A stretch of 64,000 nt of DNA. It comes from Polyangiales bacterium. Its GTDB lineage: Bacteria > Myxococcota_A > Polyangia > Polyangiales > Polyangiaceae. The notes beneath the pieces were generated by a model. That model was not told the DNA's origin, made no database searches, and saw nothing but the letters and a program-made list of their open reading frames with translations. The position numbers and the translations under genes were made by a program. The first letter of the stretch is position 1, and the number at the start of each line of letters is the position of its first letter. Where the stretch lies: contig JBBRLQ010000003.1 in the NCBI GenBank assembly GCA_038231275.1, forward strand, positions 108,340 through 172,339. Direction: 5' to 3'. Shown here piece by piece: positions 1 through 64,000 of this stretch.

Positions 1-13
1 GCTGCTCGGCTTC

Positions 14-3000
14 GTGATCGCGAACGGCAAGTACGAGATCGAGTCGGCCATCGGCGTCGGAGCCTACGGAAAGGTGTACCGCGGGCGCCACCGCACGCTC
101 GACCGGCCCGTCGCGATCAAGATCCTCCAAGCCCTCATGGAGCGCGATCAGGACTTCGCGTCGCGGTTCCAGCGCGAGGCGCTCGCCGCCAGCAAGCTCG
201 ATCACCCGAACGTCGCGCAGGTGCTCGACTACGGTGAAGAGCCCGACGGGATGCTCTACATCGTGATGGAGCTCCTCGAAGGCAAGACGCTGCGTGACGC
301 GCTCAACCACAGTCGACCGCTGTCCTTGAAGCGCATCGTGGAGCTGATGAACCAGCTCACGGGCGCGCTCGCGGCGGCGCACGACGCGGGCATCATCCAC
401 CGCGACATCAAGCCGGAGAACGTCGTCCTCGTTCGACGGAAGAACGACGACGGCGACATGAAGGAGCTGCTGAAGGTCTGCGACTTCGGCATCGCGGCGG
501 TACAGAAGGTCGACGTGGACGGTGCGCCCGAATACCTGTCGTCGGGCGGCACGAGCGTCACCGGCACGCCGGAGTACATGGCGCCGGAGGTGGCGCGCGG
601 GGAGCGGGTCGACGCCCGCAGCGACATCTACGCGTGCGGTGTCCTCCTCTACGAGCTGGCGACCGGCGTGGTGCCGTTCACGGGCGCGACGCCAGTGGCG
701 ATCCTGGTCGCGCACGTCTCCGACGCGCCGCGTCCTCCCTCCGAAGTGAACCCCAAGATCGACAAGCGGCTCGAGCTCGTCATCTTGCGCGCGCTCTCCA
801 AAAATCCAGGCGCGCGTCAAGACAACGTGCGCGAGCTCCGCGCCGACCTGCGCGCGCTCCTCGGCAAATCCGGCGAGATGCGCGCGGGTCTAAAATCGAC
901 GGTCGCCCCGCCGATTCCGCGCGAAGAGGACGAGGACGCGACGCCCACCCCCGCGCTCGTCCGCCTCCCCGCCGAGCTCGCGGAGCCGACGCTCACGCTG
1001 CCTCCGCAGCGCGCCCCGGCCTTTCCGCAGTCGCCGTCCTCGCCGCGCAAATCTCCGGTCACGCTCCCTCCCCCGACTCTGGACGAGGACGAGACGACGC
1101 CTCCTCAACGAAGCATGGACGAGCCGCCGGCAGCAGTGGTGCTCGATGCGAACGCGTCGCCGGAGACCAAGAGCGCGCCGCCGTCCGCCGACGCGGGGCC
1201 GCCGCCCGAGCCGCTGACCGATCCGACGGTGGGCTTCTCGGAGTTCCTCGGCGCGGTGACCGCCGCCGTCGCGCGCACGACGTACTACGAGCGTGCGCAC
1301 CCGGAGTTTGCGCGCTCGCTGGCGCAGCTCTCTGCCGTGATGGGGCAGCCGCTCGCGCGGCGCAGCGAGATCACGTTCGCGCGTCGCGATCGCGACTCCC
1401 ACGAGCTCGTCGTGATGACCGGGGTGGGCGAGAACATGGATCTCGTCAAAGCGGCGCCGGGCGGCGTCGGATCGGGCTGCGCGCAGCGGCTCGGCGAGGT
1501 GTTCTCTCGCCGCGGCCTCGTCTCCTTGACGTTCAAGGAGGGCGTCGACGAACGGGAGCTGGGAGACGCCATCGAGCTGCTGAGCGGGCCAGAAATTCCG
1601 CCCAACGACCTGCACACCGAATTCGCGTCGCGCGGCCTCACGCGGGTGTCGATCCTCTTCGTGTCCGACATGCTGGGGCGAGAGCGGCGGCTGCCGTGGC
1701 AGGTCATGCTCTGCGTGTCGCGCATCGCGCGGGATCTGGAGGCCGTCCCCAAGATGGTGCGCGGCGCCGATCCCGAGCGACGACGAAAGCTGCGGACCGC
1801 GTTGACGTCGGACGTCATGCGCACCCTGAAGACGCCGGAGCAGGTGAAGCTCCTCCTCATGAACTGGGATCTCTTCTCCGAGCGCGTGGGCGCTGGCGCG
1901 GAGCTGCCGGCGATCGAGATCCCGGTACTCCTCGTCGGCTCGCTCGCGCACCCGATGCTGCTGCGCACCGCGGGCCTCCTCCTCGCGGAGATGGAGCGGC
2001 AGGCCACGGGCGCCTCTCCCGCCGCGTTGGTCGCCCCGTCGGCGGGAACGAGCGTCCGGCAGCTGATGCAAATCGTCGGCGCGCGCTTCGTACGCGAGCG
2101 TACGATCGAGTCGGACGAGGTGCTCCGCGAGCTGCATTCGCGCGCCGTGCTGTCGTTCCCCGAGCTCCCGGAGGACGTCCAGCTGTGGGTGCTCGCCGAG
2201 CAGCAGGCCGAGCAGCTCGCTATCGATCCGGAGCCGATCCTGCGCGAGCTGGACTCGGTGTACGACGTCGCCCGGTACGCGCGTGACGCGGCGACCCTCG
2301 CGCGGGCGATGCGGGTGCTCGCGCGTCGCGCGGCGGTCGGGCCGCTGTTCGCGATCGTGGTGCGGCTCCAGCAACGACACGCGCGCGGCGCGCCGCCGGG
2401 AGACGACACGCGAGAGGGGCTCGCGGCGCGCGCGCTCGACTCGATCGCCGACGCCGATGTCCTCGATCCGGTCGCGGTCCTCCTCTTGTCGGGGGCCGGC
2501 GCGACGCGCGATCCTGCGCAGGGCATCCTGGTCGGCTGTGGTCGAGCGGGGGCGCGCGCGCTCTGCAACGTGCGCGCGCGCGGTGGCGAGCTCGTGCGCA
2601 TGCGGTTCGTCGAGGCGATGAAAGAGATCGGGCCGCCTGCCGTGGTGCCGCTCGGATCGCTCGTCGAGCGCCTGGTGGGCACGCCGCCCGGCGAGGACGA
2701 CGCCGCGCTCGCCGAAGACGTGCTGCGCTCCCTCCCCGAGCTGTCCGACGAGCGACTCGGGATGCTGGTCGCGCAGCTCCTCCGCCACAAATCGCCGAGC
2801 GTCCGCCGCGCCGCCGCGACGGCGCTCGCGTCGCCGTGGGGCACCAAAGCCCGCTCGGTGCTGTTCGGCGTGCTCGACGACGGCGACGAGTCGGTGCGCG
2901 TCGCGGCGCTCACGGGGCTCCGCAAGGTAGGGGCGATCGACATCGACGTAGTGCGCCGCGCCGAAAAATTTCTGGATGGCACAGCGCCGGGCGGGGACAA

Positions 3001-3286
3001 CACTTGCGCCGTGGCCGCCGCGCTCCTCGCAGACGCGATCCCGGAAGCGCGGGCCGAGGCGATCGCGGTCCTCACCACCGCACTCGCGCCGCGCGCCCGC
3101 GGGGTGGTGGCGCGTCTCACGGGGGCCGCGCCTCTTCCGCGCGAAGCCCCGATGGTGGTCGAGACGCTGGCGCGCTCTCTCCTCGCGATTGGCGGGACGA
3201 AAGGGCGCGACGCCGTGAAAAAGCGGGCCTCCAAGAGCCCCGTCGACGTCCAACGCCGCCTGAACGCGCTCCTGCAGGGGACCTAA
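14..3286 (+). CDS. Ser/Thr protein kinase with C-terminal HEAT/ARM-like helical repeats (start may lie upstream of window)
   Basis: N-terminal Hanks kinase motifs are present (G-loop GVGAYGKVY, VAIK, HRDIKPENV, DFG, APE). The C-terminal region has repeated xxSVRRAAAxALxx helical repeats. The frame is open from position 2, so the first in-window GTG at 14 may not be the true start. Confidence 0.85.
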   Translation: MIANGKYEIESAIGVGAYGKVYRGRHRTLDRPVAIKILQALMERDQDFASRFQREALAASKLDHPNVAQVLDYGEEPDGMLYIVMELLEGKTLRDALNHSRPLSLKRIVELMNQLTGALAAAHDAGIIHRDIKPENVVLVRRKNDDGDMKELLKVCDFGIAAVQKVDVDGAPEYLSSGGTSVTGTPEYMAPEVARGERVDARSDIYACGVLLYELATGVVPFTGATPVAILVAHVSDAPRPPSEVNPKIDKRLELVILRALSKNPGARQDNVRELRADLRALLGKSGEMRAGLKSTVAPPIPREEDEDATPTPALVRLPAELAEPTLTLPPQRAPAFPQSPSSPRKSPVTLPPPTLDEDETTPPQRSMDEPPAAVVLDANASPETKSAPPSADAGPPPEPLTDPTVGFSEFLGAVTAAVARTTYYERAHPEFARSLAQLSAVMGQPLARRSEITFARRDRDSHELVVMTGVGENMDLVKAAPGGVGSGCAQRLGEVFSRRGLVSLTFKEGVDERELGDAIELLSGPEIPPNDLHTEFASRGLTRVSILFVSDMLGRERRLPWQVMLCVSRIARDLEAVPKMVRGADPERRRKLRTALTSDVMRTLKTPEQVKLLLMNWDLFSERVGAGAELPAIEIPVLLVGSLAHPMLLRTAGLLLAEMERQATGASPAALVAPSAGTSVRQLMQIVGARFVRERTIESDEVLRELHSRAVLSFPELPEDVQLWVLAEQQAEQLAIDPEPILRELDSVYDVARYARDAATLARAMRVLARRAAVGPLFAIVVRLQQRHARGAPPGDDTREGLAARALDSIADADVLDPVAVLLLSGAGATRDPAQGILVGCGRAGARALCNVRARGGELVRMRFVEAMKEIGPPAVVPLGSLVERLVGTPPGEDDAALAEDVLRSLPELSDERLGMLVAQLLRHKSPSVRRAAATALASPWGTKARSVLFGVLDDGDESVRVAALTGLRKVGAIDIDVVRRAEKFLDGTAPGGDNTCAVAAALLADAIPEARAEAIAVLTTALAPRARGVVARLTGAAPLPREAPMVVETLARSLLAIGGTKGRDAVKKRASKSPVDVQRRLNALLQGT

Positions 3287-3354
3287 AGGTGGACCTGAAG
3301 GCAACGTGAAGGCATCCGCGCGGCGACTCGCCGGTAGTGTAGGATTCGCGTCGA

Positions 3355-4968
3355 ATGGCCAAGGGGGCGACGACGATCGGGATCGACCTGGGGACGACGA
3401 ACTCCGCCGTCGCCGCCATCGTGTCGGGCATGCCGACCGTGCTCCTCGACGCGCAGAAGCGCAGCACGATGCCGAGCGTGGTGTCGTTCCCCGAGTCCGG
3501 CGTCACGCTCGTCGGTCACGAGGCGCGCGCCAAGCTCGTCGATGCGCCTCACGACACGGTCTATTCGGTCAAGCGCCTCATCGGCCGCTCCTTCACCGAG
3601 CCCGCGGTCCGTGCCGCGCGCGCGTCGCTCCCCTACGAGATCGTGCAGGACGAGAACGGCCAGGTCGCGGTCCACACGCGCAGCGGCCACGTTTACTCGG
3701 TCGTCGAAGTGAGCGCGATGATCCTCCACGCGATCGCGTCGCGCGCGCGCCGGCAGTTCGGCCCCGCGCCGCTCCAGGCGGTGATCACCGTGCCGGCGAA
3801 CTTCAACGACGCGCAGCGCGAATACACACGCGTCGCCGGGAAGGTCGCCGGCCTCGACGTTTTACGCATCGTGAACGAGCCGACCGCCGCCGCGCTTGCC
3901 TTCGGCTTCGACGGCAAGAAGGACGGCATCGTCGCGGTCTACGACTTCGGCGGCGGTACATTCGACATCTCGCTCGTGGAGATCAAAGGTGGCGTCTACC
4001 GCGTCCTCTCCACCGCGGGCGACGCGTTCTTGGGCGGCGACGACGTCGACGTGGCGCTCGCCGGACAGATCGCCGATCGCTTCCGCCGCGAGCAGCGCAT
4101 CGATCTGCGCCGCTCGCAGGCCGAGTGGCAGCGCCTCCTCTTCGCGACCGAGCGCGCCAAGTGCGAGCTCGCCGACGTCGAGCACACGATGGTGACGATC
4201 GAGGAGGCCGGCTTCGGGGAGTCGGGCGCCGTCGATCTGCGGATGAAGGTGACGCGCAACGATCTCGCGGGCGTCGCCTACGCGTTCGTCGAGCGTTCCA
4301 TCGAGCTCACCCACAAATGCCTGCAAGCCGCGGGGGTCAAGCTCGCCGACGTGAACGACGTCGTCCTGTGCGGCGGCACTACGCGGGTCCCTCTCGTCGC
4401 CTCCGCCGTCGCCGAGTTCTTCGGTCGCGCGCCTCGGCGCGACGTCGATCCGATGCACGCCGTCGCCCTCGGCGCGTCGCTGCACGCGGCCCTCCTCACC
4501 GGCCAGTGGGTCAACAGGCCCAAGACCGCGCCGGCCACGTCGCTCCTCGTCGACGTCCTCCCGCACTCGATCGGAATCGCGGTCGCCGGCGGCGGCGTCG
4601 AGTGGCTCCTCAAGAGCAACTCGGTCGTTCCAACGGAAGAGAAGCGTCGCTTCACGACGTGGCGCGACGGCCAGGACGACATGCGCTTCGTCCTTTTGCA
4701 GGGCGACTCGCCGCACGCCGCGGAGAACACGCGGCTCGGCGAGTTCGTGGTCCCCGATCTGCGCAGCGCGAAGGCCGGTCAGATCGAGATCGAGGTCAGC
4801 TTCGAGGTCGACGTCAACGGCATCCTCTGCGTCACCGCGCTCGATCTCGACTCGAAGCGCGAGACGTCGCGTCGCCTGAAGATCTCGGGGCCGTCGGCGG
4901 GAGACGTCGCGAAGAGCGAGAAGCGCCTCGCCGCGACGCCGCGTGACGACGGCGAGGGCGAGCCGTGA
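3355..4968 (+). CDS. Hsp70-family chaperone, short HscC-like form (537 aa)
   Basis: DnaK ATPase signatures are present ([36 protein letters not shown]). It lacks the long C-terminal lid and EEVD tail. Its stop overlaps the next start (ATGA at 4965-4968). Confidence 0.85.
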
Positions 4969-5693
4969 CGCCGCCGCTCGTCGTGTGCGTCGTCTCCGCG
5001 AGCAGCGTCACGCGCGCGCTGTTCGCGTCGCTGCTCGGGTCGAAGGGGACCGACGTTCACCCGTTCGACGCGATTCCCCACGCCCTCGCCGGCATGGTCG
5101 GCGTGGTCCCCGACGTCGTCGTGCTCGAAGCGCTGCTCGCCCGCGCGAACCCCGAGACGATCCAACGCCTCCGCGAGGCGTGGACCGCGCCCGTCGGCAT
5201 CATCCTCGCGGATCGCGCGTACGCGGACGAGCGGCGCGGCGCCGAAGAGTCGCGCTCGCTCGGCGCCAACGCGTTCGTCGCCATACCCCCCGATGCCGGC
5301 GCGCTCGCGGAGGCGGTCCGCGTCGCACAAGGAGACTCGACGCGCTCCGCGATCAGCGGATCGCCGCCATCCCTGACGCCGGACGTCGAGTCGTCGCCAC
5401 CGGTCGACGCCGAGCAGATGGCCCGTTACGTCGAGCGCCTCTGGTCGCGCCTCTACACCCTCGACGCCTACCAGACCCTCCGCGTCTCCGCCGAGGCCAC
5501 GAGCGACGAGATCCGGAACGCCTTCCGCGAACGGGCCCTCGAGTTCCACCCCGACCGGTTCCATCCGAACCTCGACGCCGCCGCCCGCGAGCGCATCTAC
5601 CAAATCTTCAAGCGCGTCTCGTGGGCCTTCCGCAAGGTGGGCGACCCGAAGGCCCGCCGCGAATACGAGAGCGGGCGCAGGAAGCCCGGCTGA
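4965..5693 (+). CDS. J-domain (DnaJ-like) co-chaperone with N-terminal CheY/receiver-like domain
   Basis: The C-terminal J domain has an HPD motif ([11 protein letters not shown]...[11 protein letters not shown]). The N-terminal 120 aa resemble a degenerate response-regulator receiver fold. The gene is translationally coupled to the upstream Hsp70. Confidence 0.75.
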
Positions 5694-5776
5694 GCCGGAA
5701 AAAATAGCCCATCCGCCGCGTCCGCTTGTACGGGCCACGGTTCGCCGCTAAACCCCGTGCACTCGGAGGAGTCCAC

Positions 5777-7162
5777 ATGAGCGTGCGCGTCGAATCGGAC
5801 AGCATGGGCAACGTCGAGGTCCCGTCGGACCGCTACTGGGGCGCGCAGACGCAGCGGAGCCTGCAGAACTTCAAGATCGGCGGCCACCGCTTCCCGCCCG
5901 CGATGATCCGCGCGTTCGGCGTCGTCAAGAAGGGCGCGGCCCTTGCCAACCACGCGCTCGGCAAGCTCGACGACGCGAAGACGAAGCTCATCACCCAAGC
6001 GTGCGACGAGGTCATCGAGGGCAAGTGGAACGACCACTTCCCGCTCGTCGTGTGGCAGACCGGCTCCGGCACCCAGAGCAACATGAACGCGAACGAGGTT
6101 ATCGCGAACCGCGCGAACGAGATCGCCGGCGTCGGCCTCGGCAAAAAGTCCCCCATTCACGCCAACGACGACGTCAACAGGTCCCAGTCGTCGAACGACG
6201 TGTTCCCCACGGTCATGCACGTCGCCGCGGCGACGGAGATCGAGAAGACGCTCCTCCCGGCCGTCACCAAGCTGCGCCTCGCGCTCGCGAAGAAGAGCGA
6301 CGAGTTCCGCGACATCGTCAAGATCGGCCGCACGCACTTGATGGACGCGACGCCGCTCACGCTGGGCCAGGAGTTCAGCGGCTACGTCGCGCAGCTCGAG
6401 TTCTGCGAGGAGAAGGTCCGCGAGTCGCTCCCCGGGATTTACGCGCTCGCGCTGGGCGGCAGCGCGGTAGGCACCGGCCTCAACACGCACCCCAAATACG
6501 CCGAGACGGTCGCGTCGCAGATCGCGAAGCTCACCGGCGCGCCCTTCACGAGCGCGCCGAACAAATACGCGTGGCTCGCCGGTCACGACGCGATGGTGCA
6601 GGCGAGCGCGTCGATGCGCACGCTCGCGATGGCGCTCTTCAAGGTCGCGCAGGACATTCGGCTGATGGGCAGCGGCCCGCGCTGCGGCATCGGCGAGCTG
6701 CACCTCCCCGAGAACGAGCCGGGCAGCTCGATCATGCCGGGCAAGGTGAACCCGACACAGGCCGAGGCGATGACGATGGTCTGCGCGCAGGTCTTCGGCA
6801 ACGACGCCGCCGTGGCGTTCAGCGGCAGCCAGGGTCACTTCGAGCTCAACGTCTTCAAGCCGGTCATCATCCACAACGTCCTCGAGAGCGCGAAGCTGCT
6901 CGCCGACGCGTGCGTCTCCTTCACCGACAACTGCGTCGTCGGCATCGAGGCGAACACCGACGTCATCGCAAAGCACCTCACCAACTCGCTCATGCTCGTG
7001 ACCGCCCTCAATCAGGTCATCGGCTACGACAACGCGGCGAAGGTCGCCAAGACCGCCTACAAAGAGAACATCACGCTCAAGGAGGCGGTCGTGAAGCTGC
7101 AGCTCCTCTCGGCGGAGGACTTCGACAAGCACGTGCGCCCCGAGAAGATGGTCTCGCCGTAA
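5777..7162 (+). CDS. fumC: Class II fumarate hydratase
   Basis: Full-length match to the fumarase C family (SDSMGxVEVP, [13 protein letters not shown] signature). GGAGGAG ribosome-binding site 6-12 nt upstream of the ATG at 5777. The ORF-track start at 5726 is rejected. Confidence 0.95.
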
Positions 7163-7208
7163 CGCGCCCGGGAATGGCGGGCGGGGGCCGCGGTGTTACG
7201 ATCCACGA

Positions 7209-7430
7209 ATGGATCTCGACGCCAACTCGCTCCTCGCCTCGCTCCTGGTGAGCTCGATCGGCTTCGTGGCGTTCGCCTACGGAAAAAAGCAGGCGCGCGT
7301 GCCGCACATGATCGCGGGCGTCCTCCTCATGGGGTACCCGTATTTCGTCACGAACGTGGCGCTGATGCTCGGCATCGCGGTCGTTCTCCTCGCGGCCCTT
7401 TGGGGCGCGGTCCGTTTCGCAGGCGCGTGA
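7209..7430 (+). CDS. Small hydrophobic membrane protein (73 aa), hypothetical
   Basis: Two predicted TM helices; sits in an intergenic gap right after fumC; no homology recognised. Confidence 0.4.
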   Translation: MDLDANSLLASLLVSSIGFVAFAYGKKQARVPHMIAGVLLMGYPYFVTNVALMLGIAVVLLAALWGAVRFAGA

Positions 7431-7658
7431 AGCGAAGCTCCTGAAGGGCTGAAGCAAGCAAGCGTGGAAGAAAGACGCGACGCTCGACGCAGCGAGGGAG
7501 GGGAGGAGGATTTGTCGGTTTGGGCGCTGGACACCATGCCCCTCGCCCAAAAACCCTCCTCCACTCCCGCACGACGTCGAGCACTTCGTGGTCCGTGCTC
7601 TTACTGACGCCGGCCGCATCTGTCTGTCGCAGAGAATCGACGGAACATTCACCGATAG

Positions 7659-7698
7659 TTTTTTTTTCGCGCCAACTGGGTGGAAAAGCACCCAGTTG
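7659..7698. promoter_or_regulatory. T9 run followed by perfect 10-bp inverted repeat (caactgggtg-N7-cacccagttg)
   Basis: Seen directly in sequence between the small ORF and marR. The U-tract precedes the hairpin on the plus strand and an A-tract follows it on the minus strand, so it is not a canonical intrinsic terminator. Confidence 0.3.
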
Positions 7699-7710
7699 TG
7701 CACGGTTCGA

Positions 7711-8169
7711 TCACAGTTGGGCGAGCTTCGCGAAGGCCTGGCGGTCCCGTTCGCCGAGGGCGCCGAGGATCCGCTCCGCGAAGCCCTGCATCGTCGCCGT
7801 CGCGTCGCGCACGAGGGCCTTGCCGCTGCGCGTGAGCACTGCGTAGGTCGCGCGCGCGTCGGACCCGTCGGCCTGACGCTCGACGATGCCGCGGCGCTCG
7901 AGCGGCGCGAGCATGCGCGTCACGCCCGACGGCGTCAGCGCGAGGAGGTGCGCGAGGTCGACGCGACGGAGCCGGCCGCCGGGCGCCTCGGCGAGGTGAT
8001 GGAGCGCCGCGAAGTCGGACAGGCCGATGCCGTGGATGCTGCCCAGCTCCGCGTCGGCGCGTCCCTCCCAAAGGGCGAGGGTGCGGCGGATTCCCAGAAA
8101 CTCGTGGAGGGTCGTCATGGCTGACAGTGTGCGGCGCGATAGTTGCTCAGTCAAGTGTTGGTCACGCAT
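7711..8169 (-). CDS. MarR-family transcriptional regulator
   Basis: Winged-helix MarR signature (LSDFAALHHLAEAPGGRLRRVDLAHLLALTPSGVTRMLAPLERRGIVER). The true start is probably the internal Met (MTTLHEF), about 17 codons downstream of the ORF start. Confidence 0.8.
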   Translation of the reverse strand: MRDQHLTEQLSRRTLSAMTTLHEFLGIRRTLALWEGRADAELGSIHGIGLSDFAALHHLAEAPGGRLRRVDLAHLLALTPSGVTRMLAPLERRGIVERQADGSDARATYAVLTRSGKALVRDATATMQGFAERILGALGERDRQAFAKLAQL

Positions 8170-9198
8170 TGCTCACGCATCTGGCAGCCGCCCGCGCCGC
8201 TTGGTAGAGTCCCCGCCGTGCAGCTCCTCGGGCACGCTCGCTACGCCGCGAAGATCGCGCAAGGTGCCCACCTCGCGCCGCCGTACGATCGCGGCCGTCT
8301 GAGGCGGCTGCTCTGGGGCTTTGCGCTCCCGTTCGGGATCGTCCGCGCGACGTTCCGGGATCGGGCGGCCCGCGCGCGCTGGCTTCGGTGGAGCGCCGTT
8401 CAGCTCGTGATCCTCCTCGGCGTCGGCATACGCATCGGCCTCGCGCGCAGCGATCTCGGCGAGCGCGGGAGGCACATGTCCGTCACCGACGTCGTTGCGT
8501 TCGCGACCGCCTGCTACGCCGCGATCACCGTGTTGGAGTGGATCCTCATCGCGCTGTCGCGGGACTTCCACGATGCGCTGAGCCAGATGGCGGCGAACGT
8601 GACCGGGGTCGTCGCCGAGCCGCTCGCCGGGCCGCCGCGGATCCGCCTCGATTTTCGCTGGCTCTGGACCAAGGGAAAGCGCCGGCTGCGTGGCGCGCTG
8701 ATGCTCGCCACCGCGCTGCCCGTGCTCGCCGTCGCGTCGGCGATCCCGCTGGCGGGCGAAGCGATCTACCTCACGCTCATGACCGCGTGGACCGCGTACT
8801 GGCTCGCCGTCTTCGCGATGGGAGGGAGCTTCATCGCGTGGGAAGAGCACGCCGACGACGACCCTTGGTTCGTACGTGTGTTCGCGACGGCGGGGCAGGT
8901 TCCGGTCGTCGGGATTCCGCCGCGTCTCTACGCGCGCTTCCTCTCGTGGGCCACGCGGTCGGTCGCTCCGGTGTGCGGCGCGTTCGAGCGCGACCCGTGG
9001 ACCGCGTGGGGCCTCGCCCTCGCGCGAACGCTGGCGGGCGTGCCGGGTCTCTACCTCTTCATGCGGCCGGCGTTCTCGGTCGCCGCGACGCACGCCATCC
9101 TCGTTCAGCGCGCCTCGCTTCTGCCCCCATCGTCCTCGCCTCCGCCTCTCTCGCCGGCGCCGTTGCCGCTCCCCGTCGCACCTTATCCTCCTCGCTGA
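8143..9198 (+). CDS. Hypothetical polytopic membrane protein
   Basis: Several hydrophobic TM-like segments; Pro/Ser-rich C-terminus; start uncertain. The antisense ORF 8173-9618 is Arg-rich junk. Confidence 0.4.
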   Translation: MLSQVLVTHCSRIWQPPAPLGRVPAVQLLGHARYAAKIAQGAHLAPPYDRGRLRRLLWGFALPFGIVRATFRDRAARARWLRWSAVQLVILLGVGIRIGLARSDLGERGRHMSVTDVVAFATACYAAITVLEWILIALSRDFHDALSQMAANVTGVVAEPLAGPPRIRLDFRWLWTKGKRRLRGALMLATALPVLAVASAIPLAGEAIYLTLMTAWTAYWLAVFAMGGSFIAWEEHADDDPWFVRVFATAGQVPVVGIPPRLYARFLSWATRSVAPVCGAFERDPWTAWGLALARTLAGVPGLYLFMRPAFSVAATHAILVQRASLLPPSSSPPPLSPAPLPLPVAPYPPR

Positions 9199-9247
9199 GA
9201 CTCGTTCGATGCTGGCCTGTGGCCTGGAGCGTGCCAGACTGCCGCGC

Positions 9248-11287
9248 ATGGCTCGACGCCGACCTTTGCCTTCTTCGCTGCCGTTCCTCCCTCTCTCCTT
9301 CGCGCTCGTCCTCGCGATCCTGGTCGCGTGCGGCTCGTCGGGCAAGGACGGGTTCGGTCCGCCGTTCTCGGATCCGGACGCGTCGGGCGACGGAAGCAGC
9401 AGCGGCTCGAGCGGATCGCTCTTCGGCGACGGGGGTGACAAGGCCGTCGTGTCGCTCACCATCGATCCTCCGCAAGCCACTCTGGCCGTCGACCTCGGTA
9501 CCCCGGCGACGCAGCAGTTCAAGCTCGTAGGGCACTTCGCCGATGGCACCACGGGCACCGTCACCGAGGCGCTCCCGTGGTCCGCGACGAACCTGCAGGT
9601 CGGAACGATCGCCGGCACGGGGATCTACACGTCGACCGGGACGCTCGGCGGAGTCGTCACGATCGGCGCGACCTACAAGGGGCAGAAGGCGAGCGCGCAG
9701 CTCATCGTGAAGCTCCACGTCGTCGAAAACCCCGGCGCGGTCGACCCCGGGAGCCAGGGCACGCTCAAGGGCGCAGGCACGCCCGATCCGACCGTGAAGT
9801 GGGCCTATCCCTACGACGCGACGGTCTTCCCCCGGGGCCTCGCATCGCCGCTGATGCAATGGAACGGCTCTGGCGCCGACGATCTCTATTACGTGCACAT
9901 CCAGAGCGCGACGTTCGAGCTCGAGTCGTTCACGAAGGCGCCCGCGCCGTCGCGCTACGCCTTCGCGCCGGGGACCTGGGACAAGTTCGTCGGCTCTTCG
10001 TCGGGCGCGACGACTCTCCAAGTAAATAGACTCGCCACCGGCGTCGCGACGGTCGTCGCGAAGCATGCCTGGACGATCGCGCCGGCGTCCGTGCGCGGCA
10101 CCATCTACTACTGGGCCAACAACCTCGGCCGCGTCATGCGCATCAAGCCGGGCGCCAGCGCTCCCGACGATTTCAGCGCAGCGACGATCAGCGGCCCCGG
10201 CGGGTGCACGATGACGTGCCACACCGTATCGGCCGATGGCTCCACGATCGTGAGCGGCGGAGACGTCTTCGGCGGCTCGTACAATCTGCTCACGAACACG
10301 ATCATCCACGACATCGGCGGGTCTCCCGGCGACGCGCAGAAACGCAGCTGGTCGAACCCCGCTGTCTCGCCGAACGGCAAATACCTCGTCGAAAATTCTT
10401 CGGCCTTGCCCGGGCCGCCCGGCGCAGCCGACGGCCTCTGGAGCACCGCGGACGGCTCGCGCGTCCCGAACAGCGGGCTCGACGGCACCCAGCTCGGCAT
10501 GCCCAACTTCGCGCCCGACGGGACGAAGCTCGCGTACGTGGGCGTGAGCGGCGCAGGCGTCGTCAACTCGCTCAACGTCTTCGACTTCACCCTCGCCACG
10601 CCCAAAGCAGGCACGACGATCGAGCTCGTACCGCAGGGAGCCGGCGCCGCGATCGCGTGGCCGACGGTCAGTCCCGACGCCAAGTGGATCGTCTACCAGC
10701 GCGGCTCGCTCGACACGCGCTACGGCCCCGGCGATCTCTACGTCGCGAGCGCCGTCACTCCGAACCAGGGGACGCGCCTCGCGAAGCTCGACGGCGACGG
10801 CTACCCGTTCGCCGCAGCGAGCCCACGCGATCTTTCCTTCAACTACGAACCCACGTTCGCGCCGGTCCCGTCGGGTGGCTATTTCTGGGTCGTCTTCACG
10901 AGCCGCCGCACCTACGGCAACACGCTCGAGGGAGCCTCGTCGGCGACGAAGCAGCTCTGGGTCGCGGCGATCGATCTGAGCCCGACCGCAGGAAAGGACC
11001 CGAGCCACCCGCCGTTCCTCTTGCCGGGGCAGGATCAGACGTCGCTCAACATGCGCGGCTTCTGGGCGCTCGATCCCTGCAGGGCAGAGGGGCAAGGCTG
11101 CGCGACCGGGACCGAATGCTGCGGCGGCTTTTGCGACGGCACCGGCCCCGACGGCGGTCTCGTCTGCAAGGCCGGCGGCACCTGCGCGGGCGACGGGGAC
11201 CACTGCGACCAGGCGACGGACTGCTGCAACGTCGGCGGCGGGTCGACCTGCATCAACCACGTCTGCGCCGAGCCGACGCCCAAGTAG
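9248..11287 (+). CDS. Lipoprotein with TolB/PD40-like beta-propeller repeats and C-terminal Cys-rich module
   Basis: Signal peptide plus lipobox (LAILVAC). Repeated SPNGKY / APDGTK / SPDAKW propeller-blade motifs. C-terminal CxxGxECCGGFC...CC cysteine knot-like tail. Confidence 0.7.
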   Translation: MARRRPLPSSLPFLPLSFALVLAILVACGSSGKDGFGPPFSDPDASGDGSSSGSSGSLFGDGGDKAVVSLTIDPPQATLAVDLGTPATQQFKLVGHFADGTTGTVTEALPWSATNLQVGTIAGTGIYTSTGTLGGVVTIGATYKGQKASAQLIVKLHVVENPGAVDPGSQGTLKGAGTPDPTVKWAYPYDATVFPRGLASPLMQWNGSGADDLYYVHIQSATFELESFTKAPAPSRYAFAPGTWDKFVGSSSGATTLQVNRLATGVATVVAKHAWTIAPASVRGTIYYWANNLGRVMRIKPGASAPDDFSAATISGPGGCTMTCHTVSADGSTIVSGGDVFGGSYNLLTNTIIHDIGGSPGDAQKRSWSNPAVSPNGKYLVENSSALPGPPGAADGLWSTADGSRVPNSGLDGTQLGMPNFAPDGTKLAYVGVSGAGVVNSLNVFDFTLATPKAGTTIELVPQGAGAAIAWPTVSPDAKWIVYQRGSLDTRYGPGDLYVASAVTPNQGTRLAKLDGDGYPFAAASPRDLSFNYEPTFAPVPSGGYFWVVFTSRRTYGNTLEGASSATKQLWVAAIDLSPTAGKDPSHPPFLLPGQDQTSLNMRGFWALDPCRAEGQGCATGTECCGGFCDGTGPDGGLVCKAGGTCAGDGDHCDQATDCCNVGGGSTCINHVCAEPTPK

Positions 11288-11366
11288 ACCCGACGCTGGC
11301 CGCGCGGCGGATCCTGCCCTACATGGAGGTCAAAACCTCCCTCTGACGCGCTAGGATGCCTCCGCC

Positions 11367-14036
<2,670 letters not shown>

Positions 14037-14037
14037 G

Positions 14038-14652
14038 TTACTTGCCCGTCTGAACGGCGAGCGCGGCGCGGTAGCCTTTGACCGCCTGCGTCGCCGTCGG
14101 TGCATCCAAAAATGTGCAGAGCAGCGGCAGATCGAGCCCTGGAAGCGCCTCGGTGACGTCTGTGCGCACGTAGTCCTCGCCGCGCAGGATGAAGATCTGG
14201 ACGGCGTCTTTCTTCCAGTACCAAACCTCGCGGACACCGAGGCGCCGGTAGATCTCGAGCTTGTTCAGGCCGCCGCTCGTCCACACGACCTCGATGACGA
14301 GATCAGGCACTTTGCGAGTCTGATCGAGCCCAACCAAGTAGCACTCGTCCGGCTCGACGCCGGCTTTCTTCAATCGCCTCTTGAGGGTCCACGAGCCATA
14401 AGGAGAGAGCTCGACGTCTCGCTCGAGCGCGAAGGTCTCGATGAGCATGCCGAGGTACGACTTGATGCCCTCGTGGTTCTTCGAAGGGCTCATGAGCTCC
14501 ACCGTGCCGTCCAGGTAGGAAATTCGCGGGTTCGACTTCTCGCCCCGGATCTCCATCAGCTGCTCGTATCCCTCCCACGTCGTCTGAAGGAGGATGCGCT
14601 GGTCGGCCGTCGGAACGAACTCGCCCGGCGGGATGGTGCCCTCGAAGGACAT
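14038..14652 (-). CDS. Uma2-family (DUF820) putative restriction-type endonuclease
   Basis: The 205-aa C-terminal part of a long artefactual ORF matches the Uma2 fold (PDLVIEVVW...EVWYW). Its stop abuts the acnA stop, convergently. Confidence 0.8.
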   Translation of the reverse strand: MSFEGTIPPGEFVPTADQRILLQTTWEGYEQLMEIRGEKSNPRISYLDGTVELMSPSKNHEGIKSYLGMLIETFALERDVELSPYGSWTLKRRLKKAGVEPDECYLVGLDQTRKVPDLVIEVVWTSGGLNKLEIYRRLGVREVWYWKKDAVQIFILRGEDYVRTDVTEALPGLDLPLLCTFLDAPTATQAVKGYRAALAVQTGK

Positions 14653-14811
14653 GCGAATGAGCCTAGCAGAGGAGGGGAGAGGCGGAGGCATCACGGCGGC
14701 CCGTCGCAACCCGCGTGCCGCTCGGGGAACGCTAAATTCGTGCGGATCCAGGAAAGGGGAGGGCGTCCCGGACGGTTTCGCGGGTGTCCGCGGACGCGCT
14801 AGGCTCGCGCC

Positions 14812-15444
14812 ATGGAGCTCCCCGAGGGAACCATCCCCATCGCGTCCGAGGCGGAGCTGCGTGAGTTGCTCGGGCCGCCGTTGGTTCGTGCGGCGACCAA
14901 GGATCGGAGGAAGCTGCATGCGATGGATCGCGTGTGGCTGGCGCGGTCGCCGTTTTGTTTGATCGCGACGGCCGGCGCAGATGGGACGTGCGACGTCTCG
15001 CCGAAGGGGGACCCTGCGGGGTTCGTGCACGTGCTCGACGACGTCACGATCGTCATCCCCGATCGCCCGGGAAACAAGCGCGCGGACGGGTTTCACAACG
15101 TGCTGAAAAATCCGCACGTCGGCCTCGTCTTTCTCGTCCCCGGCCGCACCGACACGCTGCGCATCAACGGCGAGGCGCGCCTCGTCAAGGACGCGCCGTT
15201 CTTCGACGCGATGGTCGTGAAGGGACACCGGCCGGCGCTGGCGCTCGTCGTTCATGTCGAGCAGGTCTTCTTCCATTGCGCGAAGGCGTTCTTGCGCTCG
15301 GGCCTCTGGGAGCACTCGACGTGGACGCCGGCAGCGCTGCCCTCGCGCGCGGAGATCGTGAAGAGCATCGAGGACGTGCCCGAAACGCTCGAAGAGCTCG
15401 AGACCTACTACGGCCCCGACTACGCCAAGCGCCTCTACGGCTGA
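14812..15444 (+). CDS. Pyridoxamine 5'-phosphate oxidase-family (FMN-binding split-barrel) protein
   Basis: PPOX-class motifs (CLIATAGADGTCDVSPKGDPAGFV). Confidence 0.8.
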   Translation: MELPEGTIPIASEAELRELLGPPLVRAATKDRRKLHAMDRVWLARSPFCLIATAGADGTCDVSPKGDPAGFVHVLDDVTIVIPDRPGNKRADGFHNVLKNPHVGLVFLVPGRTDTLRINGEARLVKDAPFFDAMVVKGHRPALALVVHVEQVFFHCAKAFLRSGLWEHSTWTPAALPSRAEIVKSIEDVPETLEELETYYGPDYAKRLYG

Positions 15445-15869
15445 CGAGCCAGCCTGGCGAGCGCGGCGCGAAGTGGCTCGGGGAAGGGAAGAGGCCGACG
15501 GGTCGCGCGCGCGACCAAGACGTGCGTGAGCTCGCCGGCTGCGAGCGCCTCCTCGCCGCGGAAAATGCCGACGCCGTAGCGGACGCTCGTGGTGCCGAGG
15601 TGCACGACCGACAGGCCGGCGTCGAGATCCTCCGGGTACGACGCCGGCGCGAGGTAACGGCACTCCGACGCGACCATCAAGCCGATCGCGTCGCCGTGGT
15701 GCGGGTCGAGGCCGCCCACGTCGATGAGGTACCGGTTGATGACGGTGTCGAAGTACGAATAGTAGACGACGTTGTTCACGTGTCCGTAGACGTCGTTGTC
15801 CATCCAGCGCGTCTGGATGGGGAGAAAGTACACGTAATCGGCACGGCGCGGCGGCGGGGGGCGGCTCAT
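15435..15869 (-). CDS. Acyl-CoA thioesterase, 4HBT/YbgC-like hot-dog fold
   Basis: Matches the YbgC/4HBT thioesterase pattern ([21 protein letters not shown]). Its ATG overlaps the upstream ADH stop (ATGA). Confidence 0.75.
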
Positions 15870-17176
15870 GGCGCGCCTCCCATCGCGGCCGCGAAGACGC
15901 CGGCGAGGGCCATCTCGTCCACGGTGCGCGGGGCGTTGTCGAGGAGGCGCGTTTGGACGATGGTGCCCGCGACGAGCGCGCCGACGTCGCCGCTCGAGTA
16001 GCCGAGCGCCGTGAGGCCAACGGGAACGTCGGCCGCGCGCATCGCTCGTTCGAGGGCGCCGACGAGCACGGCGCCAGCGTCCGCGGGAGTCGCGCCACGG
16101 ACGTCCTCGCCGAGGAGCGCCGCCGCGTCGAGGTGCCGTTCGGGGCACGCGGCGGCGGTGAAGGCCAGCGCCGCCGGCGCGCTCGTGACGACGGAGACGC
16201 CGTGCGGGACGAGCGCATCGGCGTCGGGATATCCCGGCATACGAAACGACTTCGCCTGCCCCGCGACGGCGTACGCCATCGCGTGCGGGAGGTGCACGCC
16301 GGCGTTTCCGAACGCGAGGCCCGCAAGCGTCGCCGCCCAGAGAAGCGCCTCCCGGGCTTCGGCGTCGTTCGCGTCACGCACGGCCCTCACGAGGTACGCC
16401 CCGCAGAGGCGTAGCGCTTCGCGGCTCCCGAGATCGCTCCACGGGTTTCTCCCCTGGCTCATCGGCCTCGCGCCGGGTGACGCGGGTGCCGCGCGCGCCG
16501 TGAACGCACGCGCCGTGAGCGACTCGATCGCGTGGCAGAGCACGTCGAAGCCGCTCGCCGCAACGACCCCGGGCGGCAACGTCGCTGTCACGTCGGGATC
16601 GATGACGGCGAGCGTGGGACGGAGGCGTCTCGACGCGATGCCGGTCTTCGCATGGAGCGCGACGACGTCGCACACGGCGATCCCGGTAAGCTCACTGCCC
16701 GTGCCCGAGGTCGTGGGGCACGCGACGTGCGGCGGGAGCGCGCCGGGCACTGCGCGGCCTTCGCCGACCGGCTTGTTCACGTATGCGAGGAACTCGGCAG
16801 GGTACGTCGCGTAGAGGAGAGCGGCCTTGCACGTGTCGATCGTCGAGCCGCCGCCCACCGAGACGTAGCCGTCGAAGCGGCCCTCACGGGCGAAGCGGGC
16901 GGCATCTTGGAAAGAGCCGTCCGTCGGCTCGACGCGGACCGCGTCGAAGACCGCGGCGTCGATATGTGCATCTTGCAACGATTTGCGGACGCGCGCGAAG
17001 GACGGGAGCGCCGCGACGCGAGGGTCGGTGAAAACCGCGACGCGCGTGCATCCGAGTCCCGCGACGAGCGGGCCCACTTCCGCGAGGGCGCCGCGGCCGA
17101 AGGTGAGGCTCGACGCGTCGACCGAAAAAATCCCTTCGTGCCCTTCCGCCGGGAGATACCCGTGCGCGCAGCTCAT
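15866..17176 (-). CDS. Iron-containing alcohol dehydrogenase family protein
   Basis: Fe-ADH motifs ([11 protein letters not shown], metal-binding His cluster HAMAYAV). Confidence 0.85.
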
Positions 17177-17206
17177 GCCGCCACTCTAGCAGCGTCTGCC
17201 GCGTGC

Positions 17207-17587
17207 TCAGCCGCCCAGGTCGACACGGATCGGGACGGTCGCGTCGGCCTGGCACCGGCGGCGGCGCGGTCCCATGCAGCGAACCCCGCCGTACCGCCAC
17301 TGCGAAGGCATCCAGTCGAGCCGAGTCCCCGGCGCCGTCGAGCGCGCGCAGACCTTGACGGTCCCGAGCGCCACCGCGAGCGCGCGCGTGTCGCCGGGCC
17401 GAAGCACGCCGTCGAAGACGAGCTTGTTGTCGGAGGAGTCGCAGGGGAGCGTGTCGCCAACCGCGATCTGCACCCGCGTGGTTCCGAGGCCGTAATTGTG
17501 GACGATGACCGGAGTGGGCGCGTCTCCGAGCGCGCCGGACCCGGAGCACGCCAGCGCGAGGGCAAGGGCGAGTGCAGGCCGGCGCAT
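17207..17587 (-). CDS. Small lipoprotein, hypothetical
   Basis: Signal peptide and lipobox (LALACSG); Cys-containing mature region. Confidence 0.5.
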   Translation of the reverse strand: MRRPALALALALACSGSGALGDAPTPVIVHNYGLGTTRVQIAVGDTLPCDSSDNKLVFDGVLRPGDTRALAVALGTVKVCARSTAPGTRLDWMPSQWRYGGVRCMGPRRRRCQADATVPIRVDLGG

Positions 17588-17749
17588 GTAGCTTCCCTAA
17601 GCACCTTCCGCACCAAGGTCGGTATTTGTCCTGGAACGCCGCGCGAACGTGCAAATCCGCCCTGAGTGGCGTTGTCCGCGGGCAGCGAAATGGAGGGGCG
17701 CGCCGCCGCAATCTTCGGAACCCGGTGGGGCACGGGTTGTCGTATCGGC

Positions 17750-19741
17750 ATGCGAACCCGCTCGCTCGCCGGCGCCCTGCCGCTCGTTGGTCTCCTCGCG
17801 CTGGCGTCCTCCGCGCGGGGCGACATCGTACAAGGTACGCGCTCCGAGCTGCTGACCGAACGCGCACACACGATCGATCTCAGCCTGTCGCCCGGGCACG
17901 CCGTCTTGCGGGTACGGCGCGTCCTCGACAACCAGGGTCCGCGCCACGACCAGGCGATCATCGACATCGACCTGCCGCAAGGCGCCGTCGCGACGGGCCT
18001 TCGCACGCTGGGATCGCTCAACGGGCAGCCCACATGGTTCGACGCGGAGCTGATGGAGGCCGAGGCCGCCGCCGCGAAGTACAGGGAGCTGACGGGCATC
18101 GGGGGTTGGTACCCGAAGGATCCCGCGCTCCTCTCGTGGCGGAGCCCGACCAACCTGAAGCTCCAGGTCTTTCCGGTCGCGCCGAAGTCCAGGAAGACCG
18201 TCGAGTACACGCTCTCGATGCCGACGGACTACGAGGAAGGGCACGACGTGCTTCACCTCGCGCGACTCGGAACGGAGGCGCGCGCCGCCGACGTCGTGGT
18301 GACCGTCGCGGATCCGCGCGACAAAATCCGGCTCGCCGGCAAGGTGATCCCGTCCGGATCCCACCTCGCCTTCAAGGACGACGCGCCGCTCGACCTGGTC
18401 CTCGAGCGTCACGATCAGCCGCGCCTCGGCGGTGAGGTCGCGGTCGTGCCGTTCGCGTCGCACCGCGTGCTCTCCCACGCGCGCGTCGAGGTCTCCGGTC
18501 GTCTGTCGCAGGCACCTCGCGGCGCGAGCGTCGTCGTCGTGCTCGATGCCTCGCGCTCGCAAGAGGACACGATCGTGGAGGCGCAGCGCGCGGCGGCGGC
18601 GGCGTACCTGTCGAACATGCCCGACGCCACCGTGGAAGTGATCACGTTCGATCGAGCGGTGCACCGCCGCTACGGAGGTTTGGCGCCGGTGGCGACGGCG
18701 ATCGCGGATCTGGAGCGCGCGGCGATCGTGCGCCGAAACGGCAGCGCGATCGATCTCGCGATCGCCGAGGCGGAGTCCGTCCTGCTCGCGTCGCCGCCCG
18801 GTCCCCGGCGTGTCGTCCTGTTCGGCGACCTGCGGACGCGCCTCTCGCTCGATCCCGAGAAGCTCCGCGCCGCGTTCGCCAGGAGCGGCGCGGTGGCCCA
18901 CATCGGTACGGTGTCGAGCGGGGCGCCGTCCTTGTCGCGCACGGACGACGGCGCGTGGGCGGACGTCGCGCGCGCGACTGGCGGCGTGCAATGGTTCGGC
19001 GCGGCGTCGAGCGATCCGGGACTCGTCGGTGAAATGCGCACGGCCTACGAGGAGCTCGCGCGCCCGGTTCGCATCGATCGCTTGACCGTCAAGACGCCGG
19101 GCCTCAACGGGGACGAGCTCGCGCTGCCCGACTCGATTGCGGAGGGCGGCGTCTTCGATCTCACGCGCGTCGATCCGTCGGCGATGAGCGCGCTGGTCCT
19201 GAAGGGCGAGCTGTGGTCGTCGCCCATCCACACGACGATTCAACCCGAACCCGCGAAAAACAAGCTCTGGGCCGCGCTCGTCTTCGGCTCCGGCGTGCTC
19301 GGCGATCTGTCGGAGCCCGAGCAGATGACGCTCGCGAAGCTCGGGCACGCGGTATCGCCGGTGACGAGCCTCCTCGCGATCGAGCCGGGCGTGCGTCCGT
19401 CGACCGAGGGGCTCGAAGAAGGCAGCGGGCAGGGCTTTGGCTCCGGCCACGGGAGCATCGGCTCGTCCCATCACACGCGCTCGCCGCGCCTCACGACGTT
19501 CAATCCCGCAGAGTTCCTGAGGGACGCGCTCTCGCACGCGTGGACGGCGTGCGGCGGCGCCGGCAAGACCGCGACCGTCGCCCTCGAGACCACGCGCGCG
19601 GAGATCGTCGAGATCCAGCACGTCACCGTCGACCCGACGTCGCCGAAGAACGCCGAGTCGTGCTTGCGCGAAGCGACGTGGGCCGTGGAGCTCCCGGACG
19701 GCTTCGACGCCGAGCACCGGAGCTTCTCGGTCGCCCTCTGA
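17750..19741 (+). CDS. Secreted VIT (vault protein inter-alpha-trypsin) + von Willebrand A domain protein
   Basis: Signal peptide ([13 protein letters not shown]). VIT-like beta-sandwich region followed by a vWA domain with a DxSxS-type MIDAS motif ([10 protein letters not shown]). Start chosen at the internal Met at 17750. Confidence 0.8.
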
Positions 19742-19812
19742 CGTGTCTTGACGGCCTTCAGCGGATCACAGATCGTGGGTCCTCCCTTTTCCCATCCACG
19801 AGGACGTGCCCG

Positions 19813-20142
19813 ATGACGAACGCGCTCCAGATCGACAAGCTCAAGGAAGGCTCCGGCGCCGAGGCCCAGGCCGGCAAGCGCGTCACCGTCCACTACGTCG
19901 GGACGCTGACCAGCGGCGACAAGTTCGACAGCTCGCGCGATCGCGGCAAGGGCTTCAGCTTCAAGCTGGGCGCGGGCGAGGTCATCAAGGGATGGGACCA
20001 AGGCGTCGCCGGCATGAAGGTCGGTGAGATGCGCAAGCTGACGATCCCGTCGGATCTCGCCTACGGCGCGCGCGGATTTCCGCCGGTCATCCCGCCGAAC
20101 GCGACGCTCGTGTTCGAGGTGGAGCTTCTCGAAGTCAGCTGA
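19813..20142 (+). CDS. FKBP-type peptidyl-prolyl cis-trans isomerase
   Basis: Classic FKBP motifs ([38 protein letters not shown]...LVFEVELL). Real start is the ATG at 19813 inside the longer ORF. Confidence 0.85.
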
Positions 20143-20239
20143 GCGACGAGGCCCGCGACGGCATCGGTGCGCAACACGTTGAAAACGTGAAACTTCTTCG
20201 TGTCGCCCGTTTGGGGGAAGTGCGCGCCGGCGCGGGGCG

Positions 20240-21271
20240 ATGCACCTTGGAGTCATGACCGGGCTCGACGAGGGGGGGATTCGTGCGGTGGGTGGAGAGC
20301 GATGGGGCGGAGGCTCCGTTCGCGGCGATCGCGTGCCGTTCGAGGAGTACGCCGCGGCCCTTGCGGCACGTGAGCTGATTTTGGATGAGACCGGGATCCG
20401 CGCGGCCGGCGGCTCGGTGACCGGCGACGTCGAGCGCGCGTGGGCGATGCTGGCCGAGCACGCGGCGCGCTTTGGCGTCGTGATGACGCCGGGAGATTTC
20501 CAGCGGACCAACCGCGTCCTCGAGTGGGACGATCTGATCATGAGTGACGCGCGCGTCCAAGAAGGCTGGAGCCGCGCGTACCCGACGGCGCTCGCGCGCG
20601 TCGCCGGTTTGCCCGTGGATCAAGAGGCGGGCGCGTCGGCGGTGCGTCACCTCCAAAAGCAGCCGAGCCTCCTCTGGAACGCGTTCGTGCCGCTCGCGCT
20701 CCGCCGTCCTGCGATCACGGGCGAGCTGCGCGCCTTCGCGCTGAAGACTCCGACGCTCGCGCCGCGCACGCCTGCGCCTGCGCGCGGCGAGGACGTCTCG
20801 GTCTTCCCGGGCGAGCGCCTCTCGAACCTCTCCGACTTCGCGCGTCTCCAGCACCGCCTGCAGAGCGGCGACTTCATGGGGACCCTCTACAAGGAGGGCC
20901 TCGATCCCGTGGAGTTCGCGCGCATCTCCGATCGCTGGGCGAAGCGCCTCGCGGGCGATCAGGCCCTCCGCGCCGAGTACGCGATCGTCCTGAAGCGCAC
21001 CGGCGACGTCGCCGCGGTGAAGCACACCGAGCCGCTCCCGCCGCAAGACACGATCGTGTTCCCGGGGCACAAGCTCGCGCGCGTGAGCGATTTCGCGCGC
21101 ATCAGCCGCGCCGCCAAGCGCGGAGACTTCAAGGCCGCGCTCGAGCGCGCCGGCGTCGACGCCGACACGTTCGCGAACCTGTGCGCCCGCTTCAACGCGC
21201 GCATGCAAGTGGACGCCGTCGTCGCGGCCCAGTTCAAGCGCCTCCTTTTGGACGCGCGCATCGACGGCTAG
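20240..21271 (+). CDS. Hypothetical protein with internal tandem duplication
   Basis: Two about 55-aa repeats (VFPGERLSNLSDFARLQ... and VFPGHKLARVSDFARIS...); no family recognised. Confidence 0.55.
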   Translation: MHLGVMTGLDEGGIRAVGGERWGGGSVRGDRVPFEEYAAALAARELILDETGIRAAGGSVTGDVERAWAMLAEHAARFGVVMTPGDFQRTNRVLEWDDLIMSDARVQEGWSRAYPTALARVAGLPVDQEAGASAVRHLQKQPSLLWNAFVPLALRRPAITGELRAFALKTPTLAPRTPAPARGEDVSVFPGERLSNLSDFARLQHRLQSGDFMGTLYKEGLDPVEFARISDRWAKRLAGDQALRAEYAIVLKRTGDVAAVKHTEPLPPQDTIVFPGHKLARVSDFARISRAAKRGDFKAALERAGVDADTFANLCARFNARMQVDAVVAAQFKRLLLDARIDG

Positions 21272-21282
21272 TCTCTACGGCG

Positions 21283-22467
21283 GTGCTCCGATCGTTCGTC
21301 CGCGCGCTCGCCGCGATGCTGCCGCTCTTGCCCATCGCGTTGGGCGGGTGCTCGCAGCACCTGCTCGTCGACGCGGTGATGGCGAGCGCGTACCGGCCGC
21401 CGCACGGCCCGGCGCGGCAAGGCGGCTACCTGCTCCTCGCGGGCGACACACACTGCCATGTCATGCCGCCTGATTCGCCCGGCCACGTCGATCGAGGTCT
21501 CGCCGAGACCGTCGCGATCGCGAAGGACTAGGGCCTCGACTTCGTGCTCCTCACGCCCCACGTCCGCGCGCGGTTCTTCGCCGATCCCGAGCGACGCGCG
21601 CGCTTCGTGGAGTCGCAGCGCGAGCTCGCCGCCGAGATCGCGCACCAGGATCTCGGGAGCCTCCTCGTCTTGCGCGGCCTCGAGTACACCGACTGGGAGT
21701 ACGGGCACCTCACGATGGGCTTCACGGACGCCGAGGCGGTGCTGGACGCGGTGTCCCTCGAGACGGCGCGCGCGCATCCGGAGGCGTTCTTCGAGACCTG
21801 GCAAGCGCGAGGCGGCGTCTTCGCGATCAACCATCCGGTCCTCACGCCGCTGGCGAATTTTCCCCTGCGCGCCGCGCGAGGCGATCTCTCATGGCGGGCG
21901 TTCGAGACACGCGGACCCTTTCCGCCCGAGATCGATTTCGCGACGCGCCACGCGCAAGGCATCGAGGTCCACAACCTCGCCGTCACCCACATGCGCGATG
22001 GCATCCTCCTCGGCGATGGAGATCGCTCGCTCCGTCACGCGTCGCTCCTGCTCGCGCGCCGCGCTCGACTCGGAGGCCATCGCATCGCGGCGCTCGGCGG
22101 CACCGACAGCCACGCGCACCACCTCCGCGCCGTCACGTGGGTCATGGCGGAGGCGCGCACAGAGGGCGCGATCCGCGACGCGATCGTGGCGGGGCGCACC
22201 TGCGTTCGGAGCCCCGAGGCATGCTCGTTCGAGGCGAGGGCGGAGGGCACGCCTGCATGGCAAGCGCTCGGCGCATCATTGCAAAGTGCACACATTGAGC
22301 TGCGCGCCGCCGCGGCCGCCACGGTTTTCGCCGACGGGATCGCGGTCGCGCGCCTCGAGCCCGGGACCATCGGCCGCGTCGATGTCGATCCCGCGCGCTG
22401 CACCGTCCTGTACGCGCGCGTTGGGGAGGGCCTCTCCTCACCGATTTACGCCGGCTGCCCGTTCTGA
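21283..22467 (+). pseudogene. PHP-domain (polymerase/histidinol-phosphatase-like) lipoprotein gene interrupted by in-frame TAG at 21529-21531
   Basis: ORFs 21181-21531 and 21544-22467 are in the same frame. PHP motif I (GDTHCHV) and motif II (GLDFVLLTPH) are separated only by the amber codon (IAKD*GLDF). Lipobox ALGGC. Confidence 0.6.
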
Positions 22468-22480
22468 CACCCTCTCGCGC

Positions 22481-24538
22481 ATGCCCCGTCGCCCGCTCGC
22501 TGCCGTGCTCGTCCTCGGCCTCGGTCCCGCCCTCGCTGCCACGTCCGTCACGGCCTGCGCCCCCGACAAGCCGCCGGTCACGGTCATCGCACCGCCGGTC
22601 TCGCAGGTGCCGCCGTCGATGCAGCCCGAGCCGGCAACCGCCACGTCGCGCCCACCCGAGAAGGGGTACTCGGGCCACGGCGCCGAGAGTCTCTCGCCGG
22701 AGGTGATTGCGAAATTCGCGCCGCCCGCGCTTCCTCCCGAGCTGTCGCGCAAGATTCAATCGATGCTCGACGTGCGCGCGCCGAGCTCCGGTGTCCTCTC
22801 GCCCGACGGCAAGCGCCTCTTCTTCACGTGGGCCGTCACCGGCGTATCGCACGTGTGGCGCCTCGACGGACCGCAGCGCTTCCCCGTGCAGATGACCGGC
22901 GGTGAGGACGCGACCGGCATCGCCGCGGTCTCGCCCGACGGCAAGTACATCGTCCTCTCGCGCGATCGCAAGGGAGAGGAGTACCCCGGCCTCTACCTCC
23001 AGAGCGTCGAGGGCGGTCCGCTCACGGCCATCCAGCACAAGCCCAAGGTGCAGACGATCCTCGGCTTCGTCGCCGACGACAGCAAGAGCATCTACTTCCG
23101 CGCGAACGACAAGAAGCCCGACGCGTACGCCATCTACAAGTACGACGTCGCGTCGAAGAAATCCGAGCTCGTCTTCGACGAGGACGGGCTCTGGAGCGTC
23201 GACGATCACCGGCCTGACGGGCGCATGCTGCTGGCCAAGCACACCGGCGGCTCGTCGGAGGAGTACTTCGAGCTCGAGCCCAAGACGAAGAAGCTGACGC
23301 CGCTCTTCGGCCAAGGCGAAAAAGAGGAGTACGAGGCCCGCTACGCGCGCGATCCGAACGAGGTCCTCGTCATCACGCGCAAGCTCGCCGATTTCTCGCG
23401 CCTGTACCGCTGGAGCGCGGGCAAGTTCACGCCGGTAACGCCTGAGATGGCGCACGACGTCGAGGGCTTCCGCGTCGATCGCGCACGCGATCACGTGTTC
23501 TACGAGACCAACGACGGGGGCTTCACGCGCCTCGGCGCGCTCGACGGCAAGACGTACAAAGAGGCCAAAATCCCGGCATTTCCTGGCGCCGACCACGTGA
23601 TCATCGCGTCGACGACGGACGACGGAAAGTACGCGGTGCTGAGCGTCGGGACGAGCAAGGCGCCGTCGCAGAGCCACGTGCTCGAGTGGTCGACTGGCAA
23701 GATCATGCAGTGGCACTTGCCGAGCGCGCCGGAGATCGAGACGACGCGCTTCGCCCCGGCCCTGCTCGAGAGCTACCCGGCGCGCGACGGCACCAAGATC
23801 CCGATGTTCGTCCGCAGGCCCGAGGGGTGCGACAAAGCGGCCGACCCGTGCCCGGTCATCGTGGCGTTTCACGGCGGCCCGGAGGGGCAGGCGCGCCCCG
23901 GCTTCAGCACGCGAGCGCAGATCTTCGTCGACGCGGGCTTCGTGTACGCCGAGCCCAACGTGCGCGGCAGCGAGGGCTACGGCAAGCGCTGGGCGCACGC
24001 CGACGACGGGCCCAAGCGCCTCGCCGTCATTACCGACATCGAGGACGCGTCGAAATTCGTCCGCGCGAGCTGGGCGAAAAACGGCAAGGCCCCCAAGGTC
24101 GGCATCTTTGGCGGGAGCTACGGCGGGTACGCAACGTTGGTCGGCATGACCATGTTCGCGGGCGCGTACGACGCCGGCGCGTCGGTCGTCGGGATCTCGA
24201 GCCTCGTCACGTTCCTCGAGAACACCGCCCCCTACCGCCGCGCGCTCCGCTCGAGCGAGTACGGCGAGCTCGAGAAGGATCACGACGCGCTCGTGAAGCT
24301 CTCGCCCATCACGTACATCGACAAAGTGCAGGCGCCCCTCATCGTGCTCCAGGGCGCGAACGATCCGCGCGTGCCGGCCGGCGAGGCCCTCCAGATCCGC
24401 GAGGCGCTCGAGGCGCGGCACGTCCCGAACACCCTCATCATCTTTCCCGACGAGGGCCACGGCTCGCAGCGCCGAGAGAACCGCGTCCTCGAGATCGGCC
24501 ACGTGCTGCAATTTTTCCAGACGTATCTGAAGCGGTAG
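22481..24538 (+). CDS. S9 family prolyl oligopeptidase/dipeptidyl aminopeptidase lipoprotein
   Basis: Lipobox (LAATSVTAC). N-terminal beta-propeller. C-terminal alpha/beta hydrolase with GGSYGG nucleophile motif and an Asp/His catalytic region. Confidence 0.85.
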   Translation: MPRRPLAAVLVLGLGPALAATSVTACAPDKPPVTVIAPPVSQVPPSMQPEPATATSRPPEKGYSGHGAESLSPEVIAKFAPPALPPELSRKIQSMLDVRAPSSGVLSPDGKRLFFTWAVTGVSHVWRLDGPQRFPVQMTGGEDATGIAAVSPDGKYIVLSRDRKGEEYPGLYLQSVEGGPLTAIQHKPKVQTILGFVADDSKSIYFRANDKKPDAYAIYKYDVASKKSELVFDEDGLWSVDDHRPDGRMLLAKHTGGSSEEYFELEPKTKKLTPLFGQGEKEEYEARYARDPNEVLVITRKLADFSRLYRWSAGKFTPVTPEMAHDVEGFRVDRARDHVFYETNDGGFTRLGALDGKTYKEAKIPAFPGADHVIIASTTDDGKYAVLSVGTSKAPSQSHVLEWSTGKIMQWHLPSAPEIETTRFAPALLESYPARDGTKIPMFVRRPEGCDKAADPCPVIVAFHGGPEGQARPGFSTRAQIFVDAGFVYAEPNVRGSEGYGKRWAHADDGPKRLAVITDIEDASKFVRASWAKNGKAPKVGIFGGSYGGYATLVGMTMFAGAYDAGASVVGISSLVTFLENTAPYRRALRSSEYGELEKDHDALVKLSPITYIDKVQAPLIVLQGANDPRVPAGEALQIREALEARHVPNTLIIFPDEGHGSQRRENRVLEIGHVLQFFQTYLKR

Positions 24539-24628
24539 AGCAGACGTCGTTCGAGCGCTGCGGGCAAACGACTGGAGCGACCCACGAGGCGCATCCACGC
24601 GGGGAAAGTCGGTGTATTCTCCGCGCCG

Positions 24629-25429
24629 ATGATCCCCCGCGCGCTCCCCTCCATCCTCTCGCTCGCTTCGCTCGTCGCCCTCGCGTCCCTCGTCGCGTGC
24701 GACGATCCCAAGAAGGACAACGTGCCCGACGCGAAGTCCTACGTCCTGCCGACCTCGCTCGCGCCAGTGATGCCTGCGCCGACCGCGTCGGCTCCGCCGC
24801 CCAAGAAGAAGGTGGAGTGCGGGGCGAGCGGCGATCCGGTCATCGCCGACAAGGCGCTCGAGACCGAGATCCGGAAGAAGCTCGCGAAGGACGGCGGGAC
24901 AATCACGAAGGCCGATCTCGCGTCGGTCAAATCGATCAACCTGACGAGCGCGGCAGTGAATGAGCTCGATCCGTGCGTCTTTCCGCTGCTGACGGGGATG
25001 AAGGATCTCTTCCTCGGCCCCGGAGATCTCGAGGATCTCACGCCGCTCTCCACGCTGTCCGGGCTCATGACGCTTCGCGCGGCGATCAACAAGGTGAGCG
25101 ACATCAAGGCGCTGTCAGGGCTAACCAAGATGGACCGACTCGATCTTGGCCGCACGCAGGTGATGGATCTGTCGCCGATCGGCAACATGACCGCGCTGAC
25201 CGAGCTTCAGCTCGACGAGACGCCGGTGAGCGATCTGTCACCGCTGCGCGCGTGCACGAAGCTCGAGAAGGTGTCGATCAAGCAGACGCGCGTGAAAGAT
25301 CTGACGCCGTTGAAGGACATGAAGAAGCTTCGGTTCCTCTATATCGAGGGCGCGCCCATCGACAACCCCGCGGTGCTCGATCCCTTGGTGAGCAGCGGCC
25401 TCCGCATCGTGCGGACTGGGAACAAGTAG
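24629..25429 (+). CDS. Leucine-rich-repeat (internalin-like) lipoprotein
   Basis: Lipobox (SLVAC). About 8 consecutive 22-residue LxxLxxLxxLxL repeats (LTPLSTLSGLMTLRAAINKVSDIKAL...). Confidence 0.75.
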   Translation: MIPRALPSILSLASLVALASLVACDDPKKDNVPDAKSYVLPTSLAPVMPAPTASAPPPKKKVECGASGDPVIADKALETEIRKKLAKDGGTITKADLASVKSINLTSAAVNELDPCVFPLLTGMKDLFLGPGDLEDLTPLSTLSGLMTLRAAINKVSDIKALSGLTKMDRLDLGRTQVMDLSPIGNMTALTELQLDETPVSDLSPLRACTKLEKVSIKQTRVKDLTPLKDMKKLRFLYIEGAPIDNPAVLDPLVSSGLRIVRTGNK

Positions 25430-25441
25430 CGCCGCTGTTTG

Positions 25442-26815
25442 TCAGCGCTGGGGGACGAACTTCACCGGCACGTCGATGACGGCCGAGCCGCCTTCGGGTT
25501 TCTCGAACTCGGCGGTCGCGACCTTGCGCTGGATGCACGACGCGACCTCGGGCGAGAGGCCGTTTTGCGCGACGATCGTGGCAGTGTCGACCTCGCCGGT
25601 CGCGCGGAGGCGGGCGCGGATGGTGACGTCGCCGGCCATCATGGGGTCTTTCTGGAGACCGAGCTCGTAGCAGCGGCGGAACGCGGGGCGAAGGGCGAGA
25701 ATGGTGCGCTCGGCGGAGGGGACGCGCGACATGGCGACCACCGGGTGCGCGTCGAAGGTGTAGTGCGGGCCGGGGGTGTCTTTGATGGCGACGTGATCGT
25801 TGCCATCCTTCTGTGTTTGGCCGACCACGCTCGCCAGATCGGTGCGGCGCGCGGACGGATCGATGGGGCTCGCGGTGTGGAGCGTGAGATCGCCGCCCGT
25901 CGCGATTGGCGCGTCGGCGCGGTCGAGCGAGACGGGGGGGATGTTGCTGCGCGCGAGCGCGGCGGCGAGGGCGCTGCTTCCAGGATCGGTCGTCGCGAGG
26001 AGATCGAGGCGCATGCGCTCGGCGGCCTCGACGAGACCGGCGTTGGGATCGCGCGCGGGGCGAGCGTCGCTGCGCCGGCCGTTCGGCGCAGGGCTCGGCG
26101 GAGCGTTCGTCGGCGTCGTGGCGGTCGTCGTCGCGACCGGAGTGGGCGGGGCCTTGTCGGGATCTTCGACGATCGGGGGCGGCATCGGGCGACTGATGTC
26201 GACGAGGCCCTGCACGGTGAACGACTCGTCGACGACGCGATCGCTCCAGTCCGAGTACATCGCGCCGACGACTCCGAAGTGGAGGAGGAAGCTCATCGCG
26301 ACGAGGATCGTCAGCGGCCAATCGACTGAGTCCACGAAGGTCTTCTGCACCGCGAGCGGCAGCATCGGACGCGCGGCGTGCGCCGGAGCCTCGACGAGCT
26401 GGAAGAGGAGCGTCGCGTCACCGATCGCGAGGCGCCCGCGCGCGTCGACGTCGAGGCGCACAGCGCTGCCGAGCGACGTCACGTCGCGGACGGCGCCGTC
26501 GATGGCGATCCGCCCGCGAAGGCCGGGCAGCGGATGCAGCGTGAAACGCCCATTTTTCTCGGTGAACAAGCGATGCGTGCGCGACAGCCCGGCGACCACG
26601 AACGACGCGTCCTCGGCCTCGCCGATCGACAGCGCGCCCGCCTTGAGGAGTCGCTCGTCGACGACGTTCCCGTCACGCACGAGTCCGACACGCAGCGCTT
26701 TCGGTCCGTGCTCGCGGACGGCGCGGGCGGCCGCGGCCCGCATCACCGCGGTCATCTGACCTAGCGGCGCGTTCGAACGTGCTTGCGTGGACTTGGACGT
26801 GGGCGCGGGGTGCAT
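25442..26815 (-). CDS. PglI/AgmX-like protein: N-terminal FHA-like domain, single TM helix, Pro/Thr-rich linker, AgmX/PglI-type C-terminal domain
   Basis: The domain order was read directly from the sequence. The C-terminal about 90 aa (CYELG...IVAQNGLSPEVASCIQRKVATAEF) match the myxobacterial AgmX/PglI tail as remembered. Start taken at the internal Met (MHPAPTS). Confidence 0.6.
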   Translation of the reverse strand: MHPAPTSKSTQARSNAPLGQMTAVMRAAAARAVREHGPKALRVGLVRDGNVVDERLLKAGALSIGEAEDASFVVAGLSRTHRLFTEKNGRFTLHPLPGLRGRIAIDGAVRDVTSLGSAVRLDVDARGRLAIGDATLLFQLVEAPAHAARPMLPLAVQKTFVDSVDWPLTILVAMSFLLHFGVVGAMYSDWSDRVVDESFTVQGLVDISRPMPPPIVEDPDKAPPTPVATTTATTPTNAPPSPAPNGRRSDARPARDPNAGLVEAAERMRLDLLATTDPGSSALAAALARSNIPPVSLDRADAPIATGGDLTLHTASPIDPSARRTDLASVVGQTQKDGNDHVAIKDTPGPHYTFDAHPVVAMSRVPSAERTILALRPAFRRCYELGLQKDPMMAGDVTIRARLRATGEVDTATIVAQNGLSPEVASCIQRKVATAEFEKPEGGSAVIDVPVKFVPQR

Positions 26816-26945
26816 GGTCTCCTCCAAAACGGGGACATCGACAGGGGTCGACGTGTGAGACCGCGCCGCGCGCGCGAAGTTCCCGCAAAGCGCGGGGACC
26901 ATGCACCTACATGAGGAGCGTCCTACATGAGGAGCATCCTGAGAG

Positions 26946-27698
26946 TTACTTCTTCCACAGGGCGATGCCGCCCAGGAGGCCCGCGATGTTCTCGGTGACC
27001 TTCACGTTGGAGGGCAGCTTCAGCTTCAGGTGCTTCGCGTTTCCGCCGCCGAGGAAAATCTGGCGCGGGTTCCAGATCGGGTTCACCTGCGCGATGACCT
27101 GACCGACGCGCTTGTTCCACTTCTTCTTCCCGACGTCGTCGAGGGCCTTCGCGCCGACGTACTCCTCGTACGTCTTGCCCTTCTTGAAGGGATGGTGCGC
27201 AAGCTCCAAGTTGGGCACGTACGTCCCGTTGACGAAGAGCGCGCAGCCGAGCCCCGTGCCGAGCGTGAGGACCATCTCGACGCCGTGGCCTTCGATGACG
27301 CCGTAGCCTTGGACGCCCGCGTCGTTCAAGACGCGCACGGGCCTTCGCGTGTGCGACGCGAGCGTGCCTGCGAGATCGAAGCCGGCCCACTTCGGGTGCA
27401 GGTTCGGCGCGGTCTTGGTGACGCCGTCGACGACGACGCCGGGAAATCCCACGCTCACGCGATCGAAATCGCCGAGCGGCTCGATGAGGCCGATGAGCTT
27501 GCGGAGGATGGCGTTCGGCGTCGCGGGCCGCGGCGTCTCGACGCGCGCGCGCTCGGTCAATGCTTCTCCGGCGGCGCCGAGGACCAGGGCCTTCAAGCCC
27601 GTGCCTCCGACGTCGATGCAGAGGGTTCGCGTTCCGGGACCGGTCTTGGTGGGCGCGACGCGGAGGCTCTTGGCGCGCTTGGGCGGGGTTCGTGCCAT
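26946..27698 (-). CDS. ppgK: Polyphosphate glucokinase (ROK family)
   Basis: ROK/PPGK motifs (LCIDVGGTGLK, GVIEGHGVEMVLTLGTGLGCALF). Start taken at the Met 250 aa from the stop. Confidence 0.8.
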   Translation of the reverse strand: MARTPPKRAKSLRVAPTKTGPGTRTLCIDVGGTGLKALVLGAAGEALTERARVETPRPATPNAILRKLIGLIEPLGDFDRVSVGFPGVVVDGVTKTAPNLHPKWAGFDLAGTLASHTRRPVRVLNDAGVQGYGVIEGHGVEMVLTLGTGLGCALFVNGTYVPNLELAHHPFKKGKTYEEYVGAKALDDVGKKKWNKRVGQVIAQVNPIWNPRQIFLGGGNAKHLKLKLPSNVKVTENIAGLLGGIALWKK

Positions 27699-27727
27699 CG
27701 GGCGAGTGTACAGGCTATCGTTGCCGC

Positions 27728-29593
27728 GTGGTGCGGAGCTGGAGCCTCGTCCTCTCCCTCGTGGTGGCGGGCGTCGTCGCCTGCGGCGCTCCTTCCAGGG
27801 CGCCTTCCCAGGCGCAATCGCTAGGGCGCGCCGCGTCGGCCGCCCCAGGCGCACGCGGAATCGTCTCGAGCAACGTTCGTCGCGTCGACTATGCCGGCTC
27901 CGCCGCGTGCGCAGGTTGCCATGCGGACCTTGCACGCGCGTTCGCGGCGTCGCCGATGCACACGATGACGCGCGCGATCGACGGCGCGGTCGTCCACGCT
28001 CCCTTCGACGGGACCGTCTTTCGCTTCAACGACGAGACGGTGACGCTCGACACGCGCGCTGGCGCGCGATGGGTTCACGTCGACACCGCCGAACGAGCGC
28101 GCCAGAGCTACCGCGTCACGCGCGTCATCGGCGGACGCGTCCGCGAGGATTTCGCCGGCGCGATCGGCGACGGCGGCGAGGAACGTGTTCTCCCGGTCTC
28201 GTACCTCATTGCGAAGAAGACGCTCCGCTACAAGGGCTACTCCGTCATGGTCCGCGAGCGCAGCCACCTCGCTGACGGCGCCGTGTGGAACCAGACCTGC
28301 ATTTTCTGTCACAACACGAGCCCGATGCTCCTCTCGGTCATGGGCGCCGTCGTGGCGCGACCGGCGTCTTACCAAGGCGTGCAGGTCGATCGGCTGCTTC
28401 CATCCGAGCGTCGCTGGTCGTACGAGATCACCGACGAGCGCGCCTTCTCGCGCGCGATCTCCGCAGAAATTAGGGCGATCGGCGGCGAGGTGGACGACGC
28501 GTCGCCGAAGCGCGCGGCCGCGCAGGGCATCACCGAGACGCGCGCCCGCTTTCGCGCGAAAGATCTCGTCGAGCTTGGGATTGGATGCGAAGCGTGCCAC
28601 GGGGGCAGCGCCGAGCACGTGAAGGCGCCGGGAGTTCGTCCGACGTTCCTTCCGACGAGCCCCTTCGTACGCGTGCGCGAAGGGACGACGCGCGCCGAGC
28701 AGATCTCCCACGCGTGCGCGCGCTGCCATCAAGTCCTCTTCTCGCGGTACCCATGGACGTGGGAAGGCGGCCGTCGCGATGGCCAGCGCCTCGGAGGAAG
28801 CAACATCAACTCCGGCGAGGCGCGCGACATGCTCCTCGGTGGCTGCGCGAAGGGCCTCGCGTGCCCCGCCTGCCACGATCCGCACGCGAAGGACGACCAC
28901 GCGCGCGAGCGGGCGATCGAGAAGCCCTCCGGAAACGGCGTGTGCACCGGCTGCCACGCCGCGTACGCGACGAAGGACGCCCTCGCGAAGCACGCGCATC
29001 ACTCGCCCGACGGCGCGGCCGGCGCCTGCATCGCCTGCCACATGCCCAAGAAGAACATGAGCCTCGCCTCAGGTCTCACCCGCTACCACCGCATCGGCTC
29101 GCCCACAGATCCGATGCGCGTCATGCTCGACCGCCCGCTCGAGTGCGCGCTCTGCCACGCGGACAAATCCGTCGAGCAGGTGGCAACCGACATGGAACGC
29201 CTCTGGGGCAAGCACTACGAGCGCGAGACCCTTCGTGCGCTCTACGGCGGGCTCGAAGTGAATGTGCTGCTCGCCACCGCCGCGCTCGGCAAGCCCCACG
29301 AACAGGCCGTTGCGCTCTTCGTCCTCGCCGAAAAAAAGCGGGCCGACGCCGCTCCCGTCGCGCTCGCAGCGCTGTCCCATCGTTATCCCCTAGTGCGCGA
29401 GTACGCCCGCGACGCGCTCCAATCGATCCTCGGCCGCGCCTGTCCAGTGGACGTGTACCAACCGGCCGATCGAGTCCGGGCCGCGGCCAAAAAATGCGGG
29501 GAATTTTCCCTTATCGCGCCTCTTCCGGCACAACATCACCATGAAGGCACCCCCGAACCGCCCCGCGACGACGCCGACGACGGCGAGGACTGA
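27728..29593 (+). CDS. Multiheme c-type cytochrome lipoprotein
   Basis: At least 8 CxxCH haem-binding motifs (CAGCH, CIFCH, CEACH, CARCH, CPACH, CTGCH, CIACH, CALCH). Signal peptide and lipobox (VVAGVVAC). GTG start at 27728. Confidence 0.8.
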   Translation: MVRSWSLVLSLVVAGVVACGAPSRAPSQAQSLGRAASAAPGARGIVSSNVRRVDYAGSAACAGCHADLARAFAASPMHTMTRAIDGAVVHAPFDGTVFRFNDETVTLDTRAGARWVHVDTAERARQSYRVTRVIGGRVREDFAGAIGDGGEERVLPVSYLIAKKTLRYKGYSVMVRERSHLADGAVWNQTCIFCHNTSPMLLSVMGAVVARPASYQGVQVDRLLPSERRWSYEITDERAFSRAISAEIRAIGGEVDDASPKRAAAQGITETRARFRAKDLVELGIGCEACHGGSAEHVKAPGVRPTFLPTSPFVRVREGTTRAEQISHACARCHQVLFSRYPWTWEGGRRDGQRLGGSNINSGEARDMLLGGCAKGLACPACHDPHAKDDHARERAIEKPSGNGVCTGCHAAYATKDALAKHAHHSPDGAAGACIACHMPKKNMSLASGLTRYHRIGSPTDPMRVMLDRPLECALCHADKSVEQVATDMERLWGKHYERETLRALYGGLEVNVLLATAALGKPHEQAVALFVLAEKKRADAAPVALAALSHRYPLVREYARDALQSILGRACPVDVYQPADRVRAAAKKCGEFSLIAPLPAQHHHEGTPEPPRDDADDGED

Positions 29594-29596
29594 ACG

Positions 29597-30862
29597 GTGG
29601 TACCGTCACGGTCAGGTGGGATGGCGATGAGGTTTCTGTACGGCGATTCGAGCCCGTTTCCGCTGCAGTACAACTTCCTGCAGACCCTCGAGGTCTTCAT
29701 GGCGTCGGGGACTCGCATCGTCGAGCTCGACGCCCAATCGCGCCGCGCGCAGACGCAGATCGGCGAGAGCTCGAACATGCGCGTGCGGGGGGTCGAAGCG
29801 CTCGACAACTTCCACCAGGCCGTCATGCGCGCGCTCAGGGACACGTCATCCCGCGCGACCGACAGCCTCACCGTCGACTACGCCCAGCAGCTCTCCGAGT
29901 ACGCCAACCGAATCGTCGAGGGGGCGCGCGCGCAGGCCACGTCGGCCACCGAGCGCGAGCTCGCGCAGGCCAACGCCGAGACCGAGCGCCGCCGGGTGGA
30001 AATCCGCGGCGCGATCGAAGCGTTCTTCAAGGTCGCGAAGCTGCCGGTCCTCGGCGCCACGATCGCGATGCGCCTCCCGCTCGCCAAAGAGCCCACGCAC
30101 GAGATGAGCGCCGTCATCTCGTTCGCGGAGGGCATCGTCGTCGGCTACACGCTCGTCGGCGACGCGCTCCCCGAGTGGCGCCACCCGCGAAAAATCAGCG
30201 AGTTCGCGCAAGGCATCAACCTCATGGTGGGCGCCAAGAAGAGCTGGTTCAAGAAGAGCGTCCAGCCGGAGCTGGTCGCCCTCGACGACCACATCTTGAG
30301 CGGCTTCGAGCTCTCGGACGACGCGGCGTTCCTCCGTCTCCGCAAGCGCCCCGAGCTGCCCGACGCGTACCTCTTCACGGTCCGCCGCGTCGACACGAAC
30401 CTCCTCGCGGAGGTCCAGTACGTCGACGATCCGGAGGCCCAGGGCCAGATGCCGACCGCCGTCGACGCCGGTGACCGCGTGCACCTCGAGCGCCTCTGGC
30501 AAATCCTGAGGAAGAGCGTCAACCCCGCCCTCGAGCACAAGACGCGCGTGGTCTCGATCCACCTCGACGGCGAAGAGATCTTCGCGAGCGACAAGGTCCT
30601 CGCCCTCGTCACGCGCCTCATCAAGATGCTCGCGCCGACGGTCGCCGAGATCGCGCGCCGCAGCCCGAACCAGCAAGAGCTGTCGCTCAAGATCGAGCAC
30701 GACGGCGGCCGTCGCGAAGAGATCTACGTGAAGAAGCAGGATCTCGTCGCCAAGCTCATCCCCCTCGCGCCGCCGGAGATCCAGGTCTTCGCCCCGCTCG
30801 CGCTGGGCCAGGCGGAGCCGTCGGTGATCACCACGATCCCGACGATCTCCACGGAAGACTGA
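29597..30862 (+). CDS. Hypothetical cytoplasmic protein immediately upstream of the MVP homologue
   Basis: 421-aa ORF with good coding look and no recognisable domains. Alternative starts at 29621 and 29627. Confidence 0.55.
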   Translation: MVPSRSGGMAMRFLYGDSSPFPLQYNFLQTLEVFMASGTRIVELDAQSRRAQTQIGESSNMRVRGVEALDNFHQAVMRALRDTSSRATDSLTVDYAQQLSEYANRIVEGARAQATSATERELAQANAETERRRVEIRGAIEAFFKVAKLPVLGATIAMRLPLAKEPTHEMSAVISFAEGIVVGYTLVGDALPEWRHPRKISEFAQGINLMVGAKKSWFKKSVQPELVALDDHILSGFELSDDAAFLRLRKRPELPDAYLFTVRRVDTNLLAEVQYVDDPEAQGQMPTAVDAGDRVHLERLWQILRKSVNPALEHKTRVVSIHLDGEEIFASDKVLALVTRLIKMLAPTVAEIARRSPNQQELSLKIEHDGGRREEIYVKKQDLVAKLIPLAPPEIQVFAPLALGQAEPSVITTIPTISTED

Positions 30863-30938
30863 CGCCGGTTCGTTTCGGAGCGACCGCGCGAAAATCGAGC
30901 GCCTCGCGCGCCGGTGGAACGCCCGAAAAATAGGCCTA

Positions 30939-30960
30939 TTGGCGCGGCACGGCGCGTGCT
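30939..30960 (+). promoter_or_regulatory. Candidate sigma54 (-24/-12) promoter upstream of MVP homologue
   Basis: cGGCACGgcgcGTGCt resembles TGGCACG-N4-TTGCW, with the GG and GC elements correctly spaced. It lies about 30 bp upstream of the MVP ATG. A GGAAGGAG ribosome-binding site follows at 30972-30979. Confidence 0.25.
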
Positions 30961-30989
30961 CCTCGGGACGGGGAAGGAGCACTCATCGC

Positions 30990-33011
30990 ATGACCGATCG
31001 CGACGTCCGCGAACGCGACATCCTCGTCGCCTCCAACGAGTACGCTTACGTGCAGGATCTCACCAAGGGCGACATCGTCCTCTACGTCGGGCCGACCAAG
31101 ATCAGCCTGAGCAACACCGAGCGCCTCGTGGACTTTCGGAGCGATCGCTTCGTGCCCGTGCGCAGCGACGACGGCGGGCTCGGCGTGAACCCGTTCGTCG
31201 CCGCGTCGTCGTCGCAGTACATCATCGTCGAGAACCCGACCAGGGACCCGACGCAGCGGCCGATCAAGGGGAGCAACGCGTCGATCGAGCTGCTCTCGGG
31301 GCGCAAGATCGTGGTCCCGGGTCCGGCGACGTTCCCGCTGTGGCCCGGCCAGCGCGCGAAGGTCGTCGACGGCCATGAGCTCCGCGAGCGCGAATACCTC
31401 GTCGTGCGCGTGTACGAGCAAGCGCCCGGCGACGAGCGGCCGATCGGCACCGAGATCATCGTGCGCGGCTCCGACACGAGCTTCTACATCCCGCGGACCG
31501 GCCTCGAGGTCGTCGCCACCGCGCAGGGCTACGTCCGCCTCGCGTGGCACCTCACGAAGAACACAGGGCTCCACGTGCGCGTGGTGAAACCGCACGTCGC
31601 TGCCGAGGGCGATCAGCTCCCTGCCGGCACCTACGCGGCGGGGACCGAGGTCTTCATCCACGATCGCGAGGGCTTCTTCTTCCCAACCGAGAGCCTCGAA
31701 GTGAAGGACATCGTCTTCGCCATCCCGCTCGCAGAAAAAGAGGGCATCTACGTCCGCGACATCGAAACCGGGCGCATCACGACGATCGCCGGCCCGTGCA
31801 GCTACCTCCCCGATCCCACGCGCGCGCTCGTCATCGAAAGGCGCCTCGCGCCGGAGCTCTTGGCGCTGTATGGGATCCATCCGGACGCGCGCGAGCGTGC
31901 GCTGTCGATCTACATTCCTCCCAGCTACGCGGTCCTCGTCATCGCGAAGAACAAGCGCGAGGTCGTGAAGGGTCCCGTCACGCGCATCCTCGCGTTCGAC
32001 GAGGAACTCGAGATCTTGCGCCTCTCGACGGGGCGTCCGAAATCCGACGAGGCGCTCCTCCCGACGTGCTTCCTCCAGATCGAGGGCAACAAGGTCAGCG
32101 ACGTCGTGCGCGTGAAGACCGCCGATCACGTCGAGCTGGAGATCGCGCTCTCGTACCGCGTGTCCTTCGTCACCCAAGGCGCCGAGGCGACGGACGCGGC
32201 GCGGTGGTTCCACGTGAAGAACTACGTGGGCCTCCTCTGCGATCACCTCGGCTCGATCCTCCGCGCCGCCGCCCGTGCCGCACGCATCGACGCGTTCCAT
32301 TCGTCGAGCACCGAAATCCTGCGAAGCGCAATTTTGGGCGAAAAACACGGGGAATCGCCGCGCGAGGGGCGCACCTTCGAAGAGAACGGGATGTGGGTCT
32401 ACGACGTCGAGGTCCTCGACGTGCGCATCCTCGATCAGGACGTGAAGAAGCTCCTCGAGGGCGCGCAGCGCGCCGGCATCGTCAGCGAGGTGAATCGCCG
32501 GCAAGAAGAGCTGCGCCTCTCGAGCGAAAAATTGAAGGAGGAGGTCGATCGCCAAATCTTCGCCTCGCAGATCGACACGATGCGGATGCAAGCCGAGCTC
32601 GAGGGCGCGCGGCGGCAGGTCGTCCTCGCGCAGGCGAGCTCGGCGATCGAGTCGCACAAAGTCGAGCGCGTCGGAAAAGCGACGAACGACGCCGAGGCCT
32701 TCACCATCTCGACCCGCGCGCGCATCGCGGCGGCGGAGCAAGACGCGGCGATCGAGGCGCTGCGCTTGTCGGGTCAGGTGGGCGCCTTCAAAGAACAGAT
32801 GGCCGCGATCCATCCCGAGCTCGTCGCGACGCTCAAGACCCTCGGCCATCAACAGCTCGCCGCGGAGCTGTCTCGAAATGTATCGCCCCTCGCGATCCTC
32901 GGCGGCGAGAGCGTGACCGACGTGGTCGAGCGCCTCCTCGGCTCTCTCCCGATCGGCTCCTCGGCGGCCCACGACGTGAAAAAGGTCCTCGCGATCCCAA
33001 AGACAAAATGA
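30990..33011 (+). CDS. Major vault protein (MVP) homologue, bacterial
   Basis: Colinear similarity to eukaryotic MVP from memory: [25 protein letters not shown] vs [35 protein letters not shown] vs [28 protein letters not shown] vs TADHARLQLQLAYNWHFEV. Shoulder/SPFH-like region and C-terminal coiled-coil cap helix are present. No signal peptide. Confidence 0.8.
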   Translation: [673 protein letters not shown]

Positions 33012-33075
33012 CCAAAGCCGACCTGGTACCCAGGACCTTCAGGTTAAATGACCAAAGCCGACCTGGTTACCCAGG
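33006..33075. repeat. Two copies of a 29-30 bp direct repeat (aaatgaccaaagccgacctggt[t]acccagg), the first containing the MVP stop codon
   Basis: Seen directly. Each copy contains a small palindrome cctgg-N3/4-ccagg. Confidence 0.6.
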
Positions 33076-33089
33076 CCGGCTTGGAGAAG

Positions 33090-35490
33090 TCACGTTGTCT
33101 CGTGGTGGGCGCAGAGGTTTATGCGCCGCTTGTGCCCGCCTCCAGGCTTTCGCCCTGAGGCTGTTCGGGAAATCTCTCGCGCGCCTTTCGCGTCGAGGGA
33201 CCACGGACCCTGCGGTCAAGCATTACGGCCTGCCGCCATCTATCGTTCGGTGAGGGAGCCTGCTCGGCCCACGGCCATTCGCGTGGCGTGGAATCGCGAG
33301 AGGTGCGTGTTGCTGTTCGCTTCACGCGCTTCGGTCAATCTCGCCCCTGGCGCATCCCTTTGCGTTCGTCTGCAGGCGCTCCGTCGAGCTCACCTGCACG
33401 TCTCGCCGCTTTCGCTGCGAGCCGCGGATGCTGATCCCTCGCGCTTGGTGTCGCCCACCACGCTGGAGGAACCTGAACCAGAAGGTACCGACCTCTGACG
33501 TCCATTGTCGTTTCTCGGGCACGGATCACCGGCTCCAGCCGACTCACCGCTGCCCCAACCGCACGCTGCACTACCTCGTTTTACGGAGACGATGCGTCAC
33601 GAACGACCGGAGGATTCACCCGAAAAACCAGCACCGCCTCGCGCCCCGCCCGTAAAGGCAAAAGCGTCTGAACGATGCAAGACGTCTGAAACAGTCACCA
33701 TGAAGTCCTACGAACCTTTGGCATTCGCAGGGCCCAATCATGCGCCTCATCTGGGAGGATTTGCGCGCACGACCAGCGCACCCGTTCGCCTCTGCTTCCT
33801 CACCGTCCGCGTCAGTCGCGGGGTCTCCGCACTCGGACCGGTGAACTTGCTCGGGCTAGGTCCCGCACCATCGAGCCGCCTTGCAGCAAACCCGGGGAAC
33901 GAGATCATAGATACGTCTGAGCTGTTTCTGCTTCCCTACACTCCGTCAACGAGCACCCGTACCTGGCTCTTTCCGGCTCATCGACACCGACTCTTCATCG
34001 GGCGTGTTCTTCAGTGGGATGTCGCCCACCGAAAACCGGAGATCCGCGCGTTTCACGACGCGCGTTGATCGCTTCGGTGAATCGCCTTCGCACTAGGGGG
34101 CTTGTTGGGCCGACCACGCACGCGACGACTTACCTCTGACGCCCCTGTCGCGATTCTCTCTTCGATACCAGGTCGTGCATTTTCGCGGTGCACGATTGCC
34201 GATTCGGAGAGACTCGCCGAGACCGCTTCTACCCCGCCGCCGTGACGCGACGAAGCTTTTCCCGGTCCAGAGCGCCTTCGTTCGACGGGAGATGCGCTGC
34301 TCTTCTTCCGCTCTCTCGAGCGGCGATTGCGCACCCTGTGCCCCGTGGATTTGCCCTGCGAGAGCTCCTCCTCGGGTCCCGAGCTGTCCTTTTGGGACAA
34401 CCCGGGCCGGCCTTGCGTGGTGTTGCGCACCCCGCCCGCCGGGAATCGGTCTTCGTGTCACCTACGGCTCCCTCCACCACGAATGACGTTCGCAGTGAAG
34501 AGCCTCGTTCGATTAGCGCGGGCCGCCTGGAACAGCGGACTCGACTAGGAACGATTCGTTACATCCGTAGGCTAGGCCCCCGTCCACCGCGTCCCCCGGT
34601 CCCTCTTTCGAGCGACTACGTAGTGGGGGAAGGGCGTCTCTGAGCCAGTACCTGACCGCCTGTCGACTTCTGCAAATGAGACATACAGCGTACGGGCACA
34701 TCCACGAGATCGCTTCCGCGCCCGCCTCGAGACTCCGTTCTTCTTGCGAAGCGTAGAGCCCCCATGCGTTTGCCGATCACGAGCACAGGGCCGGTTTTTG
34801 AGGCCGAGCCTGCACGCCGTGGGCAGCGCGCCGTGAAAAGTACGAACGAAGCGGATTCGCTTCGCCCACCCCGCCTTCTTATGCGCCCCGCTGCACGTTG
34901 CCGTGCAACTAAGACGTTTCGACGACGGGGCCGAGGTACAGCCACGGACCGACTGTCCTGAAGTGAAGGGCTCGCAGCCTTTTGGGCATTTTGCGAGCTC
35001 CCCTCCTTCGAAGGCAGCCGAGCATCCCTCTGTCGTCAGCTTGCTGCCGCGAAAGCCTGGAGTGCTTTCGCCGCGCCTCGCGTGGTCCATCGCGCCAAGT
35101 TTCCCTGGCGGAGAGGGGCCGCGGTTGGCCTCACATGCTGACCGAGATCTTCATTCCACCGCCCTCCCGCGAAGGCGGACGGTTTGCGCGAAGACCAGGG
35201 TGCTTTCCACCGATTGTCCCGAGCGCGTGCGGGGGTCGCCCCCTTTGCGCGCTCGCTCGGTCTCTCCGTCACGCCGCCCCTGAGGGGCATTGCGATCGTG
35301 AGACCAGCGCCTTTTTTTACCGCGGTACCAGCCGCCTCGCCCTGACGAGCCAAGCGTTTTGAGTTGCTGGTGCGGTTCAGTGGGTCGGGTTGGAAGGGTG
35401 TTGATCTTCCAGGGTCCGGCCTGCTGCAGCGCCCTCTCGGTTTCTACGATGCGTACTCGCTCGCGGATTGATGTGCCGCGAACTTCTGAA
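33090..35490 (-). ncRNA. Degenerate LSU (23S) rRNA-like region (relic pseudo-rRNA or highly diverged structural RNA)
   Basis: No ORF longer than 190 codons on either strand for about 3.1 kb. The reverse complement is colinear with bacterial 23S rRNA as recalled, for example tttttaccgcggtaccag vs TTTTCCTCGGGGTACTTAG near the 5' end, cggggtctccgcactc vs CGGGGTCTTTCCGTC, tttcacgacgcgcgttgatcgc vs TTCACGACGGACGTTAGCAC, and acggatcaccgg vs ACCGGATCAC. Similarity is only about 60%, and the universal motifs (sarcin-ricin loop, GCTACCTTAGGACCGTTATAG) are not intact. Confidence 0.45.
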
Positions 35491-35499
35491 GCAATAGAT

Positions 35500-35760
35500 A
35501 TCGAATCCCCCTAGACCGCACAACACAAAAAGAACGACTCAATCACTTTTTTTATCCACAGGTTGCCCACCGGAATTGTCCACAGGGTTTCCCCCGAAAA
35601 CGCGAAATAGCGCCTGTTTTCTCGCAAATTCGAGCGAGTTTTGAGAGACAGAAATGGCCTACAATTGTTTGATTGATGCAATTGATTGGCATGCCAATTC
35701 AAAACAATCGTGTTTCATTTGCTGTTTGAATGAGTGATTGAGAAATAGTGGTGCACGGTG
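35500..35760. promoter_or_regulatory. AT-rich island with two DnaA-box-like 9-mers and palindromic caattg/ttggcatgccaa elements
   Basis: TTATCCACA at 35552-35560 and TTGTCCACA at 35576-35584, same orientation, both followed by GG. GC content here is about 40% against about 68% in flanking DNA. The island lies at the 5' side of the 23S-like region relative to the minus strand. Confidence 0.4.
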
Positions 35761-36195
35761 CGGCGAAATCGCGCGCGGCCGCGAAAAGACGCTGGGGATC
35801 GCGTCTGGGTCAGGGGTGCGACACAACCGGAAAAGTGCACATGGAGAGGTCCCCTGCGCGCACCGTGGGAGCGAGGGCGTGTATCGGGGAAGTTGAGCGC
35901 GCGTGACGCCGTCGTGAACGCACGAGGTGGGAAGGTTCGGGGCGCGCCCCCGTAGGACCCAAGAGATGCCGCGCGTGCGCCACGACTGTGTCGTCTTCTC
36001 GGTTCCGGCGCTTCCCCCGGGCTACGTCGCACCTTCACCCACCCTCCTCTCGCCCTACACGCGCGAGCCGGAGCGGGTGCAGCGCCCGCTCCCCGAAGCG
36101 TGGCAGTCGAAGCGTCCGTGCCTCGCGTTTCCGGCCGTTTCCGCGGAGATCGTGGCCGCGCTCAACCGTTCCTGCTGAGGCCTGGCGCTCGGTTC

Positions 36196-37365
36196 CTACG
36201 CGGACGCCGAAGGCTCGTGATGCCTGGCAGCCTCGAGGCCGTGGGCCGCGATGTTCGTTCGCCAGCGGAAGCGCTCGATCGTTTTGCCGGCGACGGCGTC
36301 GGCGATCCACTTGCCGACGAGCGGCGCGAATTTGAAGGCGTGGCCCGAGCCGCCGGCGGCGACGACGAGGTTCTTTCGATCGGGATGGCGATCGATGAAG
36401 AAGTGCTCGTCCTTCGTGTCGCAGTAGATGCAGACGCGCGTGGCCGCGATCGGCGCGTGCTCGAGCGCGGGGAACGTCTCGCGGAGGAATTGGCGGAGCG
36501 CGGGCTCGTCGTCGTCACGCAGCGCGCGCGGGCCGTCGGGATCGCAGGCGAAGCCAGGGCCGTGGTTGGCGATCTTGACGAGGCCGTTCGGGGTGACGGG
36601 AAAGCCGTAGTAGCCGGTGCGCGCGATGTCGGCGCCGAACGTGGGGAAGCGGGCGGCCTCGAAAATGCGCGGATCGCTCGGGCGCAGGTGGAAGACCGAC
36701 TGCGCCGTGGCGAACAAGTCATTCTGAAGCTCGGGGAGGAGCTTCGACGTCCATGCGCCCGCGCAGAGGACGACGGTGTCGGCGGTCAGCTTGGTACCTC
36801 CTTGATCGATCACGCCGTCGTCCACGATACGCGCGGCGCGAAAGCCCTCGACGATGCGCACGCCGACGCGGAGAGCTTCCGCCGCAAGGCGGGCCACGAC
36901 GCGACCGCTCTCGGCGAATCCTCCCACGCGATTGAAGTAGCCGTCGGTGTACGCGCCCGTGCTCCATGCGGGGAAACGGGCGGCGAGCGACTGCGCGTCG
37001 AGGCGCTCCAGCTGATGGCCGCGCTCGACGAGGAGCTCGAACGAGTCGTGCTCGAAGCCTCCCTTCTTCATCTCGCCGCGCGCGACGTAGAGGACGCCGG
37101 TCTCGTGGAAGAGCGATTGGCCGTTCTCGGCGACCCAGCCGCGGTCCCACGCGCGCCAGCCTTCCATCGCGTCTTCCATCATCGCCGAGTAGGTGACGTC
37201 CGCGCCGTAATCCATGCGCACCGCTTTGCTGAGGTCGGTGGACTCGGCGTCGGGGTACGGAATCGGACCGGGATCGGTGAGCGTCACGTCGTCGCCTCTT
37301 CGCCGGAGCTCGAGCGCCGCGGTGACGCCGAAAATACCCCCTCCGCACACGAGGACCGACGCCAT
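36196..37365 (-). CDS. FAD-dependent oxidoreductase (DAO/sarcosine oxidase-like family)
   Basis: N-terminal GxGxxG Rossmann motif (VCGGGIFGVTAALEL); DAO-family length and C-terminal motifs. Confidence 0.85.
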   Translation of the reverse strand: MASVLVCGGGIFGVTAALELRRRGDDVTLTDPGPIPYPDAESTDLSKAVRMDYGADVTYSAMMEDAMEGWRAWDRGWVAENGQSLFHETGVLYVARGEMKKGGFEHDSFELLVERGHQLERLDAQSLAARFPAWSTGAYTDGYFNRVGGFAESGRVVARLAAEALRVGVRIVEGFRAARIVDDGVIDQGGTKLTADTVVLCAGAWTSKLLPELQNDLFATAQSVFHLRPSDPRIFEAARFPTFGADIARTGYYGFPVTPNGLVKIANHGPGFACDPDGPRALRDDDEPALRQFLRETFPALEHAPIAATRVCIYCDTKDEHFFIDRHPDRKNLVVAAGGSGHAFKFAPLVGKWIADAVAGKTIERFRWRTNIAAHGLEAARHHEPSASA

Positions 37366-37433
37366 CCTCTCACCCTACAGGATCGCGCCGACGGCTGATG
37401 GCTTGCTGACCGCTTCGTGTACGATGAGGCTGC

Positions 37434-40400
37434 GTGGACGGACGTCTCGTCATCGCTGAGCGCTTCGAGATCGAGCACCTCGTCGGTACGGGCGGGATGG
37501 GCGAGGTCTTTCGTGCGAAGGACCGCCTGACGGGCGGCCCGGTCGCGATCAAGCTCTTGCACCCCGGGATGACGCGGGATCAGGAGCGCTTCCGGCGCGA
37601 AGCGCAGCTGTTGGCCGAGCTCTCGCACCCACGCGTCGTTCGCTACGTCGCGCACGGCATCGCGAGCGGCGGGCGACCCTACATCGCGATGGAGTGGCTG
37701 GAGGGGCTCGATCTCTCCGATCGTCTCTCGCACGAGGGATTCACGCTGGACGAGGCGGTCACCCTTGCGCGGCGCGCGGCCGAGGCGCTCGGCGCATTGC
37801 ACGAACGCGGCATCGTCCACCGCGACGTGAAGCCCTCGAACCTCTTCCTCGTTGGCTCCGATCTCCACAGCGTGAAGCTGCTCGATCTCGGCATCGCGCG
37901 GCTCTCGACGCCGACGCGGCCGGCGACGCGCAGCGGGGTCATGGTGGGCACGCCGGGGTACATGGCGCCCGAGCAAGCGCGCGGCGCCAAAGAGATCGAC
38001 GCGCGGGCCGACGTGTTCTCGCTCGGCTGCGTCCTCTTCGAGTGCATCGCGGGGCGACCGGCGTTCGTGGGGGACAACGCGGCAGCGCTCCTCGCCAAGA
38101 TCTTGCTCGACGAGTCCCCGCGCATCCTCGACTACCGGAAGGACGCGCCGCCGGAGCTCGACGATCTCGTGTCGCGTATGCTGGCGAAGCATGCGGGCGC
38201 GCGTCCGGCCGACGGGCACGCGGTCGCGCGGGAGCTCGCGCAGATCGCGCGCGGCGGGCTCGATTCGCAGCGGCGGAGCAGCATTCGTGCGCTGCGCGCG
38301 ATCACCGGCGGGGAGCGGCGCCTCGTGAGCATCGTGATGGCGTCCTCCATCCTCACGCCGGTCGAGACGCCGGTCGACCTTGCGGCGGAGACGCTGACTG
38401 GCGACACGTCGGTCGCGTCGCTCGACATGCGCAGCGTCGTCGCACCGTTCGGCGCCAAGTTCGAGAGCCTCGCCGATGGGTCGGTCGTGGTGGCCGTGAC
38501 GGGGAAGGGCAGCGCGACGGATCAAGCGGCCCACGCGGCGCGCTGCGCGTTGGCGATTCGCGCGCACATGCACGACGCGCACATGGTCTTGGCGACGGGC
38601 CTCGCGACGGTGACCGATCGCACGCTCTATGGCGACGTGCTCGATCGCGCCGCGGCGCTGCTCGTCGAGGCGCGACGGGCCTTCGCGCAGGTCGGGCCCG
38701 ACGGGACCGTGAAGAGCGCGCCGCTCCCGCTGCCGGTGCGCCTCGACGAGACGACGGCGGGCTTGCTCGATCTCCGTTTCGACGTCGAGGGGGACGACCT
38801 AGGGCTGACGCTGCGAGGCCCGCGCGCCGAGGAAAGCCCGACGCGGACGCTCCTCGGCATGGCGACGCCGTTCGTCGGGCGCGACCGCGAGCTCGCGACC
38901 CTGCACGGGCTCGTGGAGGAGTGCATCTCGGAGCCGGTCGCCCGCGTCGTCCTCGTGACGGCGCCGCCAGGAGGCGGGAAATCACGCCTCCTCCACGAGC
39001 TCCTCCTCCAGGCGCGGAACCTCCACGACAATGTCGAGGTGTGGCTCGCGCGCGGCGATCCGATGAGCGAGGGCTCGCCGTTCCACATGCTCGCGCAGGG
39101 GATCCGGCGCGCGTGCGGCTCGGTCGAGGGAGAGCCGCTCGCGGTTCGTCGGCAGAAGCTGCGTGCGCGTGTCGCCCGGCACATCGAAGGAGACGAGCTC
39201 ACGCGCGTGACGGAGTTCGTCGGCGAGCTCGTCGGCACGCCGTTCCAGGGAGACACGAGCGTGCAGCTCCGCGCCGCGCGCCAGGACGCGATGCTGATGG
39301 GTGACCAGATGCGTCGCGCGTGGGAGGACTGGATCGCCGCGGAGTGCCTCGCGCAGCCGGTCGTGATCGTCCTCGAAGATTTGCAGTGGGGCGATCTGCC
39401 GAGCGTGAAGCTCATCGACGCCGCGCTCCGCAACCTCTCCGAGCTGCCGCTCCTCGTCGTCGCGGTGGCGCGTCCCGAGGTGCACGAGGTGTTCCCCAAC
39501 CTCTGGTCGGAGCGCGGGCTTCAGGAGGTGCGCCTCGGGCCGCTCGTGAAGAGCGCCAGCGACCGTCTCGTTCGTCAGGTCCTTCCCGACGCCACCCAAG
39601 AGGAAGTGACTCGGCTCGTCGAGCGCTCCGCCGGCAACGCGTTTTATCTCGAAGAGCTGATTCGCGCGGTCGCCGAGGGTCGCGGCGGCGAGCTACCAGA
39701 GACGGTGCTCGCGATGGTGGAGGCACGGCTCGAGCGGCTCGAGCCCGAGGGGCGGCGGCTGCTGCGCGCCGGGAGCGTCTTCGGGCAGGTGTTCTGGCGA
39801 GGCGGCGTCGCGGCGTTGCTCGGTCAGTCGCTCCGCGCGAGCGAGGTCGACGAGTGGCTCGGCGAGCTCGTCGCGCGCGAGATCCTCCTCCAGCGACGCC
39901 GCTCGAAGTTTCCAACGGACGCCGAGTACGCGTTCCGGCACGCGCTGGTGCGCGAGGCGGCGTACGCGATGCTGACGAGCGAGGATCGCGCGCTCGGGCA
40001 CAAGCTCGCCGGCGAGTGGCTCGAGGAGGCGGGCGAGACCGACGCGGTGGTGCTCGCCGAGCACTTCGACCGCGGGGGCGTGCCCGCGCATGCGGTGAGG
40101 TGGTACCGCCGCGCCGCCGAGCACGCGCTCGAGGGAAATGATTTCGAGGCGGCGACGGCGCGCGCCGAAGGGGCCATCGCGGCGGGCGCGGCGGGCCAGG
40201 AGCGCGGCGCCTTGCGGCTGCTCCAGGCGAGCGCGGCGGACTGGAACGGCGACACCGCCTCGGCGATTCGCTTCTCCGAGGAGGCGCTGCATGATCTCAC
40301 TCCGGGCACCGACGACTGGTACCTCGCGGCAGGCGAGGTCGCGCTCGCGAGCCGAAAAATGGGCGATTTCGAGCGCGTCAACGCGGTGGGCCGCGCGGTG

Positions 40401-41363
40401 CGTGTGTTCGACGAACTACCGCAGTCGACGCCCGCGCGCCTCGTCGGCACGGCGCGGGTGACGGGAGCCCTCTACCTCGCCGGAGGGTTTGCGCCCGGCG
40501 ACGCACTCCTCGCGGTGCTCGAGAAGAACGGCGCCGCCCTCGCCGCGAACGAGCCCGCCGTCGCCGCATGGATCCATTTCGCCCGCGGCGCGCGCGCGCT
40601 CTGGAGCGCGGAGGTCGAGGAAGATCTGATCTCGACGCTCGCCGCGATCGAGGAGTTCACGCGCGCCGGCGATCTCCGCAACGTGTGCATGAACCAGGTC
40701 ACCGCCGGCTTCATCCTGTCGTCGATCGGCCAGCTCGAAGAGTCCGAGCGCATCCTCCGCGAGGCGCTCGACGCCGCCGATCGCATGGGCCTCCGCGCGA
40801 CCAGCCTCCTCGGCCGGCAAAATCTGGGCACCACGCTGGCGCGCCTCGGCCGGCTCGACGAGGCGCTCCTCATCGAGCAAGAGGCGCTCGAGGGATACCG
40901 AACGCAAGGGGATCACGTCTGGGAGGCGATCTCGCGCGTGTACCTGGGGCTGCTCTTGCGCCTCCAGGGAAAGCTGCCCGAGGCCGAGCGCGAGATCCGT
41001 CACGCGCTCCAGGCCGTCCGCTTCGCGCCGCCCGTCCACGCGGCCGGTCTCGGCGCGCACGCGCTCATCCTGCTCGATTTGCCCGATCCGGCGGCGGCGC
41101 GCGCGGCCGCGGAGCAGGCGATGCGCATCTTCCGCGAGGTGGGCGGCGTGCTCGAGGGCGAGTCGATGATCCGCCTGGTCTACGCGGAGTCTCTCTGGGC
41201 GACCGGAGACCAAGACGCTGCGCGCGAGGCGATCGCGGAGGCGCGCGATCGGCTGGTCGCGCGCGCCGACGCGATCAAGAAGAAGGCGTGGCGAAAATCC
41301 TTCCTCGAGCGCGTGCGCGAGAACATCCGGACCCTGGCACGCGCCGGGGAGTGGCTCCGGTAG
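37434..41363 (+). CDS. Ser/Thr protein kinase fused to STAND-type AAA+ ATPase and TPR repeats (1309 aa)
   Basis: N-terminal kinase domain (GTGGMGEVF, VAIK, HRDVKPSN, DLG, APE). Central P-loop NTPase (VLVTAPPGGGKSRL). C-terminal TPR-like helical repeats. Confidence 0.85.
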   Translation: MDGRLVIAERFEIEHLVGTGGMGEVFRAKDRLTGGPVAIKLLHPGMTRDQERFRREAQLLAELSHPRVVRYVAHGIASGGRPYIAMEWLEGLDLSDRLSHEGFTLDEAVTLARRAAEALGALHERGIVHRDVKPSNLFLVGSDLHSVKLLDLGIARLSTPTRPATRSGVMVGTPGYMAPEQARGAKEIDARADVFSLGCVLFECIAGRPAFVGDNAAALLAKILLDESPRILDYRKDAPPELDDLVSRMLAKHAGARPADGHAVARELAQIARGGLDSQRRSSIRALRAITGGERRLVSIVMASSILTPVETPVDLAAETLTGDTSVASLDMRSVVAPFGAKFESLADGSVVVAVTGKGSATDQAAHAARCALAIRAHMHDAHMVLATGLATVTDRTLYGDVLDRAAALLVEARRAFAQVGPDGTVKSAPLPLPVRLDETTAGLLDLRFDVEGDDLGLTLRGPRAEESPTRTLLGMATPFVGRDRELATLHGLVEECISEPVARVVLVTAPPGGGKSRLLHELLLQARNLHDNVEVWLARGDPMSEGSPFHMLAQGIRRACGSVEGEPLAVRRQKLRARVARHIEGDELTRVTEFVGELVGTPFQGDTSVQLRAARQDAMLMGDQMRRAWEDWIAAECLAQPVVIVLEDLQWGDLPSVKLIDAALRNLSELPLLVVAVARPEVHEVFPNLWSERGLQEVRLGPLVKSASDRLVRQVLPDATQEEVTRLVERSAGNAFYLEELIRAVAEGRGGELPETVLAMVEARLERLEPEGRRLLRAGSVFGQVFWRGGVAALLGQSLRASEVDEWLGELVAREILLQRRRSKFPTDAEYAFRHALVREAAYAMLTSEDRALGHKLAGEWLEEAGETDAVVLAEHFDRGGVPAHAVRWYRRAAEHALEGNDFEAATARAEGAIAAGAAGQERGALRLLQASAADWNGDTASAIRFSEEALHDLTPGTDDWYLAAGEVALASRKMGDFERVNAVGRAVRVFDELPQSTPARLVGTARVTGALYLAGGFAPGDALLAVLEKNGAALAANEPAVAAWIHFARGARALWSAEVEEDLISTLAAIEEFTRAGDLRNVCMNQVTAGFILSSIGQLEESERILREALDAADRMGLRATSLLGRQNLGTTLARLGRLDEALLIEQEALEGYRTQGDHVWEAISRVYLGLLLRLQGKLPEAEREIRHALQAVRFAPPVHAAGLGAHALILLDLPDPAAARAAAEQAMRIFREVGGVLEGESMIRLVYAESLWATGDQDAAREAIAEARDRLVARADAIKKKAWRKSFLERVRENIRTLARAGEWLR

Positions 41364-41369
41364 CGCGCG

Positions 41370-44300
41370 ATGAAGAAAGCGGAGCCGGCGATCGTGCCGC
41401 AGGGCGGAGGCCCTCCGGCCGAGACCGAGGCGGGGGGTGACGACGACGAAACGGACGCGCCGGCCGGCCTCCCGATCGTCGAGCCAACGCACTACGCGAT
41501 CATGGGGGAGATCGCGCGTGGAGGTCAGGGCCGCGTCCTCTTGGCGCGCGATCGGCGGCTCGGTCGCGAGGTCGCCCTCAAAGAGATGCTCAAGGTCTCG
41601 TCCTCGTCGGTCGGACGTTTCGTCCGCGAGGCCATGATCACCGCGCGCCTGCAGCACCCTGGCATCGTGCCCGTCCACGAGGCGGGCCGATGGCCCACCG
41701 GCGAACCGTTCTACGCCATGAAGCGCGTCTCGGGGCGTCCGCTCGACGAGCTCGTCGCCGCGGCGAAGAGCCACGAAGAGCGCCTGGCGATGCTGCCGCA
41801 CGCGATCGCGGCCGCCGACGCGATCGCGTATGCGCACGCGTCGGCCATCCTCCATCGCGACTTGAAGCCGGCGAACATCCTGGTCGGAGAGTTCGGCGAG
41901 ACGGTGGTCGTGGACTGGGGCGTGGCCAAGCGGCTCGACGAGGACGACACGCCGCTCAGCGATCTGGATCCGCTGGCCATGCAAGGCCACACGCGCGTCG
42001 GCGCGGTCGTGGGGACGCCGGCGTACATGGCGCCCGAGCAGGCCGCGGGAGGCCCCGTCGATCGTCGCGCGGACGTGTACGCGCTCGGCGCGACGCTCTA
42101 CCACGTGCTCAGTGGAGTGCCGCCCTACGCGAGCGTGAGCTCCAGCGATCCGGCGCCCCACCTCGCGGTCCTCGACGGCCCGCCGGTTCCGCTCGCGGAG
42201 CGCGCCCCCGGAGTGCCTCACGAGCTCTGCACAATCGTCGACAAGGCGATGGCGCGCCGTGCCGAGGATCGGTACCCGAGCGCGAAGGAGCTGGCCGACG
42301 ATCTCAAGCGCTTCGCCGCCGGTCAGTTGGTCGCCGCGCATCGCTATTCGACGCGCGCGCTCGTCGGGCGTTGGCTCCGCCGTCATCGCGCCGCGGCGCT
42401 GCTCACGAGCCTCTTCGTCGTCGCGCTCGCCGCGGTCGGCACACTGAGCGTCCGGCGCGTCGTAGAGGAGCGCAACGCCGCGCGCGCGCATCAACGCGCG
42501 GCGGAAGAGGCGAACCAGAGCCTCGTCGAAGCCAACGACGCGCTCAGGCTCCAGACCGCGCGTGCCGAGCTCGATCGCGATCCGACGGCGGCCGTCGCGT
42601 GGCTGAAGACGTACCCGGCCACCGCGCCCGAGCAGCGCGCGGCCGGTGCCATCGCGCATGACGCATGGACACGGGGGGTCGCGCGCCACGTCTTCTCCCG
42701 CGACGAGCCCCTGCTCGCGGTCGCCATGTCGCCCGACGAGCGGCACCTCGCAGTCACGGGCCGCGCCAGCCTCACGCTCTACGATCTCGCCACCGGCGTC
42801 GGGCGCACGTTCGCGGCCACGGAGGGAGTGGGCGTCGATGCCGTCTTCTCGCCCGACGGAAAGACCCTGTGGACGAGCGCCGGTCACGTGCTCCTCCTCT
42901 GGAACGTCGGGACCGGAGCCTCGCGGCGCATCGACGTGGGCCGCGAGGCAGGAGTCCTGGAGCTCACGGGCGACGGTCGCTTCCTGCTTGCCCGCGACGT
43001 CCAGCATCGAACGGTGACGCTCCGCGACGTCGTGGGCGACAGGGAGGTGCCTCTGCCCGCCGAGGCCGTTACCGGCGCGTTCCTCCCGGACGGAAAGACC
43101 GTGGCGATCGCGACGGGCACAGCGCTCTTCTTCCAGCCGCTCGGCGGCGGCCCACCGGTTCGCGCCGCGACGCTCGCGTCCGCCTCCTCGCCCAAGGACG
43201 TGCGTGTCTCGGGCGATGGTCGGCTCCTCGCCGTGTCCTCCGACGTCGGGATCGACGTCTACGACGCACGCGGCGCGCTCGTCCGCCACCTTCGCGCGCC
43301 AAACTTCCAGCCCTCGATGCGCGGGCTCCTCTTGGACAAAAGCGACCGCGTCATGTCGTGCAGCCGGCTCGGGCAGGTGTGGGTCTGGAGCGTCGCGTCG
43401 GGGGAGTCGCACGTCCTCGGTGAGGCGAGCTCGCCGTGCTCGGAGATGCGCCTCGCCCCCGACGGCGTGAGCCTCGTGATGCCCGGCGTCGCGAACCAAG
43501 TTCAGGTCTGGGATCTCGTGGGCGGTGGGCTCCGGCGCCTCTTCGGTCACTCCGCGACCGTCAATCGGATCGCGATGTCGTCGAGCGGCGGATGGGTCGC
43601 GTCGGTGTCCGGTGACCAAACGGCGCGCGTCTGGCGGCTCGGCGAAGGGGACTTGCGCGTCCTTCACGGCGTCACGTCGCACTCGCGCCTGGCCGCCGAT
43701 CGCTACGTGCTCACGGCGGAAAAATCATCGCACGCGCTCGAGCGGATCGATCTCCGCACCGGCGACACCAAGACGGTGAGCGGTCCGCGTCCGCTCTCGT
43801 GGGGAACGGCGACGTGGCTCAGCCCGGACGGCGAGGTCGCCGTGTACGCCGACGACACCGAGCAAATCTGGCGGTGGGACGCTGCGAGCAACACCGCTCG
43901 ACGCTGGTTTCGGTACGTGCGCCCGGGCGCACGGCACGTCGCGCACGATCTCTCCCCGGACGGCCGCTTCTTCGTGGGCGCCTCCACCGATTTCTCCGTC
44001 GTGCTCGTCGACCTCCAGACGATGGCGCAGCGCGAGCTCGGGCGGCACGACGCCATTCCCGAGGCCGTCAAATTCTCGCCCGATGGAAAGCTGGTGGCGT
44101 CCGCGGCGCGCGATCGGCTCGTTCGGGTCTGGGACCTCGAGAAGGGAACGTCGCGTGCGTTCGCGGGCCATACGGCGTTCTTGTGGGACGTCTCGTTCTC
44201 GTCGGACCGCCGGCACGTCGCGTCGGCAGGAGCGGACTCGACGATTCGCGTGTGGGACCTCGCGAGTGGAGAATCGCAGGTCCTTCGAGGCCACACCTCC

Positions 44301-44621
44301 ACGGTCGTGTCGATCGACTACCACCCCGACGGCAAGCGGCTGGTCAGCGTTTCCGACGACGGTACCGCCCGCATTTGGGACGTCGCCACCGGCGACAACG
44401 AGATCGTGCGCCGTGAGCATGCCGTCCTCTATTACGCGGCGTACTCGGCAGACGGCCGCTACGTGTCGAGCACCGCCACCGACTCCGCCACGGCGGTGTG
44501 GGATCCCGCGGTGACGCCGGTGTTTGAGCGCGATCCGGCCGCCCTTCGACGATGGTTCGATCGCATCTCGTCGGCCACGGTCGGCGCCGATGGCCGCGTG
44601 AGCACGCCGTCTCTTCCGTGA
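41370..44621 (+). CDS. Ser/Thr protein kinase with single TM helix and C-terminal WD40 beta-propeller (1083 aa)
   Basis: Kinase motifs (HRDLKPANIL, DWG, APE). TM segment (LLTSLFVVALAAVGTL). Multiple WD repeats ending in VWD/IWD (GHTSTVVSIDYHPDGKRLVSVSDDGTARIWD). Confidence 0.85.
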   Translation: MKKAEPAIVPQGGGPPAETEAGGDDDETDAPAGLPIVEPTHYAIMGEIARGGQGRVLLARDRRLGREVALKEMLKVSSSSVGRFVREAMITARLQHPGIVPVHEAGRWPTGEPFYAMKRVSGRPLDELVAAAKSHEERLAMLPHAIAAADAIAYAHASAILHRDLKPANILVGEFGETVVVDWGVAKRLDEDDTPLSDLDPLAMQGHTRVGAVVGTPAYMAPEQAAGGPVDRRADVYALGATLYHVLSGVPPYASVSSSDPAPHLAVLDGPPVPLAERAPGVPHELCTIVDKAMARRAEDRYPSAKELADDLKRFAAGQLVAAHRYSTRALVGRWLRRHRAAALLTSLFVVALAAVGTLSVRRVVEERNAARAHQRAAEEANQSLVEANDALRLQTARAELDRDPTAAVAWLKTYPATAPEQRAAGAIAHDAWTRGVARHVFSRDEPLLAVAMSPDERHLAVTGRASLTLYDLATGVGRTFAATEGVGVDAVFSPDGKTLWTSAGHVLLLWNVGTGASRRIDVGREAGVLELTGDGRFLLARDVQHRTVTLRDVVGDREVPLPAEAVTGAFLPDGKTVAIATGTALFFQPLGGGPPVRAATLASASSPKDVRVSGDGRLLAVSSDVGIDVYDARGALVRHLRAPNFQPSMRGLLLDKSDRVMSCSRLGQVWVWSVASGESHVLGEASSPCSEMRLAPDGVSLVMPGVANQVQVWDLVGGGLRRLFGHSATVNRIAMSSSGGWVASVSGDQTARVWRLGEGDLRVLHGVTSHSRLAADRYVLTAEKSSHALERIDLRTGDTKTVSGPRPLSWGTATWLSPDGEVAVYADDTEQIWRWDAASNTARRWFRYVRPGARHVAHDLSPDGRFFVGASTDFSVVLVDLQTMAQRELGRHDAIPEAVKFSPDGKLVASAARDRLVRVWDLEKGTSRAFAGHTAFLWDVSFSSDRRHVASAGADSTIRVWDLASGESQVLRGHTSTVVSIDYHPDGKRLVSVSDDGTARIWDVATGDNEIVRREHAVLYYAAYSADGRYVSSTATDSATAVWDPAVTPVFERDPAALRRWFDRISSATVGADGRVSTPSLP

Positions 44622-44678
44622 CGCGGCTGGCGAGCACGCTCGCATCGATCGCAGGCGGATGTTCTTCGACGCTACGCA

Positions 44679-46028
<1,350 letters not shown>

Positions 46029-46078
46029 TCATCAGGCCGATCGTCCGGCCGATTGCCAGCCCGATCACCCGCTAGCCG

Positions 46079-47005
46079 CTACGGTGAGTCCGCGCAGCAG
46101 CGGACGCCTTGCTGGTAGAATACATGCATCTCGCCGTGCGCCCGAGTCGACGGTCGGCAGCGCGTGCGGACCGGTCCCCAGTACCCTCCCTTGAGGATGC
46201 TCGGCCTGCCCCCTTGCGAGCTTCGGGTCCACTCGTCCACGTTGCCGGTCATGTCATAGACGCCGAACACGCTCTTGCACGCCGGGCGCGCGCCGCTCGC
46301 CTCGCCCTGCCACAGCTTGTCGAGCTCGCGCATCATCGGCTGGCCGTCGCGCTGCGCGAAGGCCACTGGGTTGTAAGGCTTCCACGTCGCGTCGATGACG
46401 CAAGAGGTCGTGTCGCGCGTGTAGCCGTCGCCGTACGGGTAGGGCCGCGCCTCTTCGCCTTCGCAGGCGAAGGTCCACTCGTTCTCCGTGCACAGGCGCT
46501 TGCTCACCGACTTGCAGAGATCGCCGGCCTCCACCCAGTTGATGAGAATGAGCGGGTATTCCCCCTTCTTGTTGGGAAACTCGTAGCGATCGATGCAGTA
46601 GTGCATGTCGCGCGTCGGGAAATTTTTCGACGCGGCGAGCCACTTGTCGCGATCGAACGTGGCGCAGCGCTCCGGGAAGTCGCGGCTGATCCATTTCGAG
46701 CAGACGACCTTTTGCTGCTCGTCCATCAGGTTCGCGATCTTCATCTTGCCGCGGACTTCAATCATCCCGGCCGCGCACGCGCCGCGGTTGCCTTCGGCGG
46801 CATCGGTGACCGCGCTGTCCTCGCCGGGCGGCGAGACGATCTGCCAGTGCTTGCCGAGGACGTAGCGCCAGTCGAAGCGCGGCGGCGCGAGCTTCGCGGC
46901 CGCAGCGGAGTGACCTCCGGTCGACCACGCGAGCGCGCCGAGACCCACCGCGAAGGCGATCAGCGCTCCGCCACGCCGTCCGACGAGAACAGAAAGGTCC
47001 ACCAT
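46079..47005 (-). CDS. Formylglycine-generating-enzyme (FGE/SUMF1) sulfatase-modifying-domain protein
   Basis: Hallmark motif (FGVYDMTGNVDEWT) and an N-terminal hydrophobic anchor. Confidence 0.8.
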   Translation of the reverse strand: MVDLSVLVGRRGGALIAFAVGLGALAWSTGGHSAAAAKLAPPRFDWRYVLGKHWQIVSPPGEDSAVTDAAEGNRGACAAGMIEVRGKMKIANLMDEQQKVVCSKWISRDFPERCATFDRDKWLAASKNFPTRDMHYCIDRYEFPNKKGEYPLILINWVEAGDLCKSVSKRLCTENEWTFACEGEEARPYPYGDGYTRDTTSCVIDATWKPYNPVAFAQRDGQPMMRELDKLWQGEASGARPACKSVFGVYDMTGNVDEWTRSSQGGRPSILKGGYWGPVRTRCRPSTRAHGEMHVFYQQGVRCCADSP

Positions 47006-47106
47006 CCTACGATACGGTCCACGCTAGGACGTCCTCCCCACGGTTTCCAGGGGCGGCGGTCGCGCCTGCCCTCCCACCCGTTAGAATCCGAGAAAGCGCA
47101 GCGATT

Positions 47107-47712
47107 TCACGTCGCCGCCGCGATGAACGCGGTCAAGAGAGAGAGTCGCGCCTCGTCGGCCTTCGGATCGTCGGACACGAACCGGTGCATGCTCTCGCCG
47201 TCGAAGACCGCGAGGATCGTCTCGACGAGGAGGCCGAAGCGATCGCCGAGGCGCGCGGCGACGTCGGGGAGCAGCTGCCGCGCGAGCGCTTCGATGCGCA
47301 CGTAGTACGCCTTCGCGGCGGGCTCGAGCGCGCGCCGGAGCTTCTCGTGCGTGCGCGCGGCGACGGCGAGCTCGTACCAGGCCTGGTTCGCGCGCGAGCG
47401 ACAGTGCGAGCGCACGAGGCGCAGCGCGAGGAGGAGCGAGTCCTCCGAGCCGCGCGATTCGTCGAACTCGCCGCGGTAGCTCTCGAGCGTCTGGCGCCCG
47501 ATGTCCTCGCCGACCGCGACCATCAGCGCTTCACGCGTGGGAAAGTGCCGGAAGAGGGCTCCTTGCGAGACCCCTGCGCGAAGGCAGATGGTCTGGACGC
47601 TCGCGTCAGCGTAGCCCACGTCGATGAGCGTGGCGGCGGCGGCGTCGAGGAGTTTGCGGATCGTCGAGGTGCGACGCTCCTCTTGGGTCCGTCGCGTCGG
47701 TGCCGCCGTCAC
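47107..47712 (-). CDS. TetR-family transcriptional regulator
   Basis: TetR HTH (TSTIRKLLDAAAATLIDVGYADASVQTICLRAGVSQGALFRHF). GTG start overlaps the upstream gene's stop (GTGA). Confidence 0.8.
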   Translation of the reverse strand: MTAAPTRRTQEERRTSTIRKLLDAAAATLIDVGYADASVQTICLRAGVSQGALFRHFPTREALMVAVGEDIGRQTLESYRGEFDESRGSEDSLLLALRLVRSHCRSRANQAWYELAVAARTHEKLRRALEPAAKAYYVRIEALARQLLPDVAARLGDRFGLLVETILAVFDGESMHRFVSDDPKADEARLSLLTAFIAAAT

Positions 47713-49529
47713 GCCGCCTCCGCGTCCGCGGTCTTGTTCGTTGCCTTCGTCGTGGCGTCGAGCACGCCGGCGGCGGACTTCACTCCCGCCGCGAGGAACT
47801 GGCCGTACGCGCGCTCCTTGCCGAGCCCGTCCGCGAACGCGCCTCCTTCGAACGCGACGTTCCCGTTCACGAGCACCGCCTGCACGGCCCCGTCGCTGCG
47901 GTTCACCATGCGCATGAGATCGCCGAACCCCTCCATCGGCGCCTCGTGGTACGCGTCGAGGCGCGCGTCGAGGGCCTCCGGATCGATCACGACGAGATCC
48001 GCGCGATCGCCGACGCGGAGCCGACCGGCGTCGACGCCGAGCCACGCGCCGAGCTCCCCGGTCAGGCGATGCACCGCGCGCTCGAGCGGCATGATGGGCG
48101 TGCCGGCGCGCTCGGCGTCGCGAACGGCGCGGAGCATTCGCAACGGCGCGCTGTAAAACGCCATGTTCCGGATGTGCGCGCCGGAGTCGGCGAATCCGAT
48201 GAGCGCGCACGGTTGGCTCATCATCCACGCGATCTCCTTCGGCCGATGGTTCGCGATGAGCGTGTGCCAGCGCACCTTCTTCCCGTATTTCACGACGAGA
48301 TCGAGGAACAGATCCGCCGCGTGAATTTCGCGCTCTTTGGCGATGTCGCCGAACGATCGTCCCACCAGCGCAGCGTCGGGGCAGGCGTCGATATGCGCGT
48401 CGAAGAAATCACGGTGCCAGACGCGCGGCGTGAACTTCTTCTCGTAGTCGCGTCGGAACCACCGCCGGTACGACTCCTCCTTCATGAGCGCGTTGCGTTC
48501 GACCTCGCCCGCGAGGTGAAGTGCCGCGCGCCCGGAGCCGAACTCTTCGAACACCACGAGATCGATCCCGTCGGCGTAGATGTGGAACGGCACTGGCAGC
48601 GTCTGCCAGCGAACGTCGCTCCCGAAGAGGCGGTTGAACGTGCGCGTGACGTACGCGATGACGCGGTGCAGTCCCGGCGTGGCCTTGCCGTCGGCGAGCG
48701 TGAGCAGCGTCGTCTTGAGGGACTTTCGCGCGAAGAAGCTGGCGCTCGCCATCACGAAGAGGAGAAAGTTCAGCACGGTGACGAGGTTCGGCGCCGACTG
48801 CAGGATGCGCCCCCGCGCGCGCAGCATTTTGTTGAGCCGCCGGTACTCGCCCCAGGTCGCGTACGTCGAGGGGAGCTGGGCGGAGCGGTAGCGATCGCCG
48901 TCGAGCTTGTCCCAGGGGTTGGTCATCGTCGACAGGCCGAGCATTCCGTGGTCGAGCGCCTCGCCGAGCCAGCGCTCCATCTCCACGAGCTCGCTCTCGC
49001 TCGGTCGCGCGTCCGAGTCGACGGCGCGTCCGAGCCCCATCACGCGCGCGCGAAGATCCGAGTGGCCGAGGAACGCGGTGACGTTCGCACCGAGCGGCAG
49101 ACCCCGAAGGAACGAGACATACTCGCCGGGCGTGGCCCACGTCTTCTTCGCGCGGAGGAGCGGGAGGACCTGCGCGCGCGGCACCGCCTCGACGCGCGTG
49201 AACAGATCCGAGCAGTCTTCGGCGTCGGCCAGGACGGTGCTGATCGAGCAGCTCCCGATCGTCACGGTCGTCACGCCGTGGCGAATGGACTCGGAGAGCG
49301 ACGGCGCCGCGAGGATCTCCGCGTCGTAGTGCGTGTGGCAATCGACGAAGCCCGGGGTGATCCACTTGCCGGTCGCGTCGATGACCTTCGCGCCGTCGGT
49401 CTCGAGCGGCGCCGGGCTAATGGACACCACGCGGCCGCCTTTGATGCCGAGGTTCCGAACGGAGCCTGGCGCGCCGGTGCCGTCGAAGAAGAGGCCGCCC
49501 ACCAAAACGACGTCGTACCGCATCACCAA
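47709..49529 (-). CDS. D-aminoacylase/N-acyl-D-amino-acid deacylase-family amidohydrolase
   Basis: Metal-dependent amidohydrolase motifs (PGFVDCHTHYD near the N-terminus; D-aminoacylase-like insert and C-terminal beta-sandwich). Confidence 0.85.
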   Translation of the reverse strand: MVMRYDVVLVGGLFFDGTGAPGSVRNLGIKGGRVVSISPAPLETDGAKVIDATGKWITPGFVDCHTHYDAEILAAPSLSESIRHGVTTVTIGSCSISTVLADAEDCSDLFTRVEAVPRAQVLPLLRAKKTWATPGEYVSFLRGLPLGANVTAFLGHSDLRARVMGLGRAVDSDARPSESELVEMERWLGEALDHGMLGLSTMTNPWDKLDGDRYRSAQLPSTYATWGEYRRLNKMLRARGRILQSAPNLVTVLNFLLFVMASASFFARKSLKTTLLTLADGKATPGLHRVIAYVTRTFNRLFGSDVRWQTLPVPFHIYADGIDLVVFEEFGSGRAALHLAGEVERNALMKEESYRRWFRRDYEKKFTPRVWHRDFFDAHIDACPDAALVGRSFGDIAKEREIHAADLFLDLVVKYGKKVRWHTLIANHRPKEIAWMMSQPCALIGFADSGAHIRNMAFYSAPLRMLRAVRDAERAGTPIMPLERAVHRLTGELGAWLGVDAGRLRVGDRADLVVIDPEALDARLDAYHEAPMEGFGDLMRMVNRSDGAVQAVLVNGNVAFEGGAFADGLGKERAYGQFLAAGVKSAAGVLDATTKATNKTADAEAA

Positions 49530-49625
49530 TGTCTTACATAGAAAGAGAGTAATCGCAATCTATGTTGGATAAATGATTCGCAACTATCGGAAAGAGGACG
49601 CTTTATCCCAGGACCCCGGCGTCCC

Positions 49626-50753
49626 TTACGGCGCGCACGCGGCGACGAACGGTTTGATCGTCCCGTCGGCGAGCAAGCGATTGCACGCCTTGGGGCAGAG
49701 GTGAACGCGATCGTTCGTCGGCGCCGGGTACCACTCGTCCGCCGCCGTGCACGCGGCCGCGTTCGCGACGCCCGCGGTCGGGAGCTGCGCGCTGCTGGTC
49801 TCCAAGTAGAGGAGGCCCTTCGTGAGGTCGGCGGGTTTGCCCCCCACGAGCGGCAACCGCACGAGGCACGCGAGCTCGTCGCGGATCGACACGAGCGCGG
49901 CGAGCATGCTCGCAGGCGTCGGCGGGACCTGCGCGAACGCCGCGTCCGTACCGCCGACCTGGGCGATCGGGTTCATGAACTGGATGACGTCGCTGGGCAT
50001 CTCGGTGATGCCGACGAAGAACGTCCGGATGGGCGGCGTGCCTTGCGCGTACGGGGCGACGATCGACTCGATCTCCGCCGCGGTCATGAGGCACGCCGTC
50101 GGCGTCGAGTCGGCAATGAAGACGAACGCCGTCTCGCGCGCCGGCGCGGCTACCTTGGCGGCCTTCGTCGCCTGGAGCGCGCCCGTGATCATCGCGGACC
50201 ACGGCGACTGCCCCAGCGGCCCGAGCGGGGCCAGGAACGTGGTGATCGCCGCGCCGGTGCCGCCGCCGAGCCTCCCCATGGGCACGGGGGGCGTCGCGAA
50301 GGGGCCCGAGGTGCAGCCGGCTTCGGCGCCCTGGTCGGGGTGAGTACCCGCCATCGCGTAGACGCCGGCGGACAGCGGATCGGCGACGAACGAATCGACG
50401 GCGCCCCGCTCCACCTGGTACCGCGTGCCCGCTTCCGGTAGCGGCTGCATCATGCTCCCCGACGTGTCGACGGCCAGGTAAATCTGCGCCTCGAGCAACG
50501 TCGCGGGGAACGCGCCGATGACGCACCCCGGCGGCGCATCGAACGGCGGCGTCACCACGTCCGAGACGACACCACCGTCGTTCGAGGTGGCGCCATCCGG
50601 AGGAAGGCTCCCGTCCGGAGTCGTGCCATCGAGCTCTGTCCCGGCGTCGTCGAATGTTCCCAGCGTGCGATCGCCGAGGCTCGCGATGATCGCGCACGAC
50701 ACGGTCGAGAGCGCCGCGAGGCCCGACGCCCAGAAGAGGAGAGGACCTCGCAT
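49626..50753 (-). CDS. Secreted von Willebrand A-domain protein
   Basis: Signal peptide (LLFWASGLAALSTVSCA); MIDAS motif (AVDTSGSM). The ATG overlaps the upstream stop (TGATG). Confidence 0.65.
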   Translation of the reverse strand: MRGPLLFWASGLAALSTVSCAIIASLGDRTLGTFDDAGTELDGTTPDGSLPPDGATSNDGGVVSDVVTPPFDAPPGCVIGAFPATLLEAQIYLAVDTSGSMMQPLPEAGTRYQVERGAVDSFVADPLSAGVYAMAGTHPDQGAEAGCTSGPFATPPVPMGRLGGGTGAAITTFLAPLGPLGQSPWSAMITGALQATKAAKVAAPARETAFVFIADSTPTACLMTAAEIESIVAPYAQGTPPIRTFFVGITEMPSDVIQFMNPIAQVGGTDAAFAQVPPTPASMLAALVSIRDELACLVRLPLVGGKPADLTKGLLYLETSSAQLPTAGVANAAACTAADEWYPAPTNDRVHLCPKACNRLLADGTIKPFVAACAP

Positions 50754-51781
50754 CAGAACCCTCCCGCGAGGACGACGCCGCCGAGCGTCGGCGCGGCGCG
50801 CAGAGCGGTTGTGCTCTTTTTCGCGCCGAACGAGGTGATGACGAAGAACGCGCCCGCGCCGAGCGCGGCGGCGCCGATGGCGAACGCGACCGTCGAGATC
50901 GTCGCCGACGTGTGCGCCTTGTCGTTCAAGCGGACTCCTTCGGCATCGCAGAACGTGCCCACGCAGTGCGGATCGCGCGCGTCGCGCTGCTTGAAGGTGT
51001 CGATGCCGAAGTACGCGCCGAGGCCGATGGCGACGATCCCGACGCCGCCGAGCGCGTAGCCGGTGGGGCGCTGCCACGCGGCGGGCTTGGTGGTGAACGG
51101 CTCGAGTTTTGGCGGCGGAGTCGGACCGGGAGGCGTCGCGGCGCCCGGAACGGGCGGCACGACACCGGGCACAGCGGGATGCTCTTCGGGCAGCTCCGCT
51201 TTGAACGTCTGCGTTCCCGGCTGCGGCGCGACCTTCCACGTCACCGTGTGCGCGGCCTGGCCCGGCGCGGAGGTCTCGACGACGTGATCGCCCGGCTCGA
51301 TCGGCCGCGCCTTGGCGAGATCCGCCGCCGCGAGCGATGCGCCGTCGACCTTGAGCACGTACCCCGCGGGGAGCGCCGACACGTCGTACGACGCGCGCGT
51401 GATCTGAGGCTCGAGGCGCGCGAGCGCGTCGCTCGCGAATTTGAGGCGCTCGCGGTCGTCCTTGGTCTTCGCCTTCGCCATGAGCTCGACGAGCTGCTCG
51501 TACTCGCGTGCGGCGGTAGCGACCTTGCGATCCTTCTCGTGGCAGGCCGCGAGGTTGAGGAGCGCACCCGGCGCGGGATCGAGCGTGTAGCTCTCCCCGA
51601 ACTTCGCGCACGCCTCGGTCACGCTGCCCGCCTGCATCAGCGCCTGCGCCGCGCGGAACAGCGCATCGGCGCGCGCGACCTCCTCCTTCGTCGGATCGGC
51701 GAGCGCGGGCGAGGCGACGCACATCGCGACGCACGCCGCGGCGACGGCGCCGCGAAGGGAACGGCCCGCGCGTGTGCTCAC
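50753..51781 (-). CDS. Secreted/membrane protein with N-terminal TPR-like helices, PEGA-like beta domain and C-terminal TM helices
   Basis: Signal peptide (AVAAACVAMCVASPALA). YVLKVDGASL...GDHVVETSAPGQAAHTVTWKV resembles a PEGA domain. Two C-terminal hydrophobic helices. GTG start overlaps the kinase stop (GTGA). Confidence 0.55.
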   Translation of the reverse strand: MSTRAGRSLRGAVAAACVAMCVASPALADPTKEEVARADALFRAAQALMQAGSVTEACAKFGESYTLDPAPGALLNLAACHEKDRKVATAAREYEQLVELMAKAKTKDDRERLKFASDALARLEPQITRASYDVSALPAGYVLKVDGASLAAADLAKARPIEPGDHVVETSAPGQAAHTVTWKVAPQPGTQTFKAELPEEHPAVPGVVPPVPGAATPPGPTPPPKLEPFTTKPAAWQRPTGYALGGVGIVAIGLGAYFGIDTFKQRDARDPHCVGTFCDAEGVRLNDKAHTSATISTVAFAIGAAALGAGAFFVITSFGAKKSTTALRAAPTLGGVVLAGGF

Positions 51782-53205
51782 CGGCGCTTGTCCAAAATCG
51801 AGGTGCCCGGCGGCGGTGGCGTCACCGGAGGACGCGCGGTGGCCGTCGGCTTGGTCCGCGGCGGCGGATCGTCCTTCGCGGCGACCGCAGAACCGGTCGC
51901 GGTCGCCGGCGGAGTCGCGGTGTCGGTCGGCGTCGGAATCGGAGTCGGAGTCGGAGTCGGAGTCGGAGTCGGAGTCGGAGTCGGAGTCGCCGTCGGCGTC
52001 GCGGCCGCGTGCGAGGCCGCGCGGCGCGGGCCGATCACGGCGAGCGTGCCGACGACGAGCACGCCGAGCACCACCGCGGCGGCCGCGAGGATCGCGACGA
52101 TCCCCGCGCGGCTCGGTCCCGTCTCCGGCGGCGCCGCCCACGCGCGTTGTGCGCTCGCCGACTGCGCCATTCCGGTCGTCATCGGCGGGCGAGGCGGCGG
52201 CGCGCTGAGGTTTTGCGGGATCGGCGTGCTCGGCAACGACGGCTCGACCGGCTGCGGCGCCGCCGCCGCGCGGGCAGCCGCGAGCGGCGCGAGGTTGGCG
52301 CTCATCCTCTCCAGATCCCGCCTCACGTCCCGCGTCCCGAACGGCGCCAGCGCGTAGGCGAGCTCCGCGACGTTCTGGAAGCGCGCGTCGCGATCGCGCG
52401 CGAGGCAGCGCCCGACGATCTGATCGATCGCCGGCGGCACGTCCGGGCGGCGCTCACGAAGCGGCACCAGCGGCTGCTCCAAAATCGCGACGAAGAGCTC
52501 GCCCAGCGTCTCCCCCGAGAAAGGCGTCGCGCCGCTGAGGAGCTCGTACAAGATGACGCCCATCGCCCAGATGTCGGCGCGCGTGTCCACCGTGCGCGAG
52601 CTCCGGAACTGCTCCGGCGAGATGTAGAGCGGCGAGCCGAGGAGCGCGCGCGTCGAGGTCTGCGCCATGTCCGGCGACGTGTCGATCGACGATTTGGAGA
52701 TGCCGAAGTCGAGGACCTTGAGGACCTCGGACCCATCCGGCCACTTCGCGATGAACAGGTTCGACGGTTTTAGATCGCGGTGCACGATGTGGAGCGCGTG
52801 CGCCGCCGAGAGCGCCTCGAGGGCTTGGATGGCGTAGTCGACGGCGAGCGGCACCGGGAGCGGTCCGTCTTTCCGGAGGACGCGCCCGAGATCGCGTCCG
52901 TCGAGGAGCTCCATGAGGATGAACGGCACGCCGGTGTCGAGCGTCCCGACGTCCATCACCTTGGCGACGTGCTCGCTCTTGATGCGCGCGCACGCCCGCG
53001 CCTCGTGGAGGAAGCGGCGCGTCGTGTCCTCGTTCATCACCTCGGGCAAGAGGAGCTTCAGCGCGACCGGCTGCTCGAGCAGCTCGTGACGCGCCGCGAA
53101 GACGACGCCCATTCCGCCGCGACCCACCAACCGCTCGACGCGGTAGCGGCCGCCGAGCACCAGCTCCCCCGCGCGGGGGAGGAGGGCGGCGGACGCGTCG
53201 GACAT
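51778..53205 (-). CDS. Membrane-anchored Ser/Thr protein kinase with extracellular (Thr-Pro)n tail
   Basis: Kinase motifs (GRGGMGVVFAA, VALK, HRDLKPSNLF, DFG, SPE). Pro-rich linker, TM helix (IVAILAAAAVVLGVLVVGTLAVI), then a TPTPTPTP repeat tail. Confidence 0.85.
   Translation of the reverse strand: MSDASAALLPRAGELVLGGRYRVERLVGRGGMGVVFAARHELLEQPVALKLLLPEVMNEDTTRRFLHEARACARIKSEHVAKVMDVGTLDTGVPFILMELLDGRDLGRVLRKDGPLPVPLAVDYAIQALEALSAAHALHIVHRDLKPSNLFIAKWPDGSEVLKVLDFGISKSSIDTSPDMAQTSTRALLGSPLYISPEQFRSSRTVDTRADIWAMGVILYELLSGATPFSGETLGELFVAILEQPLVPLRERRPDVPPAIDQIVGRCLARDRDARFQNVAELAYALAPFGTRDVRRDLERMSANLAPLAAARAAAAPQPVEPSLPSTPIPQNLSAPPPRPPMTTGMAQSASAQRAWAAPPETGPSRAGIVAILAAAAVVLGVLVVGTLAVIGPRRAASHAAATPTATPTPTPTPTPTPTPTPIPTPTDTATPPATATGSAVAAKDDPPPRTKPTATARPPVTPPPPGTSILDKRR
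51941..51988. repeat. Coding hexanucleotide microsatellite (GGAGTC)8 with imperfect flanking copies, encoding (Thr-Pro)n in the kinase tail
   Basis: Seen directly; eight perfect tandem copies. Confidence 0.8.
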
Positions 53206-53400
53206 GGCGTTAGGCTACTTTGTGCGCTGCGGAATCGCCAATCGAGAGTGCCTCCCGCCGGGCATCCATGCATTCGGTCGGGCGTTTGGCGCGCCGGGGG
53301 AACCTTCGGCCTATCCGATTGTCATGTCGCGCAATTGGGCAGATCCTTCTCGTTTGCGGCGCGTATCACGCGCACGAATCGCCATCCCTAGGGGGACCTC

Positions 53401-56400
53401 ATGACCGACTCCGCGACCGTTCCCGAACCGCGCGTGTTCCGCCTCTCTCGCCGCATGCTGATCCTCGGGGTCGCGGCGCTCGCCGGCGTCCTCGGGATCG
53501 TGGTGTGGCTCGTCACGCGAACGCCTGCCCCCGCGCGCGCGCGCAGCATCGGCGCGCGTCTCGAGCTCGCGGCCGGCGACGTCGCGGTCTCCGAGAACAA
53601 GGCGAGCAGCAAAGCCCTCAGCGGCACGCCGCTCGCGATCGGCTCCCACATCGCCACGGGCAAGGGCTCACGCGCCCTCGTGCGCACCGGTGATGGCGCC
53701 GCCGTGTTCCTGCGCGGCGAGACGGAGATCGTGCTCGACGACAAAGGGCTCACCATCGAGTCCGGCGAGGTGTGGCTCGACGCGCCCAAGGTCGACAATG
53801 ACGCGATCGAGGTCGCGCTCGGCAAGCACACGCTCAGCGCGAGCGACTCGGGTCTCTCGATCACGCGCAAGGGCGATGAGGTCACGGTCTACGTCGCGCG
53901 CGGGCTCTCCATCCTCACGTCGCCGGGCGGGCGCGTCGAGATCAACCAAGGCGAGCAAGGCATCATCCACGCGACCGAGGCGCCCAAGGTCTCGGCCGTG
54001 AAGTTCTGGCAGGACTGGACCGGCGGCATGGGCGACTCGCACGCGTCGCACGGCGCGATGGGCAGCGGCTCGGGGCGAATCTATGGCCTCGATCCGGGCG
54101 CCCCGCCCGGCGCGCCCGCGAAGAAGCTCGGCATCGCGCAGCAGAGCGTTCGCGCCGTGGTGCGCGACGGCATCGCCGAGACCGAGGTCGATCAGACGTT
54201 CTCGAACCCCGGCAGCCAGTCGATCGAGGGCTGGTACTGGTTCACGATCCCGCCGCAAGCGATCGTCACGAGCTTCGCGCTCGAGACCGACGGGCACCTC
54301 GTCGAGGGTGAGGTCATCGAGCGCCGCGAGGCGGCCGCGCGCTACCAGGCGGCGGTCACGCAGGCGAAGGATCCGGCGCTCCTCGAGTGGGTCGACGGCC
54401 GCACCTACCGCGCGCGCATCTTCCCGATCCCGCAGAGCGGCACGCGCCGCGTCGTGCTCCGTTACATGGAGACGCTCCCGCGCGTCGACGGCAAGGTTCG
54501 CTACGTCTACCCGATGCGCTCGGACGATCCGCCGCGCTTCGACGAGTTCGCGCTCTCCGTGGATCTCGGCGACATCGGTCCCAAGGTGCAGGTGTCGACG
54601 TCGCTCGACGCGCGCGTGGAGTCGGGCGGGCGCCTCGTGTCGATGCGCCGCAGCGGCTACGTGCCGCGCGCCGATTTCCAGCTCGAGATGGGGGCCGACA
54701 AGAAGGCGCCCGCCGTGCGCGCGTGGCGCTTCGAGGCGGGGACCGACAAGGCCGACTACGTGATGATGCGCTACGTCCCCGAGGTCGATTTCGCGGCGCT
54801 CCCGCCGGCGAAGGGTGAGCTCGTCGTCGTGGTCGACACGTCGGCCGGCGGTGACGAGGCGGCGCGCGCGCTTCGCATGTCGGCGGCGGAGGCGATCCTC
54901 CGCGCGCTCTCCGACGACGATCGCTTCGCCTTGGTGGCGCTCGACGTCGCGCCCACCGTCGTCTACCCGAAGGACGGCCTCGCGCAGGCGACCGACGGCG
55001 ACATCTCCAAGGCCCTCGAGAAGCTCTCCGATCACGCTGTCGGTGGCGCGACGGATCTCGGCGCGATGTTCGAGCCCGCGCTCGAGCGCCTTCACAACAC
55101 CGAGCAGCCCGCCGTCGTGTATGTCGGCGACGGCGCGGCGACGAGCGGCGAGACGAGCTCCGACGCCCTCCTCGAGCGCTTGCGCCGCTCGCTCACCGGA
55201 ACGCGCGCGCGCCTCTTCGCGGTCGGCGTCGGCGCGGATGCGCGTCACGATCTCCTCGGCCAGCTCACACGCGCCGGCGGCGGGCAGTACCTCCGCATCG
55301 ACGAAGGGGACCAGACGACGGGGCAAGCGCTCCGCCTCACGAGCGCGATCAAGACGCCGACGATCACCGATCTCGACATCGATATCGGCGCCGGTCTCGA
55401 TCAGCCCTTTTACTCGGCGACCGGCAAGCTCACGCGCGGCGAGGAGCTGCTCCTGCTCGCGCGCACGCACCACCCGCTCCCGCAGAAGGTGAAGGTCAAG
55501 GGGCGCGTCGGCGGGAAGCCCTTCGACGAGGAGTACCCGCTCACCGTCGAGTCCGGCGTGACGACGTCGCTCGTTCCGCGCCTGTGGGCTGCAGAATACA
55601 CGCGTCGCCTCCTCGGCAGCGGCGGCGCGTCGGAGGACAACCGCGGCAAGGTGCTGGACCTCGGGGTCGAGTACGGCCTCATGACGCCGTACACGAGCAT
55701 CCTCGCGCTCGACAGCGAGAGCGCGTATGCGCGCCAGGGGATCCCGCGCCGCAAGACGAAGCTCCGCGGCGAGCGACTCACTGCGATCACGAGTCCCGAG
55801 AAGGAGCACGAGCTCGCGGCCCTCTACGCGCCGACCTTTCCGATGACGGCGATGGGCTGCGACAAGCGCTCCGCCTCGGCGTCGCACGCCGACGACATGG
55901 AGCAACAAGGTGGCACCGGTGCGCGCGCGAAGGGCGAGGAGGGATCGATGGGAAATCCGTCGCCGCCGACCGCGCAGGTCGCCGCCGTGCCCCAAGCGGG
56001 TCCGAGGGAGGCGACGTTCGCTGACGGCGATCGAAAGGAAGATTCGATTCCGTCGGCGCCCGGGAGCCCGCCCCCGTCGGATCCGAACGGGAACCTGAAG
56101 CTCTCGGCCGGAGGCTCTCCGATCGCCGCCGGAAACAACGGAGCCGGCCTCACGGGGATCGGCGGCGGCGGCGGCGGCGCCAACAAGCCCGTGGCGACCC
56201 CGCCCGCGCCGCGGCGAACCGGTCCGGCCGGCGCGAAGACGGCGCCGAAGGCCGTCATGAAAGATGGGCGTGACCTCATCGAGGAAAAGCAGCTCGCGCT
56301 CGACGCCGACCGGACCCGCGCCAACGCCCTCTCCGCGCTTCGCCCCGCGTGGCCTGCGATCCCGCGCGCGTCTCTCTCGCGATGCAGCGACGCCGCCGCG

Positions 56401-57651
56401 CGCCCGCTCGCCGAGCGCATCGTGTTGTGGCAAAAGCGCGCAAAAAAGGCGCAAAACGCCTACGAGCTCGTCTCGCAGTACGAGATGGCGCGCGCGTCGT
56501 GCGAGCTCCCCGACTGGCGCGATCAGGCGGCGCTCCTCGACTTGCTCCAGCAGCGCGTCGACACCGAAGGCGGCGCCGAGTACGTGCTCGGCCACTTCGC
56601 CGGTGAGACCGACGCGCAGCGTTTCGTGGCGCGCTCGATCTTGCGCCGCACCGTGGACCTCCACCTCGCCGCCGCCGTCGGGCGCGTGCTCTTCGGCAGC
56701 AACGTCGACTGGCAGAAGGTCGACCGCGATCTCCTCGACACCGACAAGGCCGACGCACGCCTCGGAAAGCTCAAGGTCGCGATGGCCGTGGCGCCCGGCG
56801 ATCCGTCGGGCGACGTTCGTTACGTGCGCCTCCTCGCGCAGCTCGATCAGAAGCAGGAGGCGATCGCGTACGGACGACGCCTCCGTGATCGCGGCTTCTT
56901 GACGCCGACCCTCGCGCAGCAGCTCGGCGACGTGCTCTCGTCGGCCGGCGAGAAGGACGAGGCGCTCCGCACCTACTCGGAGATCGTCGAGTTCGACGGC
57001 GGAAATCCCGCGTCGCGCCGCGTCCTCGGGGACATCTTCCTGCGCCAGGGGTGGTACGCGGCGGCGTACCGCCAATACAAGACGCTGACCGATCTCGATC
57101 CGAAGGGACAGCTGCCGCGCCTTCGCTTGGCGGCTGCGGCGGCCGGCGCGGGACGCACCGACGAGGCGCTCCGCATCGAGCGCGACGTTGCGACCGGCGA
57201 AGGAAACCCTGGACCGAACGATCCGCGCTACTGGGCGCGTCTCTGGTCGGCCGCGCGCATCGGCGCGCTCATGAGCGAGCAAGGCGCCCCCGCCGCGAGC
57301 AAGGACGCGCTCGCACGCAAGCTCAAGGAGCTCCAATTGTTCAGCGGCCCCGGCGCGTTGTCGCTCGTGTCGTGGGAAGACCTCGACGTCGCGGCGTCGC
57401 TGGTGAACGCCGACGAGAAGAAGGACACGCTCCCCGGCGAGGTCACCGACGCGACGCCCACCGGGCTCTACGCGCTGCTCGTGCGCCCCGAGGTCTTCGC
57501 GAAGACCAACTGGGCGGTGCGCTGGAAGAGCGAGCCGCTCGGCCGCGCGCTTGCGTACAAAGTCACGACGCTGTCGTGGGACGGCCGCGACTTCAAGGTG
57601 GCGATCAAGTCCGGCGAGCTGAAGCCGGGCGATCGTCAGATCGCACTGTAA
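53401..57651 (+). CDS. Large (1416 aa) membrane-anchored protein: FecR-like domain, VIT domain, vWA domain, long C-terminal TPR-like region
   Basis: N-terminal TM helix (LILGVAALAGVLGIVVWLV). VIT-like block (EGWYWFTIP...RARIFPIPQSGTRRVVLRYMETL). vWA MIDAS (VVVVDTSAGG). TPR-like helical repeats near the C-terminus. Confidence 0.8.
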   Translation: MTDSATVPEPRVFRLSRRMLILGVAALAGVLGIVVWLVTRTPAPARARSIGARLELAAGDVAVSENKASSKALSGTPLAIGSHIATGKGSRALVRTGDGAAVFLRGETEIVLDDKGLTIESGEVWLDAPKVDNDAIEVALGKHTLSASDSGLSITRKGDEVTVYVARGLSILTSPGGRVEINQGEQGIIHATEAPKVSAVKFWQDWTGGMGDSHASHGAMGSGSGRIYGLDPGAPPGAPAKKLGIAQQSVRAVVRDGIAETEVDQTFSNPGSQSIEGWYWFTIPPQAIVTSFALETDGHLVEGEVIERREAAARYQAAVTQAKDPALLEWVDGRTYRARIFPIPQSGTRRVVLRYMETLPRVDGKVRYVYPMRSDDPPRFDEFALSVDLGDIGPKVQVSTSLDARVESGGRLVSMRRSGYVPRADFQLEMGADKKAPAVRAWRFEAGTDKADYVMMRYVPEVDFAALPPAKGELVVVVDTSAGGDEAARALRMSAAEAILRALSDDDRFALVALDVAPTVVYPKDGLAQATDGDISKALEKLSDHAVGGATDLGAMFEPALERLHNTEQPAVVYVGDGAATSGETSSDALLERLRRSLTGTRARLFAVGVGADARHDLLGQLTRAGGGQYLRIDEGDQTTGQALRLTSAIKTPTITDLDIDIGAGLDQPFYSATGKLTRGEELLLLARTHHPLPQKVKVKGRVGGKPFDEEYPLTVESGVTTSLVPRLWAAEYTRRLLGSGGASEDNRGKVLDLGVEYGLMTPYTSILALDSESAYARQGIPRRKTKLRGERLTAITSPEKEHELAALYAPTFPMTAMGCDKRSASASHADDMEQQGGTGARAKGEEGSMGNPSPPTAQVAAVPQAGPREATFADGDRKEDSIPSAPGSPPPSDPNGNLKLSAGGSPIAAGNNGAGLTGIGGGGGGANKPVATPPAPRRTGPAGAKTAPKAVMKDGRDLIEEKQLALDADRTRANALSALRPAWPAIPRASLSRCSDAAARPLAERIVLWQKRAKKAQNAYELVSQYEMARASCELPDWRDQAALLDLLQQRVDTEGGAEYVLGHFAGETDAQRFVARSILRRTVDLHLAAAVGRVLFGSNVDWQKVDRDLLDTDKADARLGKLKVAMAVAPGDPSGDVRYVRLLAQLDQKQEAIAYGRRLRDRGFLTPTLAQQLGDVLSSAGEKDEALRTYSEIVEFDGGNPASRRVLGDIFLRQGWYAAAYRQYKTLTDLDPKGQLPRLRLAAAAAGAGRTDEALRIERDVATGEGNPGPNDPRYWARLWSAARIGALMSEQGAPAASKDALARKLKELQLFSGPGALSLVSWEDLDVAASLVNADEKKDTLPGEVTDATPTGLYALLVRPEVFAKTNWAVRWKSEPLGRALAYKVTTLSWDGRDFKVAIKSGELKPGDRQIAL

Positions 57652-57657
57652 TAAAGG

Positions 57658-58746
57658 CTATCCGGGCGCGTCCGGATCGAGCTGGATGGCGACGAGCTCC
57701 GGCGAGGAGCTCGCGATGCTGGCCTTTGGGACGTACGCGTAGCCGTCGTCTCCCCAGCCCTTGCCCCACGAGTTCTTCACGACGAAGAAGTTGCCGATGA
57801 ATCCGACGCACAGCATCGCGTGGTATTCGCGGTGCGGCCAAGCGGCGCGCGGCATGTGGTAGACGCCGTCGCGTCCGATCGCGGTGAACGCATCGCCGGT
57901 GTACATCGAGAGGTTGATCGCCCATCCGGTGCGGAGCGCGTCCTTCGCGTCGTCCACGTGGATGACGAAGACCTTCGCGTCGAGGAGGTGCTTCTCCGCG
58001 TCGGCGGCCATCTCCTCCAACGTGGCCTTGGGGTGCGGATCGTCGTTGGCCCAGAGCGACGCGCGGCAGGTGCCGTGCTTGACGAGCAGCTCGCCGGGTT
58101 GCCACGTCCCCGAGACGCCGTCGCCGCCGAGGTACGCGCGCCGGTAGTCGGTGTGCTCGCCCTGGCGTTTCAGGAACTGGAGCATCGTGAAGCTGCACGC
58201 GAGGTGCGGGAACGGAGTCCCGAGCACATTGCCCGCGAGCTCGATGGCGTGGGTCCACGCGAACGCGTCGCAGCGCAGCGTCTGGCCTTGGTCGCCGACC
58301 GGGGAGCAGTGGCGTCGCATGTCGATCCGCGGCGCGCCGCTCCCGCGCCGGAGCGACGCCGGGACCGCGCCCTTTGCCGGAGCAGGCGCGTGCGTGCGCG
58401 TCCGCTTCGCTTGCGTGAGGTGGACGTCGTCGAAGCGCACGCGCGGCATCGCAGCCCGCACGCGCGTCAGCTCCTCCGCCGAGTCGACCGCGAGCACGCC
58501 GCGCGCCACGATCGCCTCATCGCGCCGATAGAAGCGAAGCCCGCTCGCGCCCCGCGCATGACGCGCAGTCTCCGCGGCGAGCGCCGCATCGAGGCCCGCG
58601 TCTTCGAGAGCGCGGTCACCCTCGTGGAGCGCCCGCGTGTGCGCGGTGTCCCCGAAATGCGGGTGCGCGCCGAAGAGATCCTGCGCCGAGCGCGCGTAGT
58701 CGTCCGCGCTCCAGTCGCCCTCGTCATCCTCCAAATCCGGCGTCAT
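57658..58746 (-). CDS. Papain-like (C1 family) cysteine peptidase homologue, no signal peptide
   Basis: Candidate catalytic Cys in DQGQTLRCDAFAW (papain Q-x-x-x-x-C-W-A-F pattern). C-terminal VVKNSWGKGWGDDGYAYV matches the papain NSWG...GY His/Asn region. Acidic N-terminal extension. Confidence 0.7.
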   Translation of the reverse strand: MTPDLEDDEGDWSADDYARSAQDLFGAHPHFGDTAHTRALHEGDRALEDAGLDAALAAETARHARGASGLRFYRRDEAIVARGVLAVDSAEELTRVRAAMPRVRFDDVHLTQAKRTRTHAPAPAKGAVPASLRRGSGAPRIDMRRHCSPVGDQGQTLRCDAFAWTHAIELAGNVLGTPFPHLACSFTMLQFLKRQGEHTDYRRAYLGGDGVSGTWQPGELLVKHGTCRASLWANDDPHPKATLEEMAADAEKHLLDAKVFVIHVDDAKDALRTGWAINLSMYTGDAFTAIGRDGVYHMPRAAWPHREYHAMLCVGFIGNFFVVKNSWGKGWGDDGYAYVPKASIASSSPELVAIQLDPDAPG

Positions 58747-58841
58747 CCGACCGGCGCCAGCGTACCAGGGGAGGGTACCAACGTGCTCTCACCGATGGGA
58801 AAAGGCGGCGAAATGCAGGTCGCCCGTACTATCCTGACAAT

Positions 58842-59837
58842 ATGCTGTCAAACGATTCGGGTACGTCTTCCATCATGAGAACCCTCTCGTTCGAACGCCC
58901 CGAATCCTTCGACCTCGGCGCCGCGGCGGATTTCTACCGCGGCTTCGTCCCCGGCAGCGGAATGGCCGCGTCGACCGCCGCATCGTCGGCCCTCACGCTC
59001 TCCTTCCATGCGGATCATTCGTTCGCGCCCGTCGCGGTTCGAATGCGTCAAACGGAGAAGCGCCTCTTGGCGGATGTCTTCGGCGACGCGGACGACGTCA
59101 CGGTCCGCGCGCAAGTCGGTCGCATCCTTGGGCTCGAAGGCGACCCGAGTGCGTGGGCGGCGCTCGGGCGGCGTGAGCCCGTGGTGGGCAAGCTGCAGCG
59201 AGAGTTCCCCGGCTTCTTCACGGCCGCGAAGGCGTCGCCGTGGGACGCGGCGACGTGGTCGATCATCGTCCAGCGCGTGAACATGAACCAGGCGGCGCGC
59301 GTGAAGAAGGAGATGGCGCGCGTGCTCGGCGACGCCGTCGACGTGGACGGCGAGGTGCACCACGTGTTCCCCGCGCCCGCGACGGTCCTCGGCCTCGAAA
59401 AATTTCCGGGGCTCTCCGACGAGAAGGTGGCGCGCCTCCGTGGCGTCGCGCAGGCGGCGTGCGATGGAAAGCTCGACGCCGATCGCCTGCGCGCGCTGGG
59501 CGAGGACGCCGCCCTCGCGGAGCTCCAAGAGCTGCGCGGCATCGGGCCGTGGGCGGCGAGCCACGTGTACTTTCGCGGCGCCGCGCCGATCGACGCGCTC
59601 CCGATCGCCGAGCCGCGCGTCCTCCACGCAGTCGCCGACGTGTACGAGTGCCCGGTGCCGTCAATCGAGCGCTTCCAGGAGATCGCCGAGTCGTGGCGCC
59701 CGTTCCGCATGTGGGTCTGCGTGCTGCTCTCGCGTCACCTCGCGCGAACGGACGGCTGGCGCGCGCCGGGCCTCGCGCGGGCGCGTGCTTCGGCGGGCCG
59801 TCGGATCGCGCGCCGCGTCGCCGCTACTTGTACATGA
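58842..59837 (+). CDS. AlkA-like DNA-3-methyladenine glycosylase (HhH-GPD superfamily)
   Basis: AlkA-N-like N-terminal domain followed by HhH-GPD motif (LQELRGIGPWAASHVYFRGA) and a catalytic-Asp region. Start possibly at the internal Met at 58875. Confidence 0.7.
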   Translation: MLSNDSGTSSIMRTLSFERPESFDLGAAADFYRGFVPGSGMAASTAASSALTLSFHADHSFAPVAVRMRQTEKRLLADVFGDADDVTVRAQVGRILGLEGDPSAWAALGRREPVVGKLQREFPGFFTAAKASPWDAATWSIIVQRVNMNQAARVKKEMARVLGDAVDVDGEVHHVFPAPATVLGLEKFPGLSDEKVARLRGVAQAACDGKLDADRLRALGEDAALAELQELRGIGPWAASHVYFRGAAPIDALPIAEPRVLHAVADVYECPVPSIERFQEIAESWRPFRMWVCVLLSRHLARTDGWRAPGLARARASAGRRIARRVAATCT

Positions 59838-60000
59838 CGGTCAACGCCGCGCAGATCGGCAGCGCGGACGACGTTTTGCCGCAAGGGTAGCCCGGACAGC
59901 CTGACCAACGAATCGACGAAGAAAGCCGGCGGAGGGAGACTCCTCGGTGACCCACCATGAACGATAAGCCGCGTCTCAAATTGCGGATAGACTCGACCGC

Positions 60001-60513
60001 ATGCGACGCGCGCTCATGGCGGGGATCTTGATGGGCATCGGTATCGGATGCGGAGGGACCGCGCCTCCGCCGCCGATGACGCCCGACGTGCCGACCGCCG
60101 ACGACGCAGGCGCGCTCCCCACTTCCGTCCCGCCGACTGCAACGGACACGCCCGACGCTGCGGTCGCGCCGCCCGCCTCGACCGCGTCCGCATCGGCGCC
60201 AGAGCCGACGCCCCCGCCGCCCGAGGACAAGTGCGCGCCGGTCGCGCTCGCGTACGAGAAATCGCTCCGCGCGAAGCTCCGTCAGTGTTGGCTCGACGCT
60301 GCGAACAAGAGCAAGGACCGCATCGTCGGCTCCGCGAAGCTCATTCTCGAGATCGACAACTCCGGGAAGGTCATCGGGCAGCGCTTCGCCGAGAAGAGCG
60401 ATCTTCCCGCGCCGATCCAGAAATGCATGATGAAGGCGTTCAAGGCGGAGCCGATCGACGGCAAGAAGTGCGACATGAAGACCTTCACCATCGCTGAAAA
60501 ATTCCCGCGCTAG
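60001..60513 (+). CDS. Lipoprotein with AgmX/PglI-like C-terminal domain
   Basis: Lipobox (GIGIGCGG); Pro/Thr-rich linker. The C-terminal about 90 aa (LRQCWLDAANKSK...IQKCMMKAFKAEPIDGKKCDMKTF) share the Cys pattern with the C-terminus of the 25442-26815 protein. Confidence 0.55.
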   Translation: MRRALMAGILMGIGIGCGGTAPPPPMTPDVPTADDAGALPTSVPPTATDTPDAAVAPPASTASASAPEPTPPPPEDKCAPVALAYEKSLRAKLRQCWLDAANKSKDRIVGSAKLILEIDNSGKVIGQRFAEKSDLPAPIQKCMMKAFKAEPIDGKKCDMKTFTIAEKFPR

Positions 60514-60591
60514 CGGACGGCGAGGTCTCATTTTCGGCCGAAAGCACGCGTCTGCTCGCGTCCGCGACGCTTCAGCGCTAACCCTCCGCGC

Positions 60592-61815
60592 ATGAAGAGC
60601 GCGCTGTTTCTTGGCTTGGCCCCCGCTGTCCTCGTCGCCCTCGCTGCGGCGGCGGGCTGCGGATCGACGTCTACGAACAACCCCGTCGCGGGGAGCGACT
60701 CCGGCGACGACGGTTCCTCCGCGATCGACGGAGGCGCCGACACGAACGCGCCGGCCGACGGCAGCGGCGGCGAGGCCAGCACCGACCCGGGCTCCGACGC
60801 GGGCCCGATCACCGGGGTGACCGACAAGACGTGGACCTGGATCCCCTTCAGCGACACGCAGTGCCGCGACGGCTCGGAGACCGGCGTCGCCGTGAACCTG
60901 AACCCCGCGTCGACGAAGGTGATGATCTACCTCGAGGGCGGCGGCGCCTGCTTCAACACGATCACGTGCGGCGGCAATCCATCGAAGTTCGGCGCCCCCG
61001 AGTTCGACAAGTGGAAAAATCGGACGTTCCACGGCGTCATGGATCGGACTGACGCGTCCAGCGCCGTGAAGGACTGGAACATCGTCTACGTGCCGTACTG
61101 CACCGGCGATGTCCACGCCGGAAATAACCCCGCGGGCGCAGTCCCGGGCACGACGCTCACCCAGGCGTTCGTCGGCTACGCGAACGTCGGCAAATTCCTG
61201 AAGCGCCTCGTGCCGACCTTCACGACCGCCACCCAAGTCCTCCTCACCGGCGTGAGCGCCGGCGGCTTCGGCGCCGCGGCGAACTACGATCAGGTCGCGA
61301 AGGCCTTTGGCAACGTCCCCGTCGACATGCTCGACGACTCCGGACCGCTGATGGAAGATCCGTACGTCGCGCAATGCCTTCAGGACAGCTTCAAGACGCT
61401 GTGGGGCCTCGACACCACCGTCGCGTCGGCGTGCGGCGCCGATTGCACCGGCAACCCGAACTTCATGCTCGGCTACCTCGGCCACATCGCGAAGACCTAC
61501 CCGGCGCGAAAATTCGGCCTCATCGAGTCCACGGCCGACGGAACGATCACCAACTTCTTCGGCTTCGGCGCGAGCAACTGCACCGGGTTTACTCCGGTCC
61601 CGGCGGCCACGTTCGAGGCGGGGCTCCAGGACATCCGCGCGAAGCTCGCCGCCAGCCCGAACTTCGGGGCGTTCTATTTCCCGGGCAACGCGCACACGAC
61701 GCTCGGATCGGCCGAGCTCGACACGCGCAGCACCGCGGCCGAGGCGGGCACCGTGAAGCTGAGCGACTGGGTCACCGCGTTCGTCGGCGGCACGGTCACC
61801 AACGTCGGCCCCTGA
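60592..61815 (+). CDS. Pectin-acetylesterase/Notum-like family hydrolase lipoprotein
   Basis: Lipobox (AAAGCGS). Family motifs YLEGGGACF...VYVPYCTGDVH...LTGVSAGGFG (Ser nucleophile GxSxG). Confidence 0.65.
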   Translation: MKSALFLGLAPAVLVALAAAAGCGSTSTNNPVAGSDSGDDGSSAIDGGADTNAPADGSGGEASTDPGSDAGPITGVTDKTWTWIPFSDTQCRDGSETGVAVNLNPASTKVMIYLEGGGACFNTITCGGNPSKFGAPEFDKWKNRTFHGVMDRTDASSAVKDWNIVYVPYCTGDVHAGNNPAGAVPGTTLTQAFVGYANVGKFLKRLVPTFTTATQVLLTGVSAGGFGAAANYDQVAKAFGNVPVDMLDDSGPLMEDPYVAQCLQDSFKTLWGLDTTVASACGADCTGNPNFMLGYLGHIAKTYPARKFGLIESTADGTITNFFGFGASNCTGFTPVPAATFEAGLQDIRAKLAASPNFGAFYFPGNAHTTLGSAELDTRSTAAEAGTVKLSDWVTAFVGGTVTNVGP

Positions 61816-61848
61816 GACTTCTCCCCCGCGGGCGCGCGGAGGGCGCGA

Positions 61849-62844
61849 TCATCGTCGCGCGTGGCGGACGCGGTCGAGGGCGACGGCGACGACGATGATC
61901 ACGCCGGTCGCGATCTCCTCCACCCAGTTCGGTAGCCCCATGTGCGTGCTGCCGGTCTTGATCACCGTCATGAGGAACGCGCCGATCAGCGCGCCGGGGA
62001 TCGAGCCCTCGCCGCCCGACAGCGAGCCGCCGCCGATGACCACCGCGGCGATCGCCTCGAGCTCGAGGCCCACCGAGTCGGTCGGATCGCCGACGGTGAG
62101 CGTCGAAAACTCCATCACGCCGGCGAGGCCGGTCAGCGCCGCCGCGAGCGCGTAGACGGTGACCTTCACGCGATCGACGGCGACGCCGCACAGGCGCGCG
62201 GTCTGCTCGTTGGATCCGATCGCGACGATGTGACGGCCGAGGCGCGTGTAGCGAAGGAGGCACGCCGCGGCCACCGCGACGACGATCGCCGCCCACACAC
62301 CCGGGGGCATCACCATCCAGCGCTTTCCCTCAGGCAGCGCGGAGAGGAGCGTGTCGAGGCCGCGCGCGTCGGCGTCGATCTTCTGCTCCTTCGCGATGCC
62401 CTTGGCCGCGCCGCGAAGGATGCTCATCGCGCCCAAGGTCACGATGAAAGGCGCGACGCGGAGGCGCGTGACGAGGAGGCCGCTCACCGTCCCGCACGCG
62501 GCCGTCGCCGCGATCCCGCCGAGCGATGCCGTGAGCGGCCCCGCGCCCGACTTGAGGAGCGACGCGATCACGACGGTGGTGAGCGCGACCTGCGAGCCGA
62601 CGGAGAGATCGATCCCGCCGAGCACGATGATGAGCGTCATGCCGATCGCAGTGATGCCCACCACGACGGTCTGCCGAGCCATCGTCGCCAGCGTGTCCGT
62701 CGACGCGAACGTGTCGGGTCGAAGGACCGCGAAGAGTGCGTAGACGAAGATCAGCGCCGCCAGCGGTCCCAGCCAGGGATACCGCGAGATGGCGCCTCGA
62801 AGGACGCGGGCGACGCTCTGGTCCGTCGCCCGCTCTGACGTCAC
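61849..62844 (-). CDS. Sugar ABC transporter permease (RbsC/branched sugar family)
   Basis: 8-10 TM segments; conserved permease loop (GGIDLSVGS); C-terminal IKTGSTHMGLPNWVEEI. GTG start overlaps the upstream lipoprotein stop (GTGA). No ATPase or binding protein within the window. Confidence 0.75.
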   Translation of the reverse strand: MTSERATDQSVARVLRGAISRYPWLGPLAALIFVYALFAVLRPDTFASTDTLATMARQTVVVGITAIGMTLIIVLGGIDLSVGSQVALTTVVIASLLKSGAGPLTASLGGIAATAACGTVSGLLVTRLRVAPFIVTLGAMSILRGAAKGIAKEQKIDADARGLDTLLSALPEGKRWMVMPPGVWAAIVVAVAAACLLRYTRLGRHIVAIGSNEQTARLCGVAVDRVKVTVYALAAALTGLAGVMEFSTLTVGDPTDSVGLELEAIAAVVIGGGSLSGGEGSIPGALIGAFLMTVIKTGSTHMGLPNWVEEIATGVIIVVAVALDRVRHARR

Positions 62845-63560
62845 TTCCCGCCGTCCGCAGCCTTGGGCTTGCCCGCGTCGGCCGCGCCGCCGCCGCCGCC
62901 CGCGTCCGTCGCCTTGGGCGCGCCGGCGTCTTGCGGGAGCGTGGACACGCAGTACTGCACGGTCTTGCCCTCGGCGTTCGGGCCCTCGCCTGTGCACGCG
63001 GAGTGCTCGGGGCAGGCGGCGGTGTTCGTCGCCGAGCAGGACTTCTCGCATTTGGTGCCGGTCTCGTGCGGGACGCAGACGTTGGCGCCGCCGCAGTCCT
63101 TGTCGGTCTTGCACTTCTGCGCCGTCGCGGCGGCCGCCTTGAACGCAGCCTCGACGACCCAGCCCATGAGCCGCTCGTCGGACTTCTTGGGGTTGGCGAA
63201 CGTGATGAGGACCTGGCCTTCGTGTGACGCGACCTTGGTCACCTCGGTGCCGCGGGGCAGGCGCGCGACCCACTCGCCGTTCGGCGGGGATTTACGAGCG
63301 ATCGTGAGGGGCGCCTCGGTCTTGACGACCTCGTTGGCGATCTTCGTCTCGTCGCCGAAGCGGGCGATCTCGTTGACGTTGGTCGCGTCGGGGGTCGACG
63401 GTCCGCTGTCGACCTCGGCCACCGGGCCGTCGGTCGTTGCGTCGGAGGAGGCGTCTCCTCCGTCGCCTTTCTTCTTGGGACACCCCGCAAGACCGAGGAC
63501 GAGGGCGAGGAGGAGGGAGAGCGCGGGGGCCACGTTTCGCATGGCCATCGGGAGTATCAC
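62841..63560 (-). CDS. Lipoprotein with Cys-rich C-terminal module, hypothetical
   Basis: Lipobox (LVLGLAGC). C-terminal 8-Cys region (KCKTDKDCGGANVCVPHETGTKCEKSCSATNTAACPEHSAC). Confidence 0.55.
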   Translation of the reverse strand: MILPMAMRNVAPALSLLLALVLGLAGCPKKKGDGGDASSDATTDGPVAEVDSGPSTPDATNVNEIARFGDETKIANEVVKTEAPLTIARKSPPNGEWVARLPRGTEVTKVASHEGQVLITFANPKKSDERLMGWVVEAAFKAAAATAQKCKTDKDCGGANVCVPHETGTKCEKSCSATNTAACPEHSACTGEGPNAEGKTVQYCVSTLPQDAGAPKATDAGGGGGAADAGKPKAADGGK

Positions 63561-63679
63561 ACCGGGCGAGGAGCATGCCAGCTGGTCAGGTTGCCCGGTC
63601 GACCTTAAATGAAAAGGGCAACGGAAGGTGCAGGAGAAGCAAGAAGAAACAACACGAACTAGAAGGAGAGAACGAAGGC

Positions 63680-64000
63680 ATGACGATTCAAAAGGGGCTC
63701 GCGCGCGCGCGGCTCCTGGTTCGGCAGAACAAGATCGCGTTGGGGTTGCTCGTCGCCTGGTTCGGCGCGAGCTTCGTCGGGTTCGTGGCGCTGGGGCATG
63801 CGCCCCGAGAGGCGGCGCAGATCGTCGCCTTCGCGCGGACCGATGGGACGTCGTGGGGGGTCTTCTACAAGAACTTCAGCGACATGGTCGTCTTCGGCGC
63901 GCTGGTCGGGGTGCTGGTGAGCGAGGCCGGTCGAAAGTACAAGCCCGAGGAGACGGCGCGTCTCTTCGCGGCGCGCGCGAGCGGGCACGTCGTCATCGTC
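63680..64000 (+). CDS. Membrane protein, 5' part only (runs off window end); probable start of an RCK/TrkA-N domain (ASGHVVIV)
   Basis: AGAAGGAGAG ribosome-binding site 7 nt upstream of the ATG. Two TM helices, then GHVVIV typical of a TrkA-N Rossmann start. No stop before position 64000. Confidence 0.45.
   Translation, partial: MTIQKGLARARLLVRQNKIALGLLVAWFGASFVGFVALGHAPREAAQIVAFARTDGTSWGVFYKNFSDMVVFGALVGVLVSEAGRKYKPEETARLFAARASGHVVIV

Follow-up and report, generated by a model that had tools for sequence, protein, structure and literature searches.

A short-form homologue of the major vault protein behind a putative sigma-54 promoter conserved among myxobacteria

Vaults are among the largest particles of eukaryotic cells, and their function is still unknown. 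The mammalian vault is a two-halved barrel with 39 major vault protein (MVP) copies in each half. Eukaryotic MVP (human, rat, and rabbit; PDB 4V60, 9BW5, 11DR, and 9Z4W) is a soluble, cytoplasmic protein in which nine beta repeats are followed by an SPFH2-type shoulder, a long cap helix, and a C-terminal tail. At its N-terminus, MVP makes up the waist between the halves of the vault, repeats R3–R5 bind PARP4, and the shoulder of the human protein holds an NAD+/ADP-ribose pocket of 13 residues (PMC12280208).

Bacterial relatives of MVP have been described in silico in 2013 (PMC3762200) and 2019 (bioRxiv 10.1101/872010). The MVP-like proteins reported there, several of them from myxobacteria and with a predicted MVP fold, come from Corallococcus (H8MNI3), Plesiocystis (A6FXM1 and A6FXE2), Enhygromyxa (A0A0C2D5V5), Hyalangium (A0A085WQF1), Saprospira (H6L4P8), and Microscilla (A1ZGE7), and are compared here by description only. 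The cyanobacterial MVPs of Moorea/Lyngbya (F4Y3B4), Oscillatoria (K9TKX8), and Microcoleus (K9WB38) are full-length proteins of ~880 aa that cluster with eukaryotes and share >50% identity with the eukaryotic protein (PMC3762200; 10.1101/872010). A further comparison is offered by the SPFH cages (HflK/C, flotillin, prohibitin, stomatin, and QmcA), in which an SPFH-type domain is likewise followed by a long helix. In PMC12624060, SPFH proteins are described as assembling into rings that form domes. At the level of regulation, the closest described promoters are the NtrC-type sigma-54 promoters controlled by NmpR and PexR in Myxococcus xanthus, which recognize GCGCA-N5-TGCGC and CACCG-N6-CGGTG, respectively. 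In these promoters the dyad lies roughly 60–170 nt upstream of the inferred transcription start and is sometimes tandem (PMC11841059; PMC12754779).

The gene studied here lies in a 64-kb window (the whole stretch of DNA that was analyzed) and encodes a protein with the same order of parts as eukaryotic MVP. It differs from the latter in having about six instead of nine repeats, an overall identity of ~28%, a waist and an NAD+/ADP-ribose pocket that are not kept, and a putative bacterial sigma-54 promoter. It is also unlike the cyanobacterial MVPs, because it is only 673 aa long, shares ~28% identity with human MVP, and belongs to a separate myxobacterial clade. The gene and its flanking signals are as follows:

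30990..33011, + strand: short-form MVP homologue, coding sequence (673 aa and the stop codon)
30972..30979, + strand: ribosome-binding site GGAAGGAG, read off the sequence
33006..33067, + strand: exact 22-nt direct repeat, with copies at 33006-33027 and 33046-33067

The reading frame starts with the ATG at 30990 and ends with the TGA at 33009–33011 on the + strand. A preliminary description of this DNA had given the same coordinates, but a length of 674 aa, because the stop codon was counted. The GC content at the third codon position (0.87, compared to 0.45 at the second position) marks the frame as strongly coding. The proposed ribosome-binding site was found as well, with its AAGGAG core at 30974–30979, 10 nt ahead of the ATG. 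At the 3′ end, the direct repeat overlaps the MVP stop codon, and each copy contains a CCTGG/CCAGG hairpin. The RNA fold of 33005–33095 was calculated at −32.7 kcal/mol (z = −3.56), and there is no T-tract at the repeat, which may be a terminator or a 3′ stabilizer. A downstream gap was rejected as a feature common to the relatives, where the median gap is 55 nt.

The product of this reading frame is a genuine MVP-family protein of a short bacterial type. The Pfam family MVP_shoulder (PF11978) matched residues 367–482 over model positions 3–118 of 118 (E 2e-32; 112 bits, the cut-off being 25). Vault_4 matched residues 244–269 with 25.5 bits, above the Pfam cut-off of 22.9. Vault_3 scored 25.6 bits at residues 321–357 of the window protein, just under the cut-off of 28.8, and reached E values down to 2e-9 across the family. 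MVP_shoulder and Vault_3 were found in all 58 family members and Vault_4 in 56 of the 58. When the protein was searched against the PDB by phmmer, only MVP chains were returned (E 9e-35 to 2e-33), with a colinear alignment of query residues 133–624 to MVP residues 278–788 that includes local blocks of >50% identity. The family profile matched rat MVP with E 3e-56. Alignment to human MVP by hhalign (probability 99.9, E 2e-33, 514 aligned columns, 28% identity) paired query residues 131–661 with human residues 276–857, corresponding to R6–R9, the shoulder, the cap helix, and the tail. Similar observations were made with the predicted model, for which the best 12 Foldseek matches in the PDB were all MVP (E 1e-35 to 1e-30). 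A crystal fragment consisting only of MVP R1–R7 also matched the model (E 3e-12), and HflK/C, flotillin, prohibitin, and stomatin matched at E 1e-7 to 1e-3. The preliminary description had proposed homology to MVP, colinear over the repeats, shoulder, and cap helix and with blocks of high identity, and the searches bear this out. The likeness extends beyond a generic SPFH/band-7 domain, as Vault_4, Vault_3, and the R1–R7 fragment also match.

The 673-aa protein was divided into the following parts:

residues 1-66, 30990..31187, + strand: N-terminal segment with the first repeat-like module (low model confidence)
residues 67-360, 31188..32069, + strand: five confident beta-sheet vault repeats, from the model, Pfam, and the MVP alignments
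residues 365-482, 32082..32435, + strand: MVP shoulder (SPFH-like) domain, PF11978 over the full model length
residues 483-629, 32436..32876, + strand: cap helix, one continuous 147-residue helix in the model
residues 630-673, 32877..33008, + strand: C-terminal tail, paired in alignment with the beginning of the human cap-disk region

In the predicted model, the five confident repeats span residues 67–131, 133–190, 191–233, 235–310 (with an inserted helix), and 312–360, and the last four pair with MVP R6–R9 in the alignments. Together with the low-confidence N-terminal module, this gives about six modules compared to nine in MVP, in agreement with the smaller number of repeats anticipated for this protein. 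Conservation within the family is highest in residues 1–66, where 52% of positions are invariant. This segment was modeled with pLDDT below 50, and the C-terminal tail with pLDDT below 50 to 55. A phmmer search with residues 1–144 as a single sequence gave no MVP match, and the N-terminal 135 residues aligned weakly with human MVP (E 0.01–0.03) and in several registers by BLASTP and hhalign. The first two repeats are therefore not assigned to R1–R2, and the N-terminus is not taken as the homologue of the waist-forming R1. For the same reason, the approximately three repeats missing relative to MVP are not given numbers here. The shoulder was modeled with pLDDT mostly of 83–94, with one 10-residue block at 76. 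The cap helix, which aligns with the human cap helix in hhalign, has conserved ends and a variable middle. Residues 596–661 pair with human residues ~785–857 in the same alignment, and the tail itself is short, with pLDDT below 55. The N-terminus of the protein is charged, and neither a signal peptide nor a membrane segment was found in the 673 residues (maximum 19-residue Kyte-Doolittle mean of 1.0). As judged from its sequence, the protein is predicted to be soluble and cytoplasmic.

Among the 13 residues of the human NAD+/ADP-ribose pocket, K506 and L517 alone are invariant, in addition to R/K at position 504, and the pocket is thus not conserved. The pocket-equivalent positions nevertheless carry residues of their own that differ from the human ones, namely N367 and V391, which are invariant in the family, and K368 and D418, each present in 57 of the 58 members. 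Of the four human residues that contact PARP4, only R169 is kept, and the alignment has a gap at D214. The human waist residues F6, I7, R9, N22, I36, D39, and N40 are not kept, the corresponding residues being R, D, L, T, S, N, and T. Rfam gave no match, vault RNA included, over the whole window at its gathering threshold or downstream at E values up to 1, and a search for tRNA was likewise negative. PARP4 and TEP1 were not found in the genomic neighborhood of the MVP gene, to which this search was confined.

The region upstream of the gene contains the following elements:

30945..30960, + strand: sigma-54-type −24/−12 promoter CGGCACGGCGCGTGCT, with GG at 30946-30947 and GC at 30958-30959
30867..30883, + strand: candidate activator site 1, GGTTCGTTTCGGAGCGA, matching the family dyad GCTCC-N5-GGAGC
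30884..30900, − strand: weaker dyad-like site 2, GCTCGATTTTCGCGCGG, abutting site 1 (PWM score 6.9; tentative)

Comparison of upstream sequences indicates that a conserved, putative sigma-54 promoter and an activator-binding dyad precede the MVP gene in myxobacterial genomes. The element CGGCACGGCGCGTGCT has 2 mismatches to TGGCACG-N4-TTGCW and would place the transcription start near 30971. Sigma-54 matches of this quality occur in the window at chance level (6 observed vs. 7.3 expected), so the support for the promoter comes from its conservation in related loci. A GG-N10-GC element with ≤3 mismatches was found ahead of the MVP gene in 48 of the 56 sequences that could be scored (the window and 55 loci), and with ≤2 mismatches in 36; since GG and GC were demanded by the search, it is the positions between them that inform the consensus YGGCAC-N5-TYGCW. 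The first-pass scan had yielded a match in 34 of 56 loci, the background rate being 0.009 per 145 nt. The sigma-54 promoter suggested in the preliminary description is thus upheld by the related loci, but not by the window taken alone.

EM applied to the upstream regions of 47 relatives yielded the dyad motif GCTCC-N5-GGAGC. It lies 45–153 nt (usually 45–90 nt) upstream of the promoter in 45 of these 47 regions. Its log-likelihood was 486.6, compared to 342–392 in 24 control EM runs, and the best sites exceeded the control 95th percentile in 45 of 47 regions; the PWM was trained and scored on the same upstream regions, which the control EM answers in part. Site 1, located 62 nt upstream of the −24 element, is the sole PWM match ≥9 on either strand of the window, and 34 of the 42 strong matches in 839 kb of locus DNA fall within 350 nt upstream of the gene. 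This arrangement resembles that of the NmpR and PexR targets, where a −24/−12 promoter is also preceded by a dyad, sometimes in tandem. However, the MVP-gene dyad differs from both sites, and the candidate activator is therefore probably neither NmpR nor PexR. A text search of the literature for the dyad half-site gave nothing useful. A gene for an enhancer-binding protein accompanies MVP in just 1 of the 57 loci, and none is consistently nearby. Elsewhere in the window, a sigma-54 activator gene at 44679–46028 shows that the sigma-54 system is in use in this genome. The conserved promoter and dyad are additions of the present analysis and are absent from the accounts in PMC3762200 and 10.1101/872010.

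The MVP homologue is a stand-alone gene with no conserved neighbor across 57 loci. When 14 window neighbors were compared with these loci by tblastn, no immediate neighbor was found; the multihaem cytochrome and two small downstream ORFs were among those without a match. The only recurring window neighbor was an S9 peptidase, 6.5 kb upstream, which was found in 2 loci. De novo clustering of the locus ORFs gave no non-MVP cluster in more than 7 loci, and the top clusters after MVP were antisense shadow ORFs within the MVP gene itself. Ser/Thr kinase domains, present in ~22 of 57 loci, were rejected as a partner because this was judged to be background density on a rough estimate of kinase numbers in myxobacterial genomes. 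A defense island was rejected in view of the absence of PADLOC matches, as was a phage origin, since viral contigs held no relative and a viral structure library gave generic SPFH proteins only.

The short-form gene occurs in 57 species-level genomes, most of them from Myxococcota, and the family comprises >490 protein clusters at 90% identity. The existence of myxobacterial MVP homologues is already known from the 2013 and 2019 accounts, and they are common, so the rarity that had made this gene appear notable does not hold. No experimental study of a myxobacterial MVP homologue, or of the other MVP-like proteins listed with them above (Saprospira and Microscilla), was found in the literature. 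In the family tree, the sequences follow taxonomic groups: Haliangium with Kofleriaceae, Labilithrix with Polyangiaceae (including the window protein), and Myxococcaceae with Archangium. Because the tree is congruent with taxonomy and the putative sigma-54 promoter and dyad are conserved, a long vertical residence in Myxococcota is indicated. Long bacterial relatives were also found, with 820–900 aa, the shoulder at approximately residues 500–700, and sometimes a Band_7 match.

Taken together, we consider that the gene probably encodes a conditionally expressed, stand-alone MVP that forms cages, the assembly being argued by analogy. Its transcription would need sigma-54 RNA polymerase and one dedicated enhancer-binding activator, and the protein would appear only in response to a signal, for instance stress or development. 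It would then self-assemble like MVP and other SPFH-family proteins, with shoulders and repeats packing laterally and the cap helices bundling to give a closed dome. An SPFH domain with a helix that bundles into a closed dome is likely the assembly principle; the HflK/C, flotillin, prohibitin, and stomatin structures matched in the PDB are entries of ring or dome complexes. Two domes may pair via their highly conserved N-termini into a barrel shorter than the eukaryotic vault. This N-to-N pairing is proposed because residues 1–66 are the most conserved and the MVP N-terminus is the waist. Such a cage would do without PARP4, TEP1, vault RNA, and a human-type NAD+/ADP-ribose pocket.

Two alternatives concern the gene rather than the assembly of its product. 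The preliminary description had proposed the gene directly upstream as a possible partner:

29597-30862, + strand: 421-aa upstream ORF, 127 nt from its stop to the MVP ATG

That the two genes form an operon or a partner pair would fit their common strand and the distance of 127 nt. However, tblastn located no relative of the 421-aa protein in the 57 loci, and neither Pfam nor PADLOC matched it. Its ORF starts 4 nt past the stop of the preceding multihaem cytochrome gene, which suggests coupling there, and the 127-nt gap is filled by the dyad site and the putative promoter, so that the MVP gene appears to have a promoter of its own. A partnership is therefore most improbable. The other alternative, that the MVP gene was recently acquired from a eukaryote by horizontal transfer, as had also been considered, or is an assembly contaminant, draws on the fact that MVP is best known from eukaryotes and that transfer has been proposed for the cyanobacterial MVPs, which are >50% identical to the eukaryotic proteins (PMC3762200; 10.1101/872010). 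In the present case, the protein shares only about 28% identity with human MVP, the GC3 of 0.87 resembles that of the neighboring genes, the tree follows the myxobacterial groups, and these groups have the putative bacterial promoter and the dyad in common. All of this argues against a recent transfer or contamination, which we regard as extremely unlikely.

The remaining alternatives accept the gene as resident but differ from the proposed cage. The protein could be an ordinary SPFH/band-7 scaffold that forms a membrane-attached dome, in which case its likeness to MVP would reflect no more than an SPFH domain and a coiled coil. The shoulder is indeed SPFH-type and recovers the SPFH proteins in Foldseek, a weak Band_7 match occurs in 5 of 58 family members, and relatives are labeled "HflC" in some JGI records. 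Against this, MVP chains outscored any SPFH protein by at least 23 orders of magnitude in Foldseek, and approximately 360 residues of MVP-type beta repeats, which match Vault_3, Vault_4, and the R1–R7 fragment, precede the shoulder. Moreover, the SPFH cages are membrane-anchored or membrane-abutting and lack a vault-repeat stack, whereas the 673-aa protein has neither a hydrophobic segment nor a signal peptide, and its neighborhood has no conserved partner gene of the NfeD or FtsH type. This explanation is very unlikely. A true MVP homologue that does not close into cages, but acts as a soluble monomer or open oligomer, e.g., as a ligand-binding or sequestering scaffold of the kind speculated on in the 2019 preprint (10.1101/872010), deserves more attention, although we still consider it unlikely. 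Three repeats are absent, the human waist residues are not conserved, both ends of the protein were modeled with low confidence, and no report of a bacterial vault was found in the literature; the conserved N367, V391, K368, and D418 in the pocket positions would fit a different conserved site. On the other hand, a single solvent-exposed helix of 147 residues with conserved ends is hard to explain without bundling, and the matched SPFH and MVP structures are all ring, dome, or cage assemblies. The cage-forming reading can also be carried further, to true myxobacterial "mini-vaults", i.e., closed cytoplasmic cages of six-repeat MVP that would be partner- and RNA-free, switched on by a dedicated sigma-54 activator, and placed near the root of the vault. 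This full version is doubtful. As for its last element, the vertically inherited myxobacterial short-form lineage may lie close to where the eukaryotic vault has its prokaryotic root, because the short form scores closer to human MVP, with a median of 108 bits compared to 58 bits for the sampled long-form bacterial relatives.

If a bacterial vault of this kind exists, it would offer a simple and genetically tractable system in which to study what an MVP shell does. The system would consist of a single gene without PARP4, TEP1, and vault RNA, which appears to lie behind a defined sigma-54 switch. The promoter and dyad would provide two handles, one on the inducing signal by way of the activator and the other on induction of the protein itself. 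The long residence of the gene in Myxococcota that its taxon-congruent tree indicates would bear on the origin of eukaryotic vaults.

The MVP (major vault protein) ORF is a real gene. Its codon-position GC (GC3 0.87, GC2 0.45) is that of a typical gene in DNA of ~69% GC, and AAGGAG lies 10 nt ahead of the ATG.

30990-33011, + strand: MVP gene, ATG at 30990, TGA at 33009-33011, 673 aa

An exact 22-nt direct repeat, AAATGACCAAAGCCGACCTGGT, overlaps the stop codon (33006-33027 and 33046-33067, spacing 40 nt). Each copy contains a CCTGG/CCAGG hairpin, and the repeat region has a fold energy of -32.7 kcal/mol (z = -3.56).

In Pfam, MVP_shoulder matched the 673-aa product (window protein) over the full length of the model (E 2e-32, 112 bits vs a cut-off of 25), with Vault_4 over its cut-off and Vault_3 slightly under. 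When all PDB sequences were searched with phmmer, MVP chains were the only matches (E 9e-35 to 2e-33); the alignment was colinear (query 133-624, MVP 278-788) and included local blocks of >50% identity, as the preliminary description had stated. A profile of the 58-member short-form family matched rat MVP with E 3e-56. Aligned by hhalign with human MVP (reference sequence identical to PDB chain 11dr_A), this profile gave a probability of 99.9, E 2e-33 and 28% identity over 514 columns. The span (query 131-661, human 276-857) comprises repeats R6-R9, the shoulder, the cap helix and the start of the cap disk. An AlphaFold2 model of the window protein was built from the 58-sequence alignment (mean pLDDT 77.5) and consists of the following parts:

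Residues about 15-60: module 1, beta-sheet, low confidence
Residues 67-131: module 2, beta-sheet
Residues 133-190: module 3, beta-sheet
Residues 191-233: module 4, beta-sheet
Residues 235-310: module 5, beta-sheet with an inserted helix
Residues 312-360: module 6, beta-sheet
Residues 365-482: shoulder
Residues 483-629: single unbroken helix
After residue 629: C-terminal tail, poorly modelled

No hydrophobic segment was found in the window protein. Whereas eukaryotic MVP has nine repeats, the model shows about six, in line with the smaller number expected beforehand, with R6-R9 as the counterparts of the last four. Modules 1 and 2 aligned only weakly with human MVP (E 0.01-0.03) and in several registers, and therefore cannot be assigned to R1-R2.

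The best 12 Foldseek matches of the model in the PDB were all MVP (E 1e-35 to 1e-30). A generic SPFH scaffold carries less weight as an explanation because HflK/C, flotillin, prohibitin and stomatin matched with E of only 1e-7 to 1e-3, and a crystal fragment of MVP repeats R1-R7 alone matched with E 3e-12. The similarity therefore extends past a generic SPFH/band-7 domain. Together with the Pfam and profile matches, this shows that the window protein is a true short-form MVP homologue. Its shoulder and cap helix may drive self-assembly into a dome or barrel, and we give less weight to a non-cage scaffold. In the predicted assembly, the conserved N-terminus would be a likely interface: conservation within the family peaks in the N-terminal 66 residues, where 52% of positions are invariant despite non-conserved human waist residues, whereas the shoulder has 25% and the middle of the cap helix no invariant positions.

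Other functional residues of human MVP (listed in PMC12280208) were also compared with the family. Of the 13 human residues of the NAD+/ADP-ribose pocket, K506 and L517 (and R or K at 504) alone are kept; other pocket positions carry different, invariant or nearly invariant residues (N367 and V391 in 58/58, K368 and D418 in 57/58). PARP4 binds at MVP repeats R3-R5 (PMC12280208), and R169 is the only one of its four contacts that is conserved, with D214 falling in an alignment gap.

MVP homologues were reported in Corallococcus, Plesiocystis and several Bacteroidota by Daly et al. 2013 (PMC3762200), in Myxococcales, Cytophagales and Oscillatoriales in a 2019 preprint (10.1101/872010), and in phages in a 2023 preprint; no experiment on a bacterial MVP is described in the papers found. 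A word-indexed protein search returned 493 clusters (90% identity level); the top 120 are all 649-765 aa long and are called 'hypothetical protein', 'major vault protein', 'Shoulder domain' or 'HflC' in their sources. Of the 1136 clusters (50% identity level) that an exhaustive search returned with E up to 1e-3, 508 had E up to 1e-30. Scanning one genome per species gave 57 loci, mostly from Myxococcota (Myxococcaceae, Archangium, Polyangiaceae, Labilithrix, Haliangium, Kofleriaceae), with a few from Planctomycetota and Acidobacteriota and one MAG labelled Clostridia. No relatives were found in viral contigs. Given these reports and this distribution, the bacterial kind is already known, the supposed rarity outside eukaryotes does not hold, and the window protein is a new, uncharacterised member.

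In a neighbour-joining tree, the short-form family divides along myxobacterial groups, and the window protein groups with that of the Myxococcales MAG L001 (70% identity), beside Labilithrix and Polyangiaceae. This tree and the host-like codon usage speak for a long history of vertical inheritance within Myxococcota; they argue against the recent transfer from a eukaryote that had been considered, which thus carries less weight. Human MVP scored a median of 108 bits against the short family (n=120) and 58 bits against sampled bacterial relatives of 820-900 aa (n=129); that the short family is closer to human MVP is suggestive only, because the comparison set is without eukaryotic and cyanobacterial diversity. 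The copies from Planctomycetota, Acidobacteriota and the 'Clostridia' MAG (loci L002, L004, L005, L008, L011, L045, L046, L048) nest within the myxobacterial radiation and are without the sigma-54 promoter element described below, which suggests either gene transfer from Myxococcota to these groups or mis-binning of the contigs. Loci labelled Archangium/Archangiaceae fall into two MVP subclades (L010, L049 vs L029, L034, L038, L042, L052, L054) with different promoter spacing, which suggests two paralogues in the Archangium lineage.

No conserved neighbour accompanies the MVP gene across the 57 loci, showing that it stands alone. The surrounding genes are:

21458-24538, + strand: prolyl-oligopeptidase (S9) gene, 6.5 kb upstream of the MVP gene
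27560-29593, + strand: multihaem cytochrome c gene
29597-30862, + strand: 421-aa gene, starting 4 nt after the cytochrome stop
37434-46028, + strand: three consecutive genes, for a Ser/Thr kinase with AAA_16 and TPR domains (1309 aa), a Ser/Thr kinase with WD40 repeats (1083 aa) and, at 44679-46028, an FHA-domain sigma-54 activator (449 aa)

The 421-aa gene had been proposed as a partner. An operon with it carries less weight, as no relative of it turned up in the 57 loci and neither Pfam nor PADLOC matched it; from its 4-nt distance, it probably pairs with the cytochrome gene instead. The cytochrome ORF overlaps an opposite-strand ROK-family gene as far as 27935, and the real start of the cytochrome gene probably lies beyond this position. 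Of the preliminary description, the MVP homologue is confirmed and its core interpretation supported; rarity and a partner gene, which it also proposed, are not supported.

In L003 (11044-12942, -) and L031 (8015-9934, -), the MVP gene is immediately followed by an S9 relative of 58% identity, probably a remnant of local synteny. Genes 37434-46028 look like a kinase-to-FHA-activator signalling module. In none of the frames does the 3.2-kb stretch just 3' of the MVP gene (33012-36195) show a frame-specific GC3 signal; its GC content drops to 0.61-0.65 and, at about 35400-35900, to 0.49-0.53. Rfam (E up to 1) and tRNA searches of this stretch found nothing, and no similar sequence occurs in the rest of the window or in the 57 loci; the median gap downstream of the MVP gene in other loci is 55 nt. 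The genomic context gave no PADLOC defence hits and no Rfam or tRNA matches.

Upstream of the MVP gene lie two kinds of candidate regulatory signal:

30945-30960, + strand: sigma-54 element CGGCACGGCGCGTGCT, two mismatches to consensus
30867-30883: candidate GCTCC-N5-GGAGC dyad site, the sole hit scoring 9 or more in the 64-kb window
Abutting 30867-30883: weaker candidate dyad site

The sigma-54 promoter guessed at earlier is at chance level from the window alone (6 matches vs 7.3 expected), but gains support from conservation. The conserved N-terminal RERDIL motif served as the anchor in each locus. Of the 56 sequences that could be scored (the window and 55 loci), 48 have an upstream GG-N10-GC element when as many as 3 mismatches are allowed, and 36 when the limit is 2 (consensus YGGCAC-N5-TYGCW). 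An initial scan that took the tblastn start as anchor had matched 34/56 loci with up to 2 mismatches, against a background rate of 0.009 per 145 nt. Non-myxobacterial loci do not have the element. Two spacings occur. In about 18 loci only some 12 nt separate the end of the element from the ATG, so that the mRNA would be nearly leaderless; in the window and in other loci, a ribosome-binding site lies within a leader of about 17-26 nt. The short-spacing loci, without a ribosome-binding site, are L013, L014, L016, L017, L019, L020, L027, L029, L034, L037-L039, L042, L050, L052-L055 and L057.

The dyad, a candidate activator site, was found by EM motif search in 47 upstream regions (log-likelihood 486.6, where 24 control runs with random locus DNA gave 342-392), with the best sites above the control 95th percentile in 45/47. 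It begins 45-153 nt, usually 45-90 nt, ahead of the -24 element start. Scanning 839 kb of locus DNA gave 42 strong hits to it, of which 34 fall within 350 nt upstream of the MVP gene. The published NmpR and PexR sites of M. xanthus differ in sequence from the window dyad, and no link of the FHA-type activator (44679-46028) to the MVP promoter was found. In Myxococcota, a conserved putative sigma-54 promoter and dyad precede the MVP gene, a finding new to this analysis. Because such a promoter would need a sigma-54 activator, MVP expression may be conditional.

Follow-up and report, generated by a model that had tools for sequence, protein, structure and literature searches.

The ORF-free region and its reading strand

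[quoted passage not shown] The gap had been read in an initial annotation as a minus-strand relative of 23S rRNA at 33090–35490. The evidence presented here indicates that the minus strand from 35478 to 33089 is very probably a free-standing gene whose product is a very large structured non-coding RNA of a new family, found in a clade of the Myxococcota. The genes of the locus are as follows.

30990 to 33011, plus strand: MVP homologue, convergent with and abutting the RNA gene (Pfam MVP_shoulder, 2e-32)
33089 to 35478, minus strand, 5' end at 35478 and 3' end at 33089: proposed mature RNA of about 2,390 nt (contig ends, homologues)
35966 to 36178, plus strand: orphan 70-aa ORF, divergent from the RNA (orthologues in the same position)
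36196 to 37365, minus strand: DAO-family FAD oxidoreductase, synteny anchor (Pfam DAO, 7e-54)

Between the stop codons of the MVP homologue (33011) and the DAO gene (36196) the longest ORF has at most 187 codons, and the ORF-free region of the initial annotation is thus real. Codon-position GC periodicity is lost from about 33030 to 35800, the spread being at most 0.27 against 0.33–0.60 within the MVP gene, and nowhere else in the 64 kb is there an aperiodic stretch of 600 nt or more; the GC content of the region drops to 0.61–0.65. No ORF longer than 50 aa is intact across all seven sequences compared, and in each pairwise comparison 19–57 out of 23–60 indels are not multiples of three. The ORF-free region is non-coding. 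A small protein gene hidden within the RNA was considered and rejected, the sole ORF intact in all sequences being one of 34 codons on the opposite strand, in an invariant block. As had been proposed, the region should be read on its minus strand, which is rich in purines (G 0.34, A 0.21) and has 10 hairpins capped by GNRA or UUCG, versus 2 on the plus strand.

Relationship to 23S rRNA

Colinearity with 23S rRNA, at about 60% similarity, had been claimed from a series of landmarks. Global alignment to E. coli rrlH scored -4.5, against -18.9±11.1 for shuffled copies, with 73% identity over the aligned columns (shuffles, 74%), and the local matches to rrlH were non-colinear with E>1. The Rfam covariance search, which had been suggested as a check, gave no match in the window at gathering thresholds, and no LSU or SSU match on 32500–36500 with permissive filters at E≤10; the same library recognised, at 559 bits, a fragment of eukaryotic LSU in a chimeric contig (L130). 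A blastn search (word size 11) of 28 Gb of E. coli genomes returned nothing at E≤1. The landmarks therefore lie at chance level. Since covariance model, blastn and global alignment all fail to detect a relationship to 23S rRNA, the element is not a decayed rRNA relic, a demonstrably rRNA-derived RNA or a transferred rRNA fragment, the three origins that the initial annotation had offered; its suggestion of a structural RNA is borne out by the covariation-supported fold described below. The annotated lack of 16S and 5S neighbours also holds, no rRNA or tRNA family being found by Rfam anywhere in the window.

Homologues and conservation

The homologue search used as its query the translation of one spurious 192-aa ORF. 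At least 30 "hypothetical protein" clusters of 78–326 aa proved to be mis-annotations lying on the RNA, and these led to the homologues; a Pfam domain was present in none of 30 such clusters. Seven distinct full-length homologues are 75–91% identical, RNA identity being 85.7% for L123, 90.8% for L125 and 81.0% for L126. The neighbouring DAO gene is 63–67% identical at third codon positions (65–67% in these three lineages) and 80–93% at positions 1 and 2, and the RNA is as conserved as the latter; sequence upstream of about 35620 is hardly alignable among the homologues. The RNA is under strong purifying selection, equal to that on DAO codon positions 1 and 2, and is not decaying.

No family of Rfam 15 matched the window or five of the homologues, and literature searches yielded no description of the RNA, so that this 2.4-kb folded non-coding RNA of soil myxobacteria is apparently undescribed. 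In being non-coding, conserved beyond neutral expectation and rich in compensated helices it resembles the large structured bacterial ncRNAs, a descriptive class and no family by homology. An origin of its three similar-sized domains by internal triplication was rejected, local alignment scores being those of shuffled sequences.

Evidence for recovery as RNA, and ends of the molecule

Contigs from at least ten Logan runs (L133–L142), together with L143, start at window-equivalent positions 35478–35475 and end at 33084–33092, and contigs of about 2.39–2.41 kb coincide with the element in many runs. In L133 the 3' end passes directly into the Illumina adapter AGATCGGAAGAGCGTC, while in the L130 chimera eukaryotic LSU rRNA is fused at the base adjoining the 5' end of the RNA. 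Three features speak for libraries made from RNA, namely the shared contig ends, the junction with the adapter and the chimera with rRNA. They are strong but indirect evidence that a discrete RNA, about 2.39 kb long, was recovered from the environment. Its ends, 33089 and 35478, match almost exactly the limits of 33090 and 35490 that had been annotated.

Predicted secondary structure

A consensus fold was derived using RNAalifold on a 2706-column alignment. Because the fold comes from the same seven related full-length sequences on which it was evaluated, some measures are inflated. The fold comprises 836 pairs with 95.9% of cells paired (95.8% for the first 417 pairs). Double changes were found in 71 of the first 417 pairs, against 30.5±3.7 in shuffles (none of 500 reached 71) and 9–24 in slid controls, and in 80 pairs of the second half, against 35.6±4.3. 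The whole structure thus contains 151 compensatory double-change pairs (shuffles 66.8±5.6; slid controls 20–38). In an independent single-sequence MFE structure of the window, 193 of 253 double changes (76%) keep pairing, compared with 25–47% in slid controls. G·U accounts for 12.5% of paired cells and A·C for 1.1%, which fixes the strand as minus. The fold contains 43 hairpins, about a third of them of GNRA type and varying within the GNRA consensus; the insertions specific to single lineages are GNRA-capped hairpins too, and in helix 25 both sides have changed in 9 of the 12 pairs. The predicted elements are listed below.

35477 to 35487, minus strand: predicted terminal helix, 5' strand, closing the whole molecule (RNAalifold helix 1; mature 5' end inside)
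34700 to 35468, minus strand: predicted domain I, 769 nt, five branches (consensus fold, covariation)
33953 to 34699, minus strand: predicted domain II, 747 nt (consensus fold)
33243 to 33952, minus strand: predicted domain III, 710 nt, five branches (consensus fold, covariation)
33095 to 33236, minus strand: predicted small 3' hairpin domain with an invariant UAAACCUC loop and a GNRA loop (consensus fold)
33085 to 33094, minus strand: predicted terminal helix, 3' strand (mature 3' end, 33089, inside)

The covariation-supported model is thus one of a terminal 5'/3' helix that would enclose three domains of about 700–770 nt and a small 3' domain. The terminal helix, in which alignment columns 16–26 pair with 2648–2657, is invariant and hence compatible with the data yet unproven by covariation, as are, for the same reason, the long-range domain-defining helices (1, 2, 3, 16 and 34). 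The mature ends fall on opposite strands of the terminal helix, staggered by 2–4 nt.

Flanking signals

The sequences bordering the RNA gene carry the following features.

33006 to 33045, no strand: window-specific 40-nt tandem duplication of the terminator tail, supplying the MVP stop codon
33046 to 33082, minus strand: intrinsic terminator with a 12-bp stem and a GUAA loop, followed by UUUGGUCAUUU (sequence, conserved hairpin)
35495 to 35523, minus strand: candidate promoter, TTGTGC, 17 nt, TATCTA (conserved in five lineages; weak sigma-70 match)
35552 to 35584, minus strand: two CCTGTGGAnAA direct repeats, 24 nt apart (conserved in five lineages)
35600 to 35760, no strand: AT-rich island in the divergent intergenic stretch that separates the RNA gene from the small ORF (GC 0.43–0.52)

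The terminator hairpin is maintained by compensatory changes, and its loop is always GNRA (GUAA, GCAA or GCGA) in five lineages. The duplication beyond it, which the homologues lack, leaves a perfect direct repeat of 22 nt, with copies at 33006 and 33046. A consensus promoter scan did not call the candidate promoter at 35495–35523. The proximal of the two upstream repeats is a perfect DnaA box (TGTGGATAA) with a conserved A-tract next to it; the number of DnaA boxes in the window is not significant (3 matches versus 1.1 expected). The AT-rich island, conserved in patches only, lies on the upstream side of the minus-strand transcript (GC 0.43–0.52 at 35460–35700), as the initial annotation had noted.

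Neighbouring genes

The convergent arrangement of MVP homologue and RNA recurs in the L126/L127 lineage, where the MVP proteins share 76% amino acid identity and the MVP stop codon lies within the RNA terminator stem. Adjacency to MVP is found in two of the four lineages with a known downstream flank, other genes being present in L123 and L131. Further MVP loci were fetched (57 from GTDB, 63 from JGI), and no homologue of the RNA was detected at them by blastn, nhmmer or tblastx; the tblastx "sum" E-values at MVP loci were artefacts of high-GC composition. A profile nhmmer search of 121 other MVP loci, about 1.5 Mb in all, likewise did not find the RNA. The idea of a general MVP-associated RNA was rejected, the non-coding stretch following MVP in L028 being an unrelated tandem array of units of about 105 nt and that in L040 being unique. 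The linkage to MVP may be merely inherited, since the synteny also takes in unrelated genes (DAO, kinase).

On the other side, the window, L123, L125 and L126 all have the DAO gene upstream of the RNA; this gene serves as a synteny anchor and is not put forward as a functional partner. Orthologues of the orphan 70-aa ORF occupy the corresponding place in L125/L132, L126/L127 and L131, and the ORF is missing in L123. It has only four representatives among 1.84 billion proteins and no match in Pfam or NCBIfam; its product is a possible partner or regulator of the RNA.

Alternative explanations

Gene callers have placed ORFs of 78–326 aa on the element in at least 30 protein clusters, as might be expected of a frameshifted pseudogene or of unusual protein-coding DNA, but codon periodicity is absent, the ORFs are not conserved in frame, indels ignore multiples of three, Pfam domains occur in 0/30 clusters and conservation is uniform, third positions not being spared; the likelihood of a coding origin is vanishingly small. 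Nor is it credible, save at the very margin, that the element is a decayed or highly diverged 23S rRNA, whether as a relic, as an RNA derived from rRNA or as a transferred fragment. An rRNA-like size, purine richness, many GNRA loops and a multi-domain fold shut by a 5'/3' helix are what such an origin would leave, and in L130 the LSU covariance-model alignment reaches about 90 nt into the element, with many non-canonical pairs; against it stand the lack of an Rfam LSU/SSU match even at E≤10, the lack of a blastn match in any E. coli genome, an alignment to E. coli 23S no better than shuffled controls with non-colinear local matches at E>1, and strong purifying selection in place of decay. Equally implausible is an element acting at the DNA level, be it an origin of replication, a regulatory sequence or a nucleoid site: the AT-rich island and the perfect DnaA box adjoin the element and cumulative GC skew has a local minimum near 35500, but compensatory pair changes and the excess of G·U over A·C are properties of RNA, the contig ends are RNA-like, one contig joins an adapter and another is chimeric with rRNA, and the number of DnaA boxes is not significant. 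A replication origin was rejected as such, GC skew across the window showing no origin-type switch.

Many copies of the large RNAs GOLLD and ROOL are phage-associated, and a large structured RNA with a 22-nt direct repeat at its 3' edge and variable neighbours on the 3' side could likewise come from an element that is mobile or selfish, whether a group II intron or retroelement without an ORF, or a phage or satellite RNA. The repeat is, however, a tandem duplication specific to the window, and synteny on the DAO side is constant in four lineages. Phage, integrase and reverse transcriptase genes are absent near the RNA, Rfam group II intron models (like the rest of Rfam) gave no match and the element has no conserved ORF, and two invariant motifs of the RNA are absent from the 2.9 million viral contigs of IMG/VR, so a mobile origin is very improbable. 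Somewhat more room must be left for the possibility, which we nevertheless regard as improbable, that the neighbouring MVP homologue builds a bacterial vault-like particle and that the RNA is part of this particle or carried in it as cargo. The MVP gene is convergent and abutting both in the window and in L126/L127, whose RNAs are 81% identical, and eukaryotic vaults are ribonucleoproteins (bioRxiv 10.1101/872010). Set against this are the other downstream genes in L123 and L131 and the RNA's presence in 0/121 other MVP loci. Eukaryotic vault RNAs, moreover, are of about 100 nt and unrelated.

Proposed function and significance

For the preferred reading, a free-standing structured RNA, the following course may be envisaged. 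Transcription would start from the conserved promoter region with its two upstream repeat sites and stop at the GNRA-capped intrinsic terminator. The primary transcript would then be trimmed inside the terminal helix, by analogy with rRNA precursors, presumably by a double-strand-specific nuclease, as the staggered ends in that helix suggest. Acting in trans, the stable product would supply the structural core of a large particle, made either of RNA and protein or of RNA only, a role preferred over those of mRNA leader, antisense RNA or sponge; the clade-restricted divergent 70-aa protein and the adjacent MVP homologue would be its candidate partners.

From its size, its structure and its recovery as RNA we infer a scaffold or particle role for the molecule. 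To our knowledge, RNAs this large and complex have so far always been machines, either ribosomes or self-splicing introns. The boldest version, that the RNA is the core of a new ribosome-scale ribonucleoprotein or RNA-only machine of the Myxococcota, perhaps residing in or organising an MVP vault-like shell and maturing at its terminal helix in the manner of rRNA, is put forward as a conjecture and is unlikely. The RNA also offers, for the first time, a concrete candidate for an RNA with a link to the gene of a bacterial MVP. With the sequence, the ends and seven homologues in hand, it is open to cryo-EM, probing, pull-down and genome searches. One practical consequence is that public catalogues contain at least 30 clusters of "hypothetical proteins" that are spurious, having been called on an RNA.

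Comparison with known systems

Vault RNAs are transcribed by Pol III, measure about 100 nt and have no similarity to the new RNA. What is shared with the eukaryotic vault, an RNA-containing ribonucleoprotein particle (bioRxiv 10.1101/872010), is an MVP-family gene beside the RNA gene in two lineages, known here as gene adjacency; the MVP-RNA linkage is not universal.

Group II introns, RNase P RNA and large ribozymes resemble the new RNA in having multi-domain folds with abundant GNRA tetraloops, but it is three to six times longer and has no Rfam match at any threshold; in contrast to group II introns, it also lacks flanking exons and a reverse-transcriptase ORF. With 23S/LSU rRNA it has in common a comparable length, purine richness, several domains closed by 5'/3' pairing with the mature ends within the terminal helix, and recovery in environmental RNA samples. 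It differs in having no detectable homology to rRNA, no accompanying 16S, 5S or tRNA genes, and a distribution restricted to a narrow clade.

There is also a likeness to the large "ornate" bacterial non-coding RNAs GOLLD, ROOL and OLE (PMC12286853, PMC12054373), of about 600–800 nt. Like them, the new RNA is free-standing, highly structured and non-coding, has many covarying helices and tetraloops, is mis-annotated as small ORFs by gene callers and has no known catalytic or regulatory mechanism. The covariance models of GOLLD, ROOL, OLE and HEARO in Rfam matched neither the window nor any of five homologues, and the new RNA is not related in sequence to GOLLD, ROOL or OLE. Unlike GOLLD and ROOL, the new RNA is chromosomal and syntenic in Myxococcota; unlike OLE, it has no OLE-type partner gene set; and it measures about 2.4 kb rather than roughly 600–800 nt. 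Recent structures of RNAs of this class revealed unexpected RNA-only cages. The largest structured bacterial non-coding RNAs outside the ribosome that we know of are OLE, ROOL and GOLLD, at about 600–800 nt, and the new RNA is, as far as we know, longer by a factor of about three than every structured RNA of bacteria except rRNA. A conserved, covariation-supported RNA of 2.4 kb, present in many environmental RNA samples, would therefore constitute a new size class.

A gene-free interval beside the vault protein homologue

The initial annotation had pointed to a lack of long reading frames between the major vault protein (MVP) homologue and the next gene, and this was borne out, the longest ORF in the gap being 187 amino acids or less. 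The boundaries are:

30990–33011, plus strand: MVP homologue (Pfam MVP_shoulder, 2e-32)
33089–35478, minus strand: the predicted structured RNA discussed below
36196–37365, minus strand: DAO-family oxidoreductase (Pfam), the next gene past the gap

Codon-position GC periodicity, which marks every gene elsewhere in this genome of ~68% GC, is lost from ~33030 to 35800; no other non-periodic stretch of 600 nt or more occurs in the window, and such stretches are also rare across ~1 Mb of related loci. The GC content of the gap is 0.61–0.65, with an AT-rich island (0.43–0.52) at 35460–35700. Its minus strand is purine-rich and contains 10 hairpins capped by GNRA or UUCG loops, compared with two on the plus strand and 0–6 in equal-sized pieces of the remaining window.

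The same region had been described as colinear with and about 60% similar to 23S rRNA, a relation which failed every direct test (Rfam, blastn, global and local alignment). Rfam 15 at gathering thresholds gave no match in the window, and a covariance-model search of 32500–36500 with permissive filters revealed no LSU or SSU match at E≤10. BLASTN (11-nt words) returned nothing at E≤1 from the full set of complete E. coli genomes. Global alignment of the gap region to E. coli rrlH scored −4.5 (shuffled copies, −18.9±11.1) with 73% identity over aligned columns (shuffles, 74%), while the few local matches to rrlH all had E>1 and were not in colinear order. The resemblance noted earlier is of the level expected from any two purine-rich, GNRA-loop-rich sequences.

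Homologues and sequence constraint

No sequence similar to the RNA region was present at ~120 MVP-homologue loci from genomes and metagenomes. Homologues were reached by two other routes. The neighbouring DAO protein, used as query, has relatives at 79–86% identity, and the contig that encodes one of these (L123) also contains a homologous counterpart of the entire region; window 33046–35620 is 85.8% identical to it over 2582 nt, the DNA identity of the flanking DAO and kinase genes being lower (81–82%). The second query was the translation of a spurious 192-codon open frame of the region, which matched "hypothetical proteins" in 30 clusters, all without a Pfam domain, in JGI, ENA and Logan assemblies; their contigs yielded seven distinct full-length RNA sequences, mutually 75–91% identical, together with partial ones. 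The seven constitute alignment A2. At least 30 "hypothetical protein" clusters of 78–326 aa (P0121–P0167), from metagenome and metatranscriptome assemblies, are spurious ORFs called on the RNA. A further Logan contig (L058, SRR19962015) is 100% identical to window 35749–37985 and breaks within the AT-rich island that precedes the RNA gene.

No ORF of more than 50 codons is intact across all seven A2 sequences, and indel lengths are almost all non-multiples of three (57 of 60 in the comparison with homologue L130). The RNA of the window is 85.7%, 90.8% and 81.0% identical to those of L123, L125 and L126, respectively; in the same lineages the third codon positions of DAO are 65–67% identical and the first and second 80–93%, which places the constraint on the element at about that on the amino acid-determining positions of the enzyme. 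Upstream, beyond ~35620, the sequence is scarcely alignable between lineages. By these comparisons the region is non-coding and under strong constraint.

Predicted secondary structure

RNAalifold analysis of A2 gave a consensus fold of 836 pairs. Among the first 417, 95.8% of cells are paired and 71 pairs are changed on both sides, a count reached by none of 500 shuffles (30.5±3.7) and falling to 9–24 when the 3' partner was slid by 1–3 columns; for all 836 pairs there are 151 double changes, against 66.8±5.6 in shuffles and 20–38 in slid controls. Since the consensus fold was built from the very sequences on which it was tested, the test was repeated on the minimum-free-energy fold of the window alone, in which 193 of 253 double changes preserve pairing (76%; slid controls, 25–47%). 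Within predicted pairs G·U cells (12.5%) far outnumber A·C cells (1.1%), which identifies the minus strand as the RNA strand. Loops of GNRA type cap about one in three of the 43 hairpins and vary only inside the GNRA consensus, and lineage-specific insertions are further hairpins with GNRA caps. Judged by covariation, the constraint acts on RNA secondary structure.

In the predicted architecture, three domains (769, 747 and 710 nt) and a small 3' domain lie within a terminal helix and a further closing helix; local alignment found no sequence-repeat relation among the three. The long-range helices are invariant, so that covariation gives them no confirmation.

Signals and ends of the RNA

The signals bordering the element on the minus strand are:

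35576–35584 and 35552–35560, minus strand: two CCTGTGGAnAA repeats, the one at 35552–35560 being a perfect DnaA box, TGTGGATAA
35523–35495, minus strand: candidate sigma-70-like pair TTGTGC-17-TATCTA (weak match)
35487–35477 with 33094–33085, minus strand: predicted terminal helix (consensus fold)
33082–33046, minus strand: putative terminator, a GUAA-capped 12-bp hairpin and then UUUGGUCAUUU (from sequence)

Conservation across five lineages extends over ~130 nt upstream of the RNA, a stretch which includes the candidate promoter. This was not called by the consensus promoter scan. The CCTGTGGAnAA repeats, 24 nt apart and followed by an A-tract, are kept in five lineages at ~65–95 nt before the RNA 5' end and could be a site for DnaA or another regulator. 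The terminator stem is maintained through compensatory changes, and its loop remains GNRA in five lineages. The terminator tail is duplicated in tandem over 40 nt, as an exact 22-nt direct repeat shows (33006–33067); the duplication is absent in all homologues, and its first copy supplies the MVP TGA stop and a second, weaker hairpin.

Logan contigs from at least 10 runs (L133–L142) are 2393–2413 nt long or shorter; all begin at the equivalent of 35478–35475, and the full-length ones finish at 33084–33092. Many more catalogue contigs of the family measure 2.33–2.40 kb, and L143, of different sequence and from another run, begins at the same base. In L133 the last RNA base runs directly into the Illumina adapter AGATCGGAAGAGCGTC, which requires that a molecule physically ended there. 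The ENA contig L130 (ERZ21878053, NODE_314909, coverage 67) is chimeric at positions 1–711: eukaryotic LSU rRNA of ~620 nt (Rfam, 559 bits) is joined to the RNA at the base adjoining its 5' end. Joins of this kind typically arise as artefacts of cDNA synthesis or assembly when both RNAs are present in one library. Contig ends, adapter junction and chimera strongly suggest that the element was recovered as a discrete ~2.39-kb RNA in many environmental samples. In the predicted terminal helix its two ends fall on opposing strands with a stagger of 2–4 nt, a geometry suggestive of trimming by a nuclease specific for double-stranded RNA, like that in rRNA maturation.

Neighbouring genes

29597–30862, plus strand: 421-aa gene directly upstream of MVP, without Pfam family; weak coiled-coil-like NCBIfam match to ATP synthase B (E=3e-4, far under cutoff)
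35966–36178, plus strand: 70-aa orphan ORF (MPRVRHDCVVF...RPCLAFPAVS...), divergent from the RNA

In four lineages DAO lies upstream of the RNA. Between the two stands a ThiJ/DJ-1 gene in L123 (1614–2474) and L125 (1622–2494), and a cupin gene in L126 (819–1190); neither occurs there in the window, to which no more than 44 nt of the L123 spacer still align, as a remnant at 35865–35908. Four lineages have the 70-aa ORF, divergent from the RNA, and L123 lacks it; its product has no Pfam or NCBIfam match, and its family has four representatives among 1.84 billion proteins.

MVP is convergent with the RNA and abuts it in the window and in the L126/L127 lineage, where its frame enters the opposite-strand RNA terminator and the TAG stop lies within the stem (L126 4334–4360, L127 3352–3378), so that the convergent genes share a terminator. 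The linkage is suggestive. It is not general, since in L123 and L131 other genes occupy that position. The 421-aa gene may be co-transcribed with MVP. Directly downstream of an MVP homologue, a Myxococcota MAG has ~12 tandem units of ~105 nt unrelated to the RNA (L028, 12150–13390), and a Kofleriaceae MAG has 2 kb without codon periodicity (L040, 11990–13950) and without similarity to the RNA or other compared loci. A search of 2.9 million viral contigs found neither of two invariant motifs of the RNA.

Interpretation and comparison with known RNAs

The element is very probably a genuine new structured RNA gene. It would be transcribed from its own promoter to its own terminator, trimmed inside the terminal helix and, acting in trans, would form the structural core for a large RNP or an RNA-only particle. 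An mRNA leader is disfavoured because no co-directional gene lies behind the RNA, which the terminator closes. Against an antisense RNA or a sponge stand the size and conservation of the fold, both too great for such roles, and the dominance of tertiary-contact loops in it. That this putative trans-acting RNA works with the adjoining MVP homologue is improbable.

No Rfam 15 family fits the ~2.39-kb RNA, and literature searches, incomplete in coverage, yielded no description of it; within that coverage we rate it as a new class, unprecedented in size for a bacterial non-ribosomal RNA. It is most closely comparable to GOLLD, ROOL and OLE, the "ornate" RNAs (PMC12286853). The RNA differs from these three in having no sequence or model similarity to them and in being about three times their length.

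Follow-up and report, generated by a model that had tools for sequence, protein, structure and literature searches.

What does an AT-rich island carrying DnaA-type boxes do in a GC-rich genome? The island considered here lies within a 64-kb stretch of DNA, the whole of which was analyzed and is hereafter called the window, and the initial annotation had offered several readings of it: a promoter driving a minus-strand "23S-like" RNA, an origin-like or unwinding element, a plasmid- or ICE-type origin, and an island border. Our analysis, which draws on the sequence and its conservation among related loci, favors a promoter. We put at roughly 80% the probability that the island serves as promoter and upstream control DNA for a stand-alone gene encoding a highly structured ncRNA of ~2.4 kb, lying on the minus strand and directed leftward, a reading that follows from an upstream architecture common to four species whose flanking genes differ.

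The AT-rich island and the RNA gene beside it

The island, the gene and its ends are placed as follows.

35498–35760, minus strand: AT-rich island, the putative control region at about −20 to −280 upstream of the minus-strand RNA gene
33091–35480, minus strand: structured ncRNA gene of ~2.4 kb that falls in no Rfam family, recognized from covariation, homologs and the lack of a coding signal
35478–35488, minus strand: RNA start region, with the start predicted at about 35486–35488 and the 5' end of the apparently abundant RNA observed at 35478–35480
33046–33080, minus strand: predicted intrinsic terminator, a hairpin (33057–33080) followed by UUUGGUCAUUU, shared back-to-back with an MVP-like gene

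A scan of all 250-bp segments placed the deepest GC trough of the window at the segment starting at 35498 (GC 0.42, against a mean of 0.69, an sd of 0.039 and a runner-up trough of 0.568), such that the ~40% GC over ~250 bp reported earlier is borne out and is the lowest value in the window. GC is 0.424 over 35500–35749, and the 100-bp minimum of 0.34 falls at 35648. The island sits 20–280 nt upstream of the RNA 5' end (35478–35480, minus strand). The orthologous 280 nt upstream of the RNA in three other species have a GC of 0.46–0.51 versus 0.65 in the RNA, which makes this region GC-poor in four of four species, with the AT-rich part less AT-rich in one of them, L131 (0.54).

Judged from its sequence, the neighbor of the island is a real minus-strand structured RNA. 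Coding signal was absent from the gene, as GC is flat over the three codon positions in every frame, and substitution rates by phase (0.159, 0.162 and 0.157) carry no period-3 power. Across 35 aligned sequences of 70–99.6% identity, 733 of 2,290 columns are invariant, and the cells of 721 consensus pairs are paired in 94.5% of cases versus 38–43% with slid partners. Cells changed on both sides number 1,609 versus about 300 in controls, and over the full length 306 pairs show change on both sides versus 110–145 in controls. G-U outnumbers A-C 7 to 1 on the minus sense only (3,435:495, versus 1,483:1,134 on the plus sense). Covariation supports about 720 base pairs, and does so for the minus strand only. 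In the 5' domain, none of 500 shuffles attained the values observed for the structure; GNRA loops make up 10 of the 23 tetraloops in the window sequence, and the sense strand of the RNA is composed of 0.349 G, 0.291 C, 0.206 A and 0.154 U.

The initial annotation was right that a large minus-strand RNA gene adjoins the island, but its description as 23S-like did not hold, no rRNA or other Rfam match having been found. No Rfam model reached its gathering score anywhere in the 64-kb window. A search of 32800–36400 at E-values up to 10 gave no LSU match, only chance-level matches to unrelated eukaryotic or small RNA models; none of the known large ncRNA families in Rfam 15 (OLE, GOLLD, ROOL, HEARO, raiA, group II intron, RNase P and tmRNA) matched, and ARAGORN found no tRNA or tmRNA. 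Because no relevant model matched, 23S rRNA and all curated Rfam families were ruled out for the minus-strand RNA. Nothing turned up in literature searches for a large ncRNA of this kind from myxobacteria or soil, and the RNA appears to be new, an uncatalogued ncRNA of soil myxobacteria that is absent from Rfam 15.

Homologs occur both in genomes of the Myxococcota type and in numerous JGI environmental contigs, 66 of the latter having 69–90% identity, and nhmmer maps the homology to 35478–33091. More than 40 contigs of 2.0–2.4 kb consist of the RNA element alone with coincident ends, from which we infer that these contigs are assembled transcripts. Two further loci, L099 and L120, share a 21-nt search pattern with the RNA and were rejected as homologs. 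We also set aside the idea that L001 and L002 end after MVP because of a multi-copy repeat, as both end inside the terminator hairpin and the window holds no second copy of the region.

Ends of the RNA

Among 43 near-full-length homologous contigs from independent samples, 21 have the same 5' base, CGGCACATC (corresponding to 35478), 5 more begin no further than 2 nt away, and none extends into the island. A chimeric contig (L138) has an rRNA-like fragment joined at exactly base 35478, and CAGAAGTTCGCGGCAC at the RNA start is invariant in four species. This observed 5' end lies 14–16 nt from the −10 element described below, whereas a primary start is expected 5–9 nt downstream of such an element; at that distance the end is too remote to be a primary start, and one must assume that it arose by processing or that the −10 element is mis-assigned. 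The observed end is compatible with removal of a 7–9 nt leader.

At the other end, in the window, L131 and L133, a U-tract follows the terminator hairpin, in which compensatory changes are seen, and L005 has a hairpin and U-tract of the same kind. The U-tract lies on the minus strand, and the A61/C76 position forms a G-U pair on the minus strand only. The leader and trailer may pair through AGAAGUU and GACUUCU, with both ends trimmed.

Predicted core promoter and far-upstream motifs

The promoter was identified by species comparison and not by consensus scanning, the phylogenetic footprint consisting of four species (the window, L131/L132, L133/L134 and L137). A strict scan with the E. coli promoter consensus returned no matches and did not list the −10 element. 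The elements that emerged from the comparison are listed below.

35495–35500, minus strand: −10 element TATCTA, occurring as TATCTA, TATCTA, TATTCA and TATCAA in the four species with TAT invariant (TATyna)
35518–35523, minus strand: −35 element TTGTGC, occurring as TTGTGC in three species and TTGTGG in L131, with the surrounding TGTTGTG invariant
35526–35551, minus strand: A-tract/T-tract block AAAAAGTGATTGAGTCGTTCTTTTTG, between the proximal DnaA-type box and the −35 element
35667–35690, minus strand: CAATCA repeats (ttgattg on the other strand), with TCAAT.GC..CAATCA conserved in four species
35702–35715, minus strand: palindrome AAACA-N4-TGTTT at about −220, a candidate protein site

The spacer between the −35 and −10 elements is fixed at 17 bp in length and free in sequence across the four species. 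TTGTGC, N17 and TATCTA have the spacing of sigma-70-type hexamers (16–18 bp), both hexamers being weak matches to the E. coli consensus. Immediately upstream, AAAAGTGATTGAG.CGT and TTTTT.TG are invariant in the four species within the A/T block, which resembles an UP element. Not a single indel separates the distal DnaA-type box from the RNA start in any of the four species. The island thus abuts the RNA 5' end with a −35 element, a 17-bp spacer, a −10 element and both boxes conserved in four species, and the suggestion that it contains a promoter driving the minus-strand RNA is the one among the earlier readings that stands. The predicted promoter itself is of an ordinary kind, a conventional one with upstream factor sites.

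Further upstream, the palindromes and ttgattg iterons that had been pointed out are all present, and their conservation is mixed. Copies of caattg lie at 35662–35667 and 35679–35684 and of ttgattg at 35669–35675 and 35682–35688; ttgattg is conserved, but the palindrome ttggcatgccaa (35686–35697) is not conserved in the relatives, and neither is a palindrome that overlaps the CAATCA repeats, TTGGCATGCCAA. A sigma-54 reading of the latter was rejected on account of this lack of conservation and of a spacing that is wrong for a −24/−12 promoter. The AAACA-N4-TGTTT palindrome is kept in the four species as AAACA(cgat/tgat/tcat)TGTT and AAATAacatTGTTT.

An alternative is that the island is a divergent control region, in which 35620–35760 would also, or instead, drive a plus-strand ORF at 35927–36178 or a small RNA. 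The ORF (83 aa) has a GC3 of 0.83 and looks coding, and a 44-nt block at 35865–35908 is conserved with L131, where it lies upstream of a divergent DJ-1/PfpI gene; yet the ORF has no similarity to that gene, which occupies its place in L131, and was rejected as a remnant of it. Moreover, the far-upstream motifs persist in L133 and L137 in spite of different upstream neighbors, which ties the motifs to the RNA gene, and we consider the divergent arrangement unlikely.

DnaA-type boxes

Between the A/T block and the far-upstream motifs lie three DnaA-type boxes.

35552–35560, plus strand: proximal box TTATCCACA (TGTGGATAA on the RNA-sense strand), centered at about −69 from the predicted start
35563–35571, minus strand: degenerate third box GGTGGGCAA (RNA-sense), with 3 mismatches to TGTGGATAA, between the two good boxes
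35576–35584, plus strand: distal box TTGTCCACA, centered at about −93 from the predicted start

The perfect and near-perfect boxes described in the initial annotation were recovered as 11-mer direct repeats on the plus strand, TTATCCACAGG (35552–35562) and TTGTCCACAGG (35576–35586), 24 bp apart, and are conserved in three other species. They are the only TTNTCCACA sites on either strand of the 64 kb, and the same is true of the looser TTNTNCACA. The box count by itself is not significant (at least 3 one-mismatch matches in 17 of 100 shuffles of the whole window), and what places the boxes beyond chance is their adjacency, common orientation and conservation in the three other species. A search for the two-box pattern in the 138 loci fetched located it upstream of these RNA genes and nowhere else.

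The proximal box corresponds to TTGTCCACA in L131 and to TTATCCACA in both L133 and L137, and the distal box to TTCTCCACA in all three, such that both 9-mers are kept as TTNTCCACA, 24 bp apart, in four species. The pair has been kept together, at a constant distance from the promoter, with 0 indels to the RNA start. The third box, in the same orientation as the other two, is separated from the distal box by 4 nt and from the proximal box by 2 nt; its GTGGGyAA is invariant in the four species, and in L131 and L133 it is picked up by the box scan with 2 mismatches.

Which protein would bind such an array? Both TTATCCACA and TTGTCCACA match the DnaA-box consensus (TTATNCACA, or TT[G/C]TCCACA in high-GC bacteria), a literature search having yielded no usable source for a myxobacterial consensus. 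DnaA binding at the boxes, and with it DnaA regulation of the promoter, is plausible from these matches. The alternative is that the promoter is the same but that the TTNTCCACA repeats are bound by another regulator or a nucleoid protein, their likeness to DnaA boxes being coincidental. In three of the four species conservation indeed extends beyond the 9-mers (AACCTGTGGAyAA), the whole −30 to −110 region is conserved, further conserved candidate sites (AAACA-N4-TGTTT and the CAATCA repeats) lie upstream, and no DnaA-related gene lies near the island. Against this, both 9-mers stay intact in L137 while their flanks diverge (CCTGTGG to CTTGTGG, and GGGGGAAACC to AGTGCACAAG), so that the conserved unit is exactly the 9-mer TTNTCCACA, although it is isolated from the conserved −30 to −110 stretch only partly, through L137. 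The sole variable position within the 9-mer is position 3, which is where E. coli-type (TTATCCACA) and high-GC-type (TT[G/C]TCCACA) DnaA boxes differ, and three boxes in one orientation with gaps of 4 and 2 nt resemble the DnaA arrays of oriC. A regulator other than DnaA is a serious contender, though we hold it at less than an even chance.

Is the island a replication origin?

The boxes invite a reading of the island as a secondary chromosomal, plasmid/ICE-type or oriC-like origin in which the AT-rich DNA serves as the unwinding element. A perfect and a near-perfect DnaA box do lie next to the 100-bp segment of lowest GC in the window, and cumulative GC skew has a shallow minimum near 35 kb. 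This local minimum, however, is accounted for by the G- and A-rich sense strand of the RNA gene. AT-rich DNA is present beside the boxes (100-bp GC of 0.34 at 35648), though it contains conserved motifs that look like protein sites and is less AT-rich in L131 (0.54). Only two good boxes (at most 1 mismatch) and one weak box are present, all in one orientation, whereas an oriC usually has at least 4–5, arranged as arrays or in both orientations. Genes on either side are mostly on the plus strand with no switch in orientation, and the flanking genes examined include no dnaA, dnaN, rep, par or integrase gene, in agreement with the earlier remark that dnaA and dnaN do not flank the island. Within the window we therefore found neither the box cluster, nor the dnaA/dnaN linkage, nor the joint switch of skew and gene orientation of an oriC. 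The island keeps a fixed distance from the RNA gene in four species while the surrounding genes differ, and searches of plasmid and phage collections gave no match to the island plus RNA. The observations do not support an origin, and we regard this reading as extremely improbable. Even where a perfect DnaA box adjoins the most AT-rich DNA in a GC-rich genome, an origin need not be present.

Gene neighborhoods

In the window, the island and RNA gene are surrounded by genes for an MVP-like protein, a FAD oxidoreductase, Ser/Thr kinases and a sigma-54 activator. The upstream neighbors are DAO in the window, DJ-1/PfpI and DAO in L131, and a cupin and a 74-aa ORF in L133; the downstream neighbor is MVP in the window and L005 and otherwise consists of unrelated genes. 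Island and RNA gene travel together into different gene neighborhoods, an observation that goes against both the origin and the island-border proposals of the initial annotation, as do the few boxes, the lack of replication genes in the flanks examined and the constant gene orientation.

The border proposal holds that the island marks the edge of a horizontally acquired island or insertion, its AT-rich DNA being foreign or junction sequence and not a functional element. Several observations are of the kind it predicts: L003, whose MVP is 69% identical, has MVP, beta-lactamase and DAO without the RNA gene or the island; the RNA gene lies in a different neighborhood in each species; and an exact 22-nt direct repeat, with copies 40 bp apart (33006 and 33046), lies at the far end of the module. 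That repeat, however, partially duplicates a terminator arm and does not flank the module as a target-site duplication would, no gene for an integrase, a transposase or a tRNA lies alongside, and the island is conserved base for base with the RNA gene across species whose RNAs differ by 14–30%, which is unlike junction debris. Such a border would allow for a mobile or rearranged module of RNA plus promoter, but it leaves the conserved internal architecture of the island unexplained, and we judge it very unlikely. Another locus, L130, was rejected as a carrier, having no RNA gene or island beside its DAO (86% identical).

The arrangement of RNA gene and MVP had suggested a vault-like pairing. 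The RNA gene is tail-to-tail with a bacterial MVP homolog in the window and L005 only and is not adjacent to MVP in L131, L133 or L137; with the linkage in only 2 of 5 gene neighborhoods and no RNA homolog in 56 other MVP loci, the pairing was rejected, and the linkage is probably incidental.

Proposed mechanism and significance

Returning to the island as the promoter region of the RNA gene, we propose that RNA polymerase with a housekeeping sigma factor would use the −35 element TTGTGC (35523–35518) and the −10 element TATCTA (35500–35495), as the conservation pattern suggests, with the UP-like tract (35526–35551) helping. Transcription would start near 35487, judging from the −10 element; a leader of 7–9 nt would then be removed to give the abundant RNA with its 5' end at 35478–35480, and transcription would stop at the hairpin and U-tract at 33080–33046. 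The two conserved 9-mers and the weak middle box, in one orientation and at fixed spacing from about −69 to −93, may form a regulator-binding array that sets promoter output, and the AT-rich far part (35620–35760) holds further conserved candidate sites in the AAACA-N4-TGTTT palindrome and the CAATCA repeats. DnaA would be the likeliest protein to bind this array, in which case RNA synthesis would be tied to the status of replication initiation. A bolder version, that the boxes are the DnaA-responsive switch of a class of giant RNAs whose synthesis is coupled to replication and whose ends are matured from a leader/trailer stem in the manner of rRNA, is speculative and in our view rather doubtful.

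If this account is right, the RNA would be the largest structured non-ribosomal RNA known from bacteria. The bacterial structured RNAs that lack an assigned function (OLE, ROOL and GOLLD) reach no more than ~0.6–0.8 kb. At three times that size, this RNA would add substantially to a short list and would be a candidate ribozyme or ribonucleoprotein machine of a new kind. One third of its positions do not vary among sequences differing by as much as 30%, and it has been recovered as discrete contigs, presumably of RNA origin, from dozens of environmental samples. The island provides an experimental handle in the form of a defined promoter, a defined 5' end and a regulatory hypothesis; should the DnaA boxes at −69 and −93 act, they would couple this RNA to growth state or the cell cycle.

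Comparison with known systems

Bacterial MVP homologs have been described (bioRxiv 10.1101/872010), and the tail-to-tail placement of the RNA gene and an MVP homolog in the window and L005 recalls the eukaryotic pairing of vault RNA with MVP. Vault RNAs, however, are ~100 nt long, and the linkage is absent from L131, L133, L137 and the 56 other MVP loci. In size class the RNA resembles 23S rRNA, and like it has a purine-rich sense strand, a dense secondary structure, an apparently high abundance and ends that may be processed, but it has no LSU match even at E-values up to 10 and no 16S, 5S or tRNA neighbor. Closer in kind are the large structured bacterial ncRNAs of unknown function, OLE (~600 nt), ROOL (~580 nt) and GOLLD (~800 nt) (PMC12286853, PMC9723947), which are likewise stand-alone genes with very high covariation support, invariant blocks, many GNRA tetraloops and no known function; the RNA described here is 3–4 times longer (~2.4 kb) and matches none of those Rfam models.

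As for the island, it resembles the rrn P1-type promoters of stable RNAs in that it would drive an abundant, structured and non-translated RNA, has an A/T-rich tract directly upstream of the −35 element, beyond which candidate protein sites are arrayed between about −65 and −100, and forms a strong GC trough in a GC-rich genome. Pairing of leader and trailer (AGAAGUU/GACUUCU) with trimming of both ends, as in rRNA precursors, is a further possible likeness. It differs from them in that the RNA is not an rRNA, DnaA-type boxes take the place of Fis sites, both core hexamers match the E. coli consensus only weakly, and no tRNA or other RNA gene belongs to the unit; UP function and processing are predictions.

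The same-orientation boxes about one helical turn apart, with a weak box between two strong ones and AT-rich DNA adjoining, are also reminiscent of oriC arrays, datA and DARS. The island, however, has three sites only, at a position fixed relative to the RNA gene in four gene neighborhoods, and shows neither dnaA/dnaN among the flanking genes examined nor a switch of skew or gene orientation. DnaA-regulated promoters include those of dnaA, nrdAB and mioC in E. coli and of sda and dnaA in B. subtilis, and the island shares with these a perfect and a near-perfect 9-mer upstream of a promoter, conserved across species. It differs from them in its target, which is a giant ncRNA and not a gene of replication or nucleotide metabolism, and in the placement of its putative DnaA sites, which at about −69 and −93 lie in activator-like positions and do not overlap the core promoter.

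A deep AT-rich island beside a stretch without coding signature

Among all 250-bp windows (mean GC 0.69, sd 0.039), the lowest GC content (0.42) was found at 35498 and the next-lowest trough was 0.568, such that the drop reported in the initial annotation is the deepest of the window (GC 0.424 over 35500-35749; lowest 100-bp value 0.34 at 35648). The direct repeats described there, TTATCCACAGG (35552-35562) and TTGTCCACAGG (35576-35586), were also found with their 24-bp spacing, as were the palindromes and ttgattg repeats. Neither TTNTCCACA nor even TTNTNCACA occurred again in the 64-kb window. The window's count of one-mismatch boxes was reached by 17 of 100 shuffles and is not significant by itself, so we drew the significance of the boxes from their adjacency, orientation and conservation.

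Codon-position GC analysis found ordinary coding sequence as far as 33011 and again from 36196 on, with a coding signature in no frame between 33011 and ~35900.

Features around the island (window positions)
29597-30862, plus strand: gene without Pfam match (421-aa protein), preceding MVP
30939-33011, plus strand: bacterial major-vault-protein (MVP) homolog (MVP_shoulder, E = 2e-32)
~35480 down to ~33091, minus strand: RNA gene (nhmmer: 35478-33091), terminator at 33080-33046
35498-35760: AT-rich island with two DnaA-type boxes
36196-37365, minus strand: FAD oxidoreductase (DAO)
Within 37434-46028, plus strand: Ser/Thr kinase with AAA_16 and TPR domains (1309 aa)
Within 37434-46028, plus strand: Ser/Thr kinase with WD40 propellers (1085 aa)
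Within 37434-46028, plus strand: sigma-54 activator with FHA domain (468 aa)

The signalling run at 37434-46028, two kinases and then the sigma-54 activator, is regulatory content typical of myxobacteria, and its first kinase also adjoins DAO in the fetched contig L132. The window's pairing of a 421-aa protein with MVP recurs as a 413-aa protein followed by MVP in L001 and L002. MVP homologs numbered >500, most of them from Myxococcota and others from Planctomycetota and Acidobacteriota, and bacterial homologs have already been described (bioRxiv 10.1101/872010).

A minus-strand RNA gene with a recurrent 5' end

A JGI contig carrying a 74%-identical MVP gene (L005) held 2.2 kb without genes after MVP, and this stretch and window 33046-35385 proved 70% identical, as blocks of 24-39 nt without any difference set apart by regions rich in indels. 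When JGI metagenome contigs were scanned for exact matches to one of these blocks, 68 contained it and 66 of these were homologs (69-90% identity), mostly 2.2-2.4 kb long and made up of the RNA element alone. Among 43 near-full-length contigs, 21 shared CGGCACATC as their exact start (window 35478, minus strand), and another 5 began ≤2 nt away; the opposite (3') ends were ragged (33069-33101). Coincident ends across independent assemblies are given by assembled transcripts and not by DNA contigs, from which we infer that these contigs are RNA-derived. On visual inspection, positions 1-624 of L138 resemble LSU rRNA (GGTTAATATTCC and related motifs) and are fused directly to the mature 5' base of the RNA; the simplest reading is a chimera joining two abundant RNAs, whose junction gives independent support for a 5' end at 35478.

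Three species share, at the 3' end, a GC-rich hairpin that shows compensatory changes and leads into a minus-strand U-tract, and this sets the extent of the gene and its terminator. Within 33006-33067, a 22-nt exact direct repeat (AAATGACCAAAGCCGACCTGGT, copies 40 bp apart) overlaps the MVP stop codon with its first copy, while its second supplies the A-tract and left arm of the hairpin in the shared terminator; the arrangement suggests that part of the terminator was duplicated locally. In L071 (1-190) and L109 (1-443), the first ~48 nt of the RNA are replaced by unrelated sequence, in L109 a ~220-nt tandem duplication, and the 3' end of the RNA runs without terminator into an ORF starting MNYSDRFLRETASYSVLD (L109 2680-2809); these are either a variant locus or assembly chimeras. 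Spurious "hypothetical proteins" of 140-295 aa are called inside the RNA in many public assemblies (for example at window 34572-35090, minus strand), 24 of them in the protein collection (e.g., 194-aa calls in L131, L133 and L138), and are probably false proteins.

Consensus structures were computed with RNAalifold from 35 full-length sequences in both senses, the minus sense giving a consensus energy of -1454, 721 pairs and a G-U to A-C cell ratio of 3435:495, and the plus sense -1186, 656 pairs and 1483:1134. The minus-sense structure paired 94.5% of cells, compared with 38-43% when partners were slid by 1-3 columns, and both-side changes occurred at 306 pairs (1609 cells) compared with 110-145 pairs (~300 cells) in these controls, distributed evenly over the entire RNA. 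Its 5' 420 nt held 93 pairs, 97.7% of cells paired and 21 covarying pairs, with none of 500 shuffles reaching any measure. Substitutions showed no 3-nt periodicity in the alignment, 733 of 2290 columns were invariant despite pairwise identity as low as 70%, and 10 of 23 tetraloops in the window RNA were GNRA. Rfam gave no match at gathering score across the whole window and only chance-level matches at E up to 10 within 32800-36400, so the RNA that the initial annotation called 23S-like is not rRNA. No tRNA or tmRNA was found.

A probable promoter conserved in four species

Upstream genomic DNA was reached through the DAO neighbor for L131/L132, and through the spurious ORF inside the RNA for L133/L134 and L137. 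Aligned with the window, for four species in all, they showed no indels between the distal box and the start of the RNA.

Predicted promoter elements in the four-species alignment (RNA sense, upstream to downstream)
Distal box: TGTGGA(C/G)AA, plus strand TTGTCCACA or TTCTCCACA
Degenerate box: GGTGGGyAA, 4 nt downstream of the distal box
Proximal box: TGTGGA(T/C)AA, 2 nt past the degenerate box, TTATCCACA in three species and TTGTCCACA in L131
After the proximal box: AAAAGTGATTGAG.CGT, invariant, and a T-tract
After the T-tract: -35 element TTGTGC within TGTTGTG(C/G)
Between -35 and -10: 17-bp spacer, sequence freely different among species
-10 element: TATCTA, TATCTA, TATTCA or TATCAA
From the -10 side into the RNA: CAGAAGTTCGCGGCACATCAATCC, invariant

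Such conserved hexamers, kept a fixed distance apart by a spacer free to vary in sequence, characterize sigma-70-type promoters. Within the set of 138 loci, the two-box pattern was confined to the DNA upstream of these RNA genes, and the 280 nt 5' of the RNA had a GC of 0.43-0.51 in all four species, compared with 0.63-0.66 within it. Farther upstream, the palindrome AAACA-N4-TGTTT (35702-35715) and the CAATCA repeats (the ttgattg of the initial annotation) are conserved; TTGGCATGCCAA is not. We conclude, with a probability of roughly 0.8, that the island is the promoter and upstream region of the minus-strand RNA gene, one of the readings first proposed and the one that these conserved elements back. 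The 11-mer repeats, present in the window, did not hold as the conserved unit: the flanks of the two boxes have diverged in L137 with the 9-mers intact, which makes the DnaA-box 9-mer that unit.

Beyond the island, where surrounding DNA has diverged, a 44-nt block (35865-35908) is 86% identical to L131 2541-2584. Its L131 copy lies upstream of the divergent DJ-1/PfpI gene by ~70-110 nt, its window copy directly before a small ORF (35927-36178, plus strand, GC3 of 0.83); the block is a possible second promoter, facing rightward, or an operator.

Origin and island-border readings

A replication origin, also proposed from the sequence, is not supported: only three sites are present, all in the same orientation; no dnaA or dnaN (both as noted before), rep, par or integrase gene lies among the flanking genes examined; and gene orientation does not change across the island. 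The cumulative skew reaches a small minimum near 35 kb, in keeping with the richness of the RNA gene's sense strand in G and A, and no plasmid or phage relative of the gene and island was found. Most telling, the relation of island to RNA gene is fixed base-for-base while neighboring genes differ (upstream DAO, DJ-1/PfpI plus DAO, or cupin plus a small ORF; downstream MVP or unrelated proteins), which together with the foregoing argues against both origin and island border. In L003 (10001-14236), whose MVP is 69% identical, beta-lactamase and DAO come immediately after MVP, with RNA gene and island both absent. Given this and the differing neighbors, RNA gene and promoter behave as one module subject to gain, loss or movement.

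Candidate binding factor and 5'-end processing

The E. coli DnaA box is TTATNCACA, that of high-GC bacteria such as Streptomyces and Mycobacterium is TT(G/C)TCCACA, and oriC arrays hold weak sites ~2 bp apart between strong anchor boxes in a single orientation. All eight orthologous 9-mers fit TTNTCCACA, varying at position 3 alone, and a weak box stands in between, with 4 and 2 nt separating it from its neighbors; on these grounds DnaA is tentatively the leading candidate, at a little under even odds. Conservation spans the entire -30 to -110 region, however, and binding by a factor other than DnaA is only a little less probable. DnaA involvement at the promoter is plausible.

The -10 element predicts a start at ~35486-35488, and the 5' end of the abundant RNA lies at 35478-35480, so that a 7-9 nt leader would have been cut off. 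The leader AGAAGUU could pair with GACUUCU just before the terminator, a site present in all three species with known 3' ends and the end point of many contigs. This predicted pairing resembles an rRNA-type processing stem, and, being invariant, receives covariation evidence neither for nor against it.

Relation to known systems

The importance of the island rests almost wholly on the RNA it drives. Large bacterial ncRNAs without known function measure 0.6-0.8 kb (PMC12286853, PMC9723947); this RNA is not in Rfam 15 and no description appeared in the literature searched, and on these grounds we rate the unit a new class, although such absence does not prove it undescribed. The promoter itself is ordinary, sharing the known architecture of stable-RNA promoters, in which an A/T tract is combined with factor sites farther upstream, and fitting, alternatively, the known kind of promoter that bears DnaA boxes.
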